DNA of 64,000 bases, from NCBI GenBank assembly GCA_963664815.2, contig CAXXHB010000003.1:3456001-3520000 (forward strand), in the 5' to 3' direction. The notes beneath the pieces are model-generated. The model was not told where the DNA came from. It made no database searches and was given only the letters and a program-made list of their open reading frames with translations. A program made the position numbers and the translations under genes. This document shows, piece after piece, positions 1-64,000 of the stretch. This DNA is from Spirochaetota bacterium (GTDB lineage: Bacteria; Spirochaetota; UBA4802; UBA5550). The first letter of the stretch is position 1, and each line of letters starts with the position of its first letter.

Positions 1-171
1 AGTCTCAAAAGTCGCATCTGTAATTACTCCATCAGCAACCTTTATATAAAGTGTAAGAGCATCACCGCATACGACACTCCCGACATGGCCAACACCATCA
101 GCATCCTCTATCTTTCCTACATTCTTAGGATTTGTATATAACTCTTTTACTTTTTCGGTATATTCCCACAT
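1..171 (-). CDS. nifU: Fe-S cluster scaffold NifU/IscU, N-terminal part (runs off the window edge)
   Basis: Not in ORF track; manual translation MWEYTEKVKELYTNPKNVGKIEDADGVGHVGSVVCGDALTLYIKV..DATFET matches the NifU_N pattern (NPxNVG, CGD). Confidence 0.9.
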   Translation of the reverse strand, partial: MWEYTEKVKELYTNPKNVGKIEDADGVGHVGSVVCGDALTLYIKVADGVITDATFET

Positions 172-454
172 ATGCCTGCCTCTGATATAATATATCTGCC
201 TCTCCAATACAACTGGCAGAAACAAAGATTAAGAATTTCCTCAAATACTCAAATGAATTAAATATTAGTCAAGGAATTTCTTTAATAGTTACATTATTTT
301 ATTTTATCAGGTATCATCCCGATAATTTACAAATCTGTGATTAATTAACATGCAGCACTTAAATTAATCGTAACCGGCATGAAACAACAAATTGCTTCTT
401 TCACGACTTTCTGCTATAAATCAGCAGAGAGCAGACCTCATATCTGTTAAAGTT

Positions 455-1183
455 CTATTTCATAAATGCAAAATTAAGATTTCTCCCTTTATCACCATAT
501 CTGTGTGAAAAAAAATCTGAATAATTTATTCTGTTACAGATATGTGAATTAAAAATATTCTCCATCTTAAGTCCCGCTTTTTTCAACGAACCTTCGACAG
601 CACCCCAGAGATCTACATATTTTTTTTCATTTTCAGTTATTGTATTATCAGGAAAATGACGGGCAACATCCTCATTTACCTCATAAGATACCGCACTTAT
701 CGAAGGAAGAATAAAAGCCTTTATATCACCGGGGGATGAGCCGTACAGGCAGCACATGTCACTTACACATCTGCCGGAAATATCAAGCATAGTCCCCTTC
801 CACCCTGAATGTACAGCTCCGAGAATTTTTTTTTCCGTGTCATATAAAAACACGGGTACACAATCCGCAGTCCTGATAACGAGCATTATGCCTTTAAGAG
901 ATGTGATAAGACCATCCGCTTCTCCTACAGCGGGCAGGTCTGAAGAGGGTTCTTTAATAATATGAATGAGCATATCGCCATGAACCTGATTGAGCATTAT
1001 AATATTACTCTTCCCGATTCCTGCAATACTTCCCAGTATCTCTTTTTCTTCCGATCTTACTTCATTATCAGGTTTATTATAGTCGATGTTATTACTGTTT
1101 CTTCCGGCAATACCTGAACAAAGATCAGCGATGCCGGAATCGATTTTAAAGTATCCCGCCTCATATGTGAGTTTTAAGTTCAT
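455..1183 (-). CDS. pgeF: YfiH/PgeF family laccase-domain purine nucleoside phosphorylase
   Basis: QVHG, ADGLIT, TADCVPV, HSGWKG, FFSHR motifs. Confidence 0.9.
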   Translation of the reverse strand: MNLKLTYEAGYFKIDSGIADLCSGIAGRNSNNIDYNKPDNEVRSEEKEILGSIAGIGKSNIIMLNQVHGDMLIHIIKEPSSDLPAVGEADGLITSLKGIMLVIRTADCVPVFLYDTEKKILGAVHSGWKGTMLDISGRCVSDMCCLYGSSPGDIKAFILPSISAVSYEVNEDVARHFPDNTITENEKKYVDLWGAVEGSLKKAGLKMENIFNSHICNRINYSDFFSHRYGDKGRNLNFAFMK

Positions 1184-1297
1184 AATTTCAAATGATAAGA
1201 AGATATTTTTTTAGCAAGAATTATTTATCTGCTGCAAAGATAAATTATTGAGGACCTGTACAGAAAGTCGGGCAATCAACAGATATTCAGTTTAAAA

Positions 1298-2899
1298 TTA
1301 CGGTGTGACTTTCTTTAATATTCTGCCGACAATAATTCTGCTCTCTTCAACCTGCAGCATATATGTAAGAAAAAAATAAATAATTCCGTAAACTGATAAT
1401 ATGATAACTGCGCTTATTATCGTGTGAACGCTCTCTGAAAAGAAGACATACTTGATTACAAAACCTGCAAGTGAGGCGATCAATGCACATGGCCATAGTT
1501 TCATCTGGTAAACGGAAGATAAACCCGTTTCACCGATTTTACGGTTGAGCCCGCGGCGCAGCAGATAAAACTCGCACCATCCTGCAATACCGGCAGAGGC
1601 AGTCAGACCGGCAGTCCCCCACCTGGCATTTATCCCTATAAGCCCAGGAACAATAAACGCACAGATATACCCCAGCAATGTAGTTAAAAAAACTCTTGCC
1701 AATGCAAATTTTAAAGGAGTCCTTGTATCTTTAAGAGAATAGAACGCCGAAGAGTAAAGGCGGCCGAGAGTTGTGGCAAGCAGCCCCACCGTTGAGCCTG
1801 CCAATATACCCCACACGTAAATTGTGGTATTACGATCGAACTCCCCTGTCTGAAAAATTGCCCCGACAATCACATCCCCGAGAATTAAAAAACCTGACAC
1901 GGAGGGGATAATAAAGAATGCTATCTGTTTAAGCCCCCTGTTTAATCTCATTTTCAGATAATTTGAAATTTCAAGGTCACTTCCTCTTGCTTCACTCATC
2001 GCCGGGAGTTCAGAGACAGACACACTCATTCCGAAAAGGCTGACAGGAAGAAGATAAAGCGTCTGAGCGTAGGCCAGAGATGAAACAGCACCTGCAGGAA
2101 GTAACGAAGCGAGAAGGTTATCGATATAAGCGCTCACCTGCACCACTCCGCGGGAAATAACCACAGGGAAAAAATTTCTGACAACAGTTCTGACATTGTG
2201 ATCAAATTTAAGAATTGCAGGTTTAAAATTATGAATCAGCCTTAATGCCGGAGGAAGCTGCACAAAAAACTGCAGAAAACTTCCCGCCACAAGTCCCCAA
2301 GCTGCAATCTCAGCCAGGTTATACTGTGTATTACTCCGTCCGAAAAACAACAGGGTGAAAATAATCGCGAAGTTCCATATAACCGGCGCAGTATATGATA
2401 AAAGAAATTTTCTGTGGCTGTTGAGGATCCCCAGGCACCATGCTGACATAACCAGTATTCCTATCCCCGGGAAAAATATCTGAACCAGTTTAATTGTCAG
2501 CTCTCTTTTTTCTCCGCTGAAGCCGGGAGCAATTAAATCGATAAGCACGGGTGTTGACAGTACACCAGCCAGAACAAGAAGAGATGTGCAGAGACAGAGA
2601 AGGGTTGCTACTGTGGATGCAAGCTCTGAAGCCTCTTTTTTTTTACCTTCCGAATTTAATCTGGCATACACCGGTATAAGAGAAGCGGAGAGAACGCCCT
2701 CTCCAAACAAATTCTGAAGAAAATTCGGAATCTTGAGCGCGGCTTTGAAAGCATCACCTGCATCGGAACTTCCGAAATAATGGGCAAAAGCCCTCTCCCT
2801 GATCAGTCCGGCAATACGACTTAAAAAAATCCCGAATGCGACTATATAAGCTCCGCTTCTTACCGGAGTTGATTTTTTCCCTGTCTCAGCTTCCGCCAT
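1298..2899 (-). CDS. murJ: Lipid II flippase MurJ
   Basis: SRIAGLIRE, DAF..ALKIPN..LFGEG, FYSLKDTRTP; multi-TM, 533 aa. Confidence 0.93.
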   Translation of the reverse strand: MAEAETGKKSTPVRSGAYIVAFGIFLSRIAGLIRERAFAHYFGSSDAGDAFKAALKIPNFLQNLFGEGVLSASLIPVYARLNSEGKKKEASELASTVATLLCLCTSLLVLAGVLSTPVLIDLIAPGFSGEKRELTIKLVQIFFPGIGILVMSAWCLGILNSHRKFLLSYTAPVIWNFAIIFTLLFFGRSNTQYNLAEIAAWGLVAGSFLQFFVQLPPALRLIHNFKPAILKFDHNVRTVVRNFFPVVISRGVVQVSAYIDNLLASLLPAGAVSSLAYAQTLYLLPVSLFGMSVSVSELPAMSEARGSDLEISNYLKMRLNRGLKQIAFFIIPSVSGFLILGDVIVGAIFQTGEFDRNTTIYVWGILAGSTVGLLATTLGRLYSSAFYSLKDTRTPLKFALARVFLTTLLGYICAFIVPGLIGINARWGTAGLTASAGIAGWCEFYLLRRGLNRKIGETGLSSVYQMKLWPCALIASLAGFVIKYVFFSESVHTIISAVIILSVYGIIYFFLTYMLQVEESRIIVGRILKKVTP

Positions 2900-2927
2900 T
2901 ACATATCCATAACCGGATTTCTAAATA

Positions 2928-3776
2928 TCATCTGTAGGATATTCTCTTCAGATTACTTCTGACCACTATTTTTGAGATGATAATTGAAATTTCATAAATA
3001 ATCATCAGTGGAACACCAACCATCGCCTGTGACAGGGGATCCGGCTGGGGTGTAATAACTGCAGCAATAATCCATATTATCACAATCGCATATTTTCTTT
3101 TTCCGCTAAGCATCGCAGGTGTGACAATTCCCATTCTGGTAAGAACAAGTATAATTATCGGGACTTCAAAAAGCACACCCATTGAAAGACTGAAAAAAAG
3201 TATAAACCCGAGATAGTTGTCAGCACCTATTGTACTGAGCATATCATTACCCACAAAACTGAGCATAACCTTTATTGCCGCAGGGAGCAGTAAAAAAAAG
3301 ACAAAGGCTATTCCGGAATAAAAAAGAATCACAGCCACTATGATTGTAATTCTTGAAAACATCCGGTTACTCTTATTTAAAGACGGAACAATAATACTCC
3401 ATATCTGATATATGATAAACGGAGCGAGGATAAAAAGCGCCGCTGCTACAGAAACTTTAAACCTCAGCATAAATCCGCCCATGAGAGTAAAAATATTCAG
3501 CCTGTTTCCTGTTTCTATGAAAGGCTTGTTTATAAAATAAAGCAGGATATCCGAGTAATAAAAAGCGACAGGGGTTATGATTATTAATAGCGCAAGAGTA
3601 ACCAGCAGCTTTGATCTGAACCTGTCAAGTAAGCCTATCATATCGAAAGAGCTTTTCTCATCATTGCCTTCAGATACAGGTTCAACTGATTCGGGAAGTT
3701 TTTCGGCTTCAAATTTTTTTATATCATTTTTCTTTGCTGGTGTTCCGGTTTTTTTTCCTTTTTTTTCCAATTTCAA
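2928..3776 (-). CDS. tatC: Twin-arginine translocase subunit TatC (divergent signal-binding residues)
   Basis: PFIIYQIW, FEVP, RKYAIV, ITPQPDPLSQ, LMIIYEISI motifs; 6 TM pattern. Confidence 0.88.
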   Translation of the reverse strand: MKLEKKGKKTGTPAKKNDIKKFEAEKLPESVEPVSEGNDEKSSFDMIGLLDRFRSKLLVTLALLIIITPVAFYYSDILLYFINKPFIETGNRLNIFTLMGGFMLRFKVSVAAALFILAPFIIYQIWSIIVPSLNKSNRMFSRITIIVAVILFYSGIAFVFFLLLPAAIKVMLSFVGNDMLSTIGADNYLGFILFFSLSMGVLFEVPIIILVLTRMGIVTPAMLSGKRKYAIVIIWIIAAVITPQPDPLSQAMVGVPLMIIYEISIIISKIVVRSNLKRISYR

Positions 3777-3885
3777 TTACCCGCCGCGGATCAGTTATTA
3801 TATAGACTTGTCTTGTCTTAATTATTTATAAATTCGAATTGTTATTATCAATATGACAGATACTGTCAAGATAAAACTGTTTTTA

Positions 3886-4500
3886 TTATTCAACCATATC
3901 TCTGTTCAGAAGAGTAATGAACAGCTTGGCAAGGCGTTTCATATGTGCAACTCCCTCCTCTCTTGTCCTGCCGGGATATTTACCATATGTGAATACAATT
4001 CCGTTTAAAACAGAAAAAATCAGGTGAGTTACAGGTCTTATATCCTTCAGATTTGTCTCCTTTGCCAGTATCTTATCAAAGATTGTGAAAAGTTCCCGTG
4101 ATATATCCTTCAACTGTTCAATTGATTCCTGCGTCTTGAATTTTCCATCCATAACACAATGCTGAACAATACGCATATAATCATAATTATCTATCATCTC
4201 TTCCATGTATCTTTCGGCAACTTTATCGAGCGAATCATTCCCGGAATCAAGCATGTCTCTCATAATATCCACAGCCCGCTGAAAGCCGCGGAGAGAAACC
4301 TCAACATAAAGAGTCTCCTTGTCCGGAAAGTAAGTATAAATTGAACCGGGTGAGATCCCGACCTCTTTTGCGAGATCTCTCATATTAACATCATCAAAAG
4401 GCTTTGCTGAAAAAATTTTTTCCGCTACATCAAGAATAAGGTTTTTCCTCTGTTCTTTTTCATGTTCTTTGAGATCAGTGAACTTTTTTGATTCGATCAT
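3886..4500 (-). CDS. TetR/AcrR family transcriptional regulator
   Basis: N-terminal HTH MRDLAKEVGISPGSIYTYFPDKETL. Confidence 0.92.
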   Translation of the reverse strand: MIESKKFTDLKEHEKEQRKNLILDVAEKIFSAKPFDDVNMRDLAKEVGISPGSIYTYFPDKETLYVEVSLRGFQRAVDIMRDMLDSGNDSLDKVAERYMEEMIDNYDYMRIVQHCVMDGKFKTQESIEQLKDISRELFTIFDKILAKETNLKDIRPVTHLIFSVLNGIVFTYGKYPGRTREEGVAHMKRLAKLFITLLNRDMVE

Positions 4501-4704
4501 AACTATCCTTGCCGGAATTTATATATACGCTGATAAATAATACTCTTCTAAGTTAAAAGGCTTGAAACCGAAATATATGATACTCAGACCCTTATTTCTA
4601 TTTTAAATTAACCTTTCTATGTAAAATATGGCAAGAGAAAATTTTTTATTAAATTTGATTTATCTATTTAAATATTATTTGACTATTTAAACTATATTTA
4701 TTAC

Positions 4705-4721
4705 ATTAAACACTGTTCAGT
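4705..4721. promoter_or_regulatory. Putative TetR operator (imperfect palindrome ATTAAACACTGTTCAGT)
   Basis: Near-palindrome between divergent tetR and MBL hydrolase, about 30 nt upstream of the hydrolase start. Confidence 0.35.
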
Positions 4722-4750
4722 TAATAACACAATGTTTAAAGAGGTAACAG

Positions 4751-5536
4751 GTGAAAATCCATACAATTAAGGGTTATATAAATAATCTCTTCCTTGCAGA
4801 GTATGATCACGGGATTCTCCTTCTTGATGGCGCTTCTCCCGCCGATTTCCCGGTTATTGAAAAATTCTGTACCGGAAACCTGAAACGACCTGTTTCTGAT
4901 ATTAAACTTGCCGTTGTCACACATATGCATCCCGATCACTCCGGAGCAGCGCCTCTTTTAAGAAAAAAATACGGAACAAAAATAGCAGCATATAAGAATA
5001 TTGACGGCTGGTACCGCGGACCCTCCGGATGGCTTCAGCATATACTCGATTGTCTTATGGCTCAGCTTGTTGCAATCAGACAGCATACCAGGATTCATAA
5101 AATTTTCAGCAAAAGAATAACAAAACCAGACTATCTTCTAAACCATGGGGAACGGCTCCCCGGGTTTTCCGATTGGCATATCATATATACTCCGGGACAT
5201 ACAATTCACGATATTGCATTGTTTCACGGCAGGAACAAAATACTCTACTGCGGAGACAGTATTATTGAAGTTAAAGGGCGGTATTATCTTCCGCTGCCGG
5301 TTATATTTAAAAACAGGATGCGGCATTCATATAAAGAGATGGCTTCACTTGGAGCAACTACAATTCTTATACCTCACGGAAACGCCATCTACACGGATAA
5401 CAGCCGGGAGATTTTCAGAAAGATGATATCCCTCCTGGATGAGCCACCGAATAAACTCAGACGCCGCATACACCGGTTATCGGTCTGGTCGCCCGATATC
5501 TGGAAGCCGACAATCCGGAAGCTTCTTTTCGGCTAG
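4751..5536 (+). CDS. MBL-fold metallo-hydrolase
   Basis: THMHPDHSG (HxHxDH), TPGHT, GD, PHG motifs. Confidence 0.9.
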   Translation: MKIHTIKGYINNLFLAEYDHGILLLDGASPADFPVIEKFCTGNLKRPVSDIKLAVVTHMHPDHSGAAPLLRKKYGTKIAAYKNIDGWYRGPSGWLQHILDCLMAQLVAIRQHTRIHKIFSKRITKPDYLLNHGERLPGFSDWHIIYTPGHTIHDIALFHGRNKILYCGDSIIEVKGRYYLPLPVIFKNRMRHSYKEMASLGATTILIPHGNAIYTDNSREIFRKMISLLDEPPNKLRRRIHRLSVWSPDIWKPTIRKLLFG

Positions 5537-5541
5537 AGCAA

Positions 5542-6330
5542 CTACAATAAAAGCTCATGCCTTTTTCTCTTCGTGAAACCGGAGACCTTCCTGTAGCCTG
5601 CACTTTTCAGTATCTCCACAGCCTGAGGATACCCGCTGCATACATCATCAGGGGAATGCGAATCGGAACCAAGCGTCACCGGAACATTTTCCTGGAACAG
5701 AATTTTTATAATCTCATCCGACGGATAAATCTCATGAACCGGTTTTCTTAAACCGGAGGTATTGATCTCTACAGTGATCCCCTTCGCAGATATTTTTTTT
5801 GCAATTTTCCTTACCACCGGCATCATATCAGCTTCAGCTCTGTGCCCGAATTTTTTTACAAGATCAAAATGCCCCACTATATCACAGAAGCCTGATTCGG
5901 CAAGTCTCTCAAGAATAGAATAGTATTCCCTGTAAATGTCATCTATATTCATTTCCTCAAACCGGGAGACTTCATCCGGGTTGTCAACCCCCCAGTCACC
6001 AAGATAGTGAACTGATCCTATAATATAATCAACATCAGAATTTGTAAGATACTCCCTCTCAAATGTGCTGAAAAACGGGAAATCTATTTCAAAACCGAGT
6101 TTAACATCAATCTTGTTTTTGTGCTTTTCTTTCATTCCGAGGATTGAGCTGATGTATCCGGGAACATCTTCGGGAGACATGGATATCCCCTCCCTGATAT
6201 GCAGCGGTACAGGAGCATGATCGGAAAAACCGAACTCCTTCATGCCGTTTTCGATTGCCTTTGCAATATACTCATCCATCTCCCCCGAAGCGTGCCCGCA
6301 GAGGATTGTATGATTATGATAGTTAACCAT
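5542..6330 (-). CDS. Histidinol-phosphatase, HisJ/HisK (PHP) family
   Basis: YHNHT..CGHA, SDHAP, IGSVH, GHFDLVKK, EINTSGLRK, LGSDSH. Confidence 0.88.
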   Translation of the reverse strand: MVNYHNHTILCGHASGEMDEYIAKAIENGMKEFGFSDHAPVPLHIREGISMSPEDVPGYISSILGMKEKHKNKIDVKLGFEIDFPFFSTFEREYLTNSDVDYIIGSVHYLGDWGVDNPDEVSRFEEMNIDDIYREYYSILERLAESGFCDIVGHFDLVKKFGHRAEADMMPVVRKIAKKISAKGITVEINTSGLRKPVHEIYPSDEIIKILFQENVPVTLGSDSHSPDDVCSGYPQAVEILKSAGYRKVSGFTKRKRHELLL

Positions 6331-6335
6331 CTAGA

Positions 6336-6995
6336 TCAGTAACCATGCCTGTAGTAAAAAAGTGAAATGTCATTAAGAGAGCTGTACGTTTTGGAATCAA
6401 CTTTATCAGCTTTTATAAAAAATCTTTCCATATCACAATTGCCGTCAGGCGTTATTACAGATAAAATATTCCACAAATATGGTATTTTACCACCCGGCTT
6501 GCCGCTTCGGTCAATGGAATCCTCTATAACCTTGGTATCCATGATATTCTCAAGACTGACAGATATAAACCTCTCATTATCATCCGCTGCCTCTGTTGCC
6601 CCGGATGGATGTGTCAGATAGAGTACAAGAACATGCTTTTTCTTAAGATAAATTGCAGCAAGTTCAATATTACCCGCTTCAAAATATCTCGGCCTTATTA
6701 CTATTTTACCCAGTTTTGAAAAATCACCCTTATAAGGGTAAAAAGATAAAAGAAACCTGATCCTGTCGGGGGTAAGGAGAAGAGACTGATTTCCCGGATA
6801 ACCTGTTCCGGGGTATATTATTTCAATTATTGAATCGTTATTCTTATACCTGTCACAAAGATATAAACTGCCGGTTTTACCGGAAATAAGGGTATCGATA
6901 TCAGAAGCAATTTCATCATCAATGTCCGAGATAGTGTAATCAATGTTCTGCCCGTTCCCGGCGATGCAGTTATAATATTCCCTGATATCAAACAT
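6336..6995 (-). CDS. Hypothetical protein
   Basis: 219-aa ORF with GAAAGGA RBS, 5 nt from the next gene; no recognised motif. Confidence 0.7.
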   Translation of the reverse strand: MFDIREYYNCIAGNGQNIDYTISDIDDEIASDIDTLISGKTGSLYLCDRYKNNDSIIEIIYPGTGYPGNQSLLLTPDRIRFLLSFYPYKGDFSKLGKIVIRPRYFEAGNIELAAIYLKKKHVLVLYLTHPSGATEAADDNERFISVSLENIMDTKVIEDSIDRSGKPGGKIPYLWNILSVITPDGNCDMERFFIKADKVDSKTYSSLNDISLFYYRHGY

Positions 6996-7153
6996 CCGGT
7001 TTTCCTTTCATTTCCATATTTTAAAAATGTTATTTACCTTAATTTATCATAAACAGTAAAGAGTCTATCATTTTTTTAAATAAGCAGGGATCGGATACCG
7101 GCATAATATAGTTATCTGCTGTAATATCCGATGCTCTGCATTTGTTCTGTCTG

Positions 7154-8116
7154 TCAGGCTTTTCCGGCCGAACCGAGAACATTAATATTTTTATGCATAT
7201 AGAGTTCTTTCAGGGCATCCCTTGCCGGCCCCAGATACTTTCTCGGATCGAACTCTCCCGGATTCTCTTTTAAAACCTTTCTTATAGCGGCTGTCATTGC
7301 CAGCCTTCCGTCAGAATCTATATTTATTTTGCAGACTGCCGATTTTGCAGCCTCGCGAAGCTGGCTCTCCGGTATTCCTATTGCATCCTCCATCTTCCCG
7401 CCGCAGGCGTTGATCAGCTCCACCAGGTCATGGGGAACCGAGGATGATCCGTGCAGAACAATAGGGAAGCCCGGTATTTTTTTCTCTATTTCATGTAATA
7501 TGTCCAATCGTATTTTCGGGTTTGTTCCCGGCTTGAACTTGTATGCGCCATGCGATGTCCCTATGGCAATTGCCAGTGAGTCGACACCGGTTTTGGAAAC
7601 AAAATCCTCTACCTCTTCCGGCCGTGTAAAGACATGTTCAGCGGCATGAACATCATCCTCAACCCCTGCAAGAACCCCAAGCTCACCCTCAACGGTAACA
7701 TCATTTTTATGAGCGTAAGCCACTACCTTTTTTGTAAGCCTGACATTCTCAGCATATGTAAGATGAGACCCGTCAATCATAACTGACGAGAACCCGGTGT
7801 CGATACAACTCTTGCACAGCTCATATGAATCACCATGATCAAGATGAAGAACAATCGGAATCTTTTTACCGAGATCCTTTGAGTACTGAACCGCACCCTC
7901 CGCCATGTATCTCAGCAGAGTCTGGTTGGCATATTTCCTCGCTCCTGCCGACACCTGGAGTATTACAGGGGAACTGGTCTCCACACATGCCATAATTATT
8001 GACTGAAGCTGCTCCATGTTGTTGAAATTATACGCAGGTATGGCATACCCCCCCTTTACAGCTTTCTTAAAAAGATTTCGTGTATTGACAAGACCTAATT
8101 CTTTATAACTGACCAT
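7154..8116 (-). CDS. fba: Class II fructose-1,6-bisphosphate aldolase
   Basis: HLDHG, SSVMIDGS, VEGELG, AIGTSHGAYK, VLHGSS, KINIDSD; start moved to ATG 8116 after GAGGTG RBS. Confidence 0.95.
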   Translation of the reverse strand: MVSYKELGLVNTRNLFKKAVKGGYAIPAYNFNNMEQLQSIIMACVETSSPVILQVSAGARKYANQTLLRYMAEGAVQYSKDLGKKIPIVLHLDHGDSYELCKSCIDTGFSSVMIDGSHLTYAENVRLTKKVVAYAHKNDVTVEGELGVLAGVEDDVHAAEHVFTRPEEVEDFVSKTGVDSLAIAIGTSHGAYKFKPGTNPKIRLDILHEIEKKIPGFPIVLHGSSSVPHDLVELINACGGKMEDAIGIPESQLREAAKSAVCKINIDSDGRLAMTAAIRKVLKENPGEFDPRKYLGPARDALKELYMHKNINVLGSAGKA

Positions 8117-8402
8117 AATATCACCTCGATGAATTTTATAATGACAAACAGATTTGCTCCAAAACTGCATTTAAATTTTGCCGGGAAGCCTTTCCTGGAC
8201 AAAAATCTTAACAGGCAATGAGTCTCCGCCATGGCTTTTTAAGGGTTAAGCCGCTATACCCCATCTACAATTTTACTAATATAGTTACTCCGGCAATATG
8301 CCTATGTCAATGAGAATTTTTATACTATTGCATTACAGCCAACCGTACTTAAAATAATTATTCCTGACAGAAAAAGCAAAAATTTTTAATGTAAAATGCT
8401 CT

Positions 8403-8447
8403 GATCTTACCGCCGCCGAAAATAACGGCGGGATCTGTTCTTTTTTT
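8403..8447 (+). terminator. Terminator-like hairpin (CCGCCG/CGGCGG stem plus T-run)
   Basis: GATCTTACCGCCG..CGGCGGGATC followed by TGTTCTTTTTTT. Confidence 0.45.
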
Positions 8448-8562
8448 AAATTAAAATATATGTTAAGGAATTGACGTTGAAATTAATATTATAAAAATCT
8501 TGTCAATTACGGATAATATAATAATCAGCAGCAACGGTTAATAAACAGGGATCTATTTATTT

Positions 8563-9489
8563 ATGAAAAATACAGAACTTGGCGCCACAACAGCTCTATT
8601 TGCGGCAATGATAATATGGGCAACATCGTTTATAGCCCTGAAGGTTACATTCAGAACCTACAATCCGATGTTTGTAATATGGGGACGCCAGGTTCTGGCA
8701 TCGCTGCTTTTTCTTCTTTTCATAAAAAAATTATGGAAGAAATGCACATATGAGAAAGGTGATTTCAGGCTTCTTCTGCTCATGGCTGTATTTGAGCCAT
8801 GTTTCTACTTCACTTTTGAAGCAATGGCAATAACAAATACTACCGCATCCCAGGCGGGCATACTGACCTCAACACTTCCGATCCTTGTTGCTGTAGCCGC
8901 ATTTTTCACTCTTAAAGAAAAAACAACCGGCCTTACATGGTTTGGATTTCTTGTTGCCGTTACCGGGGCAATAATTCTAAGTCTATGCAGCGAAGTATCC
9001 GAGAGTGCGCCAAATCCGGTTCTTGGGAACTTTCTTGAATTCTGCGCTATGATTTGCGCCACAGGCTATACTATTATACTTAAAAGGCTCAGCAGTCGAT
9101 ATAATCCATTCTTTCTCACGGCATTTCAGTGTTTTGCCGGATCCGTATTTTTCCTTCCGCTTGTTATTATTAATGGGAATGGTTTCCCGTCAGAATTTGT
9201 CTTACTCCCCTCCCTGGGGATAGTTTACCTTGGAGTCATTGTTACGATCGGAGCGTATGGTCTTTACAGCGCTGGTATCAGCAGGGTTAAGGCGAGTACC
9301 GCCGCGGCCTTTGTAAACCTTATACCGGTCTTTACCATGTTTTTCGGATGGATTCTACTCAATGAGAAAATGAACCTTATGCAGTACTTCGGGTGCGGAT
9401 TGATTTTCACAGGAGTCTATTTCAGCCAGAAAAGAAACCATCAAATACCAATAGAGGAAGAAATACTGCCCGAAACAGCATCTGAATAA
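8563..9489 (+). CDS. DMT/EamA family transporter
   Basis: IWATSF..K start, two EamA repeats, LKEK and LNEK motifs, about 10 TM. Confidence 0.9.
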   Translation: MKNTELGATTALFAAMIIWATSFIALKVTFRTYNPMFVIWGRQVLASLLFLLFIKKLWKKCTYEKGDFRLLLLMAVFEPCFYFTFEAMAITNTTASQAGILTSTLPILVAVAAFFTLKEKTTGLTWFGFLVAVTGAIILSLCSEVSESAPNPVLGNFLEFCAMICATGYTIILKRLSSRYNPFFLTAFQCFAGSVFFLPLVIINGNGFPSEFVLLPSLGIVYLGVIVTIGAYGLYSAGISRVKASTAAAFVNLIPVFTMFFGWILLNEKMNLMQYFGCGLIFTGVYFSQKRNHQIPIEEEILPETASE

Positions 9490-9514
9490 CCTGAATATTT
9501 TTATTACAGTATAA

Positions 9515-10435
9515 TTATTTTATAATATCAACCCGCATCACTGGATAATATGCATCGTTTTCTTTATCGTATGAAGCAACATATATTTTCTCATCGCCGG
9601 AAAGTTCGCTACGGAACCTGTCATCTATCCTGAATGAAATCCGGCCGTTAACTACGTTTTTATCGATAGTTCTGTAAACACCTGATGAGTTTATTATCAA
9701 AAGCACGGCTTTCGGATCAATAAAACCGGAAATATCATACTGCAGCACACTCTCATCAACCTCTTTTCCATCTTCTGTTTTTTTAACAATTTCTTTCCTG
9801 AAATCCGCCTTTAGTTTAAGCTTGAAAAGTCCTGTTTTTTCCACAATTGCAAATGAGCTGTAAAATCCGTTTAGGCCATTGCTAATCCCGCCGGTAACTC
9901 CCCCTCCGACAGAATTCAGCTTATCATTTGACATGTAGTTTTTATATGAGGAATCTTTCAGAATAACATTCATCATCGCCATCGCTATCTCTGTTTCACT
10001 CAATCTGTAGACGGAGGCATTGCCGAAATCGATAAATTCTCCGCCTGAATCTTTTTTCCTGACAAACGGCTTATCCCCGATACTGACAGAGTATGAAAAG
10101 GCCAGAAGCTCCGCATACCTGTCAATCTTTTCCCCGAAAGAGAGAACGCGCTGCTGAACATCATGCATATCTTTTTTGTTCGCCTGGTGAAACAGCTTCC
10201 CTGTTTCCGCCATGTAGTCAGAATGCCATTGCGCGGCTGAATTCAGTTTCCTGTTTATTACAAGAGCGGGCATACCCGCATTTATACGCTCAATGTTTAT
10301 ATATAAGATAATATGCTTCCTTATTTTTTCAGAATTATACTCAGGAACAGGCATCAGATCTCTTGTTGTGTTTGCCATTATACGGCAGACAGAAAAAGAG
10401 ACAATGAGAATCAGGAGTATATATTTTTTCATCAT
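9515..10435 (-). CDS. Secreted CAP (SCP) domain protein
   Basis: Signal peptide; INIERINAGMPAL..LNSAAQWHSDYMA..LFH. Confidence 0.75.
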   Translation of the reverse strand: MMKKYILLILIVSFSVCRIMANTTRDLMPVPEYNSEKIRKHIILYINIERINAGMPALVINRKLNSAAQWHSDYMAETGKLFHQANKKDMHDVQQRVLSFGEKIDRYAELLAFSYSVSIGDKPFVRKKDSGGEFIDFGNASVYRLSETEIAMAMMNVILKDSSYKNYMSNDKLNSVGGGVTGGISNGLNGFYSSFAIVEKTGLFKLKLKADFRKEIVKKTEDGKEVDESVLQYDISGFIDPKAVLLIINSSGVYRTIDKNVVNGRISFRIDDRFRSELSGDEKIYVASYDKENDAYYPVMRVDIIK

Positions 10436-10697
10436 TAAACCTTCCGTATTTAATTGAATAAATATGTATTTTTTTACTCAATGTCAACTGTTATAATATA
10501 CAAAAAAATCCCGCTTTACAAAAACAGTTATTACTGTTTTATTTCAAAGTGAACCATGTATGTATATACAGATTCTCTGTTACATTATATTTTATATCAA
10601 TAAAAATATGACAGAATTGTAATGACAAATATTTGCGATAAAAGATCTGATTTAATTGACGTTCGTATCGTTAAATTTCTGCAGGCGGAGGGTTATT

Positions 10698-11435
10698 ATG
10701 ACTGGAATATTCAGAATTCAGCTGCTGATATTGATTATATTTATTTTTACAGGTTGTTTCAGAAATCCGCACGGTGACGCATACACTGAATTCAGTTTGC
10801 TGATGGATAATCAATTCACCGCCTCCGGCTCCACCCTTGCCTTTGAAACATGCGGCTGGCCTGTCTCAAAAAAAATGAAATTAAAAAAACTTGAACTCTC
10901 ATTTTTCCCGGACAGCGGCTTCAAAGACGGAAGGGGCTATGCGACAATCTCTGCAGAGGGTGATGGTTTCACCTGCGGCGGGAAACTCTTCTTTATCTAT
11001 GGCTACAGCTACACAGGGGGCCATGGTTACAGCGGTGGAACTGATATAATGCTTAATATAATCGAGCGCGAGTCCGCTGTAGAAGAAAAAATAAGCAATC
11101 CTTCATCGCCGGTTATTATTGAAACAGGAAAAATTATTGAGGGTGAACTCTCTGAAACCGGTACACGCCTTCCTGACAATACACCTGCCGACTATTATGT
11201 CATTGACCTTAAAGGTGACAGGCCAGGAATTAAATTAGCAACATCAGAATGCAAAGCGATAAATATAAAAGGATACATTTATCAGGATAAAATGTTTATT
11301 TCCGGATTCAATGAATCAGGTGTCAAACTGAAATCCGGTAAAGCGGTAATATTAATCTCGGCCGGCGGAAAAACCGGGAGATATTCATTTAAAGTCGAAG
11401 AACTGACCGAAAAGGAGAAATCAAACCTGAGATGA
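10698..11435 (+). CDS. Hypothetical lipoprotein
   Basis: GGAGGG RBS before ATG 10698; lipobox FTGC. Confidence 0.7.
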   Translation: MTGIFRIQLLILIIFIFTGCFRNPHGDAYTEFSLLMDNQFTASGSTLAFETCGWPVSKKMKLKKLELSFFPDSGFKDGRGYATISAEGDGFTCGGKLFFIYGYSYTGGHGYSGGTDIMLNIIERESAVEEKISNPSSPVIIETGKIIEGELSETGTRLPDNTPADYYVIDLKGDRPGIKLATSECKAINIKGYIYQDKMFISGFNESGVKLKSGKAVILISAGGKTGRYSFKVEELTEKEKSNLR

Positions 11436-11451
11436 TTTAATAGTCTTATAT

Positions 11452-11497
11452 TTTTAATCATTCCCGCTTTACAACATATTCGCGGGAATGATTAAAA
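11452..11497. terminator. Bidirectional terminator between convergent genes
   Basis: Perfect 16-bp inverted repeat TTTTAATCATTCCCGC / GCGGGAATGATTAAAA. Confidence 0.75.
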
Positions 11498-11499
11498 TA

Positions 11500-11889
11500 T
11501 TAATTACATCCCGGGAATGACGACACATACTGTATCTTGAAATCGGGGAATGAGTCGACTATCTGGACCTTGTAGTCAGGGAACGAATCTACAATCTGCC
11601 ACTTCCCTGGCCCATCTGCAAAAGAGTTCACTATCTGTACTTTTATATCAGGAAACGAACTCACCGCCTGAACCTTAACATCGGGGAAAGATGTCACATA
11701 CTGAATTTTACCATACAACCCGCATTTGCCTGGATTTCCTGAAGCCTGCGCTTCTTTACAAGCCTTCAGCTCAATTGCAAACTTTTCCTGTTTGCTCATA
11801 TTCTGCCTGCCTGAAGAGTTATTTACTGAGGTGATTCCGTAAGACATTAAAACAAAGAGTACAACACTGTAGGCTGCCATTTTTTTCAT
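11500..11889 (-). CDS. Small secreted repeat protein (VxSFPDxKVQ repeats; DUF6150-like)
   Basis: Signal peptide, GGAGG RBS, six 11-aa repeats split by a G-x-W linker. Confidence 0.75.
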   Translation of the reverse strand: MKKMAAYSVVLFVLMSYGITSVNNSSGRQNMSKQEKFAIELKACKEAQASGNPGKCGLYGKIQYVTSFPDVKVQAVSSFPDIKVQIVNSFADGPGKWQIVDSFPDYKVQIVDSFPDFKIQYVSSFPGCN

Positions 11890-11999
11890 TTATGCCCTCC
11901 TGTATTTTAATAAATAAACATGTTTTCATTATAATTACTCTTTCCGGGAATTTCAACCCTGGCCCTTTTAAAATTACTGCAGATATGAATATAATTACA

Positions 12000-14057
12000 T
12001 CAGAAAAGGACTGAATAGCCGCATTTCACCGATCTCCCCGGCTCATTAAAAGTATAACCGCTCTTTGATACCGACATATAATCATAGTATTCCCTGTTCA
12101 GTATATTTATGCATACAATGCTGATGCTGTTATTAAACCCTCCGGCGGCGAATTTCATATCAATACCCGCATCGATTTTATACCAGCTTTCTGACTTATT
12201 TATCCCCTCCGGAACCTTTGTCTGTGCCGCAGTCCATGTTCCGTCAATAAAACCTGAAACACCATACGGCGCATTAACCTTTAATCCGGTCACTGCCCGC
12301 AGCGGCGCTATTGACGGGAGGTCCTCATCGTTTTTTGTATCTCTCCCCCTGACAAATGAAAGATTATTATAAAGCTCCAGCCAATATGCAGCCCTGACTG
12401 AAATATCGTATTCTGCACCGGACAATCTGGCCCTGTCAATGTTCTGCAGTCTGTACTCGGTTGATGACAACTGCTTTTCAGCAATAAGGTTCCTCATCAG
12501 ATTCAGCCAGGCTGATACATTCCCTTTAAACCATTTATTCTTATAATGAAGGGAATATTCAAAAAACCATGAACGTTCCGGTTCAAGATCCGGATCACCC
12601 CATTTTTCCACACCTCCGCCAAGCGCTATATATTTATACCTCTCTTCAAGTGAGGCAGCCCTGTAACCGCTCGCGGCCAGCAGCCCTGTTGAGAAATCCT
12701 TTAATATTTCATAGCTTGCGCCGGCATGTCCATTCCATGAATAATCACGTACATCCTGCTGCTCCCAGATAACAGCAGATGATGCCGGATATTCGGATTT
12801 ATAGACTTTATCATTCCCTGTGAAGATCCCGTCAAATCTGCCGCCCGCATTCAGGGTCAAAGCGGAAAGTTTCATATCATCTTCAGCAAAAATTCCTGAA
12901 GACAAATAATATGCATCAGGAACCGGCGTATCATCAGTTACGAGCAGCCCGGTTGCCATATTTGTTTTTTTCCTGTCAGTGCTGATTGTCCTGAGCCATA
13001 AGTCTACGCCCGCTACAAGTCTGTTGTTTTCCAGTATCCAGGTATTAATCCACTGTCCACCCGCAGTTCTGTTGTCGGACTCCGGCTGGATTCTTATTAC
13101 CTGAGAAAGAGTATTGGGATTATCAATACAGACTTCCCGTTTTAAATACATCCAGTAAAAATGAAGTTTTGATTCAATCCAGACAGGACTTTCCGGTATA
13201 ATCTTATAGTCAATGGAGGCAAGCCCCCGTTTAATTTTTTTATATTCCGCGTCTGCAGCGGTTGAAGGGACAGAATCACGCGCTCCAGGTATCCCTATAT
13301 CCCATCCCTCGTAATACTGCGACCGCAACTCTAATGTCTGCCCCGGAGCCGTCTTAAATCCCAGGTTAACAACACCCTCTGCATCATTAAATCCGCTGTC
13401 TGCAACTTTGTTGCCGCTGCCGTCAGTGTAGTTATCATGCGTCCGGTAACTTCCGCTTCCGAAGACATAAAAGTCCCTGCTGTTGAATGATGTAAATCCA
13501 TAGGAGTTTAATCCGGTTGAGTTGCTTTCACAGGTCAGATTTATGCCGCTTTCGTAACCTGATTCATCAGAAAATTTACCTGTCCTGGTATAAATATTTA
13601 CAACTCCCCCTGTAGATCCGGAGCCATATAAGGATGATATCGGGCCTTTAAGCACCTCTGTTCTGACTATGGAAGCAGGGTTAAGTGTCCCGAACTGAGC
13701 GCCAATATCTGTTGAAGTATTCATCCTGCTCCCGTCAATCAGCATTATCACCTTGTCACGTCCAGCGCCCCGTATGCTTATTTCCGACCCCCATGAAGAA
13801 TCTGAAGATTTATATACACCGGTGATATCCTGCAGCGCATCGCTTATGCTCACAGGCGTTTTTTTCATAATTCCGTTTTCCGTCAAGACACCGACCCCCC
13901 CTGGAGTTGATGTCAGTGTTTTGCCGTATCCATCGGCGCTGATTATTATCTCATCTGCTACATACGGCTCAAATGAACCATTCTCAGCGGATAATGCATA
14001 TGCAATTATTACCGAAAGGGCTGTTACAGTTAAAAGAATGACCGGTTTCAGTTTCAC
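12000..14057 (-). CDS. TonB-dependent outer membrane receptor
   Basis: Signal peptide, plug motifs ISIRG and EVLKGPISSLYGS..GGVVNI, DPDLEPE, C-terminal PGRS...F. Confidence 0.92.
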   Translation of the reverse strand: MKLKPVILLTVTALSVIIAYALSAENGSFEPYVADEIIISADGYGKTLTSTPGGVGVLTENGIMKKTPVSISDALQDITGVYKSSDSSWGSEISIRGAGRDKVIMLIDGSRMNTSTDIGAQFGTLNPASIVRTEVLKGPISSLYGSGSTGGVVNIYTRTGKFSDESGYESGINLTCESNSTGLNSYGFTSFNSRDFYVFGSGSYRTHDNYTDGSGNKVADSGFNDAEGVVNLGFKTAPGQTLELRSQYYEGWDIGIPGARDSVPSTAADAEYKKIKRGLASIDYKIIPESPVWIESKLHFYWMYLKREVCIDNPNTLSQVIRIQPESDNRTAGGQWINTWILENNRLVAGVDLWLRTISTDRKKTNMATGLLVTDDTPVPDAYYLSSGIFAEDDMKLSALTLNAGGRFDGIFTGNDKVYKSEYPASSAVIWEQQDVRDYSWNGHAGASYEILKDFSTGLLAASGYRAASLEERYKYIALGGGVEKWGDPDLEPERSWFFEYSLHYKNKWFKGNVSAWLNLMRNLIAEKQLSSTEYRLQNIDRARLSGAEYDISVRAAYWLELYNNLSFVRGRDTKNDEDLPSIAPLRAVTGLKVNAPYGVSGFIDGTWTAAQTKVPEGINKSESWYKIDAGIDMKFAAGGFNNSISIVCINILNREYYDYMSVSKSGYTFNEPGRSVKCGYSVLF

Positions 14058-14087
14058 AGATTTCCTCCTGTTGATTGTCTATAAAGC

Positions 14088-14720
14088 TTATAAAATTATT
14101 ATTTTATAAGCTGAAAAAATAAAATATCCGCTAAACACAAGCAGTATCCCGCCGCATACAATTGATATAACCAGTATATACCCTCTCCCCAGAACAGAAC
14201 GGCCGATAAAACTCATGTACGAAATAAAGTAGAGCCAGATTAAATTAGTTATGAAATGCAAAGCGTAAAACAGTATACTCACCACAAAACCGAGTTCAAT
14301 GCTGCGCAGAATAAGGACACTGCCTATTGTAGACCACCATAGAAGTAAAAATGGATTTGCCAGCGTCATCACTGCTCCTGCAATAAAGGATGAAGATGAT
14401 ACTCCAGCCGGTGAAGGGGAATCAGTTTTACGCGCACGGAATGTTTTCCATGCCATATAGAACAGAAAGATACCGCCGGCCAGGGCAAGTACAAAGCGGA
14501 TGTGCGGCTCCCGGGCAAACCTTCCAAGTCCCATAAAGAGGAGAATAACCAGCGGAAGTTCAACAGCACCATGACCGAGCATAACGAATACTCCTGCATG
14601 GGGGGAGCGGGTCCCTCGTTCGATTGTTATGGCCATTACCGGGCCCGGAGTTAGAAAACCGGGTATTGTAATTAAAACAGACTGAAGAAGAAAAGATGCA
14701 GCCGGCATAAATTCATTCAT
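14088..14720 (-). CDS. LysE family translocator
   Basis: TPGP, GHGAVE, TLANP..WW; start moved to ATG 14720 after GGAG RBS. Confidence 0.85.
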   Translation of the reverse strand: MNEFMPAASFLLQSVLITIPGFLTPGPVMAITIERGTRSPHAGVFVMLGHGAVELPLVILLFMGLGRFAREPHIRFVLALAGGIFLFYMAWKTFRARKTDSPSPAGVSSSSFIAGAVMTLANPFLLLWWSTIGSVLILRSIELGFVVSILFYALHFITNLIWLYFISYMSFIGRSVLGRGYILVISIVCGGILLVFSGYFIFSAYKIIIL

Positions 14721-14774
14721 TTGATTATTTACTCCATAAATAATTTTATAAAACCCAATCAGCATAGTACCTAT

Positions 14775-14869
14775 AAACACAAAACGCCTGTCCATGCAGG
14801 AGCGCAGAACAGGCGTTATACCTTATCGCACCCCTTATACTCAGCCTGAGCCTTGTTTTCAGGACACAT
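14775..14869 (-). promoter_or_regulatory. Attenuator-like leader with intrinsic terminator upstream of the LysE/TonB-receptor pair
   Basis: 9-bp stem AACGCCTGT/ACAGGCGTT followed by TTGTGTTT; competing pairing 14827-14835 with 14798-14806. Confidence 0.5.
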
Positions 14870-15129
14870 TATAACTATAAAATAGTTTCTGATTTCAGTT
14901 CAGTATTAAAATAAACGTTATGCATTTAAATTACATTTACAACCAGTAAATTTGTCAATATAAATATCATTAATCGCATATAAATATTTATTTTGTAGCA
15001 CTTAAGCCTCCCGGGATAGATCATTAAAAATATTTTCCACTTAGATACATGGACAAATTATATATAATTGACAGAAATAACATATAACATCAATAATTAT
15101 ACATAACAACAGAAAAGGAGCAATAGTCT

Positions 15130-15381
15130 ATGTCTGATAAACGCTTGGGTGTAATCGGGATAGTCATTGAAAACCGTGCATCAGCAGGGCATGTAAACGA
15201 AATACTGAGCGAACATGCGGATTTCATAATAGGCCGCATGGGAGTTCCATACAGGGAAAAGGATGTCAGCGTAATATCACTGATTGTGGACGCGGACACT
15301 GATCAGGTAGGATCGCTGACCGGGAAACTTGGTTCTGTACCAGGTGTCATTGTAAAAAGTGCCATTACAAAACCAAGATAA
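15130..15381 (+). CDS. TM1266 family iron-only hydrogenase system regulator
   Basis: VNEILSE..IIGRMGVPY...ISLIV...LTGKLG.VPGV.VKS; 83 aa; adjacent to [FeFe]-hydrogenase genes. Confidence 0.9.
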   Translation: MSDKRLGVIGIVIENRASAGHVNEILSEHADFIIGRMGVPYREKDVSVISLIVDADTDQVGSLTGKLGSVPGVIVKSAITKPR

Positions 15382-15391
15382 TGTATAATTC

Positions 15392-15868
15392 TCAGGTAAT
15401 TACCGCAGCTTTAATAGCCTCAGATGCAGCATAATGAATTTTTTCACTTACAGGGAATGAAAGATCAATAGCACATGTGTCAATATCTGCCGGCACTATA
15501 CCGATAAGATCTATCGCAACGTTACCGGATACAATATAACATTGAAATATTACTTCCCTTAACTCAGGTGACATGCGTAAAATATTCCAGAATCCGGCTT
15601 TAAGGTTTTCTGAAGGTATTCTATAGACAGTACCCGGAATATCATCAGTTTTCAGTGCATCCACAATCACAACCTTTCTTCTGCCATTTATAATCGGCAG
15701 CAGATCATAAATTGCAGACCCGACTTCTACAATATCCACATCAGGCGGTATGTTAATATTTGAACCAAGAATATAATTTATTACATGAACGCCTATTCCA
15801 TCATCCTTTCTGGATATATTCCCGACTCCAAGTATCAGTATGCTTTTCATATTATAATATACACTCAT
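15392..15868 (-). CDS. Hydrogenase maturation protease-like protein (HyaD/HybD type)
   Basis: ILGVGNISRKDDGIGVHV, VVIVDA, PGTVYRI, LS..V motifs; metal-ligand His not seen. Confidence 0.85.
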   Translation of the reverse strand: MSVYYNMKSILILGVGNISRKDDGIGVHVINYILGSNINIPPDVDIVEVGSAIYDLLPIINGRRKVVIVDALKTDDIPGTVYRIPSENLKAGFWNILRMSPELREVIFQCYIVSGNVAIDLIGIVPADIDTCAIDLSFPVSEKIHYAASEAIKAAVIT

Positions 15869-16340
15869 ACAGACTAATTTTCATATGCAGAATTTCAATC
15901 AATTCCCGTGTGAAATCATAAGCTCTGAGCATATTTTCCATTCCGCGGCAGGATATCCTTTCAGAAAACCCCCACTCACAGCCTCTTATTCCGATTATGT
16001 ATGCCTGAACCTCTTTTTCAAAACAGGAACTGCACAGTGAAATTACGTATTCAGGAGAAATAAGCGGTAATGAAAAATTTATATCACCCAGAGGCCTAAT
16101 AATATCAAACGTAAATGGTTCCTCTCCATAAAACGAAGCATCAATGAACAGAACAACTGAGGCATCCGCTGCCGCAATATCATATGCATCATCAACCGAA
16201 AGCTGAAATTTATCCTCGACAACGACTCCCGGAATCTCATCCGCCCGCAGCATTTCAATTATCTCCGGGCCCATTCCGTCATCCTGCCTGAACCTGTTGC
16301 CGTAGCCGATTATGTATATCTGATTTTTTTCATTATTCAT
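15852..16340 (-). CDS. Hydrogenase maturation protease-like protein (HoxW type)
   Basis: IIGYGNRFRQDDGMGP, QL....A.DIA, VLFIDAS; metal-ligand His not seen. Confidence 0.85.
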   Translation of the reverse strand: MNNEKNQIYIIGYGNRFRQDDGMGPEIIEMLRADEIPGVVVEDKFQLSVDDAYDIAAADASVVLFIDASFYGEEPFTFDIIRPLGDINFSLPLISPEYVISLCSSCFEKEVQAYIIGIRGCEWGFSERISCRGMENMLRAYDFTRELIEILHMKISLYECIL

Positions 16341-16348
16341 TTTTAATT

Positions 16349-16394
16349 AAAAAAAATGGGATCACAGGCATATTGTAATATACCTGCGCCCCAT
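16349..16394 (-). terminator. Terminator-like hairpin immediately upstream of the HoxW-like gene
   Basis: ATGGGGCGCAGG..CCTGTGATCCCAT followed by a T-run on the minus strand. Confidence 0.55.
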
Positions 16395-16488
16395 GGTAAT
16401 ATATCTGTTTTTAACAACGGGCTTAATTAAAATCTGCTTAACAATGACAATGCATCATATTGCAGGAAGATTACTTTTCTGACAACAG

Positions 16489-16530
16489 AAAAGGGTGGTT
16501 CACAGGCACTACTACCCGTGCCTGTGAACC
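16489..16530 (-). terminator. Terminator downstream of hydA
   Basis: Perfect 13-bp stem GGTTCACAGGCAC/GTGCCTGTGAACC then ACCCTTTT. Confidence 0.7.
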
Positions 16531-16568
16531 TGTAAAACAATTTATCTGCATTGAACAGACGAGCTAAT

Positions 16569-18356
16569 TTAACGTCTGCTTCTCCTCGACGTATAGTGAG
16601 TATGAAGCAGTTCATGTGAATGATGACCAAGAGGTTCATGGAGAAACTCTTTGTAAATCATCTGTACTTCAGGGTTTTCATGCGACTTTCTCAAAGGAAG
16701 GCCGCTGTCAGCCGCATATATTGCAGCGGCGCGTTTTTTCCTGATCTCCGGCGAAGTGGGTATAGGCTGGCCCCCTCCGCCAATACACCCGCCCGGGCAT
16801 GCCATTATTTCAATAAAGTGATATGGTGATTTTCCGGCATCTATCTCTTTCATAAGTTTGTCCGCGTTTGCAAGCCCATGCGCAATGGCAACTTTAAGTT
16901 CAGCCCCCTCAAGGAATTTCCATTCGGGTTTCACATTTTCAATCTTGACAGATGCAGTCTTTATTCCTTCCATACCGCGAACCGGTTCAATATCCAGATT
17001 TTTAAACGGTACTTCGCGGCCTGTTACTATTTCATACGCGGTACGGAGAGCTGCTTCCATTACCCCGCCGGTTGTTCCGAATATAACCGCAGCTCCTGTT
17101 GAATCGCCCATGATGCTGTCAAATTTCTGATCTTCGAGATTCTTAAAGTCAATACCTGACTGACGGATCATATGAGCGAGCTCTCTTGTGGTAAGAACAT
17201 AATCAACATCCCTGAAACCGCTGCTGTTCATCTCCGGCCTTCCCGCTTCAAACTTCTTCGCAGTACAGGGCATGATGGAAACAGAAACCATTTTAGAGGG
17301 GTCAACCCCCCTTTTCTTTGCATAATAAGTCTTGGCAAGTGCACCGAACATCTGCTGCGGCGATTTGCATGTTGACAGGTTATCGAGAAGCGACGGGTAC
17401 TGGTGTTCAATAAACTTGATCCATCCGGGTGAACATGAAGTCATCATTGGCAGGGCCACATTTTTCTTTTCTGCAAGAGCCTCTTTAAGCCGGACAAGAA
17501 GTTCTGTCCCCTCTTCCATTATAGTAAGGTCTGCGGTAAAATCAGTATCAAGAACAGAATCAAAACCGAGTTTCCTCAGAGCGGTCACCATCTTTCCCGT
17601 CACCACTCCGCCGGTTTCCATCCCCAGGGCTTCCCCAAGACCGACTCTCACGGCAGGAGCAGTCTGTACAACAACGTGAGCTTCAGGATCATCTATCGCA
17701 TTCCATACATCCTGTATATAATTTCTCTCGGTAAGGGCCCCTGTGGGACATCGGTTTATGCACTGCCCGCAGTTTGTACAGACTACATAGTGCATCGGCT
17801 TATCCATAAAAGTTGAAACCTTGGTATGATTTCCTTTATTAGCACTCCATAAGGCTGAAACACCCTGAAGTTCTGTACATGTTCTGACGCACCTGAGGCA
17901 TTTAATGCATTTGCTGTCATCCTTGACAATCGAAGGTGAAGAGATGTCCACCGGAGATCTGTCAGCTACATCAATAAAGGCATTACCATCTGCAAGATAT
18001 TCCTGCGCGATGGACTGAAGCTCACAGTTCCCGCTCCTGTAACAGGATGTACATTCGCCGGCATGTTCGGAAAGAAGAAGTTCAATTATCGTTTTCCGCG
18101 CTTCACGAACTTTTTTTGTATTGGTATAAATCTCCATCCCCTCTGCAGCTGGAACAGCGCATGACGCCTGAAGCGCCCTGGCCCCTTTCTGCTCAACAAC
18201 GCAGACCCGGCAGTTGCCTGCAACGCAGAGATCCTCATGATGGCAGAGCGTAGGAATCCTCACTCCGGCTTTTTTTGCGGCTTCAAGAATTGTAGCTCCT
18301 TTAGCCACTGTCACTTTTTTATCATTTATAGTTAAACTTATATTATCCATTGTCAT
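16569..18356 (-). CDS. hydA: [FeFe]-hydrogenase catalytic subunit (group A, NADH-linked HydA)
   Basis: N-terminal 2Fe-2S, His-ligated 4Fe-4S, 2x4Fe-4S; H-cluster motifs TSCSPGW, MPCTAKKFE, EIMACPGGCIGGGGQP; fused small-subunit tail RKSHENP. Confidence 0.96.
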   Translation of the reverse strand: MTMDNISLTINDKKVTVAKGATILEAAKKAGVRIPTLCHHEDLCVAGNCRVCVVEQKGARALQASCAVPAAEGMEIYTNTKKVREARKTIIELLLSEHAGECTSCYRSGNCELQSIAQEYLADGNAFIDVADRSPVDISSPSIVKDDSKCIKCLRCVRTCTELQGVSALWSANKGNHTKVSTFMDKPMHYVVCTNCGQCINRCPTGALTERNYIQDVWNAIDDPEAHVVVQTAPAVRVGLGEALGMETGGVVTGKMVTALRKLGFDSVLDTDFTADLTIMEEGTELLVRLKEALAEKKNVALPMMTSCSPGWIKFIEHQYPSLLDNLSTCKSPQQMFGALAKTYYAKKRGVDPSKMVSVSIMPCTAKKFEAGRPEMNSSGFRDVDYVLTTRELAHMIRQSGIDFKNLEDQKFDSIMGDSTGAAVIFGTTGGVMEAALRTAYEIVTGREVPFKNLDIEPVRGMEGIKTASVKIENVKPEWKFLEGAELKVAIAHGLANADKLMKEIDAGKSPYHFIEIMACPGGCIGGGGQPIPTSPEIRKKRAAAIYAADSGLPLRKSHENPEVQMIYKEFLHEPLGHHSHELLHTHYTSRRSRR

Positions 18357-18368
18357 ATCTCCCCGGTC

Positions 18369-19553
18369 TCAGTAGCATATTTCTTCACGGAAATGTTCCG
18401 TAATAGAATTGAAAGGGCTTGCGAGCGACTGTCCAAGGCCGCATTTTGAGGCAACTGCCATTGTCGCAGCGAGTTTTCTCAGATCATTAATATATTCTAC
18501 CGGCCTTTCCCCTGCCCTTATTGCCTCTATACCCTTTAAAAGCTGCTGGCATCCGACCCTGCATGGAGTACACTGCCCGCACGATTCCTCCTCAAAAAAC
18601 TCAAGATAGTTTTTAAGAACATGAAACATCGACCTTTTACTGTTAAAAAGCATCATTGAACCTCCGGTCGGTACACCCTCAAATCCTATTATTGTTTTAT
18701 CAAAGTTTTTCCTGGGAACACATGTTCCGGAGGCTCCGCCTACCTGAACAGCCTTTGTATCGCCATCTCCGAACAGGTCAACAAACTCCTGCATGTTCAT
18801 CCCCATAGGGAGCTCATAAACTCCTTTTACTGCGCAGTCTCCTGAAACAGAGAAGACCTTTCCACCCATAGAATCCTTTGTGCCGATTGATTTGAAATTT
18901 TCCGCACCTTTATCAATAATTGCCGTAACATAGGCAAGCGTTTCCACGTTATTTACAACGGTTGGTTCATTCATGTAGCCGGCGCCTACCGGGAATGGAG
19001 GTTTATTCCTGGGCTCACCCCTGTTTCCCTCCATTGATTCTATAAGAGCTGTCTCCTCACCGCAGACATATGCTCCGCTCCCAGACCGTACATTAACAGT
19101 AAACTTAAATTTCTTATATGCAAACTGCGCATTCCATTTGTCGCAGCATTCCTGAAGTTTATCTTTAAAAAAATTATATTCTCCCCGGAGATATATATAA
19201 CCTTCCTGAGATCCTACCGCATGTGCGCATATAGCCATTCCCGTTATTACCTTATCCGGTTCCTCTTCAAGTATTCTCCTGTCCTTGAATGTCCCCGGTT
19301 CACCCTCGTCGGCGTTGCATATAATATACTTAATTTTTCCGGTCGATGCGGCAGCGCCTTTCCATTTTAAGCCTGTAGGAAAACCTGCACCTCCACGACC
19401 TCTCAGACCCGATTTTGTAACTATATCAATTATTGTGTCAGGTTTCTCGGCAAAAGCTTTATCCAGGATGCTTATACAGTCAGCTCCTTTAAATATAAGA
19501 TTTACCCTCTCCTGCATTTTATCCAGTTTTTCTTTTTTATCCGTATCAGCCAT
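18369..19553 (-). CDS. hydB: NuoF/HoxF-like FMN/NADH-binding diaphorase subunit (short HydB)
   Basis: GLRGRGGAGFPTGLKW, NADEGEPGTFKDR, YVCGEETAL, ESCGQCTPCRVG..CGLG; no C-terminal ferredoxin domain. Confidence 0.92.
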   Translation of the reverse strand: MADTDKKEKLDKMQERVNLIFKGADCISILDKAFAEKPDTIIDIVTKSGLRGRGGAGFPTGLKWKGAAASTGKIKYIICNADEGEPGTFKDRRILEEEPDKVITGMAICAHAVGSQEGYIYLRGEYNFFKDKLQECCDKWNAQFAYKKFKFTVNVRSGSGAYVCGEETALIESMEGNRGEPRNKPPFPVGAGYMNEPTVVNNVETLAYVTAIIDKGAENFKSIGTKDSMGGKVFSVSGDCAVKGVYELPMGMNMQEFVDLFGDGDTKAVQVGGASGTCVPRKNFDKTIIGFEGVPTGGSMMLFNSKRSMFHVLKNYLEFFEEESCGQCTPCRVGCQQLLKGIEAIRAGERPVEYINDLRKLAATMAVASKCGLGQSLASPFNSITEHFREEICY

Positions 19554-19653
19554 TTTATAATCTCCTTCTGTTTAAATAGTCCGACTGTTGCATAATATTC
19601 ATCACAGATGCTTATGCCCAGCTGAACCGTATGAAAAATCACAGCAGACCTCT

Positions 19654-20010
19654 TTATTTAACCAGTCCCAGCAGCTCTTCGGGGCTTACAGGTTTTGACA
19701 TTGCACCGTTGAAACCTATTTCGTGAATATCAAGAGTCCCGGCAGTTTCATCACCCACAGCGCTGAGCAGGTATATTTTCACATTTTTATCTTTTGCCCG
19801 GATTGCCCTGCACGCCTTAATTCCCGAATCAACACTTTCCATCATAAGATCGAGAAAAACAACATCAGGGGAGCTTACAGCAAATTTTTCCATGCACTCC
19901 TTCTCGCTTTTTGCAATTGTTATATAATGCCCTTCACTTTCGAGCATTGCCTGCATGGCTATCAATATATCAGAATCATCATCAACAATAAGGATCTTCC
20001 TTCTTGCCAT
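19654..20010 (-). CDS. Single-domain response regulator (CheY-like receiver)
   Basis: ILIVDDD, FLDLMM (phospho-Asp), LLSA, KP. Confidence 0.92.
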   Translation of the reverse strand: MARRKILIVDDDSDILIAMQAMLESEGHYITIAKSEKECMEKFAVSSPDVVFLDLMMESVDSGIKACRAIRAKDKNVKIYLLSAVGDETAGTLDIHEIGFNGAMSKPVSPEELLGLVK

Positions 20011-20034
20011 ATTTTCAGTCCTCCAACCTGTTTA

Positions 20035-20502
20035 TTATTGTTTATCTTTATTTTTATAATTGTAGATTACCGCCACCGTGCTTTCCGGTGTCAGTTCTGT
20101 AAAAACGTCATCATTTACAAGCATGGCAGGACCTTTATGGCACCACCCCATACAGTTGGTTTCCAGTAATGTGAACATCCCGTCAGGGGTAGTTTCACCC
20201 GGTTTAATCTTCAGTTCCCCCTGAAGTGCACCAAGAATCTCTTTTTTTCCCGCCATATCACAGGATATTGTTCTGCATATCCTGATAACATATTTACCCC
20301 TGGGCTCAGTGTCAAGAAACGAGTAAAAAGTAGCAATGCCGTAAACCTCGGCAGGAGAGAGCCCGAAAATATCCGCCACACTTTCCATCATATCCTCTTT
20401 CAGCCATCTCTCCTTTGAAACAACATACTGAAGCACTGGAAGCAGGCTTTCACGCCTTACACCATGCTTTTCTATAGCCTCTGATAAAATACTGTTGCTC
20501 AT
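20035..20502 (-). CDS. hydC: NuoE-like [2Fe-2S] subunit (HydC)
   Basis: ATFYSF, CRTISC, CMGWC..GPAMLVND; ATG 20502 after AAGGAG. Confidence 0.92.
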   Translation of the reverse strand: MSNSILSEAIEKHGVRRESLLPVLQYVVSKERWLKEDMMESVADIFGLSPAEVYGIATFYSFLDTEPRGKYVIRICRTISCDMAGKKEILGALQGELKIKPGETTPDGMFTLLETNCMGWCHKGPAMLVNDDVFTELTPESTVAVIYNYKNKDKQ

Positions 20503-20693
20503 AATAAGCACTCCTTGAATATTACTTTTATATTTATTGTGCTACATAAATTAAAAACCCAAAGAAAGTCAACAAAAATAACACTTAATAATAATAAATA
20601 TTACTATATACATATTTTATTGACATTAATATTACATTAATTTTTAATATGCCTCAATTGACGTATTGACATACTAATGAGGAGGATTTAATA

Positions 20694-21977
20694 ATGAATC
20701 ATGAAAGTCGGAAATTATTGCAACTTGCCGGGGGAGCCGCGGTCGCCATTATAGGGGCACAGACTCTAACCTCATGCAAAAAGGAGGATAAGGTAGAGCA
20801 TATCTACACGTCACTCTCCACCCCTGATATCTCGAAATACGATTCAACATATTTTGTAGAGGTAAACCAGAGCCTGTGCCAGGGATGCCATACATGTACA
20901 GAAAACTGCCCTACGGGCATAATCAACAGTAAAGAGCCGGGGGGTCCTCACAGGGTTTACAGGCATGAAGGCTGCGTCAACTGCGGACAGTGCCTTGTAA
21001 ATTGCCCATACGGCGCAATTAAAGAAAATGTTTCATATATTGAAGAAGTTTTCAGGGCAATAGATGATCCTGAAAAGGTTGTAGTAGCGCTCCCGGCACC
21101 GGCCGTCAGGTACGCAATCGGGGAGCCTTTCGGGATGGATCACGGAACATATGCTGCGGGGAAGATGAATGCTGCTCTTAAAGAACTGGGGTTTGACATT
21201 TTATGGGATACAGAGTTTGCCGCTGACCTTACAATTATGGAAGAGGGGTCAGAGCTTATCGGAAGACTTACAGGAAAAATCAACAAGCCGGTTCCGCAGT
21301 TCACGTCATGCTGCCCGGGATGGATAAAATTTGTGGAATCCTTTCATCCTGAACTGATTCCGAATCTTTCATCATGCAAATCGCCGGTATGCATGATGGG
21401 GGCGCTTTCAAAAACCTATGGGGCAAAGAATAAAAACATTGATCCGAAAAAAATCTACACCGTATCAATAATGCCTTGCATTGCCAAAAAATTCGAAGGG
21501 ATGCGTCCGGAAATGAAAGCCAGCGGCTTCAGGGATATTGACGCTACAATCAACACCCGTGAACTTGCATACATGATTAAAAGAAAGGATATAGATTTTC
21601 TGTCTCTGAAAGACCAGACGGCTGATCCGATTCTCGGCCAGTCAACCGGTGCGGCCACCATATTCGGAGTAAGCGGCGGTGTTATGGAGGCGGCTCTCCG
21701 TTTCGCATATGAAGCTGTTTCCGGGCAGAAACTCGCATCAGTGGATCTTACAGCTGTTCGCGGAAACGGCGGAGTCAGGGAAGCTTCAGTCAAAATTCCC
21801 GGAGGACCGGAAGTAAAGGTATGCGTTGTGTCGGGTCTTAAAAATGCGAAACCTGTAATCGACGATGTCATAAAAGGTAAATCGCCATACCATTTTATCG
21901 AAGTTATGACCTGCCCGGGTGGATGCGTGAACGGCGGGGGACAGCCTATTGATCCTTCTCAGACATTTACAGCGTAA
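20694..21977 (+). CDS. hydA: Exported [FeFe]-hydrogenase large subunit (2x[4Fe-4S] plus H-cluster), predicted lipoprotein
   Basis: Two CxxCxxCxxxCP motifs; FTSCCPGW, MPCIAKKFE, EVMTCPGGCVNGGGQP; N-terminus SRKLL..LTSC. Confidence 0.94.
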   Translation: MNHESRKLLQLAGGAAVAIIGAQTLTSCKKEDKVEHIYTSLSTPDISKYDSTYFVEVNQSLCQGCHTCTENCPTGIINSKEPGGPHRVYRHEGCVNCGQCLVNCPYGAIKENVSYIEEVFRAIDDPEKVVVALPAPAVRYAIGEPFGMDHGTYAAGKMNAALKELGFDILWDTEFAADLTIMEEGSELIGRLTGKINKPVPQFTSCCPGWIKFVESFHPELIPNLSSCKSPVCMMGALSKTYGAKNKNIDPKKIYTVSIMPCIAKKFEGMRPEMKASGFRDIDATINTRELAYMIKRKDIDFLSLKDQTADPILGQSTGAATIFGVSGGVMEAALRFAYEAVSGQKLASVDLTAVRGNGGVREASVKIPGGPEVKVCVVSGLKNAKPVIDDVIKGKSPYHFIEVMTCPGGCVNGGGQPIDPSQTFTA

Positions 21978-22001
21978 TTAATTATATTTAAGGAGAAAAA
22001 T

Positions 22002-22328
22002 ATGAACAGAAATATAACACGAAGATCCTTCCTGAGTATTTCGGCAAAAACATTTTTATTTTTTACCGCACTTACTCTCCCTGCAAAAAAAGTCTTTGCA
22101 GTACTTCTTGACTCAATAAGAAGATCAAGAACAGAGAGTGTATATGAACAGGACAGGAAAATGCCGCTGAGAAAATCACAGGATAATCCTATGGTTAAAC
22201 AGATATACAAGGATTTTCTTGAAAATCCGAATTCCCATAAAGCTCATGAACTGCTCCATACGGAATATACAGACAGATCTGCCGGACTTAAAAAAGTTAA
22301 GAAGACTGGAGTTAATCTTACATATTAG
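22002..22328 (+). CDS. [FeFe]-hydrogenase small subunit with Tat signal
   Basis: TRRSFL twin-arginine motif; RKSQDNP..Y..FL..P.SHKAHELLHT. Confidence 0.92.
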   Translation: MNRNITRRSFLSISAKTFLFFTALTLPAKKVFAVLLDSIRRSRTESVYEQDRKMPLRKSQDNPMVKQIYKDFLENPNSHKAHELLHTEYTDRSAGLKKVKKTGVNLTY

Positions 22329-22345
22329 CTAAAGAATAAATTATA

Positions 22346-22386
22346 CCCCTCTTCCGGTTTTATGGATTTTCAACAGGAAGGGGGGA
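22346..22386. terminator. Hairpin terminator between convergent hydrogenase and znuA-like genes
   Basis: CCCCTCTTCC / GGAAGGGGGG stem. Confidence 0.55.
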
Positions 22387-22405
22387 TTTAATCTTAGTCA
22401 GTCTT

Positions 22406-23293
22406 TTATTTTTCACCAAAGGCGTTAACAAGAACTGAAAGATTTTTTTTCATGATTTTTATATAAGCTTCTTTATCATTATCACCCGTAACAGCTGGAT
22501 CAAGTATATAAACTTTAGCCCCTGTTTCCCGGGCAACAGCATCTGCTGAACCTGATGGATACTGCGGTTCGGCAAAAAGAGTTTTAATTTTTGTTTTACG
22601 CACAAGATCTATTGTCCCGGCAAGTTCTTTTGCGGAGGGTTCACTCCCCGGCTCACGTTCAATAACTGCCGCGATATCGAATTTATACTCTTTCGCAAAA
22701 TAAGGAAAGGCTTCATGGAAAGTTATAATTTTTCTACCCTTGTATTTTGAAAGACCTGCATCCATTTCCGTCTTTAGGTCGTTAAGCTCTTTTATATATT
22801 TCGCTGCATTCTTTTTATAGAGTTCAGCATTTTTTGTATCTGCTTCTGACAGGGCTTTTGAGCAATTTTCAACCATAATAATAGTATTGCTGACACTTAC
22901 CCATACGTGTGGATTTGCCCCTTCACTATTTTTAATAAGCGGTATCCCTTTGGAAAGCTCTGCAGTTTTGAGGCCGGGATATTTAGCGGCAATTTTATCC
23001 AGAAAAGATTCCATCCCGGCACCATTGATCAGAAAAATACCGGCATTCTCAAGGTTCTTTATGTCTTTCGATGTGACACTGTAATCGTGAAGACATCCGG
23101 TGAACGGGGGAGTCATATTAACAACCTTTACCCCTTCAATACCATCAGCTACATTCATTGCGATAATATAAACGGGATAAAATGATGCCACAATTAAAAA
23201 TTCACTCCCGGCATCAGCGCCTTTCTCTTTCTTGCATCCTGCAGTGATAACAAATAAAATCATTAACACAGAAATCAGTTTTACTGCTTTCAT
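22406..23293 (-). CDS. znuA: Zinc/manganese ABC transporter substrate-binding lipoprotein (ZnuA/AdcA family)
   Basis: Lipobox TAGC; CLHDY, NPHVW, FHEAFPYFA, EPSAKEL, LDP. Confidence 0.9.
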   Translation of the reverse strand: MKAVKLISVLMILFVITAGCKKEKGADAGSEFLIVASFYPVYIIAMNVADGIEGVKVVNMTPPFTGCLHDYSVTSKDIKNLENAGIFLINGAGMESFLDKIAAKYPGLKTAELSKGIPLIKNSEGANPHVWVSVSNTIIMVENCSKALSEADTKNAELYKKNAAKYIKELNDLKTEMDAGLSKYKGRKIITFHEAFPYFAKEYKFDIAAVIEREPGSEPSAKELAGTIDLVRKTKIKTLFAEPQYPSGSADAVARETGAKVYILDPAVTGDNDKEAYIKIMKKNLSVLVNAFGEK

Positions 23294-23359
23294 AATCAGT
23301 CTCCATTTTTATAGATTATCGGAAAACAATAATTTGAGAAGATTTTCTGTCAACTATTT

Positions 23360-23380
23360 AAATGCAAATTACTTGCATTT
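23360..23380. promoter_or_regulatory. Putative Zur/Fur-family operator
   Basis: AAATGCAA-ATTAC-TTGCATTT palindrome next to a TTGACA -35 (minus strand) upstream of the znuA-like gene. Confidence 0.55.
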
Positions 23381-23443
23381 GCATTCTGGAATGTAGAAGC
23401 AGGTACAATGTACTTAAAACATCATTATGGATTAAAAAGATAT

Positions 23444-24262
23444 TTACTGATTTACAGGATAGACATACGGACTCGATTCAGGAGGAATCTTTTTATATGA
23501 TTCAACTACAAGTACTGGAGCTTTATCTTCCTTCCTGCTGCTTCCTGCGTTCTGCATCTCAATGTATCCACATAGTTCAAGCCACTCATCTTTTTTAAAA
23601 CTTACTCCGGTCTTTTCCGCGTCAAATATCAGACCTGTTATACCCGCATCTGCCGCACAGCAATACATGACAAGCCGTGCAATAATATAACGGTCTTTTT
23701 TCAGTTTTTTTGATTTATAGACAAATCCTTTTACTTCTAATTTCATGTTCTGATACTTTTCAGAATTTTTGAATATATCCTCCATCGCTGAATAAAAGTT
23801 ATCTTGTTCAATTTTAAAAACCTCACCTTTGGAAGAATTTTTATCCGATATAGCTCCAGGCAGAGATGTCCCATTATGATCAAGTTCGGAAATTTCACTG
23901 ATTCTCTTTTTTCCGGTTTTCTCCGACAAGTCGGCCTGTAAATTAAACTCTCTCTCCTCCTGCAGATGTTCGTAGAAAAGATTACTGTCATGGGGAAGAT
24001 TCATCAGTATAATAAGAATAATAAAAACCATATATTTGCCTAAACCTGAGGATTTTTCATTTACATCTCTGCCTGATGCCGGGACCATCGCGAAGGCGGC
24101 AAAGATAAGCAATATAATTAATGCCAGATATACAAATATATGGTAATCTGGGTTGATATAGTTGGTAAGCAACTTATAAGAGACTATCCGCTCTATTGTC
24201 ATAAAGAGCAGAGAGATCAGAACAAATTCCCTGAAAACATATAAATAACGGAGCAGCTTCAT
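23444..24262 (-). CDS. TIGR03943/DUF1980 (YcgQ-like) putative permease subunit
   Basis: YINP, GFVY, ARLVMYCCAADA, C-terminal PYVYP. Confidence 0.88.
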   Translation of the reverse strand: MKLLRYLYVFREFVLISLLFMTIERIVSYKLLTNYINPDYHIFVYLALIILLIFAAFAMVPASGRDVNEKSSGLGKYMVFIILIILMNLPHDSNLFYEHLQEEREFNLQADLSEKTGKKRISEISELDHNGTSLPGAISDKNSSKGEVFKIEQDNFYSAMEDIFKNSEKYQNMKLEVKGFVYKSKKLKKDRYIIARLVMYCCAADAGITGLIFDAEKTGVSFKKDEWLELCGYIEMQNAGSSRKEDKAPVLVVESYKKIPPESSPYVYPVNQ

Positions 24263-25233
24263 ATAGCCACCCCCATAAGCAGTTGTGCAATATGTGAATA
24301 AATAACTGTAAAAAAAACTATCATTATGATCAGAATAACGATGAACCGCGTCCTGAATATATTTTTAAGCATCACCGTTGTCTTTATATCGATCATGGCT
24401 CCCGAGATCATAAAGCAGAGCAGCGCACCGGTATTGAAGGCGCCGGAAAAAGAACGGGCGATAAAAGCATCGGTCTGAGAGCAGACAGAAAGAAGGTAGG
24501 CGTAGCCTGTCATGAAAATTTCTGAAACCGGGAATGTTTTACCCACAGCGGTGAAATATGCCCTGGGTATAACTGTCTGAAATGCTGATGTTACGAGTAT
24601 CCCTGTAATAAAATATTTCCCTGTGTCGAAGAACTCTTCAATGCTGTGGAAAATAACTCTCTTGATTTTTACAATTAATGTTCTTGAATCGATGTCATCA
24701 TGTGTATGAATATCTCCATGACATGAGCATCCGCAATGATGACCGGGGAGAAGAACTCCGCTGATCTCAGCGTCAATTAGCGTGAATTTATTTTCTTTAT
24801 TTTTTTTAAGAATAAATTCATTTTCTATAAAAAAACTTATAATAAGGCCTATAATAAAAGAGACGATAACTCCCCCGGCCGTTCTGTAAAGCGCAATTTC
24901 CGGTTTATTGATAAATGCGAAATGTGTACTGCTGAAAACAACAATATTGACTATTGGGATTGAAAGCATCATTGTAATGGCATTTGAAACGGGAACGCCC
25001 TTTTTTATAAGACGCGCGGCAACGGGGACAATTCCGCATTCACACACGGGGAAAAGAATACCGGTGAAGGAGGAGACTGCAATACCGAGTACCCGGTTTT
25101 TGGGAACCAGTTTTTCAATAAAACTCTGAGGGACAAAGACCTCTATGAGGCTTGATAGAATTACACCCACGAGGAGAAAGAATATCCCCTCCAGGAATAT
25201 GCTTGTTACATAGGTGGAAAATATTGATAGCAT
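24259..25233 (-). CDS. DUF318 (YcgR-like) permease with His/Cys-rich loop
   Basis: FPVCECGIVP, LSVCSQTDAFIA, GAMIDIK; HHCGCSCHGDIHTH loop. Confidence 0.88.
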   Translation of the reverse strand: MLSIFSTYVTSIFLEGIFFLLVGVILSSLIEVFVPQSFIEKLVPKNRVLGIAVSSFTGILFPVCECGIVPVAARLIKKGVPVSNAITMMLSIPIVNIVVFSSTHFAFINKPEIALYRTAGGVIVSFIIGLIISFFIENEFILKKNKENKFTLIDAEISGVLLPGHHCGCSCHGDIHTHDDIDSRTLIVKIKRVIFHSIEEFFDTGKYFITGILVTSAFQTVIPRAYFTAVGKTFPVSEIFMTGYAYLLSVCSQTDAFIARSFSGAFNTGALLCFMISGAMIDIKTTVMLKNIFRTRFIVILIIMIVFFTVIYSHIAQLLMGVAI

Positions 25234-25241
25234 AAATGTTT

Positions 25242-26150
25242 TTACCTTAACATTGATCTGATAAACGGCCAGGCCATTAACAGTGAAAACAACAGGATGA
25301 TAAGAAATGAAAACAGCTCAAGGATTGATGATATAATGTTTAAACTTTTTTCATTCTTTTTAAATTTTAAGAACAAACCAACTCTCCCGGCATAAGCAAG
25401 ATACCCGGCAAGCGATATTACTATTCCCATGCCGGCTGACATCGCCATTACACCCGCGACGCCTTTGCACGGCATACCGGCGTAGAGAGATAAAAGCAGA
25501 AGCATTGTAGCCCCCGGGCATGGAACAAGACTGGAGACAATAATAAGAGGATATAATCTCTTTGGCTGAGGTTCGGCAGAAATGCCGCGTTTTTCAATAA
25601 GACCCTTAATTTTAAATATAATAAGGGCGAGAGAGAGGAGGGCAATCGCAATAAAGGTTATCCCTTCCATATATGCATATATATCCTCAGAGCCTGACAG
25701 TGAAACTACAGTTTTCTGTATCAGATAAAGAACGACAATGACAGCAATACTGCTCCCGGCATGAATACCGGCAGAAAGAAAACCGGCACAGCCCGGCTCA
25801 TACCACCTGACCTTGTGGGAGATAAAGAGCGAAAAAACTATGGTTTTTCTGTGACCGGGACCTGCGGCATGAAAAAGGCCGTATAGAAATGATGCTGTTA
25901 AAAAAATCAGCAGCATATTCCCGGACTCACCTTTTTTTATACTTCGCAGAGCTGATGCAACTTTATCGCGATATTCAAACTGCATCTTTATAAAAGTATT
26001 TGATCCGCCTGAGTAGACAGGGGGAGAGGCAACCTTTGACTTGGCATCACCGCTGGAGAACGGATTTGCCGTAAGCCGAGAAGCCGGCAGAATACAGATA
26101 AGGAATAATAGGAAAACAGATGCAGCGATAAAATATCCCGTCCGGGGCAT
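25242..26150 (-). CDS. NiCoT/RcnA-like metal permease (ZevB-like)
   Basis: YGLFHAAGPGHRK and LVPCPGA motifs. Confidence 0.85.
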   Translation of the reverse strand: MPRTGYFIAASVFLLFLICILPASRLTANPFSSGDAKSKVASPPVYSGGSNTFIKMQFEYRDKVASALRSIKKGESGNMLLIFLTASFLYGLFHAAGPGHRKTIVFSLFISHKVRWYEPGCAGFLSAGIHAGSSIAVIVVLYLIQKTVVSLSGSEDIYAYMEGITFIAIALLSLALIIFKIKGLIEKRGISAEPQPKRLYPLIIVSSLVPCPGATMLLLLSLYAGMPCKGVAGVMAMSAGMGIVISLAGYLAYAGRVGLFLKFKKNEKSLNIISSILELFSFLIILLFSLLMAWPFIRSMLR

Positions 26151-26154
26151 TTAA

Positions 26155-26793
26155 TTACCTCTTAAAATAAATATGAATTTCATCGGGGTATGCCGTTTCA
26201 AGACCCGGCTTCCATTTTTTGTATAGAGTCATGTCATCCGCCGCACCGAGAGGGTTATAGTATACAGGATATTTTTTATTTGTAATAATTTCATATGCCG
26301 GGGAAACTCCGTTTTTCTGATTTATTATAACCGGCGTCTTCTCATAAGTAATTGAACAATAAAATGATCGGTCGAAGATCGCAATGTAAAAATCATCATC
26401 GTATTTTAATTTTGTAAAAGGGACAAAGAAGCTGTAATAAAGGACTCCATCTTTCTGCCATGCCTTGAATTCTTTAACGGTATCGGGATTGTTGCGGGCT
26501 GTTCCCTTTCTGAAAAATACAAAGTAACCGTAGTTTACAAGATCTTTAAACTGGTTGTTATAAAGGTTTTTCATTTCCTTTTCATCAAACTGGCCGTCGC
26601 GGTTTTTATCAAAATCGTGGATTGTTGATCCGCTGAAAAAATCATCAAATTCCCATTGTATACGGCATCCTTCACATTGAGTCCCGTTAAAGTCCAGGGT
26701 GACGCATGATTTCATCCTGACGTGCGGATGAGCAAAAGCCCCTGTCGCCGCGAGTAATATCAATAATAAAGCTGACAGAAGTATTTTACGCAT
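26155..26793 (-). CDS. DUF1007 family periplasmic protein (ZevA-like)
   Basis: Signal peptide then AHPHV; W.FD.FFS, D.N.DG, FDRSFY. Confidence 0.85.
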   Translation of the reverse strand: MRKILLSALLLILLAATGAFAHPHVRMKSCVTLDFNGTQCEGCRIQWEFDDFFSGSTIHDFDKNRDGQFDEKEMKNLYNNQFKDLVNYGYFVFFRKGTARNNPDTVKEFKAWQKDGVLYYSFFVPFTKLKYDDDFYIAIFDRSFYCSITYEKTPVIINQKNGVSPAYEIITNKKYPVYYNPLGAADDMTLYKKWKPGLETAYPDEIHIYFKR

Positions 26794-26872
26794 GATTATC
26801 TCCTTTTTGAATTATCATTCAATATAATAACTGTAGTAGTATCAGTGAAAATGTGTTTTCTTTCAAATTTAC

Positions 26873-27799
26873 TTAATTGAATTTTTTCATAAATGTCATT
26901 GGATTTATAGCCCGTCCGTTTTTTCTTATTTCGAAATGAAGATGTGATCCCGTTGAACGCCCGGTATTACCTGACAATGCAATAATCTCACCCGGTCTGA
27001 CCTGTTTCCCTTTTTTCACAAGACATCTGCTTAAATGGCCGTAGAAGCTTCTGTAGCCGAATTCATGTTCAACTATGACAAGATTGCCGTAACCATCTTC
27101 GTACCCGGAAAAAACAACTTCACCGCCGCGGGCGGCATGAACTTTAGTACCGGAATGACATCCCAGGTCTATCCCTTTATGGAATTCCATTCTTTTATTA
27201 TTTAACGGGTTTCTCCGGACTCCAAAACCTGATGTTGCTTTTCCAAACTCAATTGGTGAAAAAAACGCTGTTCCCATGAACAGAGACCGTTCGACAGCGG
27301 AAATTTTTCCGCAGGGAACAAAAATAAATTTTTTATCAAGAGTTTCAGTTTTATTGATTGCCTTAACGTATTTAATGTCAATTCTTCCAGCGGCAAGTAC
27401 ACTATACATAGTCTTCAAATTATCTCCGGGTACAATGATCCCCCTCATATTAGGGATATAAAGAACTGTTCCCGGCACTACCTGATATGGGGATGTCAGA
27501 TTATTAACTGACATCAGTGTATCCATATCAAGAGAACACTTTGACATGACAACCCAGAAGTTCTCATTCTGCTTTACATGATATGTATAGAATTTCAGCT
27601 CAGGGAGATCACTCTCCAATTTTCTGCTTTTTACTGTATATACCGCCTGTTTAATATCTTCTCTTATAGATTTTAATCTGAAGTTATCCCTATAGACAAG
27701 ATTCTCCAACTCTTCAAGCTGTTCACCGGCATATACTTTTACTGGAAGCGATACACAGGTCAGTATAGTTGATATGATCAGCATAAATCTTTGCTTCAT
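26873..27799 (-). CDS. LysM + M23 family metallopeptidase
   Basis: LysM-like YHVKQNENFW; HKGID, YGHL, STGSHLHFE. Confidence 0.92.
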   Translation of the reverse strand: MKQRFMLIISTILTCVSLPVKVYAGEQLEELENLVYRDNFRLKSIREDIKQAVYTVKSRKLESDLPELKFYTYHVKQNENFWVVMSKCSLDMDTLMSVNNLTSPYQVVPGTVLYIPNMRGIIVPGDNLKTMYSVLAAGRIDIKYVKAINKTETLDKKFIFVPCGKISAVERSLFMGTAFFSPIEFGKATSGFGVRRNPLNNKRMEFHKGIDLGCHSGTKVHAARGGEVVFSGYEDGYGNLVIVEHEFGYRSFYGHLSRCLVKKGKQVRPGEIIALSGNTGRSTGSHLHFEIRKNGRAINPMTFMKKFN

Positions 27800-27819
27800 T
27801 GTGTTAATCCTTAAATTTT

Positions 27820-28329
27820 TTAAATCCTCACAATCCTGAAAAGATATGTCATGCCATCTTTTGAATCAGGGCCGAGAAAAAAACGGCCCTTAATTTTTGC
27901 TTTTACGATATCACCATATAACCGTTCAACATCAATTTTAAGCGGATTATGACCCCTCGCTGTTTCAACATAAACCATATCATGCAAAGCGGGCGGATTG
28001 CAGAAAGCACAACCACCCATCATCGCCCTGGGGTTTACAAGCCAGAAAGAGTTGATCTCTCCATCCGGGGGAACATCATCTATAGGCATGATAGCTCCGC
28101 TCAATTCTACAGCCGCACCATTCAATGAAGATGCGATTTCATCCGGGAAAACGCCGAAATTTTCTCTTCTTCTGGCGAGTGTTTTCAGATAGCCATATGT
28201 CAGAGTTTTCGTGTTATTCCAGTCCGGTTCCACAATACTGTAAGACCCCGGCTTGCTGTCGATTTTCGTTACCATGACCAGAAACACCACAACCCAGAAT
28301 AACGCCTTAACTATCTTTTTCTTCTGCAT
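27820..28329 (-). CDS. DUF3299 family protein (ZrgD-like)
   Basis: LNG..V.L.G.IMP.D, GCAFCNPP motif; downstream of ABC permease. Confidence 0.7.
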   Translation of the reverse strand: MQKKKIVKALFWVVVFLVMVTKIDSKPGSYSIVEPDWNNTKTLTYGYLKTLARRRENFGVFPDEIASSLNGAAVELSGAIMPIDDVPPDGEINSFWLVNPRAMMGGCAFCNPPALHDMVYVETARGHNPLKIDVERLYGDIVKAKIKGRFFLGPDSKDGMTYLFRIVRI

Positions 28330-28330
28330 G

Positions 28331-29575
28331 TCAGCTTGCTGTCTCCTCAATAAGATTCATCCGGTAAACCCAGATCATACTAACCCAGGCAAGCACCTGA
28401 CCGGATATTAAAGTAATGATAATCCCGTTTAACTCCATCCCTGTAATCATCATAGGATAGATGCTGATTCCAAGAAGACCGTGAATATACGGACCAACAA
28501 ACCAGAGTGAGATATGTGAAATTATCACCCCGATAAATGCACCTGATGCGGTAAGTATCAGCGCTTCTGTCATAATAATGAATGAGATTTTTATTCTGCT
28601 GATTCCAAGTGAACGCATAAGGGCCAGTTCATGCCTCCGCTCATTAAGAGACATGATAATTGTTACAAAGATCATCATGGTTACTACGATCAGTGAAACC
28701 GTATTGAACAGTTCTATCAGAATTTCAGCCTTGTTAAGATAGCCGGACATTTTTCTTACAACTCGCCCGCTGTCCACTGCCTGAACAGCATCATTTGAGT
28801 ATTCACGCTCAAGCTGGCCGGAAAAAGCGGGGTTACGTGTTTTTACAAGAACCGATGTCAGTTTACCATCAGTAATTTCGAGGTGGCCTTGTTTGTGTTT
28901 TTCATGATCATGCTTTTCATGTTCATAATGATCGCCTTCTTTATGAATTGCCCAGACCGTTTTGTAGCTGATATACACCGCCCCGTCCTCAGGCCCGCCG
29001 ACCGGTGCAAGTATAGCTTTTACTAAATAAGTGACTTCTGCATGTTCATGTGCATCTTCATCACCCTCCATGCCGTGTGATCCCCTGAATTTATCGCCGA
29101 CATGAAGACCGGTTCTTACCGCGGCTTCACTGCCGAGAACCGCATTCTCCGGAAGGGATAAATCGATTGTACCTTCAGCCGGTAGAACATGGAAGCTTTG
29201 AATATACTCTTCATTTGTTCCGATTATAGGGGTACCTTCTATACTATCAGCAACTGCAAGGGGGTATGCGTTTAGTGTTCTTTTATCCTTTACTATTTTT
29301 TCATAAACAGTAAATGATATAAGACCTGATGGCTTATCTATATGGAAAATAGAATTCATCACAATCTGGATACCGCTCGATTCTGCCGGGCCTATAACAA
29401 GAGGATACCGGATGGACCTCTCCGCTGCATTTTTCCTTAATGAAAAATTAATTGCGCTTACAACAGACAGAAAGATAAGTGATACAGCGATTGCAGCAAT
29501 CGTAATTATTGTTGCTGCCCGCCTGCGGCTCATATATCTCCAGGCTATGGTTAATAAAAATAATTTTTTACGCAT
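28331..29575 (-). CDS. MacB/FtsX-type ABC permease with His-rich periplasmic inserts (ZrgC-like)
   Basis: GDKFRGSHG..HEH, HYEHEKHDHEKH, ERRHELALMRSLG; start ATG 29575 overlaps the ATPase stop. Confidence 0.88.
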   Translation of the reverse strand: MRKKLFLLTIAWRYMSRRRAATIITIAAIAVSLIFLSVVSAINFSLRKNAAERSIRYPLVIGPAESSGIQIVMNSIFHIDKPSGLISFTVYEKIVKDKRTLNAYPLAVADSIEGTPIIGTNEEYIQSFHVLPAEGTIDLSLPENAVLGSEAAVRTGLHVGDKFRGSHGMEGDEDAHEHAEVTYLVKAILAPVGGPEDGAVYISYKTVWAIHKEGDHYEHEKHDHEKHKQGHLEITDGKLTSVLVKTRNPAFSGQLEREYSNDAVQAVDSGRVVRKMSGYLNKAEILIELFNTVSLIVVTMMIFVTIIMSLNERRHELALMRSLGISRIKISFIIMTEALILTASGAFIGVIISHISLWFVGPYIHGLLGISIYPMMITGMELNGIIITLISGQVLAWVSMIWVYRMNLIEETAS

Positions 29576-30239
29576 TTTTCTCACCTTCAATATAAATAGT
29601 CTGAGCCGCCGCAATATCTGAAAACAGCTGATCATGGCTCGCCAGCATGACTCCTGAGCCGTTCTCAGTAAGCCCCAGAAGAGCCTTTTTTACAACATCT
29701 GCGGAATCAATATCAAGGCTGGCTGTAGGTTCATCGGCCAGAATAAAAGGGGGTTCAAGAAGAAGAACTCTTGCGATAGCAACACGCTGCCGCTGACCGA
29801 CGGATAGCTGATACGGGTATTTGCCGATGTGTCCTTTCAAACCCAATGATACCAGTATTTCGCGGGCTTTTCCTTCGTCATGTCCCTGAACCAGACCCGA
29901 TCCAAGTAACGACGGAAGCATTACATTTTCCAGAACGGTCAGCTGACTGAGAAGATTGAACGTCTGAAATACATAGCCGATATTGTTTAATCTGAACCGG
30001 TCGCGTTTAACCTCGGAAAGAATACTGATGCACTGTTCACCGGCATAAACCGTGCCACCTTCAGGAATGAGCAGTCCGGAGAGAATATTCATCAGAGTTG
30101 ACTTGCCGCTTCCGCTGGGTCCCTTCAGCATTGTTATACTTCCCGGAACAACCTCACAGGATATACCGTCCAGAACCTTTTTCATCTCACCATTACTGTC
30201 TTTAAATGATTTTTTTATATCTTTACATACAAGTTTCAT
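29568..30239 (-). CDS. ABC transporter ATP-binding protein (LolD/ZrgB-like)
   Basis: GPSGSGKS, LSVGQRQRVAIAR, LADEPTASLD, SHD. Confidence 0.92.
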   Translation of the reverse strand: MKLVCKDIKKSFKDSNGEMKKVLDGISCEVVPGSITMLKGPSGSGKSTLMNILSGLLIPEGGTVYAGEQCISILSEVKRDRFRLNNIGYVFQTFNLLSQLTVLENVMLPSLLGSGLVQGHDEGKAREILVSLGLKGHIGKYPYQLSVGQRQRVAIARVLLLEPPFILADEPTASLDIDSADVVKKALLGLTENGSGVMLASHDQLFSDIAAAQTIYIEGEKNA

Positions 30240-30399
30240 ATAAACTCCAAATACAAATAGATTTATTATTACTGGATTTACACCGGACATTAATTTCGAT
30301 AACTGCAGAATGCATGAATGTATAATAAAAAACTATAAGCATTAATTACTGCAATTAAAAATCCGGTGTATCTGTAAACAGGAGTAATACCGGTAAAAT

Positions 30400-30720
30400 T
30401 TAATTAGCGGGAGGTGAGTGACAGCAGAGCGTAAAATTAAGGATAGATGCAGGGAAGTTGTTAAAATACAAATATACACAATCATTAGTAAATTGTAATA
30501 CAGAAAAAAAGGCTTCTATTGAATCATAAATTATAGTAACGGAAGTATTCTGAAGCATACAGAGACTGCAGGTAGATGAATCAAAGCCGTCATGTCTGGA
30601 GTGATCATGATTATGCATATTCGCATTTATGAGGAGGATAGATATAAGGATACTGAGCAGAAAAGTAAATCCGGTTTTTGAACGAAAATATAATAATGAT
30701 AGTGAAACCGGTTTATTCAT
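30400..30720 (-). CDS. DUF2946-like small membrane protein / candidate arrest peptide
   Basis: TM helix, HNHDHSRHD, CSLC, C-terminal HSPP. Confidence 0.65.
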   Translation of the reverse strand: MNKPVSLSLLYFRSKTGFTFLLSILISILLINANMHNHDHSRHDGFDSSTCSLCMLQNTSVTIIYDSIEAFFSVLQFTNDCVYLYFNNFPASILNFTLCCHSPPAN

Positions 30721-31127
30721 TTTTTACCAGACTTTACCAGCTTAATAATACTTCTTTTAATCATCATTTCCTCAAAAGTCCAAACAAAAATCTTTTTTAT
30801 CAGATCATTTGTTAATCGGTTTTGTTACAAATATTTGTAAAATAGAGAGAGCAAAGAAACCGCACATTAAAACAGGATTTTATTTTCATAACAGTATTTA
30901 AAAATTACAATTTATAATTATCTTAAAAATAATATCTGAATAAAATACCGGAAAGAAAAGCGGTGAATAAATTTTAAAGAATCAGATCCATCGGCATATC
31001 ATGATATTAAAGAATATTAAAAATGCTTGATCTTTATTTTACAAAATGCATATAAAAATAAAATTCAGATTCAACGATTATATAACTCAAAGTCCATAGG
31101 GGAATTGAATTTAAAAGGAATAATATA

Positions 31128-31745
31128 ATGATAAACGAAGAAAGATACTGGAATAACGATGCATCAAATTATGATAAACGCGCTCAAAAATCACATGAAG
31201 CATACCTGAAAATTATCAGTCTTATTAAAAAAGATATAACAAATGAAATGAATATTTTAGATATTGGAACAGGAACAGGTGAAATACCGCTCAGCATCAG
31301 TAATGATGTAAAAAGTATCCATGCAATTGATTTTTCATCGGAAATGATTCAGATTGCTGAAAATAAAGCTGAAAAAAGAAGAATTGAAAACATTACATTT
31401 CTTGTCCAGGACGGTAATACCTTAAATTATGAAGATAATTCATTTGATGTAATCACTATTATAAATCTATTACATATTGTATCAAAACCCGGGAAAATTA
31501 TAAGTGAAGCAAAGAGATTAATTAAAAATGATGGTAAAATAATTATAGCGACATATCTGCACGATGAAAACATCAGAAGCAAAGTTATTTCATATTTCAT
31601 GAAAATGAAAGGTCATCCGGTAGTTACAATGTATAATAGTAAAACAATTTGTGAATATATAGAAGGATCTCTTTTAAAAATAATTTATAGTGAAAATATC
31701 CCGAATATAATGCCCATATTATACATTACAGCTGTAAAGAAATAA
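31128..31745 (+). CDS. Class I SAM-dependent methyltransferase
   Basis: ILDIGTGTG, IDFSSEMI, SFDVI...LLHIV. Confidence 0.9.
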   Translation: MINEERYWNNDASNYDKRAQKSHEAYLKIISLIKKDITNEMNILDIGTGTGEIPLSISNDVKSIHAIDFSSEMIQIAENKAEKRRIENITFLVQDGNTLNYEDNSFDVITIINLLHIVSKPGKIISEAKRLIKNDGKIIIATYLHDENIRSKVISYFMKMKGHPVVTMYNSKTICEYIEGSLLKIIYSENIPNIMPILYITAVKK

Positions 31746-31949
31746 GAATATAAGGAATCACCTGACACTGTGATGGACTTTATAAAATCAATATCAGATA
31801 AAGATTTAATGTCATCAATTGCTGTCTGAAAATTCAGACATTGATATTCTTCAGCAGACTTACTCTGATAAAAAAAATCCATGTATTGTTAAATCAATAA
31901 AAAATGCTCTCTGTCCGGAACATATATCCCTTTTTACTTTCATTTTAAA

Positions 31950-32549
31950 TCAAAGCCTGTAAGCTACATTAATCTGAAGTTCAAGCTCCTGGCTTTTAAT
32001 CAACGTTCCGAATTCCGGAAAGGGGGAGGCATCTTTTATTGTGGAAACTGCCGCTTCGTCGAGTATCTCATGCCCGGAGCTCTTTTTTATCTGTGAAGAT
32101 TTAAGCCTCCCTTTGCGGTCGATTACAAAAGATACGATAATCTCACCCTCCAGTCCTCTTTTTCTTGCATTGGGGGGATATTCTTTTTTCCTTTCAATCA
32201 GCTGTTTTACGGCTTCATTATATGTAAGGACGCTCATCCGGGCAGAGCCCTCAGATGAACCGCTCTGTTCAAGTGAACCATCATCAGACACTGTATCATA
32301 CACGGAACTCTCCCCCTTTTTCAGCATTTTATAATTACCAACGGTAAAATCATAAAATTCATCGGCGGAAACTTCGAATTCCTCCGTCAGCTCTGCCGGA
32401 TAACTGACTGCTGTGGCCGGATTTGTGAATATTACAGCTGAGACACCGGCGGCAATAATGTGAAAAACAAAAGACAGCATCAGATAAATTTTGAACCGGT
32501 CTTTTCTGTTATCTGATAAATACCGCACCGCCGGCTGCGTCAGGTTCAT
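31950..32549 (-). CDS. tonB: Energy transducer TonB
   Basis: N-terminal TM with S...H; YPPNARKRGLEG.V.F.I...G, SSG..ILD.AA. Confidence 0.88.
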   Translation of the reverse strand: MNLTQPAVRYLSDNRKDRFKIYLMLSFVFHIIAAGVSAVIFTNPATAVSYPAELTEEFEVSADEFYDFTVGNYKMLKKGESSVYDTVSDDGSLEQSGSSEGSARMSVLTYNEAVKQLIERKKEYPPNARKRGLEGEIIVSFVIDRKGRLKSSQIKKSSGHEILDEAAVSTIKDASPFPEFGTLIKSQELELQINVAYRL

Positions 32550-32579
32550 CGTTTTTATCGTCTCCTTTACTGCCCGGTT

Positions 32580-33506
32580 CTACAATGAGCTTTTAATAAT
32601 GTCGTGTATCCTGTCGGAACTGAGATCATCCATCGCATAGTATTTTCCTCCGAGAACCTCCGACAGCTCTGCAAGTCTGCCAAGCCTGATAAGGCCGCTT
32701 TCAGTATCTATTATAACCGAAAGAATCCCAAGTCCCCTGATTTCGGAGCACAACTCCTTCGCCTCATCAAATGGGTTCCCGTTTCCGATACTTACATTTC
32801 CCCTGCCGTCCGATATTATCACCATAACAGGCTTAATTTTACTGTTTTTCAGTTTCTCTTTTTTAATAACACCGATTCCTGCCGCAAGACCCGCTGAAAA
32901 GGGGGTTCTCCCCCCTGTCGGCAGTTGTTCAAGATTTTTCCCTGCTATCTCAATACTGCCGGTTGGCGGCAGCAGTACCAGCGCATCATTTCCTTTGAAT
33001 GCCACCATTGAGACCCTGTCACGTTTCTGATAGGCGTCATTCAGAATTGAGAGTATAGCCCCTTTTGCGCCGGACATTCGCTTTGATGCCCCCATTGAAC
33101 CTGACGAATCGACAACAAATACAATTAATGCGCCCGACTTTTTCTCCCTCACCTTCTCCCTGATATCGGAGTGATTGATCATCAGACTGTCACCATTTCG
33201 CCCTCTCGAAATCTGGTGAGGGGCTGCAGCTCTTATTGTTGCATCAACGGCTATATCCGTGACCTTGCCTGATGATATTCTGCTTGACCTGTATTTACCC
33301 CTTCTGTCGTCCGAGGCTGAATCGGTACTTTTACCTTTTGACGAAACAATCTTTCTCTCAAAAGGCTTCAATATTTTTTTTATGGTAACTGTATCATCAG
33401 CCGCAATTATCTCCTCTCGCGGAATGTTTTCTTCAGGTTTGTTTTCGCTGTTTACATCGCTTTCTGCACTGTTGTCCGGCTCGGGTTGATCATTTCGATT
33501 TTTTTT
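32580..33506 (-). CDS. chlD: Linker + VWA (MIDAS) half of ChlD/CobT-like chelatase subunit, -1 frame of a frameshifted chlD
   Basis: Frame is open from the A10 run to 32580; acidic/Pro linker, [31 protein letters not shown]. Confidence 0.88.
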
Positions 33507-34537
33507 TTACTGTTTTCTATCGCATCTGAGAGTTTATTCCGGTCTATCCCCTGTTCTTCAAAGGGTTTTCTCCTCATCCGGTGATTCAGTACAAGTTCAG
33601 CCGCCTCCTGAACATCCTCCGGCGTTACTTCTGTTCTCCCATGGTACGCCGCTATTGTACATGACACTTTAAGGATGAATATATCCGCCCTGTGCCCGTC
33701 CACTGCCATGGTTATAGCCACATCAGCTATTATATCAAGTATACTGTCATTATACTTCACATCAGGTAGCAGCTTTTCAGCAGCTGTAATAGTTTCAGCA
33801 ATCTTCCTTTCCTCTTCATCCCACTTATGTTCAAATTCATGGTGATCCTTTTCATAAGCCATATATCTCTGCATTACCTGCACTCTCTGCGCGGGGTCTG
33901 AAATCCCTTCAACTTCAATGCACATGCCGAACCTGTCTAAAAGCTGCGGGCGCAGTTCACCCTCTTCAGGATTCATTGTTCCCACAAGTATAAATCTTGC
34001 GGGATGGTGAAAGGATACCCCCTCCCTCTCTATGTAGTTTACACCCATTGCGGCGGCGTCAAGCATCACATCTACTATATGGTCATCGAGAAGGTTTATC
34101 TCATCAACGTAAAGTATCCCCCTGTTTACATCCGCCAGTATCCCGGGGTCAAAATGCTTTTCCCCCTTTTTAATGGCTTTTTCCATATCTATTGAACCGA
34201 TTACCCTGTCTTCAGTAGCTCCAAGGGGAAGCTCGACAACCCGTACCTTCCTTTCTACAGCGGGAAGTTTCTCCCCCGCTTCATACCTTGCGAAGCATGA
34301 ATGGCACATTTCATTTACTTTTTCTGCACTGCAGTTAAAGGGGCAGTCCTTTACAACATCAATAACCGGGAGGAGATTGGCAAGGGCTCTTGCCGCTGTC
34401 GATTTTGCGGTTCCTTTCTCCCCCCGGATCAGGACCCCCCCCAGGTTCGGATTAACGGCGTTAAGTATAAGAGCCTTCTTCATCTTTTCCTGGCCCACAA
34501 TTGCGGTAAAAGGAAAAACTGATTTTCTGCATGTCAT
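33452..34537 (-). CDS. chlI: ChlI/BchI-like AAA+ chelatase subunit (0-frame product of frameshifted chlD)
   Basis: [43 protein letters not shown]. Confidence 0.92.
33499..33508 (-). other. A10 slippery site for -1 frameshift joining ChlI and VWA frames
   Basis: AGT AAA AAA AAA ATC; the -1 frame has TAA at 33509-33507, so the shift must occur within the A run. Confidence 0.8.
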
Positions 34538-34563
34538 ATATTTTATCTCCTTGTTAAAAATGC

Positions 34564-34705
34564 CCTCACCCGCGCATTGCTGACGCCATGCTCCCGGTCG
34601 AACGCTTATTCGGCCTCCTGCCTGCGTTCGGCACTAAAACATCCTGTTTGTCGTCTCCCGTTTTACGGCGGGCGAGGGTTTCTGAATCAGAAAATTTCGG
34701 TGAGG
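34564..34705. repeat. GC-rich structured intergenic REP/MITE-like element
   Basis: Terminal CCTCACC/GGTGAGG; internal hairpins CGAACGC/GCGTTCG, AAACA-TCC-TGTTT, TTTCTGA-A-TCAGAAA. Confidence 0.55.
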
Positions 34706-34715
34706 AGTGTATTAT

Positions 34716-37700
34716 CTATTTTCTTACCTTCTCCATCATCTTACCCCATGAAGCCACATCATCCGGTGTCATAATATCAACGCTGCCCCCCTGAAAGTCT
34801 CCCTCAACGTCACCTATATTGTCCTCAATCCATCCCTCTATTGACAGATACTGCTGTTTGAGATTATTCAGCACCTCAGGATCGGCATTCCACAGGCCTC
34901 TTTCATTTGCCTCAAGAAGTCTTCTCCCCATCTCTTCAAGAGCCCAGGGATTGTTTTCTTCAAAAAACTTCCTGTTTTCATCATTCATTACAAATGTACG
35001 CGTTATATCATCAAAGACCGAATCATCCACCTCGCGGGTTGTAGCCTGCCATCCGTAAATTCTGCCCACCCTTTTGCTTATCTCCCCTGCGCCCTTGTAG
35101 CCGTGCTCCTTCATACCCTCTATCCATGCAGGATTAAGTATCTTTCCCCGTGCCACGCGCCGTATTTCATCAGAAAGGGTTCTGACGCTCACCCTCCCCG
35201 GTTCCCTTGTATCTCCGTAATAGTTCTGTATATCGTTTCCCGACACCACCTTCGACGCATTAATCAGGCCTCCATGAGCGCCGAAATAACAGCAGCATCC
35301 CGTGAGGTCATATTCATCTGTCATAGTCTTGTTGAATGTTGCGTCCACCGTTTTAAGGCTGCTTTTCAGAGTGTCATGCGCCTCAATGCCGAAGCTTCCT
35401 TTACCGTAAGCATACCCGTTCCAGTATATGAATACATCCGAAAGGTCGCTTTCTGTTTTCCATGCTGAAGCGTATACCGCAAGCTGTGTTCCCGCCTGGT
35501 AAGTGCCGGGCATACTCGCGAAGATTCTGTATGTACCGTTCCGGAACTTCTCTTCTTCCGTGAGGGATTTATCTGCCGCACTTACAGATTCAAGGCAGTG
35601 TTTTCTCACAAAATTCAGTTCAACAGATTCATCAAGTGCTGCTATACGCTGTACAGCCTCATCAAGAAGGTTAATCGCCGAGGGGAAGTTATCTCTTGTT
35701 ATTCCGGAAACCCGTACGGTGAGGTCAATGCGGGGCCTGTCAAGCTCAGCGAGAGGTATAACCTCAAAGCCCGTGACTCTGCCGTTTTTCCCCCACACGG
35801 GCCGGGCCCCCATAAGGTAAAGCATCTGAGCCATCCCCTCTCCGTCAGCCCACATGATGTCATTGCACTGCCAGTAGAAGGCTATATTCTCCGGATATCT
35901 CCCTTCATCGGCAAGATACCTGTCCACTGTTTTATCCGCAAGCATCCGTCCGACCTCCCACGCGGCCTGCGTCGGTATGCGGTGCGGATCAAGGGCGTAA
36001 AAATTTCTTCCGGTAGGGAGTATATCAGGCCTTCCGCGTGTAATGAGTCCTGACGGTCCCGGTTCTATGTATCTGCCGTTGAAACCGTTAAGAAGAGAGC
36101 CGATCTCATCCGATGCCTCAATATCGCATTTTATTTTATTAATACTTTCCTGAACAGTCTGTGCATCAACCCTGTCTTTTTTTTCCATTTTAAAGTGCAG
36201 TGACAGTGTATGGGCAAGATCAATCCCATGCAGGATATACATCCTGCATAGCTGGAGCATTATTTCATCGCACTTTTCAAAAAGCAATTCCTCACTGTAA
36301 TCGCCATTTATCTTCAGCAGCCGCAGTGTTATTCCGCGCAGACTATCCGGATCATCGCTGAATCTCACAATAGAATATATAAAATCCGCAAGTTTCTCCC
36401 CTTCAGGGATATTCCCGAAAATATGCATACCTTTAGGTATGGATGTATTTTTCAGAAGTGACAGTTTTTCGTGTATTTCATCGGTTTTTTTATCAATTCC
36501 TCCATGGGGAATATTTTCACCGTCAAGGAGATTCAGGCTGTTTACATTCTTCTCAATCATGTGCGCGATTGTATGAGCCTTACCCGGTTCTGTGTCTTTA
36601 TAACGGCTGTACTCTTCAAGGAGCCTTTCAAGCTGTTCAAGGTCTCCATAAAGCTCTCCATGCATCATTACAGTCTGCATATGGTCAACAAGCACGGCAT
36701 TGCTTCTCCTTTTCGCGATTATCCCTTCCGGGGGATTGTCCGCATTGTAGATATAAAGATGCGGAACCGTGTCTATGCATATATCAGGCATACATCCCGA
36801 TGAAAGGCCGGTGCCTTTACCGGGGAGAAATTCAAGATTGCCGTGAGTTCCCACATGCACAATTACGTCTGCACCGTAAACCCCTGAAAGCCACTTATAT
36901 GTGGCGATATACTGGTGCGGAGGGGGGACATCAGGATCATGGAGTATTTTGCACACCTGCCCGTCACAGCGCGCCCCCGCGCATCCGCGCTTCGGCTGTA
37001 CGCATACAACGGCGTTTCCATAGTCCACCCCTGTGACAAGTATTCTGTCCTGATACAGCATCGCGGCAGGTATACCATCCTTCTCCTCACCCGGCGGATT
37101 GCCCCATGCATCGATGAGTCTCTCCTGAGTTAATACCGGAATTTCATTAAACCACTCCATGTATTCTTCCTTCTCAACCTGAGCAAGAACCCCCCCTTTC
37201 TTTACTATCTCATCAGAAGTAGTCCACCTGAACTCCGATATTGCCTTGCGCTCCATAATTGTTTCGATAAGCTCTTTACCATCTGCCGGAGGCGTCAGGG
37301 AGTACCCCGCCTCTTTCATGCTATGCATTACCCTGGCTATACTTTCGAGAGTGTCAAGATGAGCGCCCCCTCCTACAGTGGCTTCAACTGATGCACACGG
37401 ATTATTGTTAAGGATAAATGCCACTTTTTTTTCACTGTTGGACTTTTTGCCGAGGGATATCCATCGTCCGATTCTTGCTGTCAGTTTCTCAATTCTGTCA
37501 GTAACAGCCTCGAAGGCCTCCTCATCGGGATTCCCCGCGCTTTTTGTCGCCCCGACTATAAGAGGCTCAATAACCCCTTCAAACTCAGGCATTGCAATGC
37601 TCCATGAAATCTGCGAACCAAGGCCCTGGGGATCATTAAGCCACTCCTCACGGCTTTTGTAATAGGAAATAACCGGATTAAAAAGAGGAATCCCCAGCCT

Positions 37701-38519
37701 CTTCATGAGTGATGCTCCGGTGACTGACTGTGAGGCTTCGATTCCCCCCCTGCCGCTCTCAAGAAAGAAGGAATTCAGTTTAACAATTCCGTCAACCGCA
37801 GCTACTCCCATTTTTGTCATGAAAAACTCAATTGCTTCGGCGCCGCTCATGTTTCCGAGATTTTTATCCTTAAGGGAATAGTAAAAAACAGGAATAACTC
37901 CAATTCCCCGTTTTTCAAACGACTCCACAAGCGCCCGCTCAACCTCAAGTTTTCCTGCCACCCAGTTTGTCCGTGAATACATAATTCCCACATAAAATGC
38001 AGGAACGAAATCAAGATATCTTTTATATGCATCAAGATAATTATCCGTATTATCAAAAGTCATTTCCATGGATGGATGGTATATCCCTTCCCATGAGACC
38101 TCTTCCGGAGGGCTGAAATCAACAGTACTGCCGAACATAACGCTCTGCAGATAATTCAGCATATTTATAAAATTCTCCCTGCCATTGAAGAGGATGTACC
38201 TGTACACATCGGCAACAATCTCCGGCCTTACAGTGGATAATGCCCAGAAGGAGGGATCACTCCCCACAACTATTACAGGAATTCTCCCTTTGAGATCTTT
38301 CAGTTCAATGTCAATATCATCCCAGAATGAATCATTAGCCCTGTAGAGCAGTATGATATCAGCGGACTGCAGTGCCGAACTCACTTTATTTATCGACTCC
38401 GGATATGTATTTAACTGTTTGTTTGAAAAAGCGTTGAGTTCAATTCCCAGTGAACATGCCGCGTCCTTCAGTACCGGGATATAGCTCGACCACATTACAG
38501 CAACGATTTTCATCTTCAT
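34716..38519 (-). CDS. cobN: Cobaltochelatase CobN / Mg-chelatase H family large subunit
   Basis: PEFEG, QPKRG, HVGTHGNLEFLPGK, AKRR, LPTGRNFY, RPRID, LNPAWIEGM..HGYKGA. Confidence 0.93.
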   Translation of the reverse strand: MKMKIVAVMWSSYIPVLKDAACSLGIELNAFSNKQLNTYPESINKVSSALQSADIILLYRANDSFWDDIDIELKDLKGRIPVIVVGSDPSFWALSTVRPEIVADVYRYILFNGRENFINMLNYLQSVMFGSTVDFSPPEEVSWEGIYHPSMEMTFDNTDNYLDAYKRYLDFVPAFYVGIMYSRTNWVAGKLEVERALVESFEKRGIGVIPVFYYSLKDKNLGNMSGAEAIEFFMTKMGVAAVDGIVKLNSFFLESGRGGIEASQSVTGASLMKRLGIPLFNPVISYYKSREEWLNDPQGLGSQISWSIAMPEFEGVIEPLIVGATKSAGNPDEEAFEAVTDRIEKLTARIGRWISLGKKSNSEKKVAFILNNNPCASVEATVGGGAHLDTLESIARVMHSMKEAGYSLTPPADGKELIETIMERKAISEFRWTTSDEIVKKGGVLAQVEKEEYMEWFNEIPVLTQERLIDAWGNPPGEEKDGIPAAMLYQDRILVTGVDYGNAVVCVQPKRGCAGARCDGQVCKILHDPDVPPPHQYIATYKWLSGVYGADVIVHVGTHGNLEFLPGKGTGLSSGCMPDICIDTVPHLYIYNADNPPEGIIAKRRSNAVLVDHMQTVMMHGELYGDLEQLERLLEEYSRYKDTEPGKAHTIAHMIEKNVNSLNLLDGENIPHGGIDKKTDEIHEKLSLLKNTSIPKGMHIFGNIPEGEKLADFIYSIVRFSDDPDSLRGITLRLLKINGDYSEELLFEKCDEIMLQLCRMYILHGIDLAHTLSLHFKMEKKDRVDAQTVQESINKIKCDIEASDEIGSLLNGFNGRYIEPGPSGLITRGRPDILPTGRNFYALDPHRIPTQAAWEVGRMLADKTVDRYLADEGRYPENIAFYWQCNDIMWADGEGMAQMLYLMGARPVWGKNGRVTGFEVIPLAELDRPRIDLTVRVSGITRDNFPSAINLLDEAVQRIAALDESVELNFVRKHCLESVSAADKSLTEEEKFRNGTYRIFASMPGTYQAGTQLAVYASAWKTESDLSDVFIYWNGYAYGKGSFGIEAHDTLKSSLKTVDATFNKTMTDEYDLTGCCCYFGAHGGLINASKVVSGNDIQNYYGDTREPGRVSVRTLSDEIRRVARGKILNPAWIEGMKEHGYKGAGEISKRVGRIYGWQATTREVDDSVFDDITRTFVMNDENRKFFEENNPWALEEMGRRLLEANERGLWNADPEVLNNLKQQYLSIEGWIEDNIGDVEGDFQGGSVDIMTPDDVASWGKMMEKVRK

Positions 38520-38526
38520 TCTCCTG

Positions 38527-39273
38527 TTATTCACTGTAGTCTTTAATAAGTTTTGAGCCGCAGACCAGAAAAACAGCCGTGTATATAATAATAACCGATG
38601 TGGAGATCAATGCATCTGAATCAAAATTCTGTTTTCTGATGAGAATATTTGTATGAGTCAGGGGGAGCAGATAAATAAAATATTTCAGGAACCTGGACAT
38701 ATTCTCAACAGGGAAAAATGTACCGCTGAAAAAAGCCATGGGCATTATAAAAAAATTCGTATATGTTGAAGTGTCCTCGTGTGTTTTTGTTATCATTCCT
38801 ATGACTACGCCTATGGCAGCGAAAAGAAACGAGTTTAAAATAAGGGCGATAGTAAATGTCAGTGTTATATGAAAATCCGCGGCGAAGATAATACCCACTA
38901 TAATTATAAAAAGTGAAGCAAAAAGTCCCCTGACCATTCCTGCCATTATCTCCCCTGCAAGTATGGAGTATGATGTAATCGGCGCCTGTATAAATATCTG
39001 AAAGTTTTTAAAATAAAGCCTGTTAAGGTTCAGTGAACTTGCAACCCAGTTGTAGGAATTGTTCATTGAACTCATTGCCGCAAGCCCGGGAACAAGGAAA
39101 CTCAGATAATCAGTACCCTTTATACTGACACTCCCTCTCAATCCGAAGCCGAAAGCAATAAGGTAGACAACCGGCATCATCATTGCTGAAAAGACATATC
39201 CCATTTTCATTATCTTTTTTCTGAAAATAAGCATCTGCCTTAAAAAAACAGGGTACCATCCGTAAATCATCAT
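38527..39273 (-). CDS. ABC-2 type transporter permease
   Basis: YLSFLVPGL, PMAFFSGTFFP, LPLTH. Confidence 0.9.
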   Translation of the reverse strand: MMIYGWYPVFLRQMLIFRKKIMKMGYVFSAMMMPVVYLIAFGFGLRGSVSIKGTDYLSFLVPGLAAMSSMNNSYNWVASSLNLNRLYFKNFQIFIQAPITSYSILAGEIMAGMVRGLFASLFIIIVGIIFAADFHITLTFTIALILNSFLFAAIGVVIGMITKTHEDTSTYTNFFIMPMAFFSGTFFPVENMSRFLKYFIYLLPLTHTNILIRKQNFDSDALISTSVIIIYTAVFLVCGSKLIKDYSE

Positions 39274-40103
39274 TCTATTCTCTCCCCCGTAAGTTTTATA
39301 AATACATCCTCAAGATTGGACTTCCTTATTGATACTCCGTTGTTTCTTTTACGGGCTGTTTTGTATGCATCCTCCCTTGTTGACTTTATCTCGGTCACAA
39401 GCTTCCCCTGATCGCCTGTGTATTCAACAACATACTCCCCGACAGATGAACGAAGACCGGCAGGTGAATCCAGAGCTATACGGCTCCCTTTTGAAAGTAT
39501 TGCAACAGTATCACAAAGAGCTTCTGCCTCTTCAATATAGTGGGTTGTGAGTATAACTGTACGCCCTTCATACCTGGTCTTTCTGATTATATCCCACACC
39601 TCCCTTCTTATCTGAGGATCAAGACCGATGGAGGGTTCATCAAGAAAAAGAATTGATGGTTCAGGAAGGAGAGCCCTTGCAATAAGAAGCCTTCTCTGCA
39701 TACCCCCTGAAAAGCCTGTGATTACATGATCCTTCCTGTCATAGAGGTCGACCATCCTGAGAGATCTTGCAACTTTACTTTTCAGATCCCTTACTTTATG
39801 AAGCATGCCGTAAATATACAGATTCTGATAAGCCGTAAGATCACGGTCAAGATTGTTTACCTGGGGGACTATTCCGACAAGTGGCTTGACGCTTTCCGGA
39901 TTTTCAGCAACGTCAAAACCATTTATTATACATCTCCCCGAATCAGGTTTGGTAAGAGCGGTGAACATTTTTATGGTAGTGGTCTTCCCGGCGCCATTGG
40001 GACCAAGCAGCCCGAAAATCCCGCCATCACTTATTTTAAAAGAGAGATTTTTCACAGCCTCGACCCTGCCGTAAGATTTTGAAACATCAGCGGCTTCTAA
40101 CAT
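39270..40103 (-). CDS. ABC transporter ATP-binding protein (DrrA/NodI-like exporter type)
   Basis: GPNGAGKT, FSGGMQRR, LDEPSIGLDP, TTHYIEEAE. Confidence 0.92.
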   Translation of the reverse strand: MLEAADVSKSYGRVEAVKNLSFKISDGGIFGLLGPNGAGKTTTIKMFTALTKPDSGRCIINGFDVAENPESVKPLVGIVPQVNNLDRDLTAYQNLYIYGMLHKVRDLKSKVARSLRMVDLYDRKDHVITGFSGGMQRRLLIARALLPEPSILFLDEPSIGLDPQIRREVWDIIRKTRYEGRTVILTTHYIEEAEALCDTVAILSKGSRIALDSPAGLRSSVGEYVVEYTGDQGKLVTEIKSTREDAYKTARKRNNGVSIRKSNLEDVFIKLTGERIE

Positions 40104-40875
40104 TTTTTACTCCCGGATGAACTACTTTGATCCCTTTCCAGTTAAACACCGAAACAGAATTTCCGTACATCTCTTTCAGATTTTTATTATTTAATACATC
40201 ATGCGGCCTGCCGGATGAAAGTACAGTTCCGCAGTGAAGCATAACAACCTTGTCGGAATATATCATTGCCAGATTGGGATCATGCACTGTCATCAAAAGA
40301 GTGAGTTTTTTTGATTTAACTGTTTCATAAACCCTGTCCAGAACCATAACCTGGTTTTTAAGATCAAGGTGTGATGTCGGTTCATCAAGAACCATTACGG
40401 GAGCATCCTGAGCTATACCGCGGGCGATAAGTACAAGCTGCCTTTCTCCCCCGCTGATCTTCGTGTATGGTCTTTCTGCAAGGTGCCCTATGCCCATCAT
40501 CTCTATTGCATCGGAGGTTTTCTCGCGATCCTCCCGTGAAGGGGATGAGAACACCCCGATATGCGGAGCCCTTCCCATGAGAACAGCATCAAAAACCGTA
40601 TACGGAAACGGGGGTTCATGATCCTGCGGGACTACGGATATAATCCCGGCCCTTATCCTGTGAGGCATTTCTGTAATATCCTTTCCGCAGTATCCTATTG
40701 ATCCTGACAGCGGTTTCCACAAGCCGGTTATGCAGTTGAAGAGGGTTGTTTTGCCTGAACCATTGGGACCCAGGATAACTGTAATTTCTCCTTTATGAGC
40801 TTTCAGTGAAACTCCGTGCAGTACATTTCCCGAATCAGTATTATGACTGTAATAAATATCCCTTATTTCCATCAT
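40087..40875 (-). CDS. ABC transporter ATP-binding protein (FecE/BtuD-like importer type)
   Basis: GPNGSGKT, ISGGERQ, LDEPTSHLD, HDPNLA. Confidence 0.92.
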   Translation of the reverse strand: MMEIRDIYYSHNTDSGNVLHGVSLKAHKGEITVILGPNGSGKTTLFNCITGLWKPLSGSIGYCGKDITEMPHRIRAGIISVVPQDHEPPFPYTVFDAVLMGRAPHIGVFSSPSREDREKTSDAIEMMGIGHLAERPYTKISGGERQLVLIARGIAQDAPVMVLDEPTSHLDLKNQVMVLDRVYETVKSKKLTLLMTVHDPNLAMIYSDKVVMLHCGTVLSSGRPHDVLNNKNLKEMYGNSVSVFNWKGIKVVHPGVKNVRSR

Positions 40876-41876
40876 TCACCCCAGGTTTCCGATCCGCTTC
40901 GTTTCATTAAATAGATAAAGAAGGGAGCGCCTATAATTGCAGTGATAATGCCGACAGGTATATCCAGTTCTGTCATGCTTCTGGCGATTGTATCGGATAT
41001 GATCATAAATGTAGCTCCCCCCGCCATACTGAGCGGAACCAAACTCCTGTGATCAGGCCCCGAAAACATTCTTATAAGATGGGGTACCATCAGCCCGACC
41101 CATCCGATAATTCCGCTTACCGAGACTGCTATACTTACCATAAGTGTTGATGCCGCAATAAAGATTATCCTTTCAACGGCAACATTGAATCCCAGGTTCT
41201 TTGCCTCATTCTCCCCCATACTCATTACATTGAGCCGCCACCTCATGAGGTAAACCGGTATAAAACCGGCGATAATCCCTGAAGCGGCAATCTTCACCAT
41301 CTTCCAGTCTGCAAGCGCGAAACTCCCCATAAGCCAGTACACAATGTTCTGCAGTTTATGCGGATCAACTGTAAACTTCACAATTGAAACAAGAGCGGAG
41401 AAGAATGCCGAAACAATGACACCCGAGAGTATAAGATGAAGCCTTGAAATCTCCCCCCGCGACCTTGCTGCTGCAAGGGCAATAAACACAGCGCTTACAG
41501 CGAAAACAAACGCCATCGGCTGTACCGGTATTCCGGGGAAGAAACCTATTGAAAGGGAGCAGCCCAGAGCAGCCCCTGCGGATATACCGAGGATAAAGGG
41601 ATCAACAAGAGGATTTCTGAATATACCCTGCAGTGTCACGCCGGAAACAGAGAGAGCCCCCCCTGCCAGCGAGGCAAGTATTACCCGGGGGAGCCGTATA
41701 TCAAAGAGTACAGATTTTTCCGGAATGTCGCTGAATTTCCCCGATACAAAAACCGCGTCGCAAATGCTGCGCAGAATAAATAAAGGTGAAATTCCATATG
41801 AGCCGATAAACAGCGCCGTTGATCCTGCTATCACAGGGGACAGGTATATTAAAACTCTCCCCGGACTAGTTTTCAA
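40872..41876 (-). CDS. FecCD/BtuC family ABC permease
   Basis: IRLPR, FRNPLVDP..LGISAGA, IGWVGLMVPH, PVGIITA..GAPFF. Confidence 0.93.
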   Translation of the reverse strand: MKTSPGRVLIYLSPVIAGSTALFIGSYGISPLFILRSICDAVFVSGKFSDIPEKSVLFDIRLPRVILASLAGGALSVSGVTLQGIFRNPLVDPFILGISAGAALGCSLSIGFFPGIPVQPMAFVFAVSAVFIALAAARSRGEISRLHLILSGVIVSAFFSALVSIVKFTVDPHKLQNIVYWLMGSFALADWKMVKIAASGIIAGFIPVYLMRWRLNVMSMGENEAKNLGFNVAVERIIFIAASTLMVSIAVSVSGIIGWVGLMVPHLIRMFSGPDHRSLVPLSMAGGATFMIISDTIARSMTELDIPVGIITAIIGAPFFIYLMKRSGSETWGE

Positions 41877-42858
41877 TTTTCTTCACCATGCTGTATGGAA
41901 TATTAAAAACCATTCTGTAAAAATTATCAGTTATATCATTAAAATTTATATCTTTATAATACAGGGGATATGTTTTCATTGCCATCCAGAGCGCAACCGG
42001 CGCTACCCTGGGGGACCATGTTGACCACTCAGGTGCTTTGTAGACTCTGCTGTCCTTAACTGCTTTAATGTGCTTCCACTGCGGATTATTTATTATATCC
42101 GTAACTCCATATGTTGCATTTCCCCAGATAAATATCACGTCAGGATTCCATCTGATGATCTTTTCAATGGAGACGTCTGAGTTTCGGCCCCCTATTTCAG
42201 CAGCGGAGTTAACAGCTCCGATCAGGGTAATGATGTCATGGGTAAGACCTGCAGTACCGGAAACCCCTGTGGGCCGCCCGCCGAGCCAGAGAACCTTCTG
42301 CTTTTCACTATTTTTTATTTTTCCGGATCTCTTTTTAATAATTGATAATATCTCATCCATCCTTGAAAGACAGTATTCCATTCTTTTCTCTTTCCCGAAG
42401 AGCCTGCCGTGAAGTTTTAATACATCATAAAGTTCTGACATTGAATCGGGATAAATGCTTATAACAGTAAGCCCTTTATCCTCCATAAACCTGACCTGCT
42501 CCTGCCTGAATGTCCATGAAACAACAAGATCCGGCCGTATTTTCATCATACTCTCCATGTTAATATCAATCCCGGAACCGACAGATGGAAGTCCTGAAAG
42601 ACTACCCCCTGATGCTTTGATTAAGTCGTTGCTGTTAGTCCACTTGCCTGAGGCAGCTATCTGATCCCATATGCCGAGAGCGGGAATAAGCTCATAGGTT
42701 GTAAGAAGTACAGCCCTCTTTACCGGAATCTGAACGTTCACACTCTTGCCGGTTTTATCCCTGTATGTCAGAATTTCAGCAATTAAAGGGTTATACGGAA
42801 ATACTGTTATGATCAGAAAGATTATTGAAAATAAAAAAATCTGATTGTATCGTCTCAC
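41866..42858 (-). CDS. Fe-siderophore/cobalamin-type ABC substrate-binding protein
   Basis: Signal peptide; NMES..K.RPDLV, SIEKI..WNPDVI, AVKDSRVY. Confidence 0.9.
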   Translation of the reverse strand: MRRYNQIFLFSIIFLIITVFPYNPLIAEILTYRDKTGKSVNVQIPVKRAVLLTTYELIPALGIWDQIAASGKWTNSNDLIKASGGSLSGLPSVGSGIDINMESMMKIRPDLVVSWTFRQEQVRFMEDKGLTVISIYPDSMSELYDVLKLHGRLFGKEKRMEYCLSRMDEILSIIKKRSGKIKNSEKQKVLWLGGRPTGVSGTAGLTHDIITLIGAVNSAAEIGGRNSDVSIEKIIRWNPDVIFIWGNATYGVTDIINNPQWKHIKAVKDSRVYKAPEWSTWSPRVAPVALWMAMKTYPLYYKDINFNDITDNFYRMVFNIPYSMVKKIEN

Positions 42859-43051
42859 GGTTATATTATTCCTTTTAGCTTTGCCCCCGCTTTTGCTTTA
42901 TCGAGCTTACATTTAACCACATTCCCAGCTGGAGAACAAAACTTCATTTATTTAATGCTCCCCCTCGGTACAACGGCGTACTTTTGATAATTTAAAAAAC
43001 CTGTTCCTTTACACCGTCACTCGGGGAGTGAACAATTACTCCCAGTTTTAA

Positions 43052-45433
43052 TTATATCTTTATCTGTGCTTCGGCAAAGTAATTTCTTCCTTCACAGACA
43101 TAGTACTGAAAGTATTCTCTGTCCAGGAGATTGTTCACACTGAAACTGAATTTAACCTTATCACCGGGCATCAGTGACAGCTTCAGATCAAGAAGCTTTA
43201 CTGCATCATAAGATGTATATACACCCTCCACAGTATCGCTGTTGTCTGAATTAGCGTAAACATGGTCACAGTATCGCCAGTTGATGCATCCTTCAGCTTT
43301 TTTAAATATTGCCTTCAGTCCCGCATTGTACATCAGTTCAGGTACATTGGTAAACTGTTTGCCCACAGAAGCAGTGTCAGTATCATTCTTTGTTACCTCG
43401 GTATCTGTCTTTGTCATATTACCATAAAGCTCGATGTAGTCCATGATATAGAGTTTACCCTCAAGTTCAAACCCGTGAATTTTGCCTTCGCCGGCATTAT
43501 TATAAATTTTATCCGCCACAGTTGCCGTATCGTTTGTTATCATATAATAAATCATATTTGTAACGGTACTTCCGAAATATGTCCCTGATATGATAAATGT
43601 TTTATCCATGAACCCTATATCCCCACCGATTTCCCATGACCTGCTTTTTTCAGGTTTCAGATCAGGATTCGGGTAATAATGGGTGGTTTTCGTCCCTGAT
43701 ACCGAATCCCAGTATTTATACAGCTGGTAGATATTCGGCGGATTATATCCTTCCCCATAAGAGGCTTTCAGCGATTCCAGTTTTACCTTAAAAAACTCTA
43801 TGCCGGGTTTAAATACAATTGAAGCTTTCGGCGCGATATTCCAGTCGGTTGTAGTGGAGTAATTATTTTCAGTTGTATTGTACCTGCTCTCTCCGTCATA
43901 ATTTTTCCAGTAATCATATCTTGCTCCGCCATAAAGAATAAGAACTTTTTTTATAATATCATATTCAAGCTGGGAATAGAGCGATGACATAAGCTGGCTC
44001 CCTTCCATTTCGCTGAAATGATCAGTTGAAGTATCAATTTCCGTGTCAAAATCCTTCCAGTTGTATAAATTCCACTGGTCACCCTCTGCATGATCGTGCC
44101 TCATACCTGCGCCAACTGTAAGTACACCTGAATCCGTAAAGTGAATATCGACCTGTACATCACCATATAAAGTTGATGCCGGATCTGTAGTATTGATGTA
44201 TCCGGCACCTCCGGCGAAATCGGCACCTGTTGATGGAGTTGAGTACTTGCTTGAGGACTGATTACTGCCGAACTTTGCGCTGATATCAAGGAGACCCGCT
44301 TTGAGCGAATAATCAAGGACATTTATCCGGCTCTCTGTTTCTCCCCCTCCGCTTGTAAGAAATGTTTTCGGTGTTATAGCTTTATAATAGTTCGTTCCGC
44401 CGTCATTAAATGTAATATTGCCGGATGTTACAGAATAACCTGTTGTGGAGTTTTTGAGATAACTTTTTGGATCTTTGTAGCCATAGGCATAATTTGCCAG
44501 TTTGAATGAGTACCCAAGCTTTGAATTTTCTGTCATATCCCAGGAAACCTTTCCTGTTGCAACCTGCTGATCCCAGCAGTTTTTCCCTGAATCGCCGATT
44601 ACATAGATCCTGTTTCCCTTTGTATCAGTACTGGCCTCCATCCCTGTTACAGAGACAGGGCTTGTAAGTGCAGTCGTACCGGGTGTTGTTGTAATAAGAT
44701 TATTTCTTATACCGTCACTTGACATGAAATCATAAGTAAGAAGAACACTGACACTGTCATAATACCTGTCACCGTAACTGGCAGAACCTGAATATGTATT
44801 ATTTGTACCGTAACCGGCCTTTACCGATGCCTCCTGCTTATCCGGAGCCTTCGTTATTATGTTTACAACCCCGCCCATTGCGTTTCTTCCGTAAAGGCTG
44901 GAGAATGGGCCCTTTACCACTTCTATACTTTCAGTAGATTCCATAGAATGAGAACCCCAGTTGGGAGATGATGAATAGCTGTCATTAAGAGGCATACCAT
45001 TCCACATTATAAGGTTGCTGCCGCTCCCCTTGAATCCCCTTATTGCAACAGAGGTAGTGGTGTCACTTATCTTTGATCTTTTCAGGTAAACTCCCGGAAC
45101 TGACTTAAGCGCCTCGTCAAGGTGTTTGCCGCTTGAAAGGGATATATCTTCTTTATCAATAACCGAAACTGAGGCTGGAGAATCCCCGATTTTATGGCCT
45201 GTTTTTGTGGGGGTTACTACAATTTTCCCGAGTTTTATGCTGCCTTTGTTTTTGTCTTCAGAATCATTTACAGCAGGCTTTTTATTCTCTTTGGATTCGC
45301 TGTCAGCTGCATCTGACTTGCCTGTATTCTCCGCTATATTCTGCCTGTCCGCCGGAACTGTTTTATCAGTTGTCCCGGCTAACAGTGAAACAGAGAGTGA
45401 TGTTATGAACAATACCAGTATTATCTTTTTCAT
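43052..45433 (-). CDS. TonB-dependent outer membrane receptor
   Basis: Signal peptide from ATG 45433 (GAGGA RBS); IVVTPTK TonB box, IEVVKGPFSSLYG..AMGGVVNI, NPDLKPE, NLLDREY, GRNY. Confidence 0.93.
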   Translation of the reverse strand: MKKIILVLFITSLSVSLLAGTTDKTVPADRQNIAENTGKSDAADSESKENKKPAVNDSEDKNKGSIKLGKIVVTPTKTGHKIGDSPASVSVIDKEDISLSSGKHLDEALKSVPGVYLKRSKISDTTTSVAIRGFKGSGSNLIMWNGMPLNDSYSSSPNWGSHSMESTESIEVVKGPFSSLYGRNAMGGVVNIITKAPDKQEASVKAGYGTNNTYSGSASYGDRYYDSVSVLLTYDFMSSDGIRNNLITTTPGTTALTSPVSVTGMEASTDTKGNRIYVIGDSGKNCWDQQVATGKVSWDMTENSKLGYSFKLANYAYGYKDPKSYLKNSTTGYSVTSGNITFNDGGTNYYKAITPKTFLTSGGGETESRINVLDYSLKAGLLDISAKFGSNQSSSKYSTPSTGADFAGGAGYINTTDPASTLYGDVQVDIHFTDSGVLTVGAGMRHDHAEGDQWNLYNWKDFDTEIDTSTDHFSEMEGSQLMSSLYSQLEYDIIKKVLILYGGARYDYWKNYDGESRYNTTENNYSTTTDWNIAPKASIVFKPGIEFFKVKLESLKASYGEGYNPPNIYQLYKYWDSVSGTKTTHYYPNPDLKPEKSRSWEIGGDIGFMDKTFIISGTYFGSTVTNMIYYMITNDTATVADKIYNNAGEGKIHGFELEGKLYIMDYIELYGNMTKTDTEVTKNDTDTASVGKQFTNVPELMYNAGLKAIFKKAEGCINWRYCDHVYANSDNSDTVEGVYTSYDAVKLLDLKLSLMPGDKVKFSFSVNNLLDREYFQYYVCEGRNYFAEAQIKI

Positions 45434-45767
45434 TTTGTTCCTCTTTACCTGTATTAATGTTACAAATTTATTATTTTTACTATTTGTCAAATATATTATT
45501 ATATTATATATTACTATAAACATATTTTTTAATGAAAAACATACACTACTTTATCAAACATCAGTTTACTTCAAATTCTGAACATGATTACAGGATTTAA
45601 GTATTGGAAGGATTTTCTGCAGACAGGGGATATCGTACACGAAAGAACTTACATCGTGCATCAGCAGGTTTACATGTAATGCCCCGGCAGATTTATGACA
45701 AATTTCACAATCTGTTTACAGAGTATTCAATTTCGCTTCAATTACGCCTCAAACACGCTACATACAG

Positions 45768-46307
45768 CTATAAACGCGCGTTTTTCTCTGTCGGTAACGG
45801 TATTGAAACGGTATTGAAACGGTTTTTAACAGGGTCTACATACTGCTTAAGCCCCGTTTTAACAGATATACCTCTGTTTTTTACTGCATTAATATTATTC
45901 TGTCCATCGGCCGATCTGCTGTTTCCTGAATTGTAACAGGTATATGCTGTAATTTCACCGGAAGAAGATACAACCACTGCATCCCCTGTTCCGCCGCTTC
46001 CCGATGGAGTAACAGGTGAACCTGGAGCAATGCCGCGAAGGTATTCAGACATAAAGAGGTTGTAACCTGACTTTTTCTTTCTTTTTGCCCTTATTCTGTA
46101 AATAGATTTCTCCTCTTCCGGAAGAAACTGCCATGCCTTTACGCCGCCGCCAAAATTGCCCCTGCACTTCACCTGCGGTTCAGTTCGCGGATTGGAGGGG
46201 ATTGTGCGTGCTTTAATGTAGATTTTACCGTAACGGCGGTATAGAACAAGACCATCCAGACCACCATGCGCAGTTCTTAAATAGGGGTGAAGCTTTACTT
46301 TAGCCAT
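45768..46307 (-). CDS. Basic hypothetical protein with HMG-box-like motif (DUF6266-like N-terminus)
   Basis: AAGGAG RBS; G.LDGLV.YRRYGK, PSNPRTEPQ..R..F, W..L..EEK..Y...A, GYNLFMSEY. Confidence 0.7.
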   Translation of the reverse strand: MAKVKLHPYLRTAHGGLDGLVLYRRYGKIYIKARTIPSNPRTEPQVKCRGNFGGGVKAWQFLPEEEKSIYRIRAKRKKKSGYNLFMSEYLRGIAPGSPVTPSGSGGTGDAVVVSSSGEITAYTCYNSGNSRSADGQNNINAVKNRGISVKTGLKQYVDPVKNRFNTVSIPLPTEKNARL

Positions 46308-46485
46308 AGATTTACACTCCTTTTAATTATTTTCTATTATGTTATTGTATTGAAATTTATGTCTCATATAACCAGTGCGGAAAAGCAAATGACATGGGGC
46401 AAGCAGATTTTTTAATAAAGATAAATTATATTCCGGCACAAAAAAAGCCGATTAATTAATTGATTACAATTTAAAAAAAACAGGT

Positions 46486-48681
46486 ATGTTCATGATGCTT
46501 CATCAAACTGAAGGCTTAAACCAAAAGATAAAACATTCTGTTTTTATTATAATTATTTTTTCATTATTATTTCAAATACAATTATTATCTCCACTTCATG
46601 CGGAATCAAAGTTAACATTGCTCTTAACATCAAACCTTCAGGGTCGTTTCTCACTGGATAAAGACAAACAGGATGATAATGACCCATTGCTGGTTCTTGG
46701 CCAATCCCTGATAAAAGAAAAAAACCATTTTGACTTCTACCTGGATCTTGGCAATGCTTTTTATCCGGGAACATTATCCAGATATAGTTACGGTTCAGTG
46801 ATGATGGATTTTTTTAACTACTTTAATTGTGAAGCAACTCTTATTTCCTCCAGGGATATAAGCATAGGACTCTCCAATCTTGAATTTCTATCTAAAGGGA
46901 AAAAGACAAAAATGTTATCTGCGAATATCACTAAAGATTTACAACCGGTATTTACCCCTTACATTATAATTAAGCATTCAGGTAAAAAGATAGGAATAAT
47001 AGGCATATCATCAGCTGATGGCCTTTTTGATATAGCGGACAAGCAGATACTTAACATTTCATTTCGTGAATACCGTGAGTCGATAAAAGGGAAAGCTTTA
47101 AAATTAAAGAAAGAAGGCTGTGATAATCTGATTCTTCTTTCAGGTCTATCTTATCGGAATAATATAGAATTGCTGCAGGAAATACCTGAAATAAATCTGA
47201 TTATAAGCGGCGGAGATTCGACCGGAAGTCTTTTCTCCGTTCCGTCTTCAAGGATTGACCTTCAATGGGGTAGATCTATAGTCACTCTGCTGCAGTACGA
47301 CGGTTATTATAAACTTGAACTAGATCTTGGAGAAAAAATTAATATAGCTTCCATGAATTTCATTAAATCATTAAAATATAAAACAACAGATCCTGCATAC
47401 ACTGAATTTTCCAAAAGGCTTTCTATATGGAAAAAAAAGTTTAAAGAGGAGGAAAATTATATTGTTGCAGAGAATATACCTGCTACAGCTGTGGTAGATG
47501 AAACAGTGGCAAATATGCTAAGACACAGATACAGGTGCGAGATAGGTATTCTTGAAAAATATTCTATACATCCGCAGGCCATTACCGGGACTCTCTATTA
47601 TTCAAAAATTATGTCATTTGTAAATAATGATTACCCAATTTTTACATACAGATTAAGTGGTGCAGACCTGAATAAAATTATTGAGAAAAATGATGAACTG
47701 GTTATAACCGGTATAGATAACGGGAAAATACAGAATTATCCCCTGTCAGATGAACAGACATATAGCATATGTTCAACACAATTCGCCTATGACAAAATAA
47801 AAAAAATTCTTAGAAAACATATAGAATATAAAAACTCCTGGAAAACACTTCAGGATGAGATAGTTGAAGACCTTAAAACAGAAAAAAGCCTTACATCAGA
47901 AAATTTCGATTTTCTTGACGACAGATTCCGGGTTCTTGTCAGTATGTCCCTCTCCAACTTTTATGACAGGTCGATTGTAACCACCGGAGAAGACATAGGG
48001 ACACCCCCGGGGAAACCTGAAGAAACTTACCGCAGCTGGGGGATGGAAGACACACTTGATATAACAATTTACAACAGATATCATCAGCTTATATTTACGC
48101 CATATGTATATTTTATAAAAAACAATGAAAAGTATGAACAGAATCTACTCCGGGGAACTCTTCTGTATACATATAATCCAAATAGCATTATCAGGCCTTA
48201 TCATAAATCCCAGTTAGATACAAGTCTTGTTAAAGTCGTTAACGCTGAAAAAAGCGATTCAACAGATGAAGTCAAAGAAAGAACGATTCTTTTAAGAGAA
48301 ACAGCTGGCGCTTCATTAAATACAGAAACAGCTACCGCCAGATTCGGAGCGGGTTTTGAGAAACAGATACAGAATCCGGAAAATACCAAGGTTTTTGGTA
48401 TAGAGATATTATTAAAAATTAACTACCCGATTACTGAAGAGGTGACATATAGCTTAAATCTCGATTCATTTACATCTTTCAAAAATAACAGCAGCCGATC
48501 ACATGGGCTCAAAAACCGTACCGAATTTACCAATGCACTTTCCTTCAAACTTAACAGCCTGCTGAGTGTATCGATGAAGAATAAATGGTTTATTCTCGAT
48601 TCTAAAGAACTGGGTGAATCATACAAATATTCCCAGAACCTTATCTCAATTGATCTGAATACAGATTTTAAACTGTTTTAG
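46486..48681 (+). CDS. 5'-nucleotidase-like (degenerate) domain fused to predicted outer-membrane beta-barrel
   Basis: Metallophosphoesterase scaffold (LSANI, PY.I....G.KIGIIG, INLIISG); C-terminal alternating beta strands ending in F. Confidence 0.7.
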   Translation: MFMMLHQTEGLNQKIKHSVFIIIIFSLLFQIQLLSPLHAESKLTLLLTSNLQGRFSLDKDKQDDNDPLLVLGQSLIKEKNHFDFYLDLGNAFYPGTLSRYSYGSVMMDFFNYFNCEATLISSRDISIGLSNLEFLSKGKKTKMLSANITKDLQPVFTPYIIIKHSGKKIGIIGISSADGLFDIADKQILNISFREYRESIKGKALKLKKEGCDNLILLSGLSYRNNIELLQEIPEINLIISGGDSTGSLFSVPSSRIDLQWGRSIVTLLQYDGYYKLELDLGEKINIASMNFIKSLKYKTTDPAYTEFSKRLSIWKKKFKEEENYIVAENIPATAVVDETVANMLRHRYRCEIGILEKYSIHPQAITGTLYYSKIMSFVNNDYPIFTYRLSGADLNKIIEKNDELVITGIDNGKIQNYPLSDEQTYSICSTQFAYDKIKKILRKHIEYKNSWKTLQDEIVEDLKTEKSLTSENFDFLDDRFRVLVSMSLSNFYDRSIVTTGEDIGTPPGKPEETYRSWGMEDTLDITIYNRYHQLIFTPYVYFIKNNEKYEQNLLRGTLLYTYNPNSIIRPYHKSQLDTSLVKVVNAEKSDSTDEVKERTILLRETAGASLNTETATARFGAGFEKQIQNPENTKVFGIEILLKINYPITEEVTYSLNLDSFTSFKNNSSRSHGLKNRTEFTNALSFKLNSLLSVSMKNKWFILDSKELGESYKYSQNLISIDLNTDFKLF

Positions 48682-48790
48682 ATATAAATCCTGTTAAACA
48701 GTGATTTCTACATTGACATCAATATTTTATTTAACCGATTTTTCTTCTTGTATAAACAGATAAATATTATATTTATAGTTCAGATAAATC

Positions 48791-50575
48791 ATGAAAAAAA
48801 AATCAATTAAATCATCAGGTAAGCTTCTAATAAAAAAAAGCATCAAACCGTATTTTGATACAGATATATCCAAATATATCTCTCATGTATTTATGTCAAT
48901 TGTTATAGGACTTCTTGCCGGCGGCGGAGCGATTCTATTTCATCATATTTTATATATAACCAGAACATTTTTCAGACCTGACAATTTCAGGGAAAAGTTT
49001 GCTATACCTGTTTTTTTTATAATATTAATTCCTGTAGCCGGAGCGATTATAACATCTCTTCTTACATGGCTTTATCCTTCTGTTGCAAAAGAGAAAGGTG
49101 TTATCAGTGTAATCAAGGCGATAATAATAAAAAAGGGAATAATCCCGATCAAGGAAACGCTGTTCCATTTTATCGCACCGATAATCTCAATCGGTACAGG
49201 TGCCCCGCTTGGCCCAGAAGGGCCTTCAGCAAAAATAGGCAGCGGAATAGGCTCATATATGTCTCAGCTGTTCAGATACAAGAGCAATGATGTGATCATG
49301 TATACAGCCGCTGGCGGCGGTGCTGCGATAGCAGCTGTATTCAATGCACCAATTGCCGGTGTTTTTTTTGGTATCGAAGTTATACTGCTGAATGATCTTA
49401 AAAACAGGGCACTCAGTGCCCTGATAATAGCGGCAGTAATGGCGGACATACTTTCGCGTACCGTGTTGGGGAATCATAAAATCTTTATAATTCCGTCCTA
49501 TACCATAGGAGATTTATATACCTATCCTTTTTATATTCTTCTTGGAATTCTCTGCGGTGTCATTTCAATTATTTATCTTAATTTTTCAGAATTATTCAAA
49601 TTTATCTTTAACGAAAAATTAAAAATTTATAATCCTTTTCTAAGACTTCTACCCGTAGCGTTTATTTTCGGATTTTTTCTGATTTATCAATATGATCTTT
49701 TCGGAATTGGGTATATTGCAATCAACAAGGTCATTCAGGGGCAACTGCTTCCTGTACAGGTTCTGCAGCTTCTTATTTTAAAAATTATTTTCCTTGCCAT
49801 GTTCCTTCAGGCAGGTGCGTTTGGCGGTTCATTTGCCCCTGCCTTAAGCATAGGTACTTTCCTCGGTTATCTTATGGCAATATCTTCCAATATGATCCTG
49901 GGAACAGCCCTTGACCCTACGGCCTTTGCCCTCGTCGGTATGGGTGGAGTTTTAGCCGGTATAAATTCAATTCCCCTGACTTCAATTCTGCTGGTATTTG
50001 AAGTTACCAATGATTATAATTTTATTCTTCCTCTGATGCTCGTGGCAATTATTTCACATCTTGCAATTTTGTACCACAGGAAGGGTAATGAATACACTCT
50101 GGCACTTCTTGATGAAAATATTGATGTAACAAAAAAGGGTGACCTTGATATATTCAGAAAAATGACAGTCAGTTCTATATTGCAGAAAGACATGGATGTT
50201 ATTGATTATAATGCTCCTTTTAAAGAAGTTGTCAGCATAATAATCGATGCAAAATACGGTGATGTTTTTGTTGTTAACCATGACAGGCAGCTTGTCGGCG
50301 TTATTACCCTGAAGGATGTTCGTCAGACTCTCCTGGACAATGACCTCTGTGATCTGCTGATAGCAGGTGATCTTGCAATAGATATTCCACCGGTTAATGA
50401 AAATGATCCGGTTTCTTTTGCAATGCAGAAAATCAGTGAATATAATGTTGAAAATATTCCCGTCGTTAAATCGTCTGTGAACAGAGAATTCATCGGTATT
50501 ATAAACAACAGAGACATTATAGAAACATATTACAAAACTCTCGATGATATCAGTATGTCCGAATTTCTTCTCTGA
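48791..50575 (+). CDS. ClC family chloride channel/antiporter with tandem CBS domains
   Basis: LGPEGP, FNAPIAG..F.IE, GGSFAP, GMGG, FEVT; two C-terminal CBS domains. Confidence 0.92.
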   Translation: MKKKSIKSSGKLLIKKSIKPYFDTDISKYISHVFMSIVIGLLAGGGAILFHHILYITRTFFRPDNFREKFAIPVFFIILIPVAGAIITSLLTWLYPSVAKEKGVISVIKAIIIKKGIIPIKETLFHFIAPIISIGTGAPLGPEGPSAKIGSGIGSYMSQLFRYKSNDVIMYTAAGGGAAIAAVFNAPIAGVFFGIEVILLNDLKNRALSALIIAAVMADILSRTVLGNHKIFIIPSYTIGDLYTYPFYILLGILCGVISIIYLNFSELFKFIFNEKLKIYNPFLRLLPVAFIFGFFLIYQYDLFGIGYIAINKVIQGQLLPVQVLQLLILKIIFLAMFLQAGAFGGSFAPALSIGTFLGYLMAISSNMILGTALDPTAFALVGMGGVLAGINSIPLTSILLVFEVTNDYNFILPLMLVAIISHLAILYHRKGNEYTLALLDENIDVTKKGDLDIFRKMTVSSILQKDMDVIDYNAPFKEVVSIIIDAKYGDVFVVNHDRQLVGVITLKDVRQTLLDNDLCDLLIAGDLAIDIPPVNENDPVSFAMQKISEYNVENIPVVKSSVNREFIGIINNRDIIETYYKTLDDISMSEFLL

Positions 50576-50659
50576 TGATAATGTATTTATATTCTGGATA
50601 AAAAGCCGTTAAGCAATATTCAAATTTTTGAATATTAAAAAGTACAAATACTGTTTTGG

Positions 50660-51118
50660 GGAGATTTCATTTCAGTTGATAAATTTGCCGGTGTTGTTGA
50701 ATATAAAGGTGTTAAAACAACAAAAATAAGGAACCCCTGCAGAGAGCAGCTTATATTTTCAAACACCGATTTTACCGAATCATGGGTCAGAAATTATTAA
50801 AATATGCAGGAACGAAAAGTGATATTTTCTTTCGGGGTAACTTATAAGACACCGGTACGCGAAATGAAACTGTTAACAGAATAAATACAAAAAAATATTG
50901 AAGATATCGAATCAGTAAGATTCAACAGGGTTCATTTTCATAAATTCGGTGATTCAAGCCTCGATTTCGAAGTAGTTTACTATGTGCTGTCCGGTGAATA
51001 CAATGTCTATATGGATATTCAGCAGGAGATAAATATAAAACTAATGACGCTCCTGAAAAAAATGAAGGTTGAGTTCACCTACCCCACTCGAACCCTGTTT
51101 ATGGAAAATGTAAAATAG
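50660..51118 (+). pseudogene. mscS: Mechanosensitive channel MscS, C-terminal remnant
   Basis: Manual translation GDFI.VD..GVVEY.G.KTT.IR...EQLIFSN..FGDSSLDFEVVY..DIQQEIN..FTYPTRTL with in-frame TAA at 50798 and 50882; TM region missing. Confidence 0.88.
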
Positions 51119-51135
51119 CTCACTAAAACCTCTGC

Positions 51136-52992
51136 TCAACCCGGAGCTTTGCAGAGCAGAGATTCAAGCTGATCAAAACTTTCAGATGATGCCATGACAT
51201 ATATTTCATCATTCAGGTGCAGCTCAAACGTGTCATGATAAATATATTGCTCAATACCGTTTCTTACGACTATAAATATAGTCACGCCATCGGGAAGCGG
51301 ATATTCTCCCGCTTTGTTATTAATAAATTCTCTGCATGAAATCTGAAATGACCTAAGCTGCTGTTTCTTAAGAGAAAACCTCTCTTTAAGTTTAGAAAGA
51401 AATCCATCCCACGACAAACTGCTGTCAACATTATTCCTGACACCGAAAGCGGGTTTTATATTTTCATTCTTTATAATTTCAGAGAGTTCTTCATTCGCTT
51501 TCTCATTAAGTACAGTGAAAAGATTTTTTATACCGAATGTGTCCTTTAAAAAGCGGCAGAATATTATATTTATTTCATTATTATCCGATGCCGCAAATGC
51601 TGACATAAAATCATCTACCTCGATACCGCTGTATGTTGCAGGATCAAGGGCATTTCCTTCACAGCACGAAAAACCTCTTTTCTCAGCCATCTGACAGTTT
51701 TTTTTGTTTGAATCCACAAAAAGCACATCCGTCCCATTGGAGCTCCATTTATCAGCAATCATAAGCGAAATATTATTCACTCCAAGAATTATCAGATTCC
51801 TGTCACCCTTTACAAGGATATTGAGTTTTCCAGCAATCCACTTTGCAGAGAGCCCCTGAAGAAGCACTGTTACAGAAATAAGCATAAAAACAAGTATCTC
51901 AATAGTTTCAGCTTTTTCAATTCCGGCAGCCTTAAGTTTGAATGCCGCAATTGATGCAACTGAAAGAGCAATAATTCCCCGGGGGCCAATCCAGGACATG
52001 AAAAACTTTTCCTTTAAATTAAACCCCTCTTTCCTTGTGCTTAAAAAAACAACCGGAAATCTTGCAATAATTATTATAAAAACTACAATAAGCCCATCAG
52101 TCAGATATTGCTCCAGATGTCTTACATCAAAATTAGCTGAAAGCAGAACAAAAAGAATGGATGTGACAATACGGGTAACCTGATCCTTAAAACTCTGAAT
52201 TTTCTTTTTCTCCCTGTAATCCATTGTACTCAGGATCAAACCGATAATCACCACAGTAAGAAGGCCTGATTCCGGTATAACTTCATCAGAAACAATATAT
52301 GCTAAAAACACAAATCCGAGGGTAAAAAAACTGTTGCTCTTTGAAGGTATAATATTTGTTTCGCATATTATATACTTTATGAAAAAACCCGATCCAATAC
52401 CGATTACCGCTCCCGCAAACAGCGAGCCAACGAAACCTGCTATTGAAAGTATTATTTCATGACGGGAAAGCACGAACTCAAGTGTTACAATGGCAAATAT
52501 CGCGCCGACAGCATCAATAAGTACGGCTTCTCCGTTAAGAAAATTTTTAACCCTGCTACCAAGTGCTATGTGGCGTATTACAGGTTTTACCACAGTAGGG
52601 CCTGTAACAACTATAAGAGTGGAGAATATGAGTGAGATCTCCCACGACAGCCCCAATATATACTTTGCTGAAATAAATCCCACAGATACCATAACAATTA
52701 CAGATAGCACGATGTCTTTGAAGAGAACTGACCTGAGCAGTCTTATCTGCTTTATATCAAGAGACAACCCCCCTTCAAAAAGTATAATCGTTACAAAGAC
52801 CGTAATCATAACAGTGAGGCCATTGCCCAGCATTCCGGGATTTACGAGTCCTGCAACACCCGGACCGGATAAAATTCCCATGGCAAAATAAAACAGGATT
52901 CCGGGTATTCTGAATTTTTCCGAGAGTACTATACCTGCTGACCCCAATATTATACTGAACATAATAGTTTTAATAACTGTACTTTCAACCAT
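51136..52992 (-). CDS. CPA1/NhaP cation:proton antiporter with TrkA-type domains
   Basis: ILFEGGL, VTGPTV, E..LID..GA, ESGLL, GPRGIIA; C-terminal RCK domains. Confidence 0.92.
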   Translation of the reverse strand: MVESTVIKTIMFSIILGSAGIVLSEKFRIPGILFYFAMGILSGPGVAGLVNPGMLGNGLTVMITVFVTIILFEGGLSLDIKQIRLLRSVLFKDIVLSVIVMVSVGFISAKYILGLSWEISLIFSTLIVVTGPTVVKPVIRHIALGSRVKNFLNGEAVLIDAVGAIFAIVTLEFVLSRHEIILSIAGFVGSLFAGAVIGIGSGFFIKYIICETNIIPSKSNSFFTLGFVFLAYIVSDEVIPESGLLTVVIIGLILSTMDYREKKKIQSFKDQVTRIVTSILFVLLSANFDVRHLEQYLTDGLIVVFIIIIARFPVVFLSTRKEGFNLKEKFFMSWIGPRGIIALSVASIAAFKLKAAGIEKAETIEILVFMLISVTVLLQGLSAKWIAGKLNILVKGDRNLIILGVNNISLMIADKWSSNGTDVLFVDSNKKNCQMAEKRGFSCCEGNALDPATYSGIEVDDFMSAFAASDNNEINIIFCRFLKDTFGIKNLFTVLNEKANEELSEIIKNENIKPAFGVRNNVDSSLSWDGFLSKLKERFSLKKQQLRSFQISCREFINNKAGEYPLPDGVTIFIVVRNGIEQYIYHDTFELHLNDEIYVMASSESFDQLESLLCKAPG

Positions 52993-53040
52993 GTTGCCCG
53001 ACCTGCCGGATTTGTATTAGTAATGTTTTATTATTAAATG

Positions 53041-54353
53041 ACTTGAGTTAGGCGTTTTTTTAAAAGAAAAAAGATAATGGGGCAAAAACAGTATTAATTT
53101 TTTACCCCATTATGAATAGTATTTTAAAAACTCTAATGAATAAAAAAATAAACAACAGATTACAGAAGACAAGTATTTTACAGCGGCGAAAGAAATTTTT
53201 TCAAAACCGCAAATGAGGCATTTTACTAAGATGCTGAAAGGGATAATAGAATATGATGGTCGTCATACAATCTCAAGTATCAACTCCATTAAGGTTGACG
53301 CAAGAGATGTTAGTAATGATATAAAGTTTATAAGAGATACAGCTTGGACCTGTAAAGATCTTTTAAGAGTTAACAGGAATTTTTTAAAATGTATAGCGAA
53401 GAAAAAAGGGACAGGCTTTTTAATAATAGATGATACTGTGATAGAGAAGCCGGGAAAACCGAAGAAGATAGAAAGTCTCGGGTGGCATTATTCTCATTCA
53501 AAAGGCAGAACGGTATATGGTCACAGCTTGGTGACAAGTCATTATAGATCAGGGGATATATCTTTCCCATATGATTTCCGGTTTTATCTAAATGAGAAAG
53601 TGGCAACTGAAACCGGAGAAGTATTTAAAACAAAACCGGATATAGCATGTGAATTGATAGATAAGTTTGAACCTTTTACGGGAGATAAGATATACTGTTT
53701 AGTAGATAGCTGGTACACATCGGAGAAAGTCGTAAAAGCTGTAAAAGACCGGGAATTTGAACTTATAGGAGCGCTTAAGAGCAATAGAGTATTCCAGTTC
53801 AAAGAGCATGGTAAAAAACATAAGCTGTCAGCTTATGTGAAAAACTTAAGAAACTCATCCTTTGAGAAAGTAAAATTAAAGGATGAAGCCTTCAAAGTCA
53901 GACGGATAGAAGTCTGGCTGAAAGGTATCGGTAATGCAATTATACTGATATCAAAGAGAGTCAAGGACGGATCTAGAATGTTCATCCTTAGTACGGATAT
54001 GAACTTGAATAATGAAGGCATCTTGAAATATTACAGCTTTCGCTGGGATATTGAAGTTGGATATCTTTATTGTAAAGATCGTCTTGGTATGAGTCAATAC
54101 CAGATGAGGAAACTGAAGGCAATAGAAAAATACTGTGCTCTTGTATTTGCTGCGTATGCTTTACTTAAATCATTGAGAGTTTCTAATAATGAACAAAGTC
54201 TTGGTAAATCAAGGCAGTACTTCAAGATTATGAAGAAAAGGGAATATGTTGATCAGTTGATCATATTACATAAAAAGGGTGTTTCAAAAAGAGACATCTA
54301 TAAAAAATTAAAACTCTCGGCGTAGATATGTCTAAAAAACGCCTAACTCAAGT
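53041..54353 (+). mobile_element. IS701-family insertion sequence
   Basis: Perfect 20-bp TIRs ACTTGAGTTAGGCGTTTTTT (53041-53060) / AAAAAACGCCTAACTCAAGT (54334-54353) around a DDE transposase; AAAT occurs on both flanks. Confidence 0.9.
53213..54325 (+). CDS. IS701-family DDE transposase
   Basis: IIDDTVIEKPG, VDSWY, LKSNR, RWDIE...K..LG. Confidence 0.9.
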   Translation: MRHFTKMLKGIIEYDGRHTISSINSIKVDARDVSNDIKFIRDTAWTCKDLLRVNRNFLKCIAKKKGTGFLIIDDTVIEKPGKPKKIESLGWHYSHSKGRTVYGHSLVTSHYRSGDISFPYDFRFYLNEKVATETGEVFKTKPDIACELIDKFEPFTGDKIYCLVDSWYTSEKVVKAVKDREFELIGALKSNRVFQFKEHGKKHKLSAYVKNLRNSSFEKVKLKDEAFKVRRIEVWLKGIGNAIILISKRVKDGSRMFILSTDMNLNNEGILKYYSFRWDIEVGYLYCKDRLGMSQYQMRKLKAIEKYCALVFAAYALLKSLRVSNNEQSLGKSRQYFKIMKKREYVDQLIILHKKGVSKRDIYKKLKLSA

Positions 54354-54720
54354 AAATAATAAATCGAAAAAAATCAGAGGGGTGATCACAAGCAGGCAGA
54401 TAGCAAGTGCTATTGCCGGAGAGATAGAACTTTTAGAGGAATGAAATATTTTATCCAAAAACATCTGTATTTAATATCTTACCATGTATCTTCTGCGGTG
54501 TTCATAAAAAGAGCTACACCGTTTAGAACCCCAAAGATCAAGTTTCTGGGACTTCCCCAAAAAACAATATGTGGATTCCTGATTTTTTATAAGAACTTTT
54601 TATACCAGAACAGGGTGGACTCTCCCCATGACTAGGAAATTATCCCACAACAAAATAGTTTAAATGTACACAAAATACAAAATAACCCGCATAAATAGAG
54701 ACTTAATCAAGCTTATTCTC

Positions 54721-54736
54721 TGGCATGAAAAATGCA
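54721..54736 (+). promoter_or_regulatory. Sigma-54 (-24/-12) promoter
   Basis: TGGCATGAAAAATGCA has GG-N10-GC spacing, 35 nt upstream of the OmpA/MotB start. Confidence 0.6.
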
Positions 54737-54771
54737 TTATTAATAACATAAATAATTTCAGGAGATAAAAT

Positions 54772-55449
54772 ATGAAAAAGATAATCGTAGCATTATCAGG
54801 TGTGTTATTACTCATTTTTTTTACTGCTGGTTGCGGAAGCAATCAGATCAAAGCAGAAAATGAAAAACTCAAAACTGAGCTGGCAGACTCGCAAAAAGAA
54901 CTGGCAAGATCAAAACAGAGGGAGATGGAGTTACAACTTGCTGTTAAAGCCGAACAGACAAAATGTGAGAATGATATTAAAGCTTTATCTAATGGATTTA
55001 ACAGGGAAATTGATGACGGTCAGGTTAGTATTAACAAAGTAAAAAGCGGAATAGCTGTAAATATGGCGGATAAACTTTTTTTTGAAACAGGAAAAGCTGA
55101 TATACAACCTTCAGGTAAAAAAGTTCTTAAACAATTTGCGGAAAACCTGAAACAGATGCAGGATAAAATTATACGGATTGACGGGCATACAGATAATGCA
55201 AAAATAAAAGAAAACTCAGAATTATATAAAATATATCCGACAAACTGGGAGCTAGCTGCAGCCAGAGCTATTAATGTTACAAGATATCTAACCGAAAAGT
55301 GCGGGATAGATCCTGTTATTGTATCCGCATCTACTTACTCTTATTATCAGCCGCAGGATACTAATAGCACAAAAAAGGGAAGAGCGAATAACAGAAGAAT
55401 TGAAATTATTGTAATGAATAAACAGGTTGTTGACATTATTAAACACTGA
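54772..55449 (+). CDS. OmpA/MotB family peptidoglycan-binding lipoprotein
   Basis: Lipobox TAGC, coiled coil, FETGKA, DGHTD, NWELAAARA, NRRIEI. Confidence 0.9.
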   Translation: MKKIIVALSGVLLLIFFTAGCGSNQIKAENEKLKTELADSQKELARSKQREMELQLAVKAEQTKCENDIKALSNGFNREIDDGQVSINKVKSGIAVNMADKLFFETGKADIQPSGKKVLKQFAENLKQMQDKIIRIDGHTDNAKIKENSELYKIYPTNWELAAARAINVTRYLTEKCGIDPVIVSASTYSYYQPQDTNSTKKGRANNRRIEIIVMNKQVVDIIKH

Positions 55450-55465
55450 GAAAGCAGATAAAATA

Positions 55466-55493
55466 AGCGGTGATATCGGAAGGTACCACCGCT
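55466..55493 (+). terminator. Hairpin downstream of the OmpA/MotB gene
   Basis: AGCGGTG/CACCGCT stem, weak T-tract. Confidence 0.45.
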
Positions 55494-55804
55494 GTATAAT
55501 TGATATATAAAATTTATATTAAAAAAGTATTATATTATTTTATAAAAAAATTATTAATTAGGAAGATGAATGAATATTAAAAACAATAAGGATTTTAATA
55601 TTGGTCGCGAAATATTGATTTTACTCTGGTTCATAACTAGATCAGCGGTAATAATTTTTTTTATTGTTATGATAGTAATGACAATTAAATTAATCATTGT
55701 CAGGATGATATTAAAACAGTGAAAAAATTTCCGGGTGAGTAGAATCGGCCGGACAATAAATTCATAAATACTTAAATTAAATAACGGATTGTGTGGCAAA
55801 GTAA

Positions 55805-57178
55805 ATGAATATTAAACTTTTCAGAGACCTTAAAATTGGTTATAAATTACTGATATTATTTCAATTCATGATGATACCGGTTATAATCATGTTCATCGCA
55901 TTTATGATAGTAATGAGCAAGCTTAATAATATAAAAAGCAATATACTGCTTGAAAATGTATCGAGTATCAGGGCCGGCTATAATCTTGAAAAATCTATAC
56001 TCAGCCTTAAAGGGCTTAAGTCATACTATATACTTGATGGTGATAAAAAATGGCTTGCTGAGTTTCAGTCAAACATGGTCACATTCAATGACTGGTATAG
56101 AAAATCTTTACAGTCTGCATATACGTATGAAGAACAAAAAACACTATCCGCATTATCACAAAATTACTACAAATACCTCGATTATCATAACAAAATTATT
56201 TCATTAGTTGAAAGGGGTAACCGCAGAGCCGCAATCGACTGTCTTTTAAACAGTTCATCCGGTGTTTACTCAACAATACTGGAAGAAAGTGAGAATTTAA
56301 TTTCAATTAATGAAAACAAAATTACAGAGGCTGAAGGACAATTTCTTAAGTACATAGAGTGGAGTAAATTTCTTTTTTATGTTATTATCATTTTATTCCT
56401 GATTTTTGGAGTGATACTGGTACTGACCACGACAAGAAGTATCAATGATAAATTTAAAATTATGATTGAATCGCTTACAGCCAATCATAAGAAGTTTGTA
56501 ATTTCTGAAAAGAAAGCAGCTATCGGAGAGATCGCCGCAGGCATATCTCATGAACTTAATAATCCCATCGGTATTATAAGTGGATTTACAGATCTCCTAG
56601 CTAACAAACCTGAACTGACAGAGGACGACAGAGAAATTATTATTGATATTAATAAAGAAGCACAACGGTGTCAAAGCTTACTGAAACAACTCCTTGATTT
56701 TGCAAAAACTCCTGAACCTTGTTATGTTGAAACTAATATAAGCGAACTTATTGATGAGACTTTAAATCTTTTTAATAATCAGGACAAATACAAAAACATT
56801 TCTTTTAATTTCATACCATCTTATAATTTGACAAATATATATATTGAACCGTTTCAGATAAAACAGGTGTTACTTAACATGATTATTAACGCATGTGACG
56901 CTGTAGATTATAAAGGTTATATAAATGTAAAACTGGAAAGACTGGGGAATAGTGTCCGTATTTGTATTAAAGATAACGGGAAGGGTATAAGCAAAGAAAA
57001 TATTGGTAAAATTTTTGCACCATTCTTTACAACAAAACTTGAAGGTGTCGGGCTGGGTCTGGCAATATGCAAAGATATAATTGAAAAACACAACGGTACT
57101 ATAGATGTTGAAAGTGAACAGGGGAATGGAACTGAATTTTTAATTCTGTTACCCAGTGGGAGTGAACATGAATCTTAG
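55805..57178 (+). CDS. Sensor histidine kinase (periplasmic four-helix bundle, HisKA, HATPase)
   Basis: Two TM; HELNNP, QVLLNMIINA, DNGKG, PFFTTK, GLGL. Confidence 0.93.
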   Translation: MNIKLFRDLKIGYKLLILFQFMMIPVIIMFIAFMIVMSKLNNIKSNILLENVSSIRAGYNLEKSILSLKGLKSYYILDGDKKWLAEFQSNMVTFNDWYRKSLQSAYTYEEQKTLSALSQNYYKYLDYHNKIISLVERGNRRAAIDCLLNSSSGVYSTILEESENLISINENKITEAEGQFLKYIEWSKFLFYVIIILFLIFGVILVLTTTRSINDKFKIMIESLTANHKKFVISEKKAAIGEIAAGISHELNNPIGIISGFTDLLANKPELTEDDREIIIDINKEAQRCQSLLKQLLDFAKTPEPCYVETNISELIDETLNLFNNQDKYKNISFNFIPSYNLTNIYIEPFQIKQVLLNMIINACDAVDYKGYINVKLERLGNSVRICIKDNGKGISKENIGKIFAPFFTTKLEGVGLGLAICKDIIEKHNGTIDVESEQGNGTEFLILLPSGSEHES

Positions 57179-58550
57179 TGATAGCAGACTTCTTATTCTT
57201 GATGATGAAGAAGGAATGTGCAAGCTCCTTAAAAGTATTTTAAGCAGTGAAGGATATGAAATAGTAATAAGTAAATCACCAATTAATGCACTTGAATTAA
57301 TAAGTACCGGTCATTTTGATCTGGCAATTGTTGATATAAGAATGCCCGAAATGGACGGAATTGAATTTATTAAAAGAGCAATGCGAATAAAACCAAGGCT
57401 CGGTTTTGTCATGATATCCGCTTATGGAAGTATTGGAAACGCAGTGGATGCGATAAAATTAGGGGCTTTAGATTATATAAGCAAACCTTTTGATAAGGAA
57501 GAGATTAAAATATCTATCCAGAAAGCTCTCGAACATGTTTCACTTGTAAAAGAAAACATCCGGATGAAACGGGAACTCGAGCAGCTTCAGGATATAGGAC
57601 AGGTAAGGTTTGCAAGCAGACAAATGAGTGAAATAATGGCATTCGCTAGAAAAATTGCGGAATCATCATTAAGTGTACTCATAACAGGGGAAAGCGGTAC
57701 CGGTAAGGAAGTAATTTCGAGATATATACACGAATGCAGCAGCCGAAAAGATCAGCCATTTGTACCGGTTCAATGTACTCTGCTCCCGGTTAATCTCCTT
57801 GAGAGCGAATTATTCGGTTTTAAAAAAGGAGCGTTTACCGGTGCGAATGAAAGCCGAACCGGTCTTTTTGAACAGGCAAATAATGGGACTATCTTTCTAG
57901 ATGAGATTGGAGATATCGCTCTTGATATCCAGGGTAAGCTTCTCCGATTTTTGCAGGATAGAGAGATACGACGTATCGGTGAATCAAAATCAGTTACACT
58001 AAACGTCAGGTTAATATCTGCCACTAATAAGAATCTTGAAAATCTTATTAAAGAAAAAGAATTCCGAGAAGATCTTTACTTTAGACTTAAAGTTTTCGTT
58101 ATTCATATTCCTCCACTCCGTGAACGAAAAGAGGATATTCCCTATCTAGTGCAGCACTTCATCAATGAAATAAATAAAAATAGAGAGAAACCCCTTGAGA
58201 TAGAAACTAAATGCATGAAGCAACTTATCACATATGACTGGCCGGGTAATATAAGAGAACTTAAAAACTCTATCGAAAGCGGAGCCGTGATCAGTGAAAA
58301 CAATATAATTACATTAGATGATATAATAGGTATCAGGGAAAATATACAGTATGAGACAACTTCCGATCTGAAATTTAAAGATTTAAAAAGCAGCATAATA
58401 GAAAATTTTGAAAGATCCTATATAACTCAAATGATGAATACTCACAAGGGAGCAATTTCCAGTGCTTCGAGGGATTCCGGGATAGACAGAAAAACATTCT
58501 GGCAGCTTTTAAAAAAATATGGACTGGAGCCTGAAAATTTTAAGGAGTGA
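57168..58550 (+). CDS. Sigma-54-dependent response regulator (NtrC/AtoC family)
   Basis: Receiver domain; GESGTGKE, GAFTGA, FLDEIG, WPGNIREL; Fis-type HTH. Confidence 0.95.
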   Translation: MNLSDSRLLILDDEEGMCKLLKSILSSEGYEIVISKSPINALELISTGHFDLAIVDIRMPEMDGIEFIKRAMRIKPRLGFVMISAYGSIGNAVDAIKLGALDYISKPFDKEEIKISIQKALEHVSLVKENIRMKRELEQLQDIGQVRFASRQMSEIMAFARKIAESSLSVLITGESGTGKEVISRYIHECSSRKDQPFVPVQCTLLPVNLLESELFGFKKGAFTGANESRTGLFEQANNGTIFLDEIGDIALDIQGKLLRFLQDREIRRIGESKSVTLNVRLISATNKNLENLIKEKEFREDLYFRLKVFVIHIPPLRERKEDIPYLVQHFINEINKNREKPLEIETKCMKQLITYDWPGNIRELKNSIESGAVISENNIITLDDIIGIRENIQYETTSDLKFKDLKSSIIENFERSYITQMMNTHKGAISSASRDSGIDRKTFWQLLKKYGLEPENFKE

Positions 58551-58554
58551 TACT

Positions 58555-59736
58555 ATGTTTGATTACCTCAAAATATATATGTTTTTCTGCATCTTAATCT
58601 TATCATGCTCCAGGGAGAATATTAAACCTATTTCAGTAGAGAAAAATTTTTCTGGTGCTTTATGGATCGAAAGACATAATATTTCAACACCGGAGAAGGT
58701 TGATGATATTGTTAACCTAGTCAGGGGGACAAATATAAAAAATTTATTCATTCAGGTTCGTGGCAGAGGAAATGCTTATTATAATTCTGAATATGAACCA
58801 CTTGCAACCAGTATACCTGATGGTTTTGATCCCTTAAAGTATCTTATAGAAAAAACCAGAAAAATGGACTTTAAAATTCATGCATGGGTTAATATCTCTT
58901 ATGTACTCGATGCCGATAAATATCCATTGGATGAAAAACATATACTGTACAAACATCCGGAGTGGATTTCATACGACTACTCCGGCAGACCTATGACAGA
59001 GTATTCTAAAAAAGAACTGGAAGATAATCTCCTTGAAGGATTTTTTCTTGATCCCGCCATTCCTGAAGTGAAAGATTATATTGCAAGTATTGTTAAAGAC
59101 ATTCTTTCAAAATATCCTGTTGATGGAATACATCTCGACTTTATTCGTTATCCCTATTCCGGTTACAGCTCTTACTCAAAAAAATACTTAAGTGATTTCG
59201 GGTATAATCCCATTGCCAGAGAAATTTTTAAAACAAAGTTTGGGTTAGATCCTATCAGTATTGACAGAGATAAAGATTCGCCTGAAAAGGAACTTTTTGA
59301 TCAATTCAGAAGAGATCAGATTACAGAAATTGTAAAAAGAATCAGGGGCATAGTAAAATCAAAGAATGAAAATCTAATACTCTCTGCAGCAGTTATGCCA
59401 AGATATGACTGGGGTAAAAAAGTATATTTTCAGGATTGGCCTAAATGGCTTGATGAACACTATATAGATCTTGCTTGTGTCATGAGTTACAGTTCCAATA
59501 ATACATGCTTTCAGGATTATATTAATTATGCAAACGATACCCATAATAATAATAGAATATTTATGGGAATAGGTGTAAAAAAAAATACAGGTATAAACAA
59601 AGCCCTGAGACAGATAGAAATTTCGTATAAAAACGGTATGAGAGGTTATGCAATTTTTAGTTTTACTCATGATAAAAAATTCATTGATGAGCTATGTGAT
59701 TTAATTAAATATAACAGATCTGTTTATAAATATTAA
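58555..59736 (+). CDS. Family 10 glycosylhydrolase-like (GHL10/YddW) lipoprotein
   Basis: QVRGRG.AYY.S, FDPL, IHAW, LDPAIPEV, VDGIHLDFIRYP, QDW..W. Confidence 0.88.
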   Translation: MFDYLKIYMFFCILILSCSRENIKPISVEKNFSGALWIERHNISTPEKVDDIVNLVRGTNIKNLFIQVRGRGNAYYNSEYEPLATSIPDGFDPLKYLIEKTRKMDFKIHAWVNISYVLDADKYPLDEKHILYKHPEWISYDYSGRPMTEYSKKELEDNLLEGFFLDPAIPEVKDYIASIVKDILSKYPVDGIHLDFIRYPYSGYSSYSKKYLSDFGYNPIAREIFKTKFGLDPISIDRDKDSPEKELFDQFRRDQITEIVKRIRGIVKSKNENLILSAAVMPRYDWGKKVYFQDWPKWLDEHYIDLACVMSYSSNNTCFQDYINYANDTHNNNRIFMGIGVKKNTGINKALRQIEISYKNGMRGYAIFSFTHDKKFIDELCDLIKYNRSVYKY

Positions 59737-59870
59737 TCATGTTTATTAAATATTTTTATAATAATACTTATTTATTCCTGTTTCACATCATTGGAAATAT
59801 TATAGAATAAAGTTCTTGATCACATTTTCTAAACTGTATAATATCAATGTATTATGTGGGCTAACACCCG

Positions 59871-59956
59871 CAACTCAACCCCTGCGAGGGATTTTGCGGG
59901 GCTTCCGCCCCGCACCCAGCTTTTGAAAAAAGTTTCAAAAAAAAGTCGAAACTTTT
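59871..59956. repeat. REP-like palindromic element
   Basis: Hairpins CCCT-GCG-AGGG, GCGGGGC-TTCC-GCCCCGC and AAAAGTTTC..GAAACTTTT in an otherwise AT-rich spacer. Confidence 0.5.
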
Positions 59957-59994
59957 AGTGAATTGTTGTATAAAAATCATTTCAAGAGGTTAGT

Positions 59995-62202
59995 TTGAAT
60001 AAAGAAAAAAGTAAAAGCAGCAAATTAATCATAGTATCGCACCGATTACCTGTCACAGTCACTTCAGGTAATGAAAAGATATCATTCACTCACAGTTCCG
60101 GTGGCCTTGCAACAGGACTGTCTTCCTACAGAACAAAAAGCAATTTTACATGGATAGGATTCAGCGGATTGATTACAGAAAAAGTGCCTGTAAATGAATC
60201 TTTGCACATATCAGATAAACTACTTAAAGATTACAGCTGTATCCCGGTAAACCTCACCGAAGAAGATATAAAGCTGTATTATAATGGTTTCAGCAACAAT
60301 ACTCTCTGGCCACTTTTTCACTACTTCCCCATTTATACCAGTTATTCCGAAGATACCTGGCTTGCATATAAAGAAGTTAACAGAAAATTCTGTTCAGAGG
60401 TACTTAAAAACGCGTCAGACGAAGACACAATATGGATACATGATTACCACCTGATGCTCCTTCCTGAGATGATCCGTGAAAAACTGCCCAAAGCCAAAAT
60501 AGGTTTTTTCCTTCATATCCCCTTTCCTTCCTCTGAAGTTTTCCGGCTCCTTCCGTATAGAAAGGAGATACTTCAAGGGCTTCTTGGGGCAGATCTGGTG
60601 GGATTTCATACATATAATTATTACAGACATTTCCTAAGCAGTGTCCTCCGGATATGCGGGAATGAAAATACCTTCGGCGAAATCGACCTGAAAGAGAGAA
60701 TGGTCAAAGCCGATGTATTTCCTATGGGTATTGATTACAGTAAATACTCAAGCCTGAACAGAGTAGGGATAAAAAAGGAGATACAGAAAATTCAGGCTAA
60801 AACCGGCGATATGAAGATTATCCTTTCGATAGATCGCCTTGATTACAGTAAGGGGGTACTTCAGAGACTGGAGGCATTTAAACTCTTTCTTGAAAAAAAT
60901 CCTGAATATCACGAAAAGGTTGTGCTGATCCTTGTAGCAGTACCTACAAGATCAGAGATAAAACTTTATCGTAATCTTAAGAACGATGTAGACAGGCTTA
61001 TTGCAAATATTAATGGGATGTTTTCAACAATATCGTGGACTCCTATCAGCTACATGTACAGGTCAATACCCATGAATATGCTGCTGGCATTCTACAATCA
61101 GGCTGATATTGCTCTTCTGACCCCACTACGTGACGGAATGAACCTCATTGCGAAGGAATATGCTGCGGCACAGAGTGTTAAAAACGGAATAATCATTTTA
61201 AGCGAGATGGCTGGTGTGGCTGAAGAGATGGGAGAAGCTATTATAGTAAATCCCAACGACAGGGTTGAAATGGCTGTTGCGATAAAACGGGCACTGGAGA
61301 TGCCTGAAGATGAACGGGTAGAACGAATCACAAAGATTAAAAAACGAGTCAAAGATTATGATATTTTCAGGTGGGCTGATGATTTTCTCACAAAACTTGT
61401 TAATAGCGAGGGAGAAACCGGTAAATATGAGAAGCTGATTCTAACCAGAAAAATTCAGAATCAGATATTATATGCCTATAAAAAAGCAAAATCAAGAATG
61501 CTTCTTCTCGATTATGATGGTACATTGGTAAATTTTCAATCTAAACCGGAGGATGCCATACCGGACGAGGAACTATATTCCATACTGGACATCATGGCTG
61601 CTAAAAATGAAAATGAGATAGTAATTATAAGCGGTCGCGGAAAAGGATATCTTGAGAAGTATTTTAACAAAAATAAAAACATTACACTTGTCGCCGAACA
61701 TGGGGCATGGCTCAGGCATCCCGGCGAGGAGTGGATACTTACAATCGATTCAGATACAAGATGGAAAACGCTGATTCGCCCGCTGCTTGAAAAATATGTA
61801 AAATACACTCCGGGTACGTTTATAGAGGAGAAAGATTTTTCTCTTGCCTGGCATTACAGGAATGCCGATCATGAATTTTCATCAATGAACTCAAAAGAAC
61901 TTAAACTTCAGCTTCTCGGTTTTATATCAAATCTTAATATAGGTCTGATGGACGGCGACAGGGTAATTGAAATAAAAAGTCTTGAAAACAGCAAGGGAAG
62001 AATGGCTTCCAGGCTTGTGGCCGCTAAAGACTACGATTTTATTCTCGCAGCAGGGGATGACATGACTGATGAGACAATGTTTGAAAAACTTCCTGAAAAT
62101 GCCTATTCCGTTAAAATAGGCCTGGGTAATACTTCGGCAAAATACAATCTTTATGATGTATATGAATTCAGAAATCTGTTAAAGAAATTCGGGGATGTTT
62201 AG
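59995..62202 (+). CDS. Bifunctional trehalose-6-phosphate synthase/phosphatase
   Basis: GT20 motifs SSGGL, WPLFHY, WIHDYHL, FLHIPFP, DRLDYSKG, RDGMNL; HAD motifs LDYDGTL, GDDMTDE. Confidence 0.95.
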   Translation: MNKEKSKSSKLIIVSHRLPVTVTSGNEKISFTHSSGGLATGLSSYRTKSNFTWIGFSGLITEKVPVNESLHISDKLLKDYSCIPVNLTEEDIKLYYNGFSNNTLWPLFHYFPIYTSYSEDTWLAYKEVNRKFCSEVLKNASDEDTIWIHDYHLMLLPEMIREKLPKAKIGFFLHIPFPSSEVFRLLPYRKEILQGLLGADLVGFHTYNYYRHFLSSVLRICGNENTFGEIDLKERMVKADVFPMGIDYSKYSSLNRVGIKKEIQKIQAKTGDMKIILSIDRLDYSKGVLQRLEAFKLFLEKNPEYHEKVVLILVAVPTRSEIKLYRNLKNDVDRLIANINGMFSTISWTPISYMYRSIPMNMLLAFYNQADIALLTPLRDGMNLIAKEYAAAQSVKNGIIILSEMAGVAEEMGEAIIVNPNDRVEMAVAIKRALEMPEDERVERITKIKKRVKDYDIFRWADDFLTKLVNSEGETGKYEKLILTRKIQNQILYAYKKAKSRMLLLDYDGTLVNFQSKPEDAIPDEELYSILDIMAAKNENEIVIISGRGKGYLEKYFNKNKNITLVAEHGAWLRHPGEEWILTIDSDTRWKTLIRPLLEKYVKYTPGTFIEEKDFSLAWHYRNADHEFSSMNSKELKLQLLGFISNLNIGLMDGDRVIEIKSLENSKGRMASRLVAAKDYDFILAAGDDMTDETMFEKLPENAYSVKIGLGNTSAKYNLYDVYEFRNLLKKFGDV

Positions 62203-62203
62203 T

Positions 62204-63829
62204 ATGGATAAACAGTGGTATAAAAACGCGGTAATATATGAATTGAGCATAAAAGGTTTCAAAGACTCAACAATGGATGGAAAAGGGGATATTAAAGGGC
62301 TGATTTCAAAACTTGATTATCTTCAGGGTCTTGGAATAGACTGTATCTGGATTCTTCCCATATATCCATCCCCCGGATTTGATGACGGATATGATATCTC
62401 CGATTACTGTTCAATCGATCCCGATTACGGTACACTTGATGATTTCAGGGAACTGGTACTTGAATCCCATAAAAGGGATATCCGCATAATAGGAGAGCTT
62501 GTCCTGAATCATACATCTGATCAGCATCCATGGTTTGTAGAAGCCCGTAAGGGTGCTGAATCAAAATTCCATAATTACTACGTCTGGTCAGATACATATA
62601 AAAAGTATCAGAATGTGAGAATAATCTTCAGCGATACGGAAAGATCAAACTGGACATGGTGCGAAGAATGCGGAAAATATTACTGGCACAGATTTTTCTC
62701 CTCTCAGCCCGATCTCAATTTTGACAATGAAGAAGTAAAGGATGAGATGAAAAGAATTTTCAGATTCTGGTTCGATCTGGGACTCGACGGTTTCAGGGTT
62801 GATGCTGTACCCTACCTCTTTGAGCGTGATGGCACAGACTGTGAAAATCTCCCCGAGACTCACCAGTTTATCAAAGACCTCAGAAAAATTATAGAAAATG
62901 AGTACCCCGACCGAATACTCCTTGCAGAAGCAAACCAATGGCCGGAAGACCTTGTTAAATATTTTGGAGTCGGAGATGAGTTTCACATGGCCTTCAATTT
63001 TCCACTTATGCCGAGAATATTTATGGCTTTCCGTAATGAAGACAGCGAACCGATTATCAGTATAATAAAACAGATACCCGAAATTCCGGGAAACTGCCAG
63101 TGGGCAATTTTTCTACGTAATCATGATGAACTTACCCTTGAAATGTGCACCGATGAAGAACGTGATGAGATGTACAGTGCCTACGCAGAAGATAAGCGAA
63201 TGCAGCTTAACAGAGGTATAAGAAGAAGGTTAAATCCACTCCTTAAAAATGATCGGAAAAAGATTGAACTTGCATATGCCATGCTTTTCACTCTTCCAGG
63301 AACTCCGGTTATTTATTACGGTGATGAAATCGGAATGGGAGACAACATTTACCTCGGAGACAGAAACGGAGTAAGAACTCCGATGCAGTGGAATGAAAAT
63401 AAAAATGCCGGATTTTCAGACTGTAAACCATCGATGCTGTATTCACCGGTAATTATCGATCCGGAATATAACTATAATGCGGTAAATGCCGAAGCTCAGT
63501 TGAACAATCAGGCCTCACTTCTAAACTTTATAAAACGGTTTATTTACAGAAGACAACAACACCCCGTTTTCGGAGAGGGCAGAATAAATTTTGTTGAAGT
63601 GAACAGCCGAAAAATACTCTCATTCGTAAGAGAGAACGAAGAGGAAAAAGCTCTCTGTATTTTTAATCTTTCATATAAAGCCGAGGCTGTCAAACTTGAC
63701 CTCAGACTGTACTCAGGCCTCGTTCCGGTTGAACTCCTTGGTGAATCAGAATTCCCGGAAATACCGGAGGATGAGAGGTATATTATTACTCTCTCCCCAT
63801 ATGCATTTTTTATTTTTATGCTGAAATAA
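62204..63829 (+). CDS. treS: Trehalose synthase TreS (maltose alpha-D-glucosyltransferase)
   Basis: GH13 motifs NHTSDQHPWF, GFRVDAVPYL, EANQWP, FLRNHDELTLE, GIRRRL. Confidence 0.95.
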   Translation: MDKQWYKNAVIYELSIKGFKDSTMDGKGDIKGLISKLDYLQGLGIDCIWILPIYPSPGFDDGYDISDYCSIDPDYGTLDDFRELVLESHKRDIRIIGELVLNHTSDQHPWFVEARKGAESKFHNYYVWSDTYKKYQNVRIIFSDTERSNWTWCEECGKYYWHRFFSSQPDLNFDNEEVKDEMKRIFRFWFDLGLDGFRVDAVPYLFERDGTDCENLPETHQFIKDLRKIIENEYPDRILLAEANQWPEDLVKYFGVGDEFHMAFNFPLMPRIFMAFRNEDSEPIISIIKQIPEIPGNCQWAIFLRNHDELTLEMCTDEERDEMYSAYAEDKRMQLNRGIRRRLNPLLKNDRKKIELAYAMLFTLPGTPVIYYGDEIGMGDNIYLGDRNGVRTPMQWNENKNAGFSDCKPSMLYSPVIIDPEYNYNAVNAEAQLNNQASLLNFIKRFIYRRQQHPVFGEGRINFVEVNSRKILSFVRENEEEKALCIFNLSYKAEAVKLDLRLYSGLVPVELLGESEFPEIPEDERYIITLSPYAFFIFMLK

Positions 63830-64000
63830 AAACGGCTGGGAACTATCAATCATGCTCCGGCTCTGACATACCTGCTTCAGTCTTTTTTATACCGTGCATG
63901 GCAATAAAAAGTAATTAACATTACAAATAATTATTTCAATATAATTTTTATCTGTATATATATAAAATCCGGACACAAAAATACAGATACTACTTTTATA

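Follow-up and report, generated by a model that had tools for sequence, protein, structure and literature searches.

CobN-superfamily proteins whose genes share an uptake operon with that of a TonB-dependent receptor, apart from any biosynthetic pathway, include HmuS and BtuS of the Bacteroidota hmu and btu loci, which are described as periplasm-facing, motor-less enzymes (PMC12583661, PMC6460266; the latter cites Rodionov 2003 for 'salvage of metalloporphyrins'). HmuS is reported as a membrane-bound, NADH-dependent protein of 1469 residues that faces the periplasm, functions without ChlI/ChlD, and has heme ligands of its own together with a Met-rich insertion; its removal of metal from a tetrapyrrole sets a precedent for dechelation inside the superfamily (PMC12583661). 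Methanogen 'CobN' paralogues, whose function is given as unknown and which were once proposed to be nickel chelatases (PMC3087415; PMC12583661), match the same NF004646 model as the CobN considered here; two of the four control genomes with a match pass its cut-off. CobN is also tied to TonB-type transport genes, with function stated as unknown, in Geobacter lovleyi pSZ77, G. uraniireducens, and Pelobacter propionicus, where cobN accompanies tonB-exbBD and receptors (PMC3403914), and in the cobN-bchHID cluster of an Antarctic Chlorobium (PMC8620254); the excerpted descriptions, by which these loci are set apart from ours, name no ABC-2 exporter, fs-chlD, or nickel link.

Two further systems resemble parts of the locus. 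Helicobacter pylori takes up nickel through NiuBDE (CeuE/FecDE) and TonB-dependent receptors under the control of NikR (PMC5140060; PMC5385501). The gene fs-chlD yields small and medium chelatase subunits by programmed frameshifting; its published stages place it either where no large subunit is encoded (stage 1) or beside cobN on the aerobic route to B12 (stage 8) (Kuznetsov, Milenkin and Antonov 2022, PMC9227772; citing Antonov 2020).

The ten-gene cassette and its relatives

The window, a stretch of 64,000 nucleotides from a Spirochaetota genome, contains a ten-gene cassette that combines an outer-membrane receptor, a nickel-chelate-like importer, an exporter, and a Cys-rich, ATP-driven chelatase. 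The cassette is a single minus-strand operon running from 45433 to 31950 (Table 1), and the nine gene types that the initial annotation had described as co-oriented and mostly overlapping are all found on that strand. The genes from the binding protein through CobN overlap by 4-17 nt in the ORF caller listing; gaps of 193 nt follow the receptor gene, 178 nt separate cobN from chlI, and 30 nt precede tonB. This tightly packed operon encodes a full import route over both membranes (TonB, receptor, binding protein, FecCD permease, and ATPase), a complete cytoplasmic class I chelatase, and an ABC-2 exporter.

Table 1. Features of the cassette and its flanks, with window coordinates and supporting matches.
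Feature	Position	Strand	Evidence
Operon promoter region	45434..45560	-	TTGACA and single GTAACAT half-site, without full NikR-type box
TonB-dependent outer-membrane receptor	43052..45433	-	794 aa from ATG at 45433; plug and barrel domains
Periplasmic binding protein, cluster A-II, NiuB/CeuE-like, Peripla_BP_2	41866..42858	-	PF01497
FecCD/BtuC-type importer permease	40872..41876	-	PF01032, 301 bits
Importer ATPase, BtuD/heme/F420-0 ABC type	40087..40875	-	PF00005
DrrA/NodI-type exporter ATPase	39270..40103	-	TIGR01188, 283 bits (cut-off 312)
ABC-2 exporter permease	38527..39273	-	PF01061, 71 bits
CobN-type large chelatase subunit, cysteine-rich subfamily	34716..38534	-	PF02514, 1227 bits; NF004646, 1761 bits (cut-off 1468)
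G+C-rich cobN/chlI spacer, 178 nt	34538..34715	-	Moderately structured
chlD zero frame, ChlI-like AAA+ small subunit, 361 aa	33452..34537	-	TIGR02030, 436 bits; TIGR02442 positions 1-341
A10 slippery run, -1 shift site	33499..33508	-	Sequence; A9 or A10 in related cassettes
chlD -1 frame: acidic linker and VWA domain, DSSGS MIDAS motif	32580..33509	-	TIGR02442 positions 406-641; PF13519
Dedicated TonB	31950..32549	-	PF03544; N-terminal membrane anchor

The receptor ORF was called as 43052-45523, but its signal peptide (MKKIILVLF) begins at the ATG that the initial annotation had also taken as the end of the locus; CobN likely starts at ATG 38513. The importer ATPase falls under the cut-off of every NCBIfam equivalog, the cassette permease is one of three FecCD-type permeases in the genome, and the ABC-2 permease has no relative among solved structures at E up to 0.01. 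The cobN/chlI spacer (minimum free energy -50.4 kcal/mol, z -2.2; 3/200 shuffles fold equally well) is single-copy in the genome and not present in related loci.

Gene order is identical in four related loci (L003, L036, L039, and L040) and also in L002, which is without a receptor in the stretch examined; the import-chelatase-export order is kept in five other genomes from at least two phyla. The DrrA-type ATPase (59-72% identity) adjoins CobN in all five, where ABC-2 permease orthologues are 60-77% identical, and the exporter pair adjoins CobN in 6/6 loci whose CobN is at least 59% identical, which bears out the view of the cassette as a self-contained unit that is conserved as a whole. Receptor orthologues are 39-56% identical, and L003 has ExbB, ExbD, and TonB at the position of tonB in the window. 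CobN was found in none of seven same-genus genomes, the NF004646 cut-off is passed in 7 of the 401 genomes of the phylum sample, and G+C content is 44.6% in the cassette against 38.6% in the rest of the window; the cassette is best read as an accessory unit, probably acquired horizontally.

Recoding of chlD

The zero frame of chlD, with Walker A (GEKGTAKS) and Walker B (LYVDE) motifs, stops 17 codons past the slippery run; the VWA part (ORF 32580-33371) lies in another frame, and the -1 frame opens exactly at the A run. An A9-A10 run at the identical codon, with the -1 frame encoding linker and VWA domain, occurs in 5/5 full cassettes whose chlD is shifted, some of them G+C-rich. By this conservation, the frame break is a -1 recoding site and not damage. 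The 'frameshifted ChlD' of the initial annotation is a real feature of the sequence: in three public runs, drawn from two studies, contigs spanning 33173-34000 or more show no differences (one run may be the assembly source). It is not decay, since the site is conserved. That the operon is decaying, with a disabling mutation or an assembly error in chlD, is scarcely credible: the halves do fall in separate frames, and errors are common in homopolymer runs, but besides the conserved run and the agreeing contigs, the remaining cassette genes are all intact and fs-chlD is a described form of recoding (PMC9227772).

As judged from its features, chlD of the window is the published fs-chlD type, one gene giving small and medium subunits: the AAA+ module ends in an AT-rich slippery site, the -1 shift leads into linker and VWA domain, the short product is ChlI-like and the long one ChlD-like, and cobN adjoins. 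Reading past the shift would yield the ChlD-like medium subunit. The A9-A10 run also permits transcriptional slippage, and no conserved RNA structure was found 3' of the shift site. Unlike either published stage, fs-chlD and cobN here lie in a transporter cassette of a genome without a B12 pathway.

NikR-type operators in relatives and a cysteine-rich CobN

In searches against the PDB, the binding protein matches H. pylori CeuE/NiuB (4ino, 4ls3) at E 5e-35 as a single sequence and 8.8e-49 as a profile of six orthologues, with the heme and B12 binders ShuT (4e-13) and BtuF (8e-10) far behind. This nearest solved relative binds Ni-(His)2. A NikR-type box (GTGTTAC-N13/14-GTAACAC, the consensus drawn from Tables 4 and 11 of PMC545781) is found in the receptor promoters of four of five orthologous cassettes: without mismatch in L036 (0/1000 shuffles), with two mismatches in L040 (2/1000), and with three each in L003 (20/1000) and L039 (23/1000). 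The best match in the window promoter has four mismatches, equalled by 274/1000 shuffles and not significant, and nickel control is therefore suggested for the relatives only, as sequence matches. In the host itself, a NikR-type box precedes cbiM/nikM by 74 nt. NikR is encoded in G000, G331, and G370 and was not found in G012 or G410. The operators of the relatives favor nickel over heme or corrinoid.

The resemblance to the H. pylori system extends, by sequence, to the closest solved binding protein, a FecCD-type ABC importer, TonB-dependent outer-membrane steps, and NikR-type operators 5' of four of five orthologous cassettes; the Helicobacter system lacks the chelatase and exporter, and the window promoter lacks a significant box.

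CobN (1272 residues) scores under the cut-offs of biosynthetic CobN (TIGR02257, 762 against 822) and BchH (792 against 829). A motif C511-x6-C518-x4-C523-x4-C528 adjoins its catalytic HDPD..PPH stretch and is kept in at least 8/9 NF004646-type CobNs, but is not present in solved CobN, solved ChlH, or 4/4 distant paralogues; further cysteines are C380, C890, and C1080-C1081. This motif, the full AAA+ motor, the inner-membrane importer, and the exporter distinguish the cassette from the HmuS/BtuS loci, and no signal peptide is apparent in CobN by eye; the parallel with those periplasm-facing, motor-less enzymes drawn by the initial annotation is not supported.

Possible functions

The reading favored here, tentatively, is that the cassette scavenges a nickel chelate, extracts the metal at the expense of ATP, and discharges the ligand. 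When metal is scarce, the cell would take up a chelate that binds its metal tightly, probably a Ni-N4 complex and perhaps a tetrapyrrole of nickel; the Cys-rich CobN, powered by the ChlI/ChlD AAA+ motor, would remove the metal in the cytoplasm, and the emptied ligand would be expelled by the ABC-2 pump. The lack of a metallochaperone gene in the cassette, by domain and family profile search, was counted in its favor. Against it, the Ni-(His)2 complex bound by NiuB is labile and requires no chelatase, and the receptor falls, under cut-off, closest to the heme/hemoglobin receptor subfamily. Least certain is that the chelatase extracts metal instead of inserting it: to our knowledge, all class I chelatases with an I/D motor studied so far insert metal, and the one proven dechelatase, HmuS, is motor-less and outside the cytoplasm (PMC12583661). 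That record suits an unlikely but serious alternative, in which nickel or cobalt is imported as a small chelate and inserted into a tetrapyrrole of the cell's own (uroporphyrinogen III, precorrin-2, or sirohydrochlorin derivatives), and the ABC-2 pump carries the product, now with its metal, into the periplasm or out of the cell. Motor-driven class I chelatases have been shown only to insert, E568 and E603 of the catalytic stretch are invariant in 13/13 sequences, the binding protein is NiuB-like, and no class II chelatase was found in the host (CbiX, CbiK, and ferrochelatase were looked for); a CcmC-like (Cytochrom_C_asm) gene by the DrrA/ABC-2 pair of a paralogous locus would, by analogy, recall heme export by CcmABC. 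HemC is found in 10/10 host genomes tested, adjoining a cobA/hemD fusion in the host, but it is also found in 37/41 relatives, CobN carriers or not, and so gives no co-occurrence signal. We know of no bacterial nickel tetrapyrrole or user of one, which counts against insertion; it is also counter-intuitive that a NikR-repressed operon should spend nickel when nickel is short, the cassette has no further tailoring genes, and the host lacks CobB/CfbB.

Harvest of heme iron in the manner of HmuS/BtuS, with CobN stripping imported heme and protoporphyrin IX pumped out, is improbable. HmuS offers a precedent (PMC12583661), and a cobN-chelatase-ABC cluster of Treponema denticola has been proposed, without test, to take up iron from hemin (PMC12724145). 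The top NCBIfam match of the receptor is TonB-hemin, and residues 550-697 align to HasR; its score of 203 bits is, however, under the cut-off of 317, and an unrelated second receptor in the window reaches 208. The 'heme-like' His of the initial annotation is present between YNPP (residue 563) and NPDL (589), but in a 4-residue insertion peculiar to the window, and 0/6 orthologous receptors keep it. No Fur box was found in 7/7 promoters (best matches 6-8 mismatches, no better than shuffles; 7/19 in the window, equalled by 201/300 shuffles), a weak test since the Fur consensus of the lineage is not known. The binding protein ranks heme binders far under NiuB, and HmuS, periplasm-facing and motor-less, is the lowest solved relative of CobN (356 bits, against 545 for CobN and 505 for ChlH). 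Corrinoid salvage or B12 synthesis, in which CobN supplies cobalt to a corrinoid imported without it or is the late-insertion cobaltochelatase, is very improbable, and for intermediates already largely refuted. It draws on CobN family membership, on the published role of fs-chlD and cobN in the aerobic B12 route (PMC9227772), and on distant paralogue loci in G009 and G034 that hold CbiZ, BtuR, a radical SAM enzyme, and a CN hydrolase; these paralogues are 30-33% identical and without the Cys motif, and CobN is under the TIGR02257 cut-off. The host genome lacks CbiD, CbiB, CobS, and CobB and has only two TP-methylases, hence no corrin pathway, so that any corrin intermediate would be a dead end; CbiB occurs in 1/5 other host genomes, and CobB-like matches in G331 and G370 are DsrN next to dsrAB. 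In agreement with the initial annotation, which had also noted the lack of cob/cbi biosynthesis genes in the operon, no cobalamin riboswitch was found (none in the whole window at gathering score; none in 31900-46600 at E up to 1, where the sole match is a chance ncr952, E 0.41), and the one such riboswitch of the genome lies elsewhere, 5' of a separate BtuB-like receptor.

The separate B12 pathway for which that annotation wished to check is thus absent. Its proposal would have yielded to a biosynthetic-type CobN, a complete late-insertion B12 pathway, and an unconserved exporter pair; CobN lies under the biosynthetic cut-offs, the pathway is missing, and the exporter pair is conserved. What stands of its scavenging proposal is the conserved, self-contained cassette and a host genome that lacks the B12 pathway; heme or corrinoid as ligand is improbable, the metal more likely being nickel. 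Given a host that makes no vitamin B12 and the make-up of the cassette, the operon would probably serve to harvest metal, likely nickel, from a chelate taken up from outside.

Gene content and distribution of the cassette

All of the gene types named in the initial annotation, from the TonB-dependent receptor to TonB, are present on one minus strand, as supported by ORF calls and matches to Pfam and NCBIfam models; the end that it assigned to the receptor is the ATG at which the signal peptide begins. Called genes from the binding protein through CobN overlap by 4-17 nt. The ABC-2 permease, for which a PDB search found no solved relative, and the DrrA-type ATPase are both present and are predicted to form an ABC-2 exporter of the DrrAB/NodIJ type. 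The reported absence of a cobalamin riboswitch at the cassette holds, as no Rfam family attains its gathering threshold at any point of the window; permissive filters (E up to 1) gave a chance sRNA match only in the cassette, and a promoter and terminator scan of 31000-46600 gave counts not above those of shuffles.

Genes and ORFs of the cassette, in order of transcription (positions in the window)
Gene or ORF	Position	Strand	Remarks
TonB-dependent receptor	ORF 43052-45523	-	signal peptide MKKIILVLF from ATG at 45433
Peripla_BP_2 binding protein	41866-42858	-	
FecCD permease	40872-41876	-	
Importer ATPase	40087-40875	-	
DrrA-type ATPase	39270-40103	-	TIGR01188, 282.9 bits; subfamily cut-off 312.45 missed
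ABC-2 permease	38527-39273	-	PF01061 (ABC2_membrane), 70.9 bits
CobN	34716-38534	-	PF02514 positions 1-1089 of 1090, 1227 bits
ChlI-like AAA+ ORF	33452-34537	-	TIGR02030, 436 bits
VWA ORF	32580-33371	-	frame differs from ChlI-like ORF
TonB	31950-32549	-	

Between cobN and chlI lies a G+C-rich spacer of 178 nt (34538-34715), whose predicted fold is closed by a long stem (MFE -50.4 kcal/mol, z -2.2; equalled by 3 of 200 shuffles); it has no second copy in the genome, and cobN and chlI abut in the related loci, which lack it. The cassette is directly preceded by a basic ORF of 179 aa (45768-46307) that shares its strand; neither Pfam nor NCBIfam gave a match for it, and none of the related loci has a counterpart scoring 70 bits or more.

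Four loci from related genomes repeat the gene sequence receptor, binding protein, FecCD permease, ATPase, DrrA, ABC-2, CobN, ChlI/D: L003 (a MAG titled Spirochaetota, with a CobN 81% identical to that of the window), L036 (G331), L039 (G012), and L040 (G370). A fifth locus, L002 (a MAG titled Desulfomonilaceae), keeps the order from the binding protein onward and has a TonB-like gene upstream. Reflecting this recurrent order, the exporter pair adjoins CobN in all six loci with a CobN of at least 59% identity, and was not found in L035, L037, or the truncated L038, where CobN is 41-48% identical. The proposal that these genes, exporter included, form a self-contained unit is thereby strengthened. 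No CobN was found in seven same-genus genomes; of 40 relatives, 8 have one, and the cut-off of NF004646, the NCBIfam model for the CobN-type family to which it belongs, is passed by 7 of 401 genomes of the phylum sample. This patchy occurrence, together with the G+C contrast between the cassette (44.6%) and the remaining window (38.6%), fits an accessory unit moving between genomes. Comparison of the island borders with same-genus genomes gave no DNA match for the left flank, and the right-flank genes are scattered in relatives. An IS701-family transposase gene (53213-54325) lies about 8 kb from the cassette.

More distant CobN paralogues (31-34% identical) occur in clusters of two relatives (L041-L043; G009 C51 and G034 C22) that also encode CbiZ, BtuR, a radical SAM enzyme, a 490-aa CN hydrolase, ferredoxin, receptors, ExbBD-TonB, and DrrA/ABC-2 pairs of 38-43% identity; these clusters are a candidate corrinoid-remodelling system. 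The pairing of a CobN-type protein with an ABC-2 pump thus recurs, once in a corrinoid-salvage setting. In one paralogue locus a CcmC-like gene stands beside the ABC-2 pair, and this heme-handling neighbour hints that the pump may move a tetrapyrrole.

The chelatase and its recoded motor

The set for a class I ATP-dependent chelatase is complete: a full-length CobN/ChlH large subunit, an AAA+ small subunit and, if the frame is shifted, a medium subunit. NCBIfam and PDB scores, standing in for a tree with named anchors, place the window CobN above the NF004646 cut-off (1761 vs 1468 bits), below that of biosynthetic CobN (TIGR02257, 761.8 vs 822.05 bits), and below that of BchH (792 vs 829 bits); its solved relatives are Mycobacterium tuberculosis CobN (545 bits), ChlH (505 bits), and, weakest, HmuS (356 bits). 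The NF004646-type CobNs have in common the motif C511-x6-C518-x4-C523-x4-C528, located in and around an insertion of 4-5 residues directly ahead of the HDPD..PPH stretch, as well as C380, C890, and C1080-C1081. Of the first 9 aligned sequences, at least 8 have each of these cysteines, which, C1080 excepted, are missing from all four distant paralogues; the four-cysteine motif is also absent from solved CobN (7c6o, 9uk9) and ChlH (4zhj). Seven residues (H532, D533, H540, H560, H564, E568, and E603) do not vary across the 13 aligned sequences and align to the stretch of CobN and ChlH that holds the mutated residues of ChlH structures 6yt0 and 6ytj; the catalytic members are presumably among them. 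Judged by these sequence features, the window chelatase is of a distinct, cysteine-rich kind.

It differs from both of the systems to which it might be assigned. A late-insertion CobNST would be expected to pass TIGR02257 and to be accompanied by a corrin pathway. The host genome (5.2 Mb, 3 contigs, 96% complete) has this one CobN, and a genome-wide search found no CbiD, CbiB, or CobS and a CobB-like match of only 21.8 bits, extending to the whole genome the initial annotation's view that cob/cbi biosynthesis is missing. There are only two TP-methylase domains, one of them in a cobA/hemD fusion beside hemC. The only cobalamin riboswitch of the genome (G000 C3:305094-305278) shares the contig with the cassette, at a distance of about 3.2 Mb, and stands immediately ahead of a BtuB-like receptor (L047 2094-4367) that has no neighbouring ABC importer; FecCD-type importers number three in all. 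Among five other cassette hosts, CbiB was found in the Desulfomonilaceae MAG only. The window CobN is not a B12 gene. The second system, HmuS/BtuS, is membrane-anchored and faces the periplasm, whereas the N-terminus of the window CobN, MKIVAVMWSSYIPVLKDAA, shows by eye neither a signal peptide nor a long hydrophobic stretch. HmuS, a proven heme de-chelatase that works without a motor (PMC12583661), has the heme ligands Met-79 and His-254, along with a Met-rich insertion (structure 9d26), and is about 190 residues longer than the window CobN. HmuS/BtuS operons encode a hemophore and no ChlI/ChlD motor; in the cassette ChlI/ChlD are present and no HmuY-like gene was found.

CobB-like matches in two same-order relatives that carry the cassette (G331 and G370), considered as an F430- or B12-like amidase, proved to be DsrN beside dsrAB and dsrC; G012 also gave a CobB-like match. 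The loci concerned (L052, G331 C1; L054, G370 C120) contain dsrAB, dsrC, parts of dsrMKJOP, and the DsrN-like amidase gene, by which these two organisms are dissimilatory sulfite or sulfate reducers.

The initial annotation listed ChlD as frameshifted. The zero frame of chlD reads AGT AAA AAA AAA ATC and stops 17 codons further on; the -1 frame, open from precisely the A10 run (33499-33508) onward, encodes an acidic linker as well as a VWA domain whose MIDAS motif is DSSGS. The same shift, at the same codon, is found in all five full cassettes that have it (window, L003, L036, L039, and L040), each with an A9 or A10 run and an early zero-frame stop, the linker and the VWA domain being encoded in frame -1; the run is retained even amid G+C-rich DNA. 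In more distant loci (L002, L004, L042, L043, and L045), chlI is a gene of its own and chlD is uninterrupted. Contigs of three public runs, which belong to two studies, reproduce the stretch with zero differences, one run possibly being the source of the assembly. The conserved site counters a reading of the shift as damage; on this comparison the break is recoding. Runs of 9-10 A permit transcriptional as well as ribosomal slippage. The AAA+ module, linker, and MIDAS-bearing VWA domain make up a medium subunit only when the -1 shift is read. Walker A of ChlI is GEKGTAKS, a variant in which Ala occupies the position where a second Gly is usual, as in 10 of 15 ChlI/ChlD sequences examined, and Walker B is LYVDE. 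The slippery site at the AAA+/linker junction, followed by an open frame, matches the fs-chlD signal, a published recoding by which a single chlD yields small and medium subunits (Kuznetsov, Milenkin and Antonov; PMC9227772), and two products are likewise predicted here. The downstream stimulatory RNA structure of fs-chlD is not predicted in the cassette gene, since RNAalifold on the five sequences gave 0 pairs.

Nickel and heme signals

Signals for heme at the cassette are weak. The top family of the receptor is the TonB-hemin subfamily, whose cut-off is not reached, and another window receptor scores alike on this model. The histidine between YNPP and NPDL, which had been likened to that of heme receptors, lies in an insertion found only in the window protein and is kept in none of six orthologues. 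Among seven promoters scanned, none has a Fur box better than shuffles.

Signals for nickel, themselves drawn from sequence matches, are stronger. A profile of six orthologues of the binding protein matches Helicobacter pylori CeuE/NiuB (labelled in the PDB deposit as a periplasmic nickel-binding protein) at E 8.8e-49 over profile positions 14-309, compared with 4e-13 for ShuT, 2.8e-11 for IsdE, and 8e-10 for BtuF; the protein is thus a homologue of NiuB of the NiuBDE system and is predicted to handle nickel. For delta-proteobacteria, the inverted repeat GTGTTAC-N13/14-GTAACAC has been predicted to be the NikR operator (PMC545781, Tables 4 and 11). Against this predicted, delta-proteobacterial consensus, four of five orthologous cassettes have a box at the receptor promoter that at most 23 of 1000 shuffles equal: a perfect repeat in L036 (0/1000), two mismatches in L040 (2/1000), and three each in L003 and L039 (20/1000 and 23/1000). 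In the window promoter a GTAACAT half-site is all that is present; the closest full-length match there has four mismatches and is equalled by 274 of 1000 shuffles; NikR-type control is therefore, as sequence matches only, a property of the relatives. A search for NikR genes found them in the host, G331, and G370 and none in G012 or G410. The cbiM/nikM gene of the host, serving as an internal control, has a NikR-type box 74 nt upstream (two mismatches), and boxes with two and three mismatches belong to the cbiM operons of G411 and G410, respectively; none was seen for cbiM in the fetched stretches of G012 and G331, and near nikR genes none was found at three mismatches or fewer save two in coding or G+C-rich DNA. 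The NiuB-like binder, the NikR-type boxes in relatives, and the cysteine motif at the active-site stretch are independent sequence signals and point to nickel as the likeliest metal.

Elsewhere in the window, a periplasmic-type [FeFe] hydrogenase pair (20694-22328; large subunit 20694-21977, small subunit 22002-22328 with a Tat-like signal) has a weak NikR-type box, ATAACAC-N13-ATATTAC (20578-20604, three mismatches), about 90 nt upstream, an arrangement that recalls the NikR-controlled hydAB predicted for Desulfovibrio desulfuricans (PMC545781). At 12000-14795, a second TonB-dependent receptor of 685 aa, which with 208 bits falls short of the TonB-hemin cut-off, and behind it a 235-aa ORF with no family match neighbour hydrogenase maturation proteases (15392-16340) and an NADH-dependent [FeFe] hydrogenase operon (16569-20511). 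A metal-homeostasis run (22406-26793) encodes an AztC/ZnuA-like binding protein, a TIGR03943 permease, an SO_0444-like Cu/Zn efflux protein, and two family-less ORFs.

Possible function of the cassette

Gene content and order show a complete predicted import route, a predicted cytoplasmic class I chelatase, and an exporter in one conserved, mobile operon that is independent of a B12 pathway. The reading that accounts best for this combination, put forward tentatively, is metal scavenging: under shortage of a metal, most likely nickel, a tightly bound chelate would be imported, the cysteine-rich CobN and its AAA+ motor would remove the metal, and the ABC-2 pump would expel the emptied ligand. 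A more specific form, in which the chelate is an environmental nickel tetrapyrrole (coenzyme F430, its breakdown products from methanogens, or nickel porphyrins), nickel is extracted by the ATP-driven CobN for hydrogenases, and the macrocycle is exported, is doubtful.

The main rival reverses the chemistry, with imported nickel or cobalt inserted into an endogenous tetrapyrrole and the product exported; this retains the known direction of motor-driven class I chelatases, and the host has no detectable class II chelatase (CbiX, CbiK, and ferrochelatase were not found). Insertion is somewhat unlikely, yet less so than the other alternatives. HemC is present in 10 of 10 hosts tested, but 37 of 41 relatives have it, making its co-occurrence with the cassette uninformative. 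Harvest of heme iron is improbable, given the sub-threshold receptor score, the unconserved histidine, and the lack of Fur boxes above shuffles, while salvage of corrinoids, in a host without CbiD, CbiB, CobS, or CobB, is very improbable. That the operon is simply decaying is scarcely credible in view of the conserved -1 site and the agreement of the three runs.

CobN-like genes in TonB uptake clusters have long been noted, as BtuS/HmuS (PMC6460266, citing Rodionov 2003) and in Geobacter lovleyi (PMC3403914), and those outside the B12 and chlorophyll pathways, common in anaerobic bacteria and methanogens, are described as unexplained (PMC12583661; PMC3403914). The combination of a cytoplasmic, motor-driven, cysteine-rich CobN with a NiuB-like importer, an ABC-2 pump, and NikR-type boxes was not found in the main texts of the open-access papers searched. 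With its dedicated import route, recoded motor-driven chelatase, and exporter, the cassette is a compact, transferable test system, and whether metal is extracted or inserted is within reach of ordinary biochemistry. Insertion would imply a bacterial metallo-tetrapyrrole not yet known; with extraction, the enzyme would be the first de-chelatase known to be driven by ATP, and nickel would be acquired by a new route. If nickel is pirated from tetrapyrroles, a function would be at hand for the 'CobN' proteins of anaerobes and methanogens, a large family that is still unexplained.
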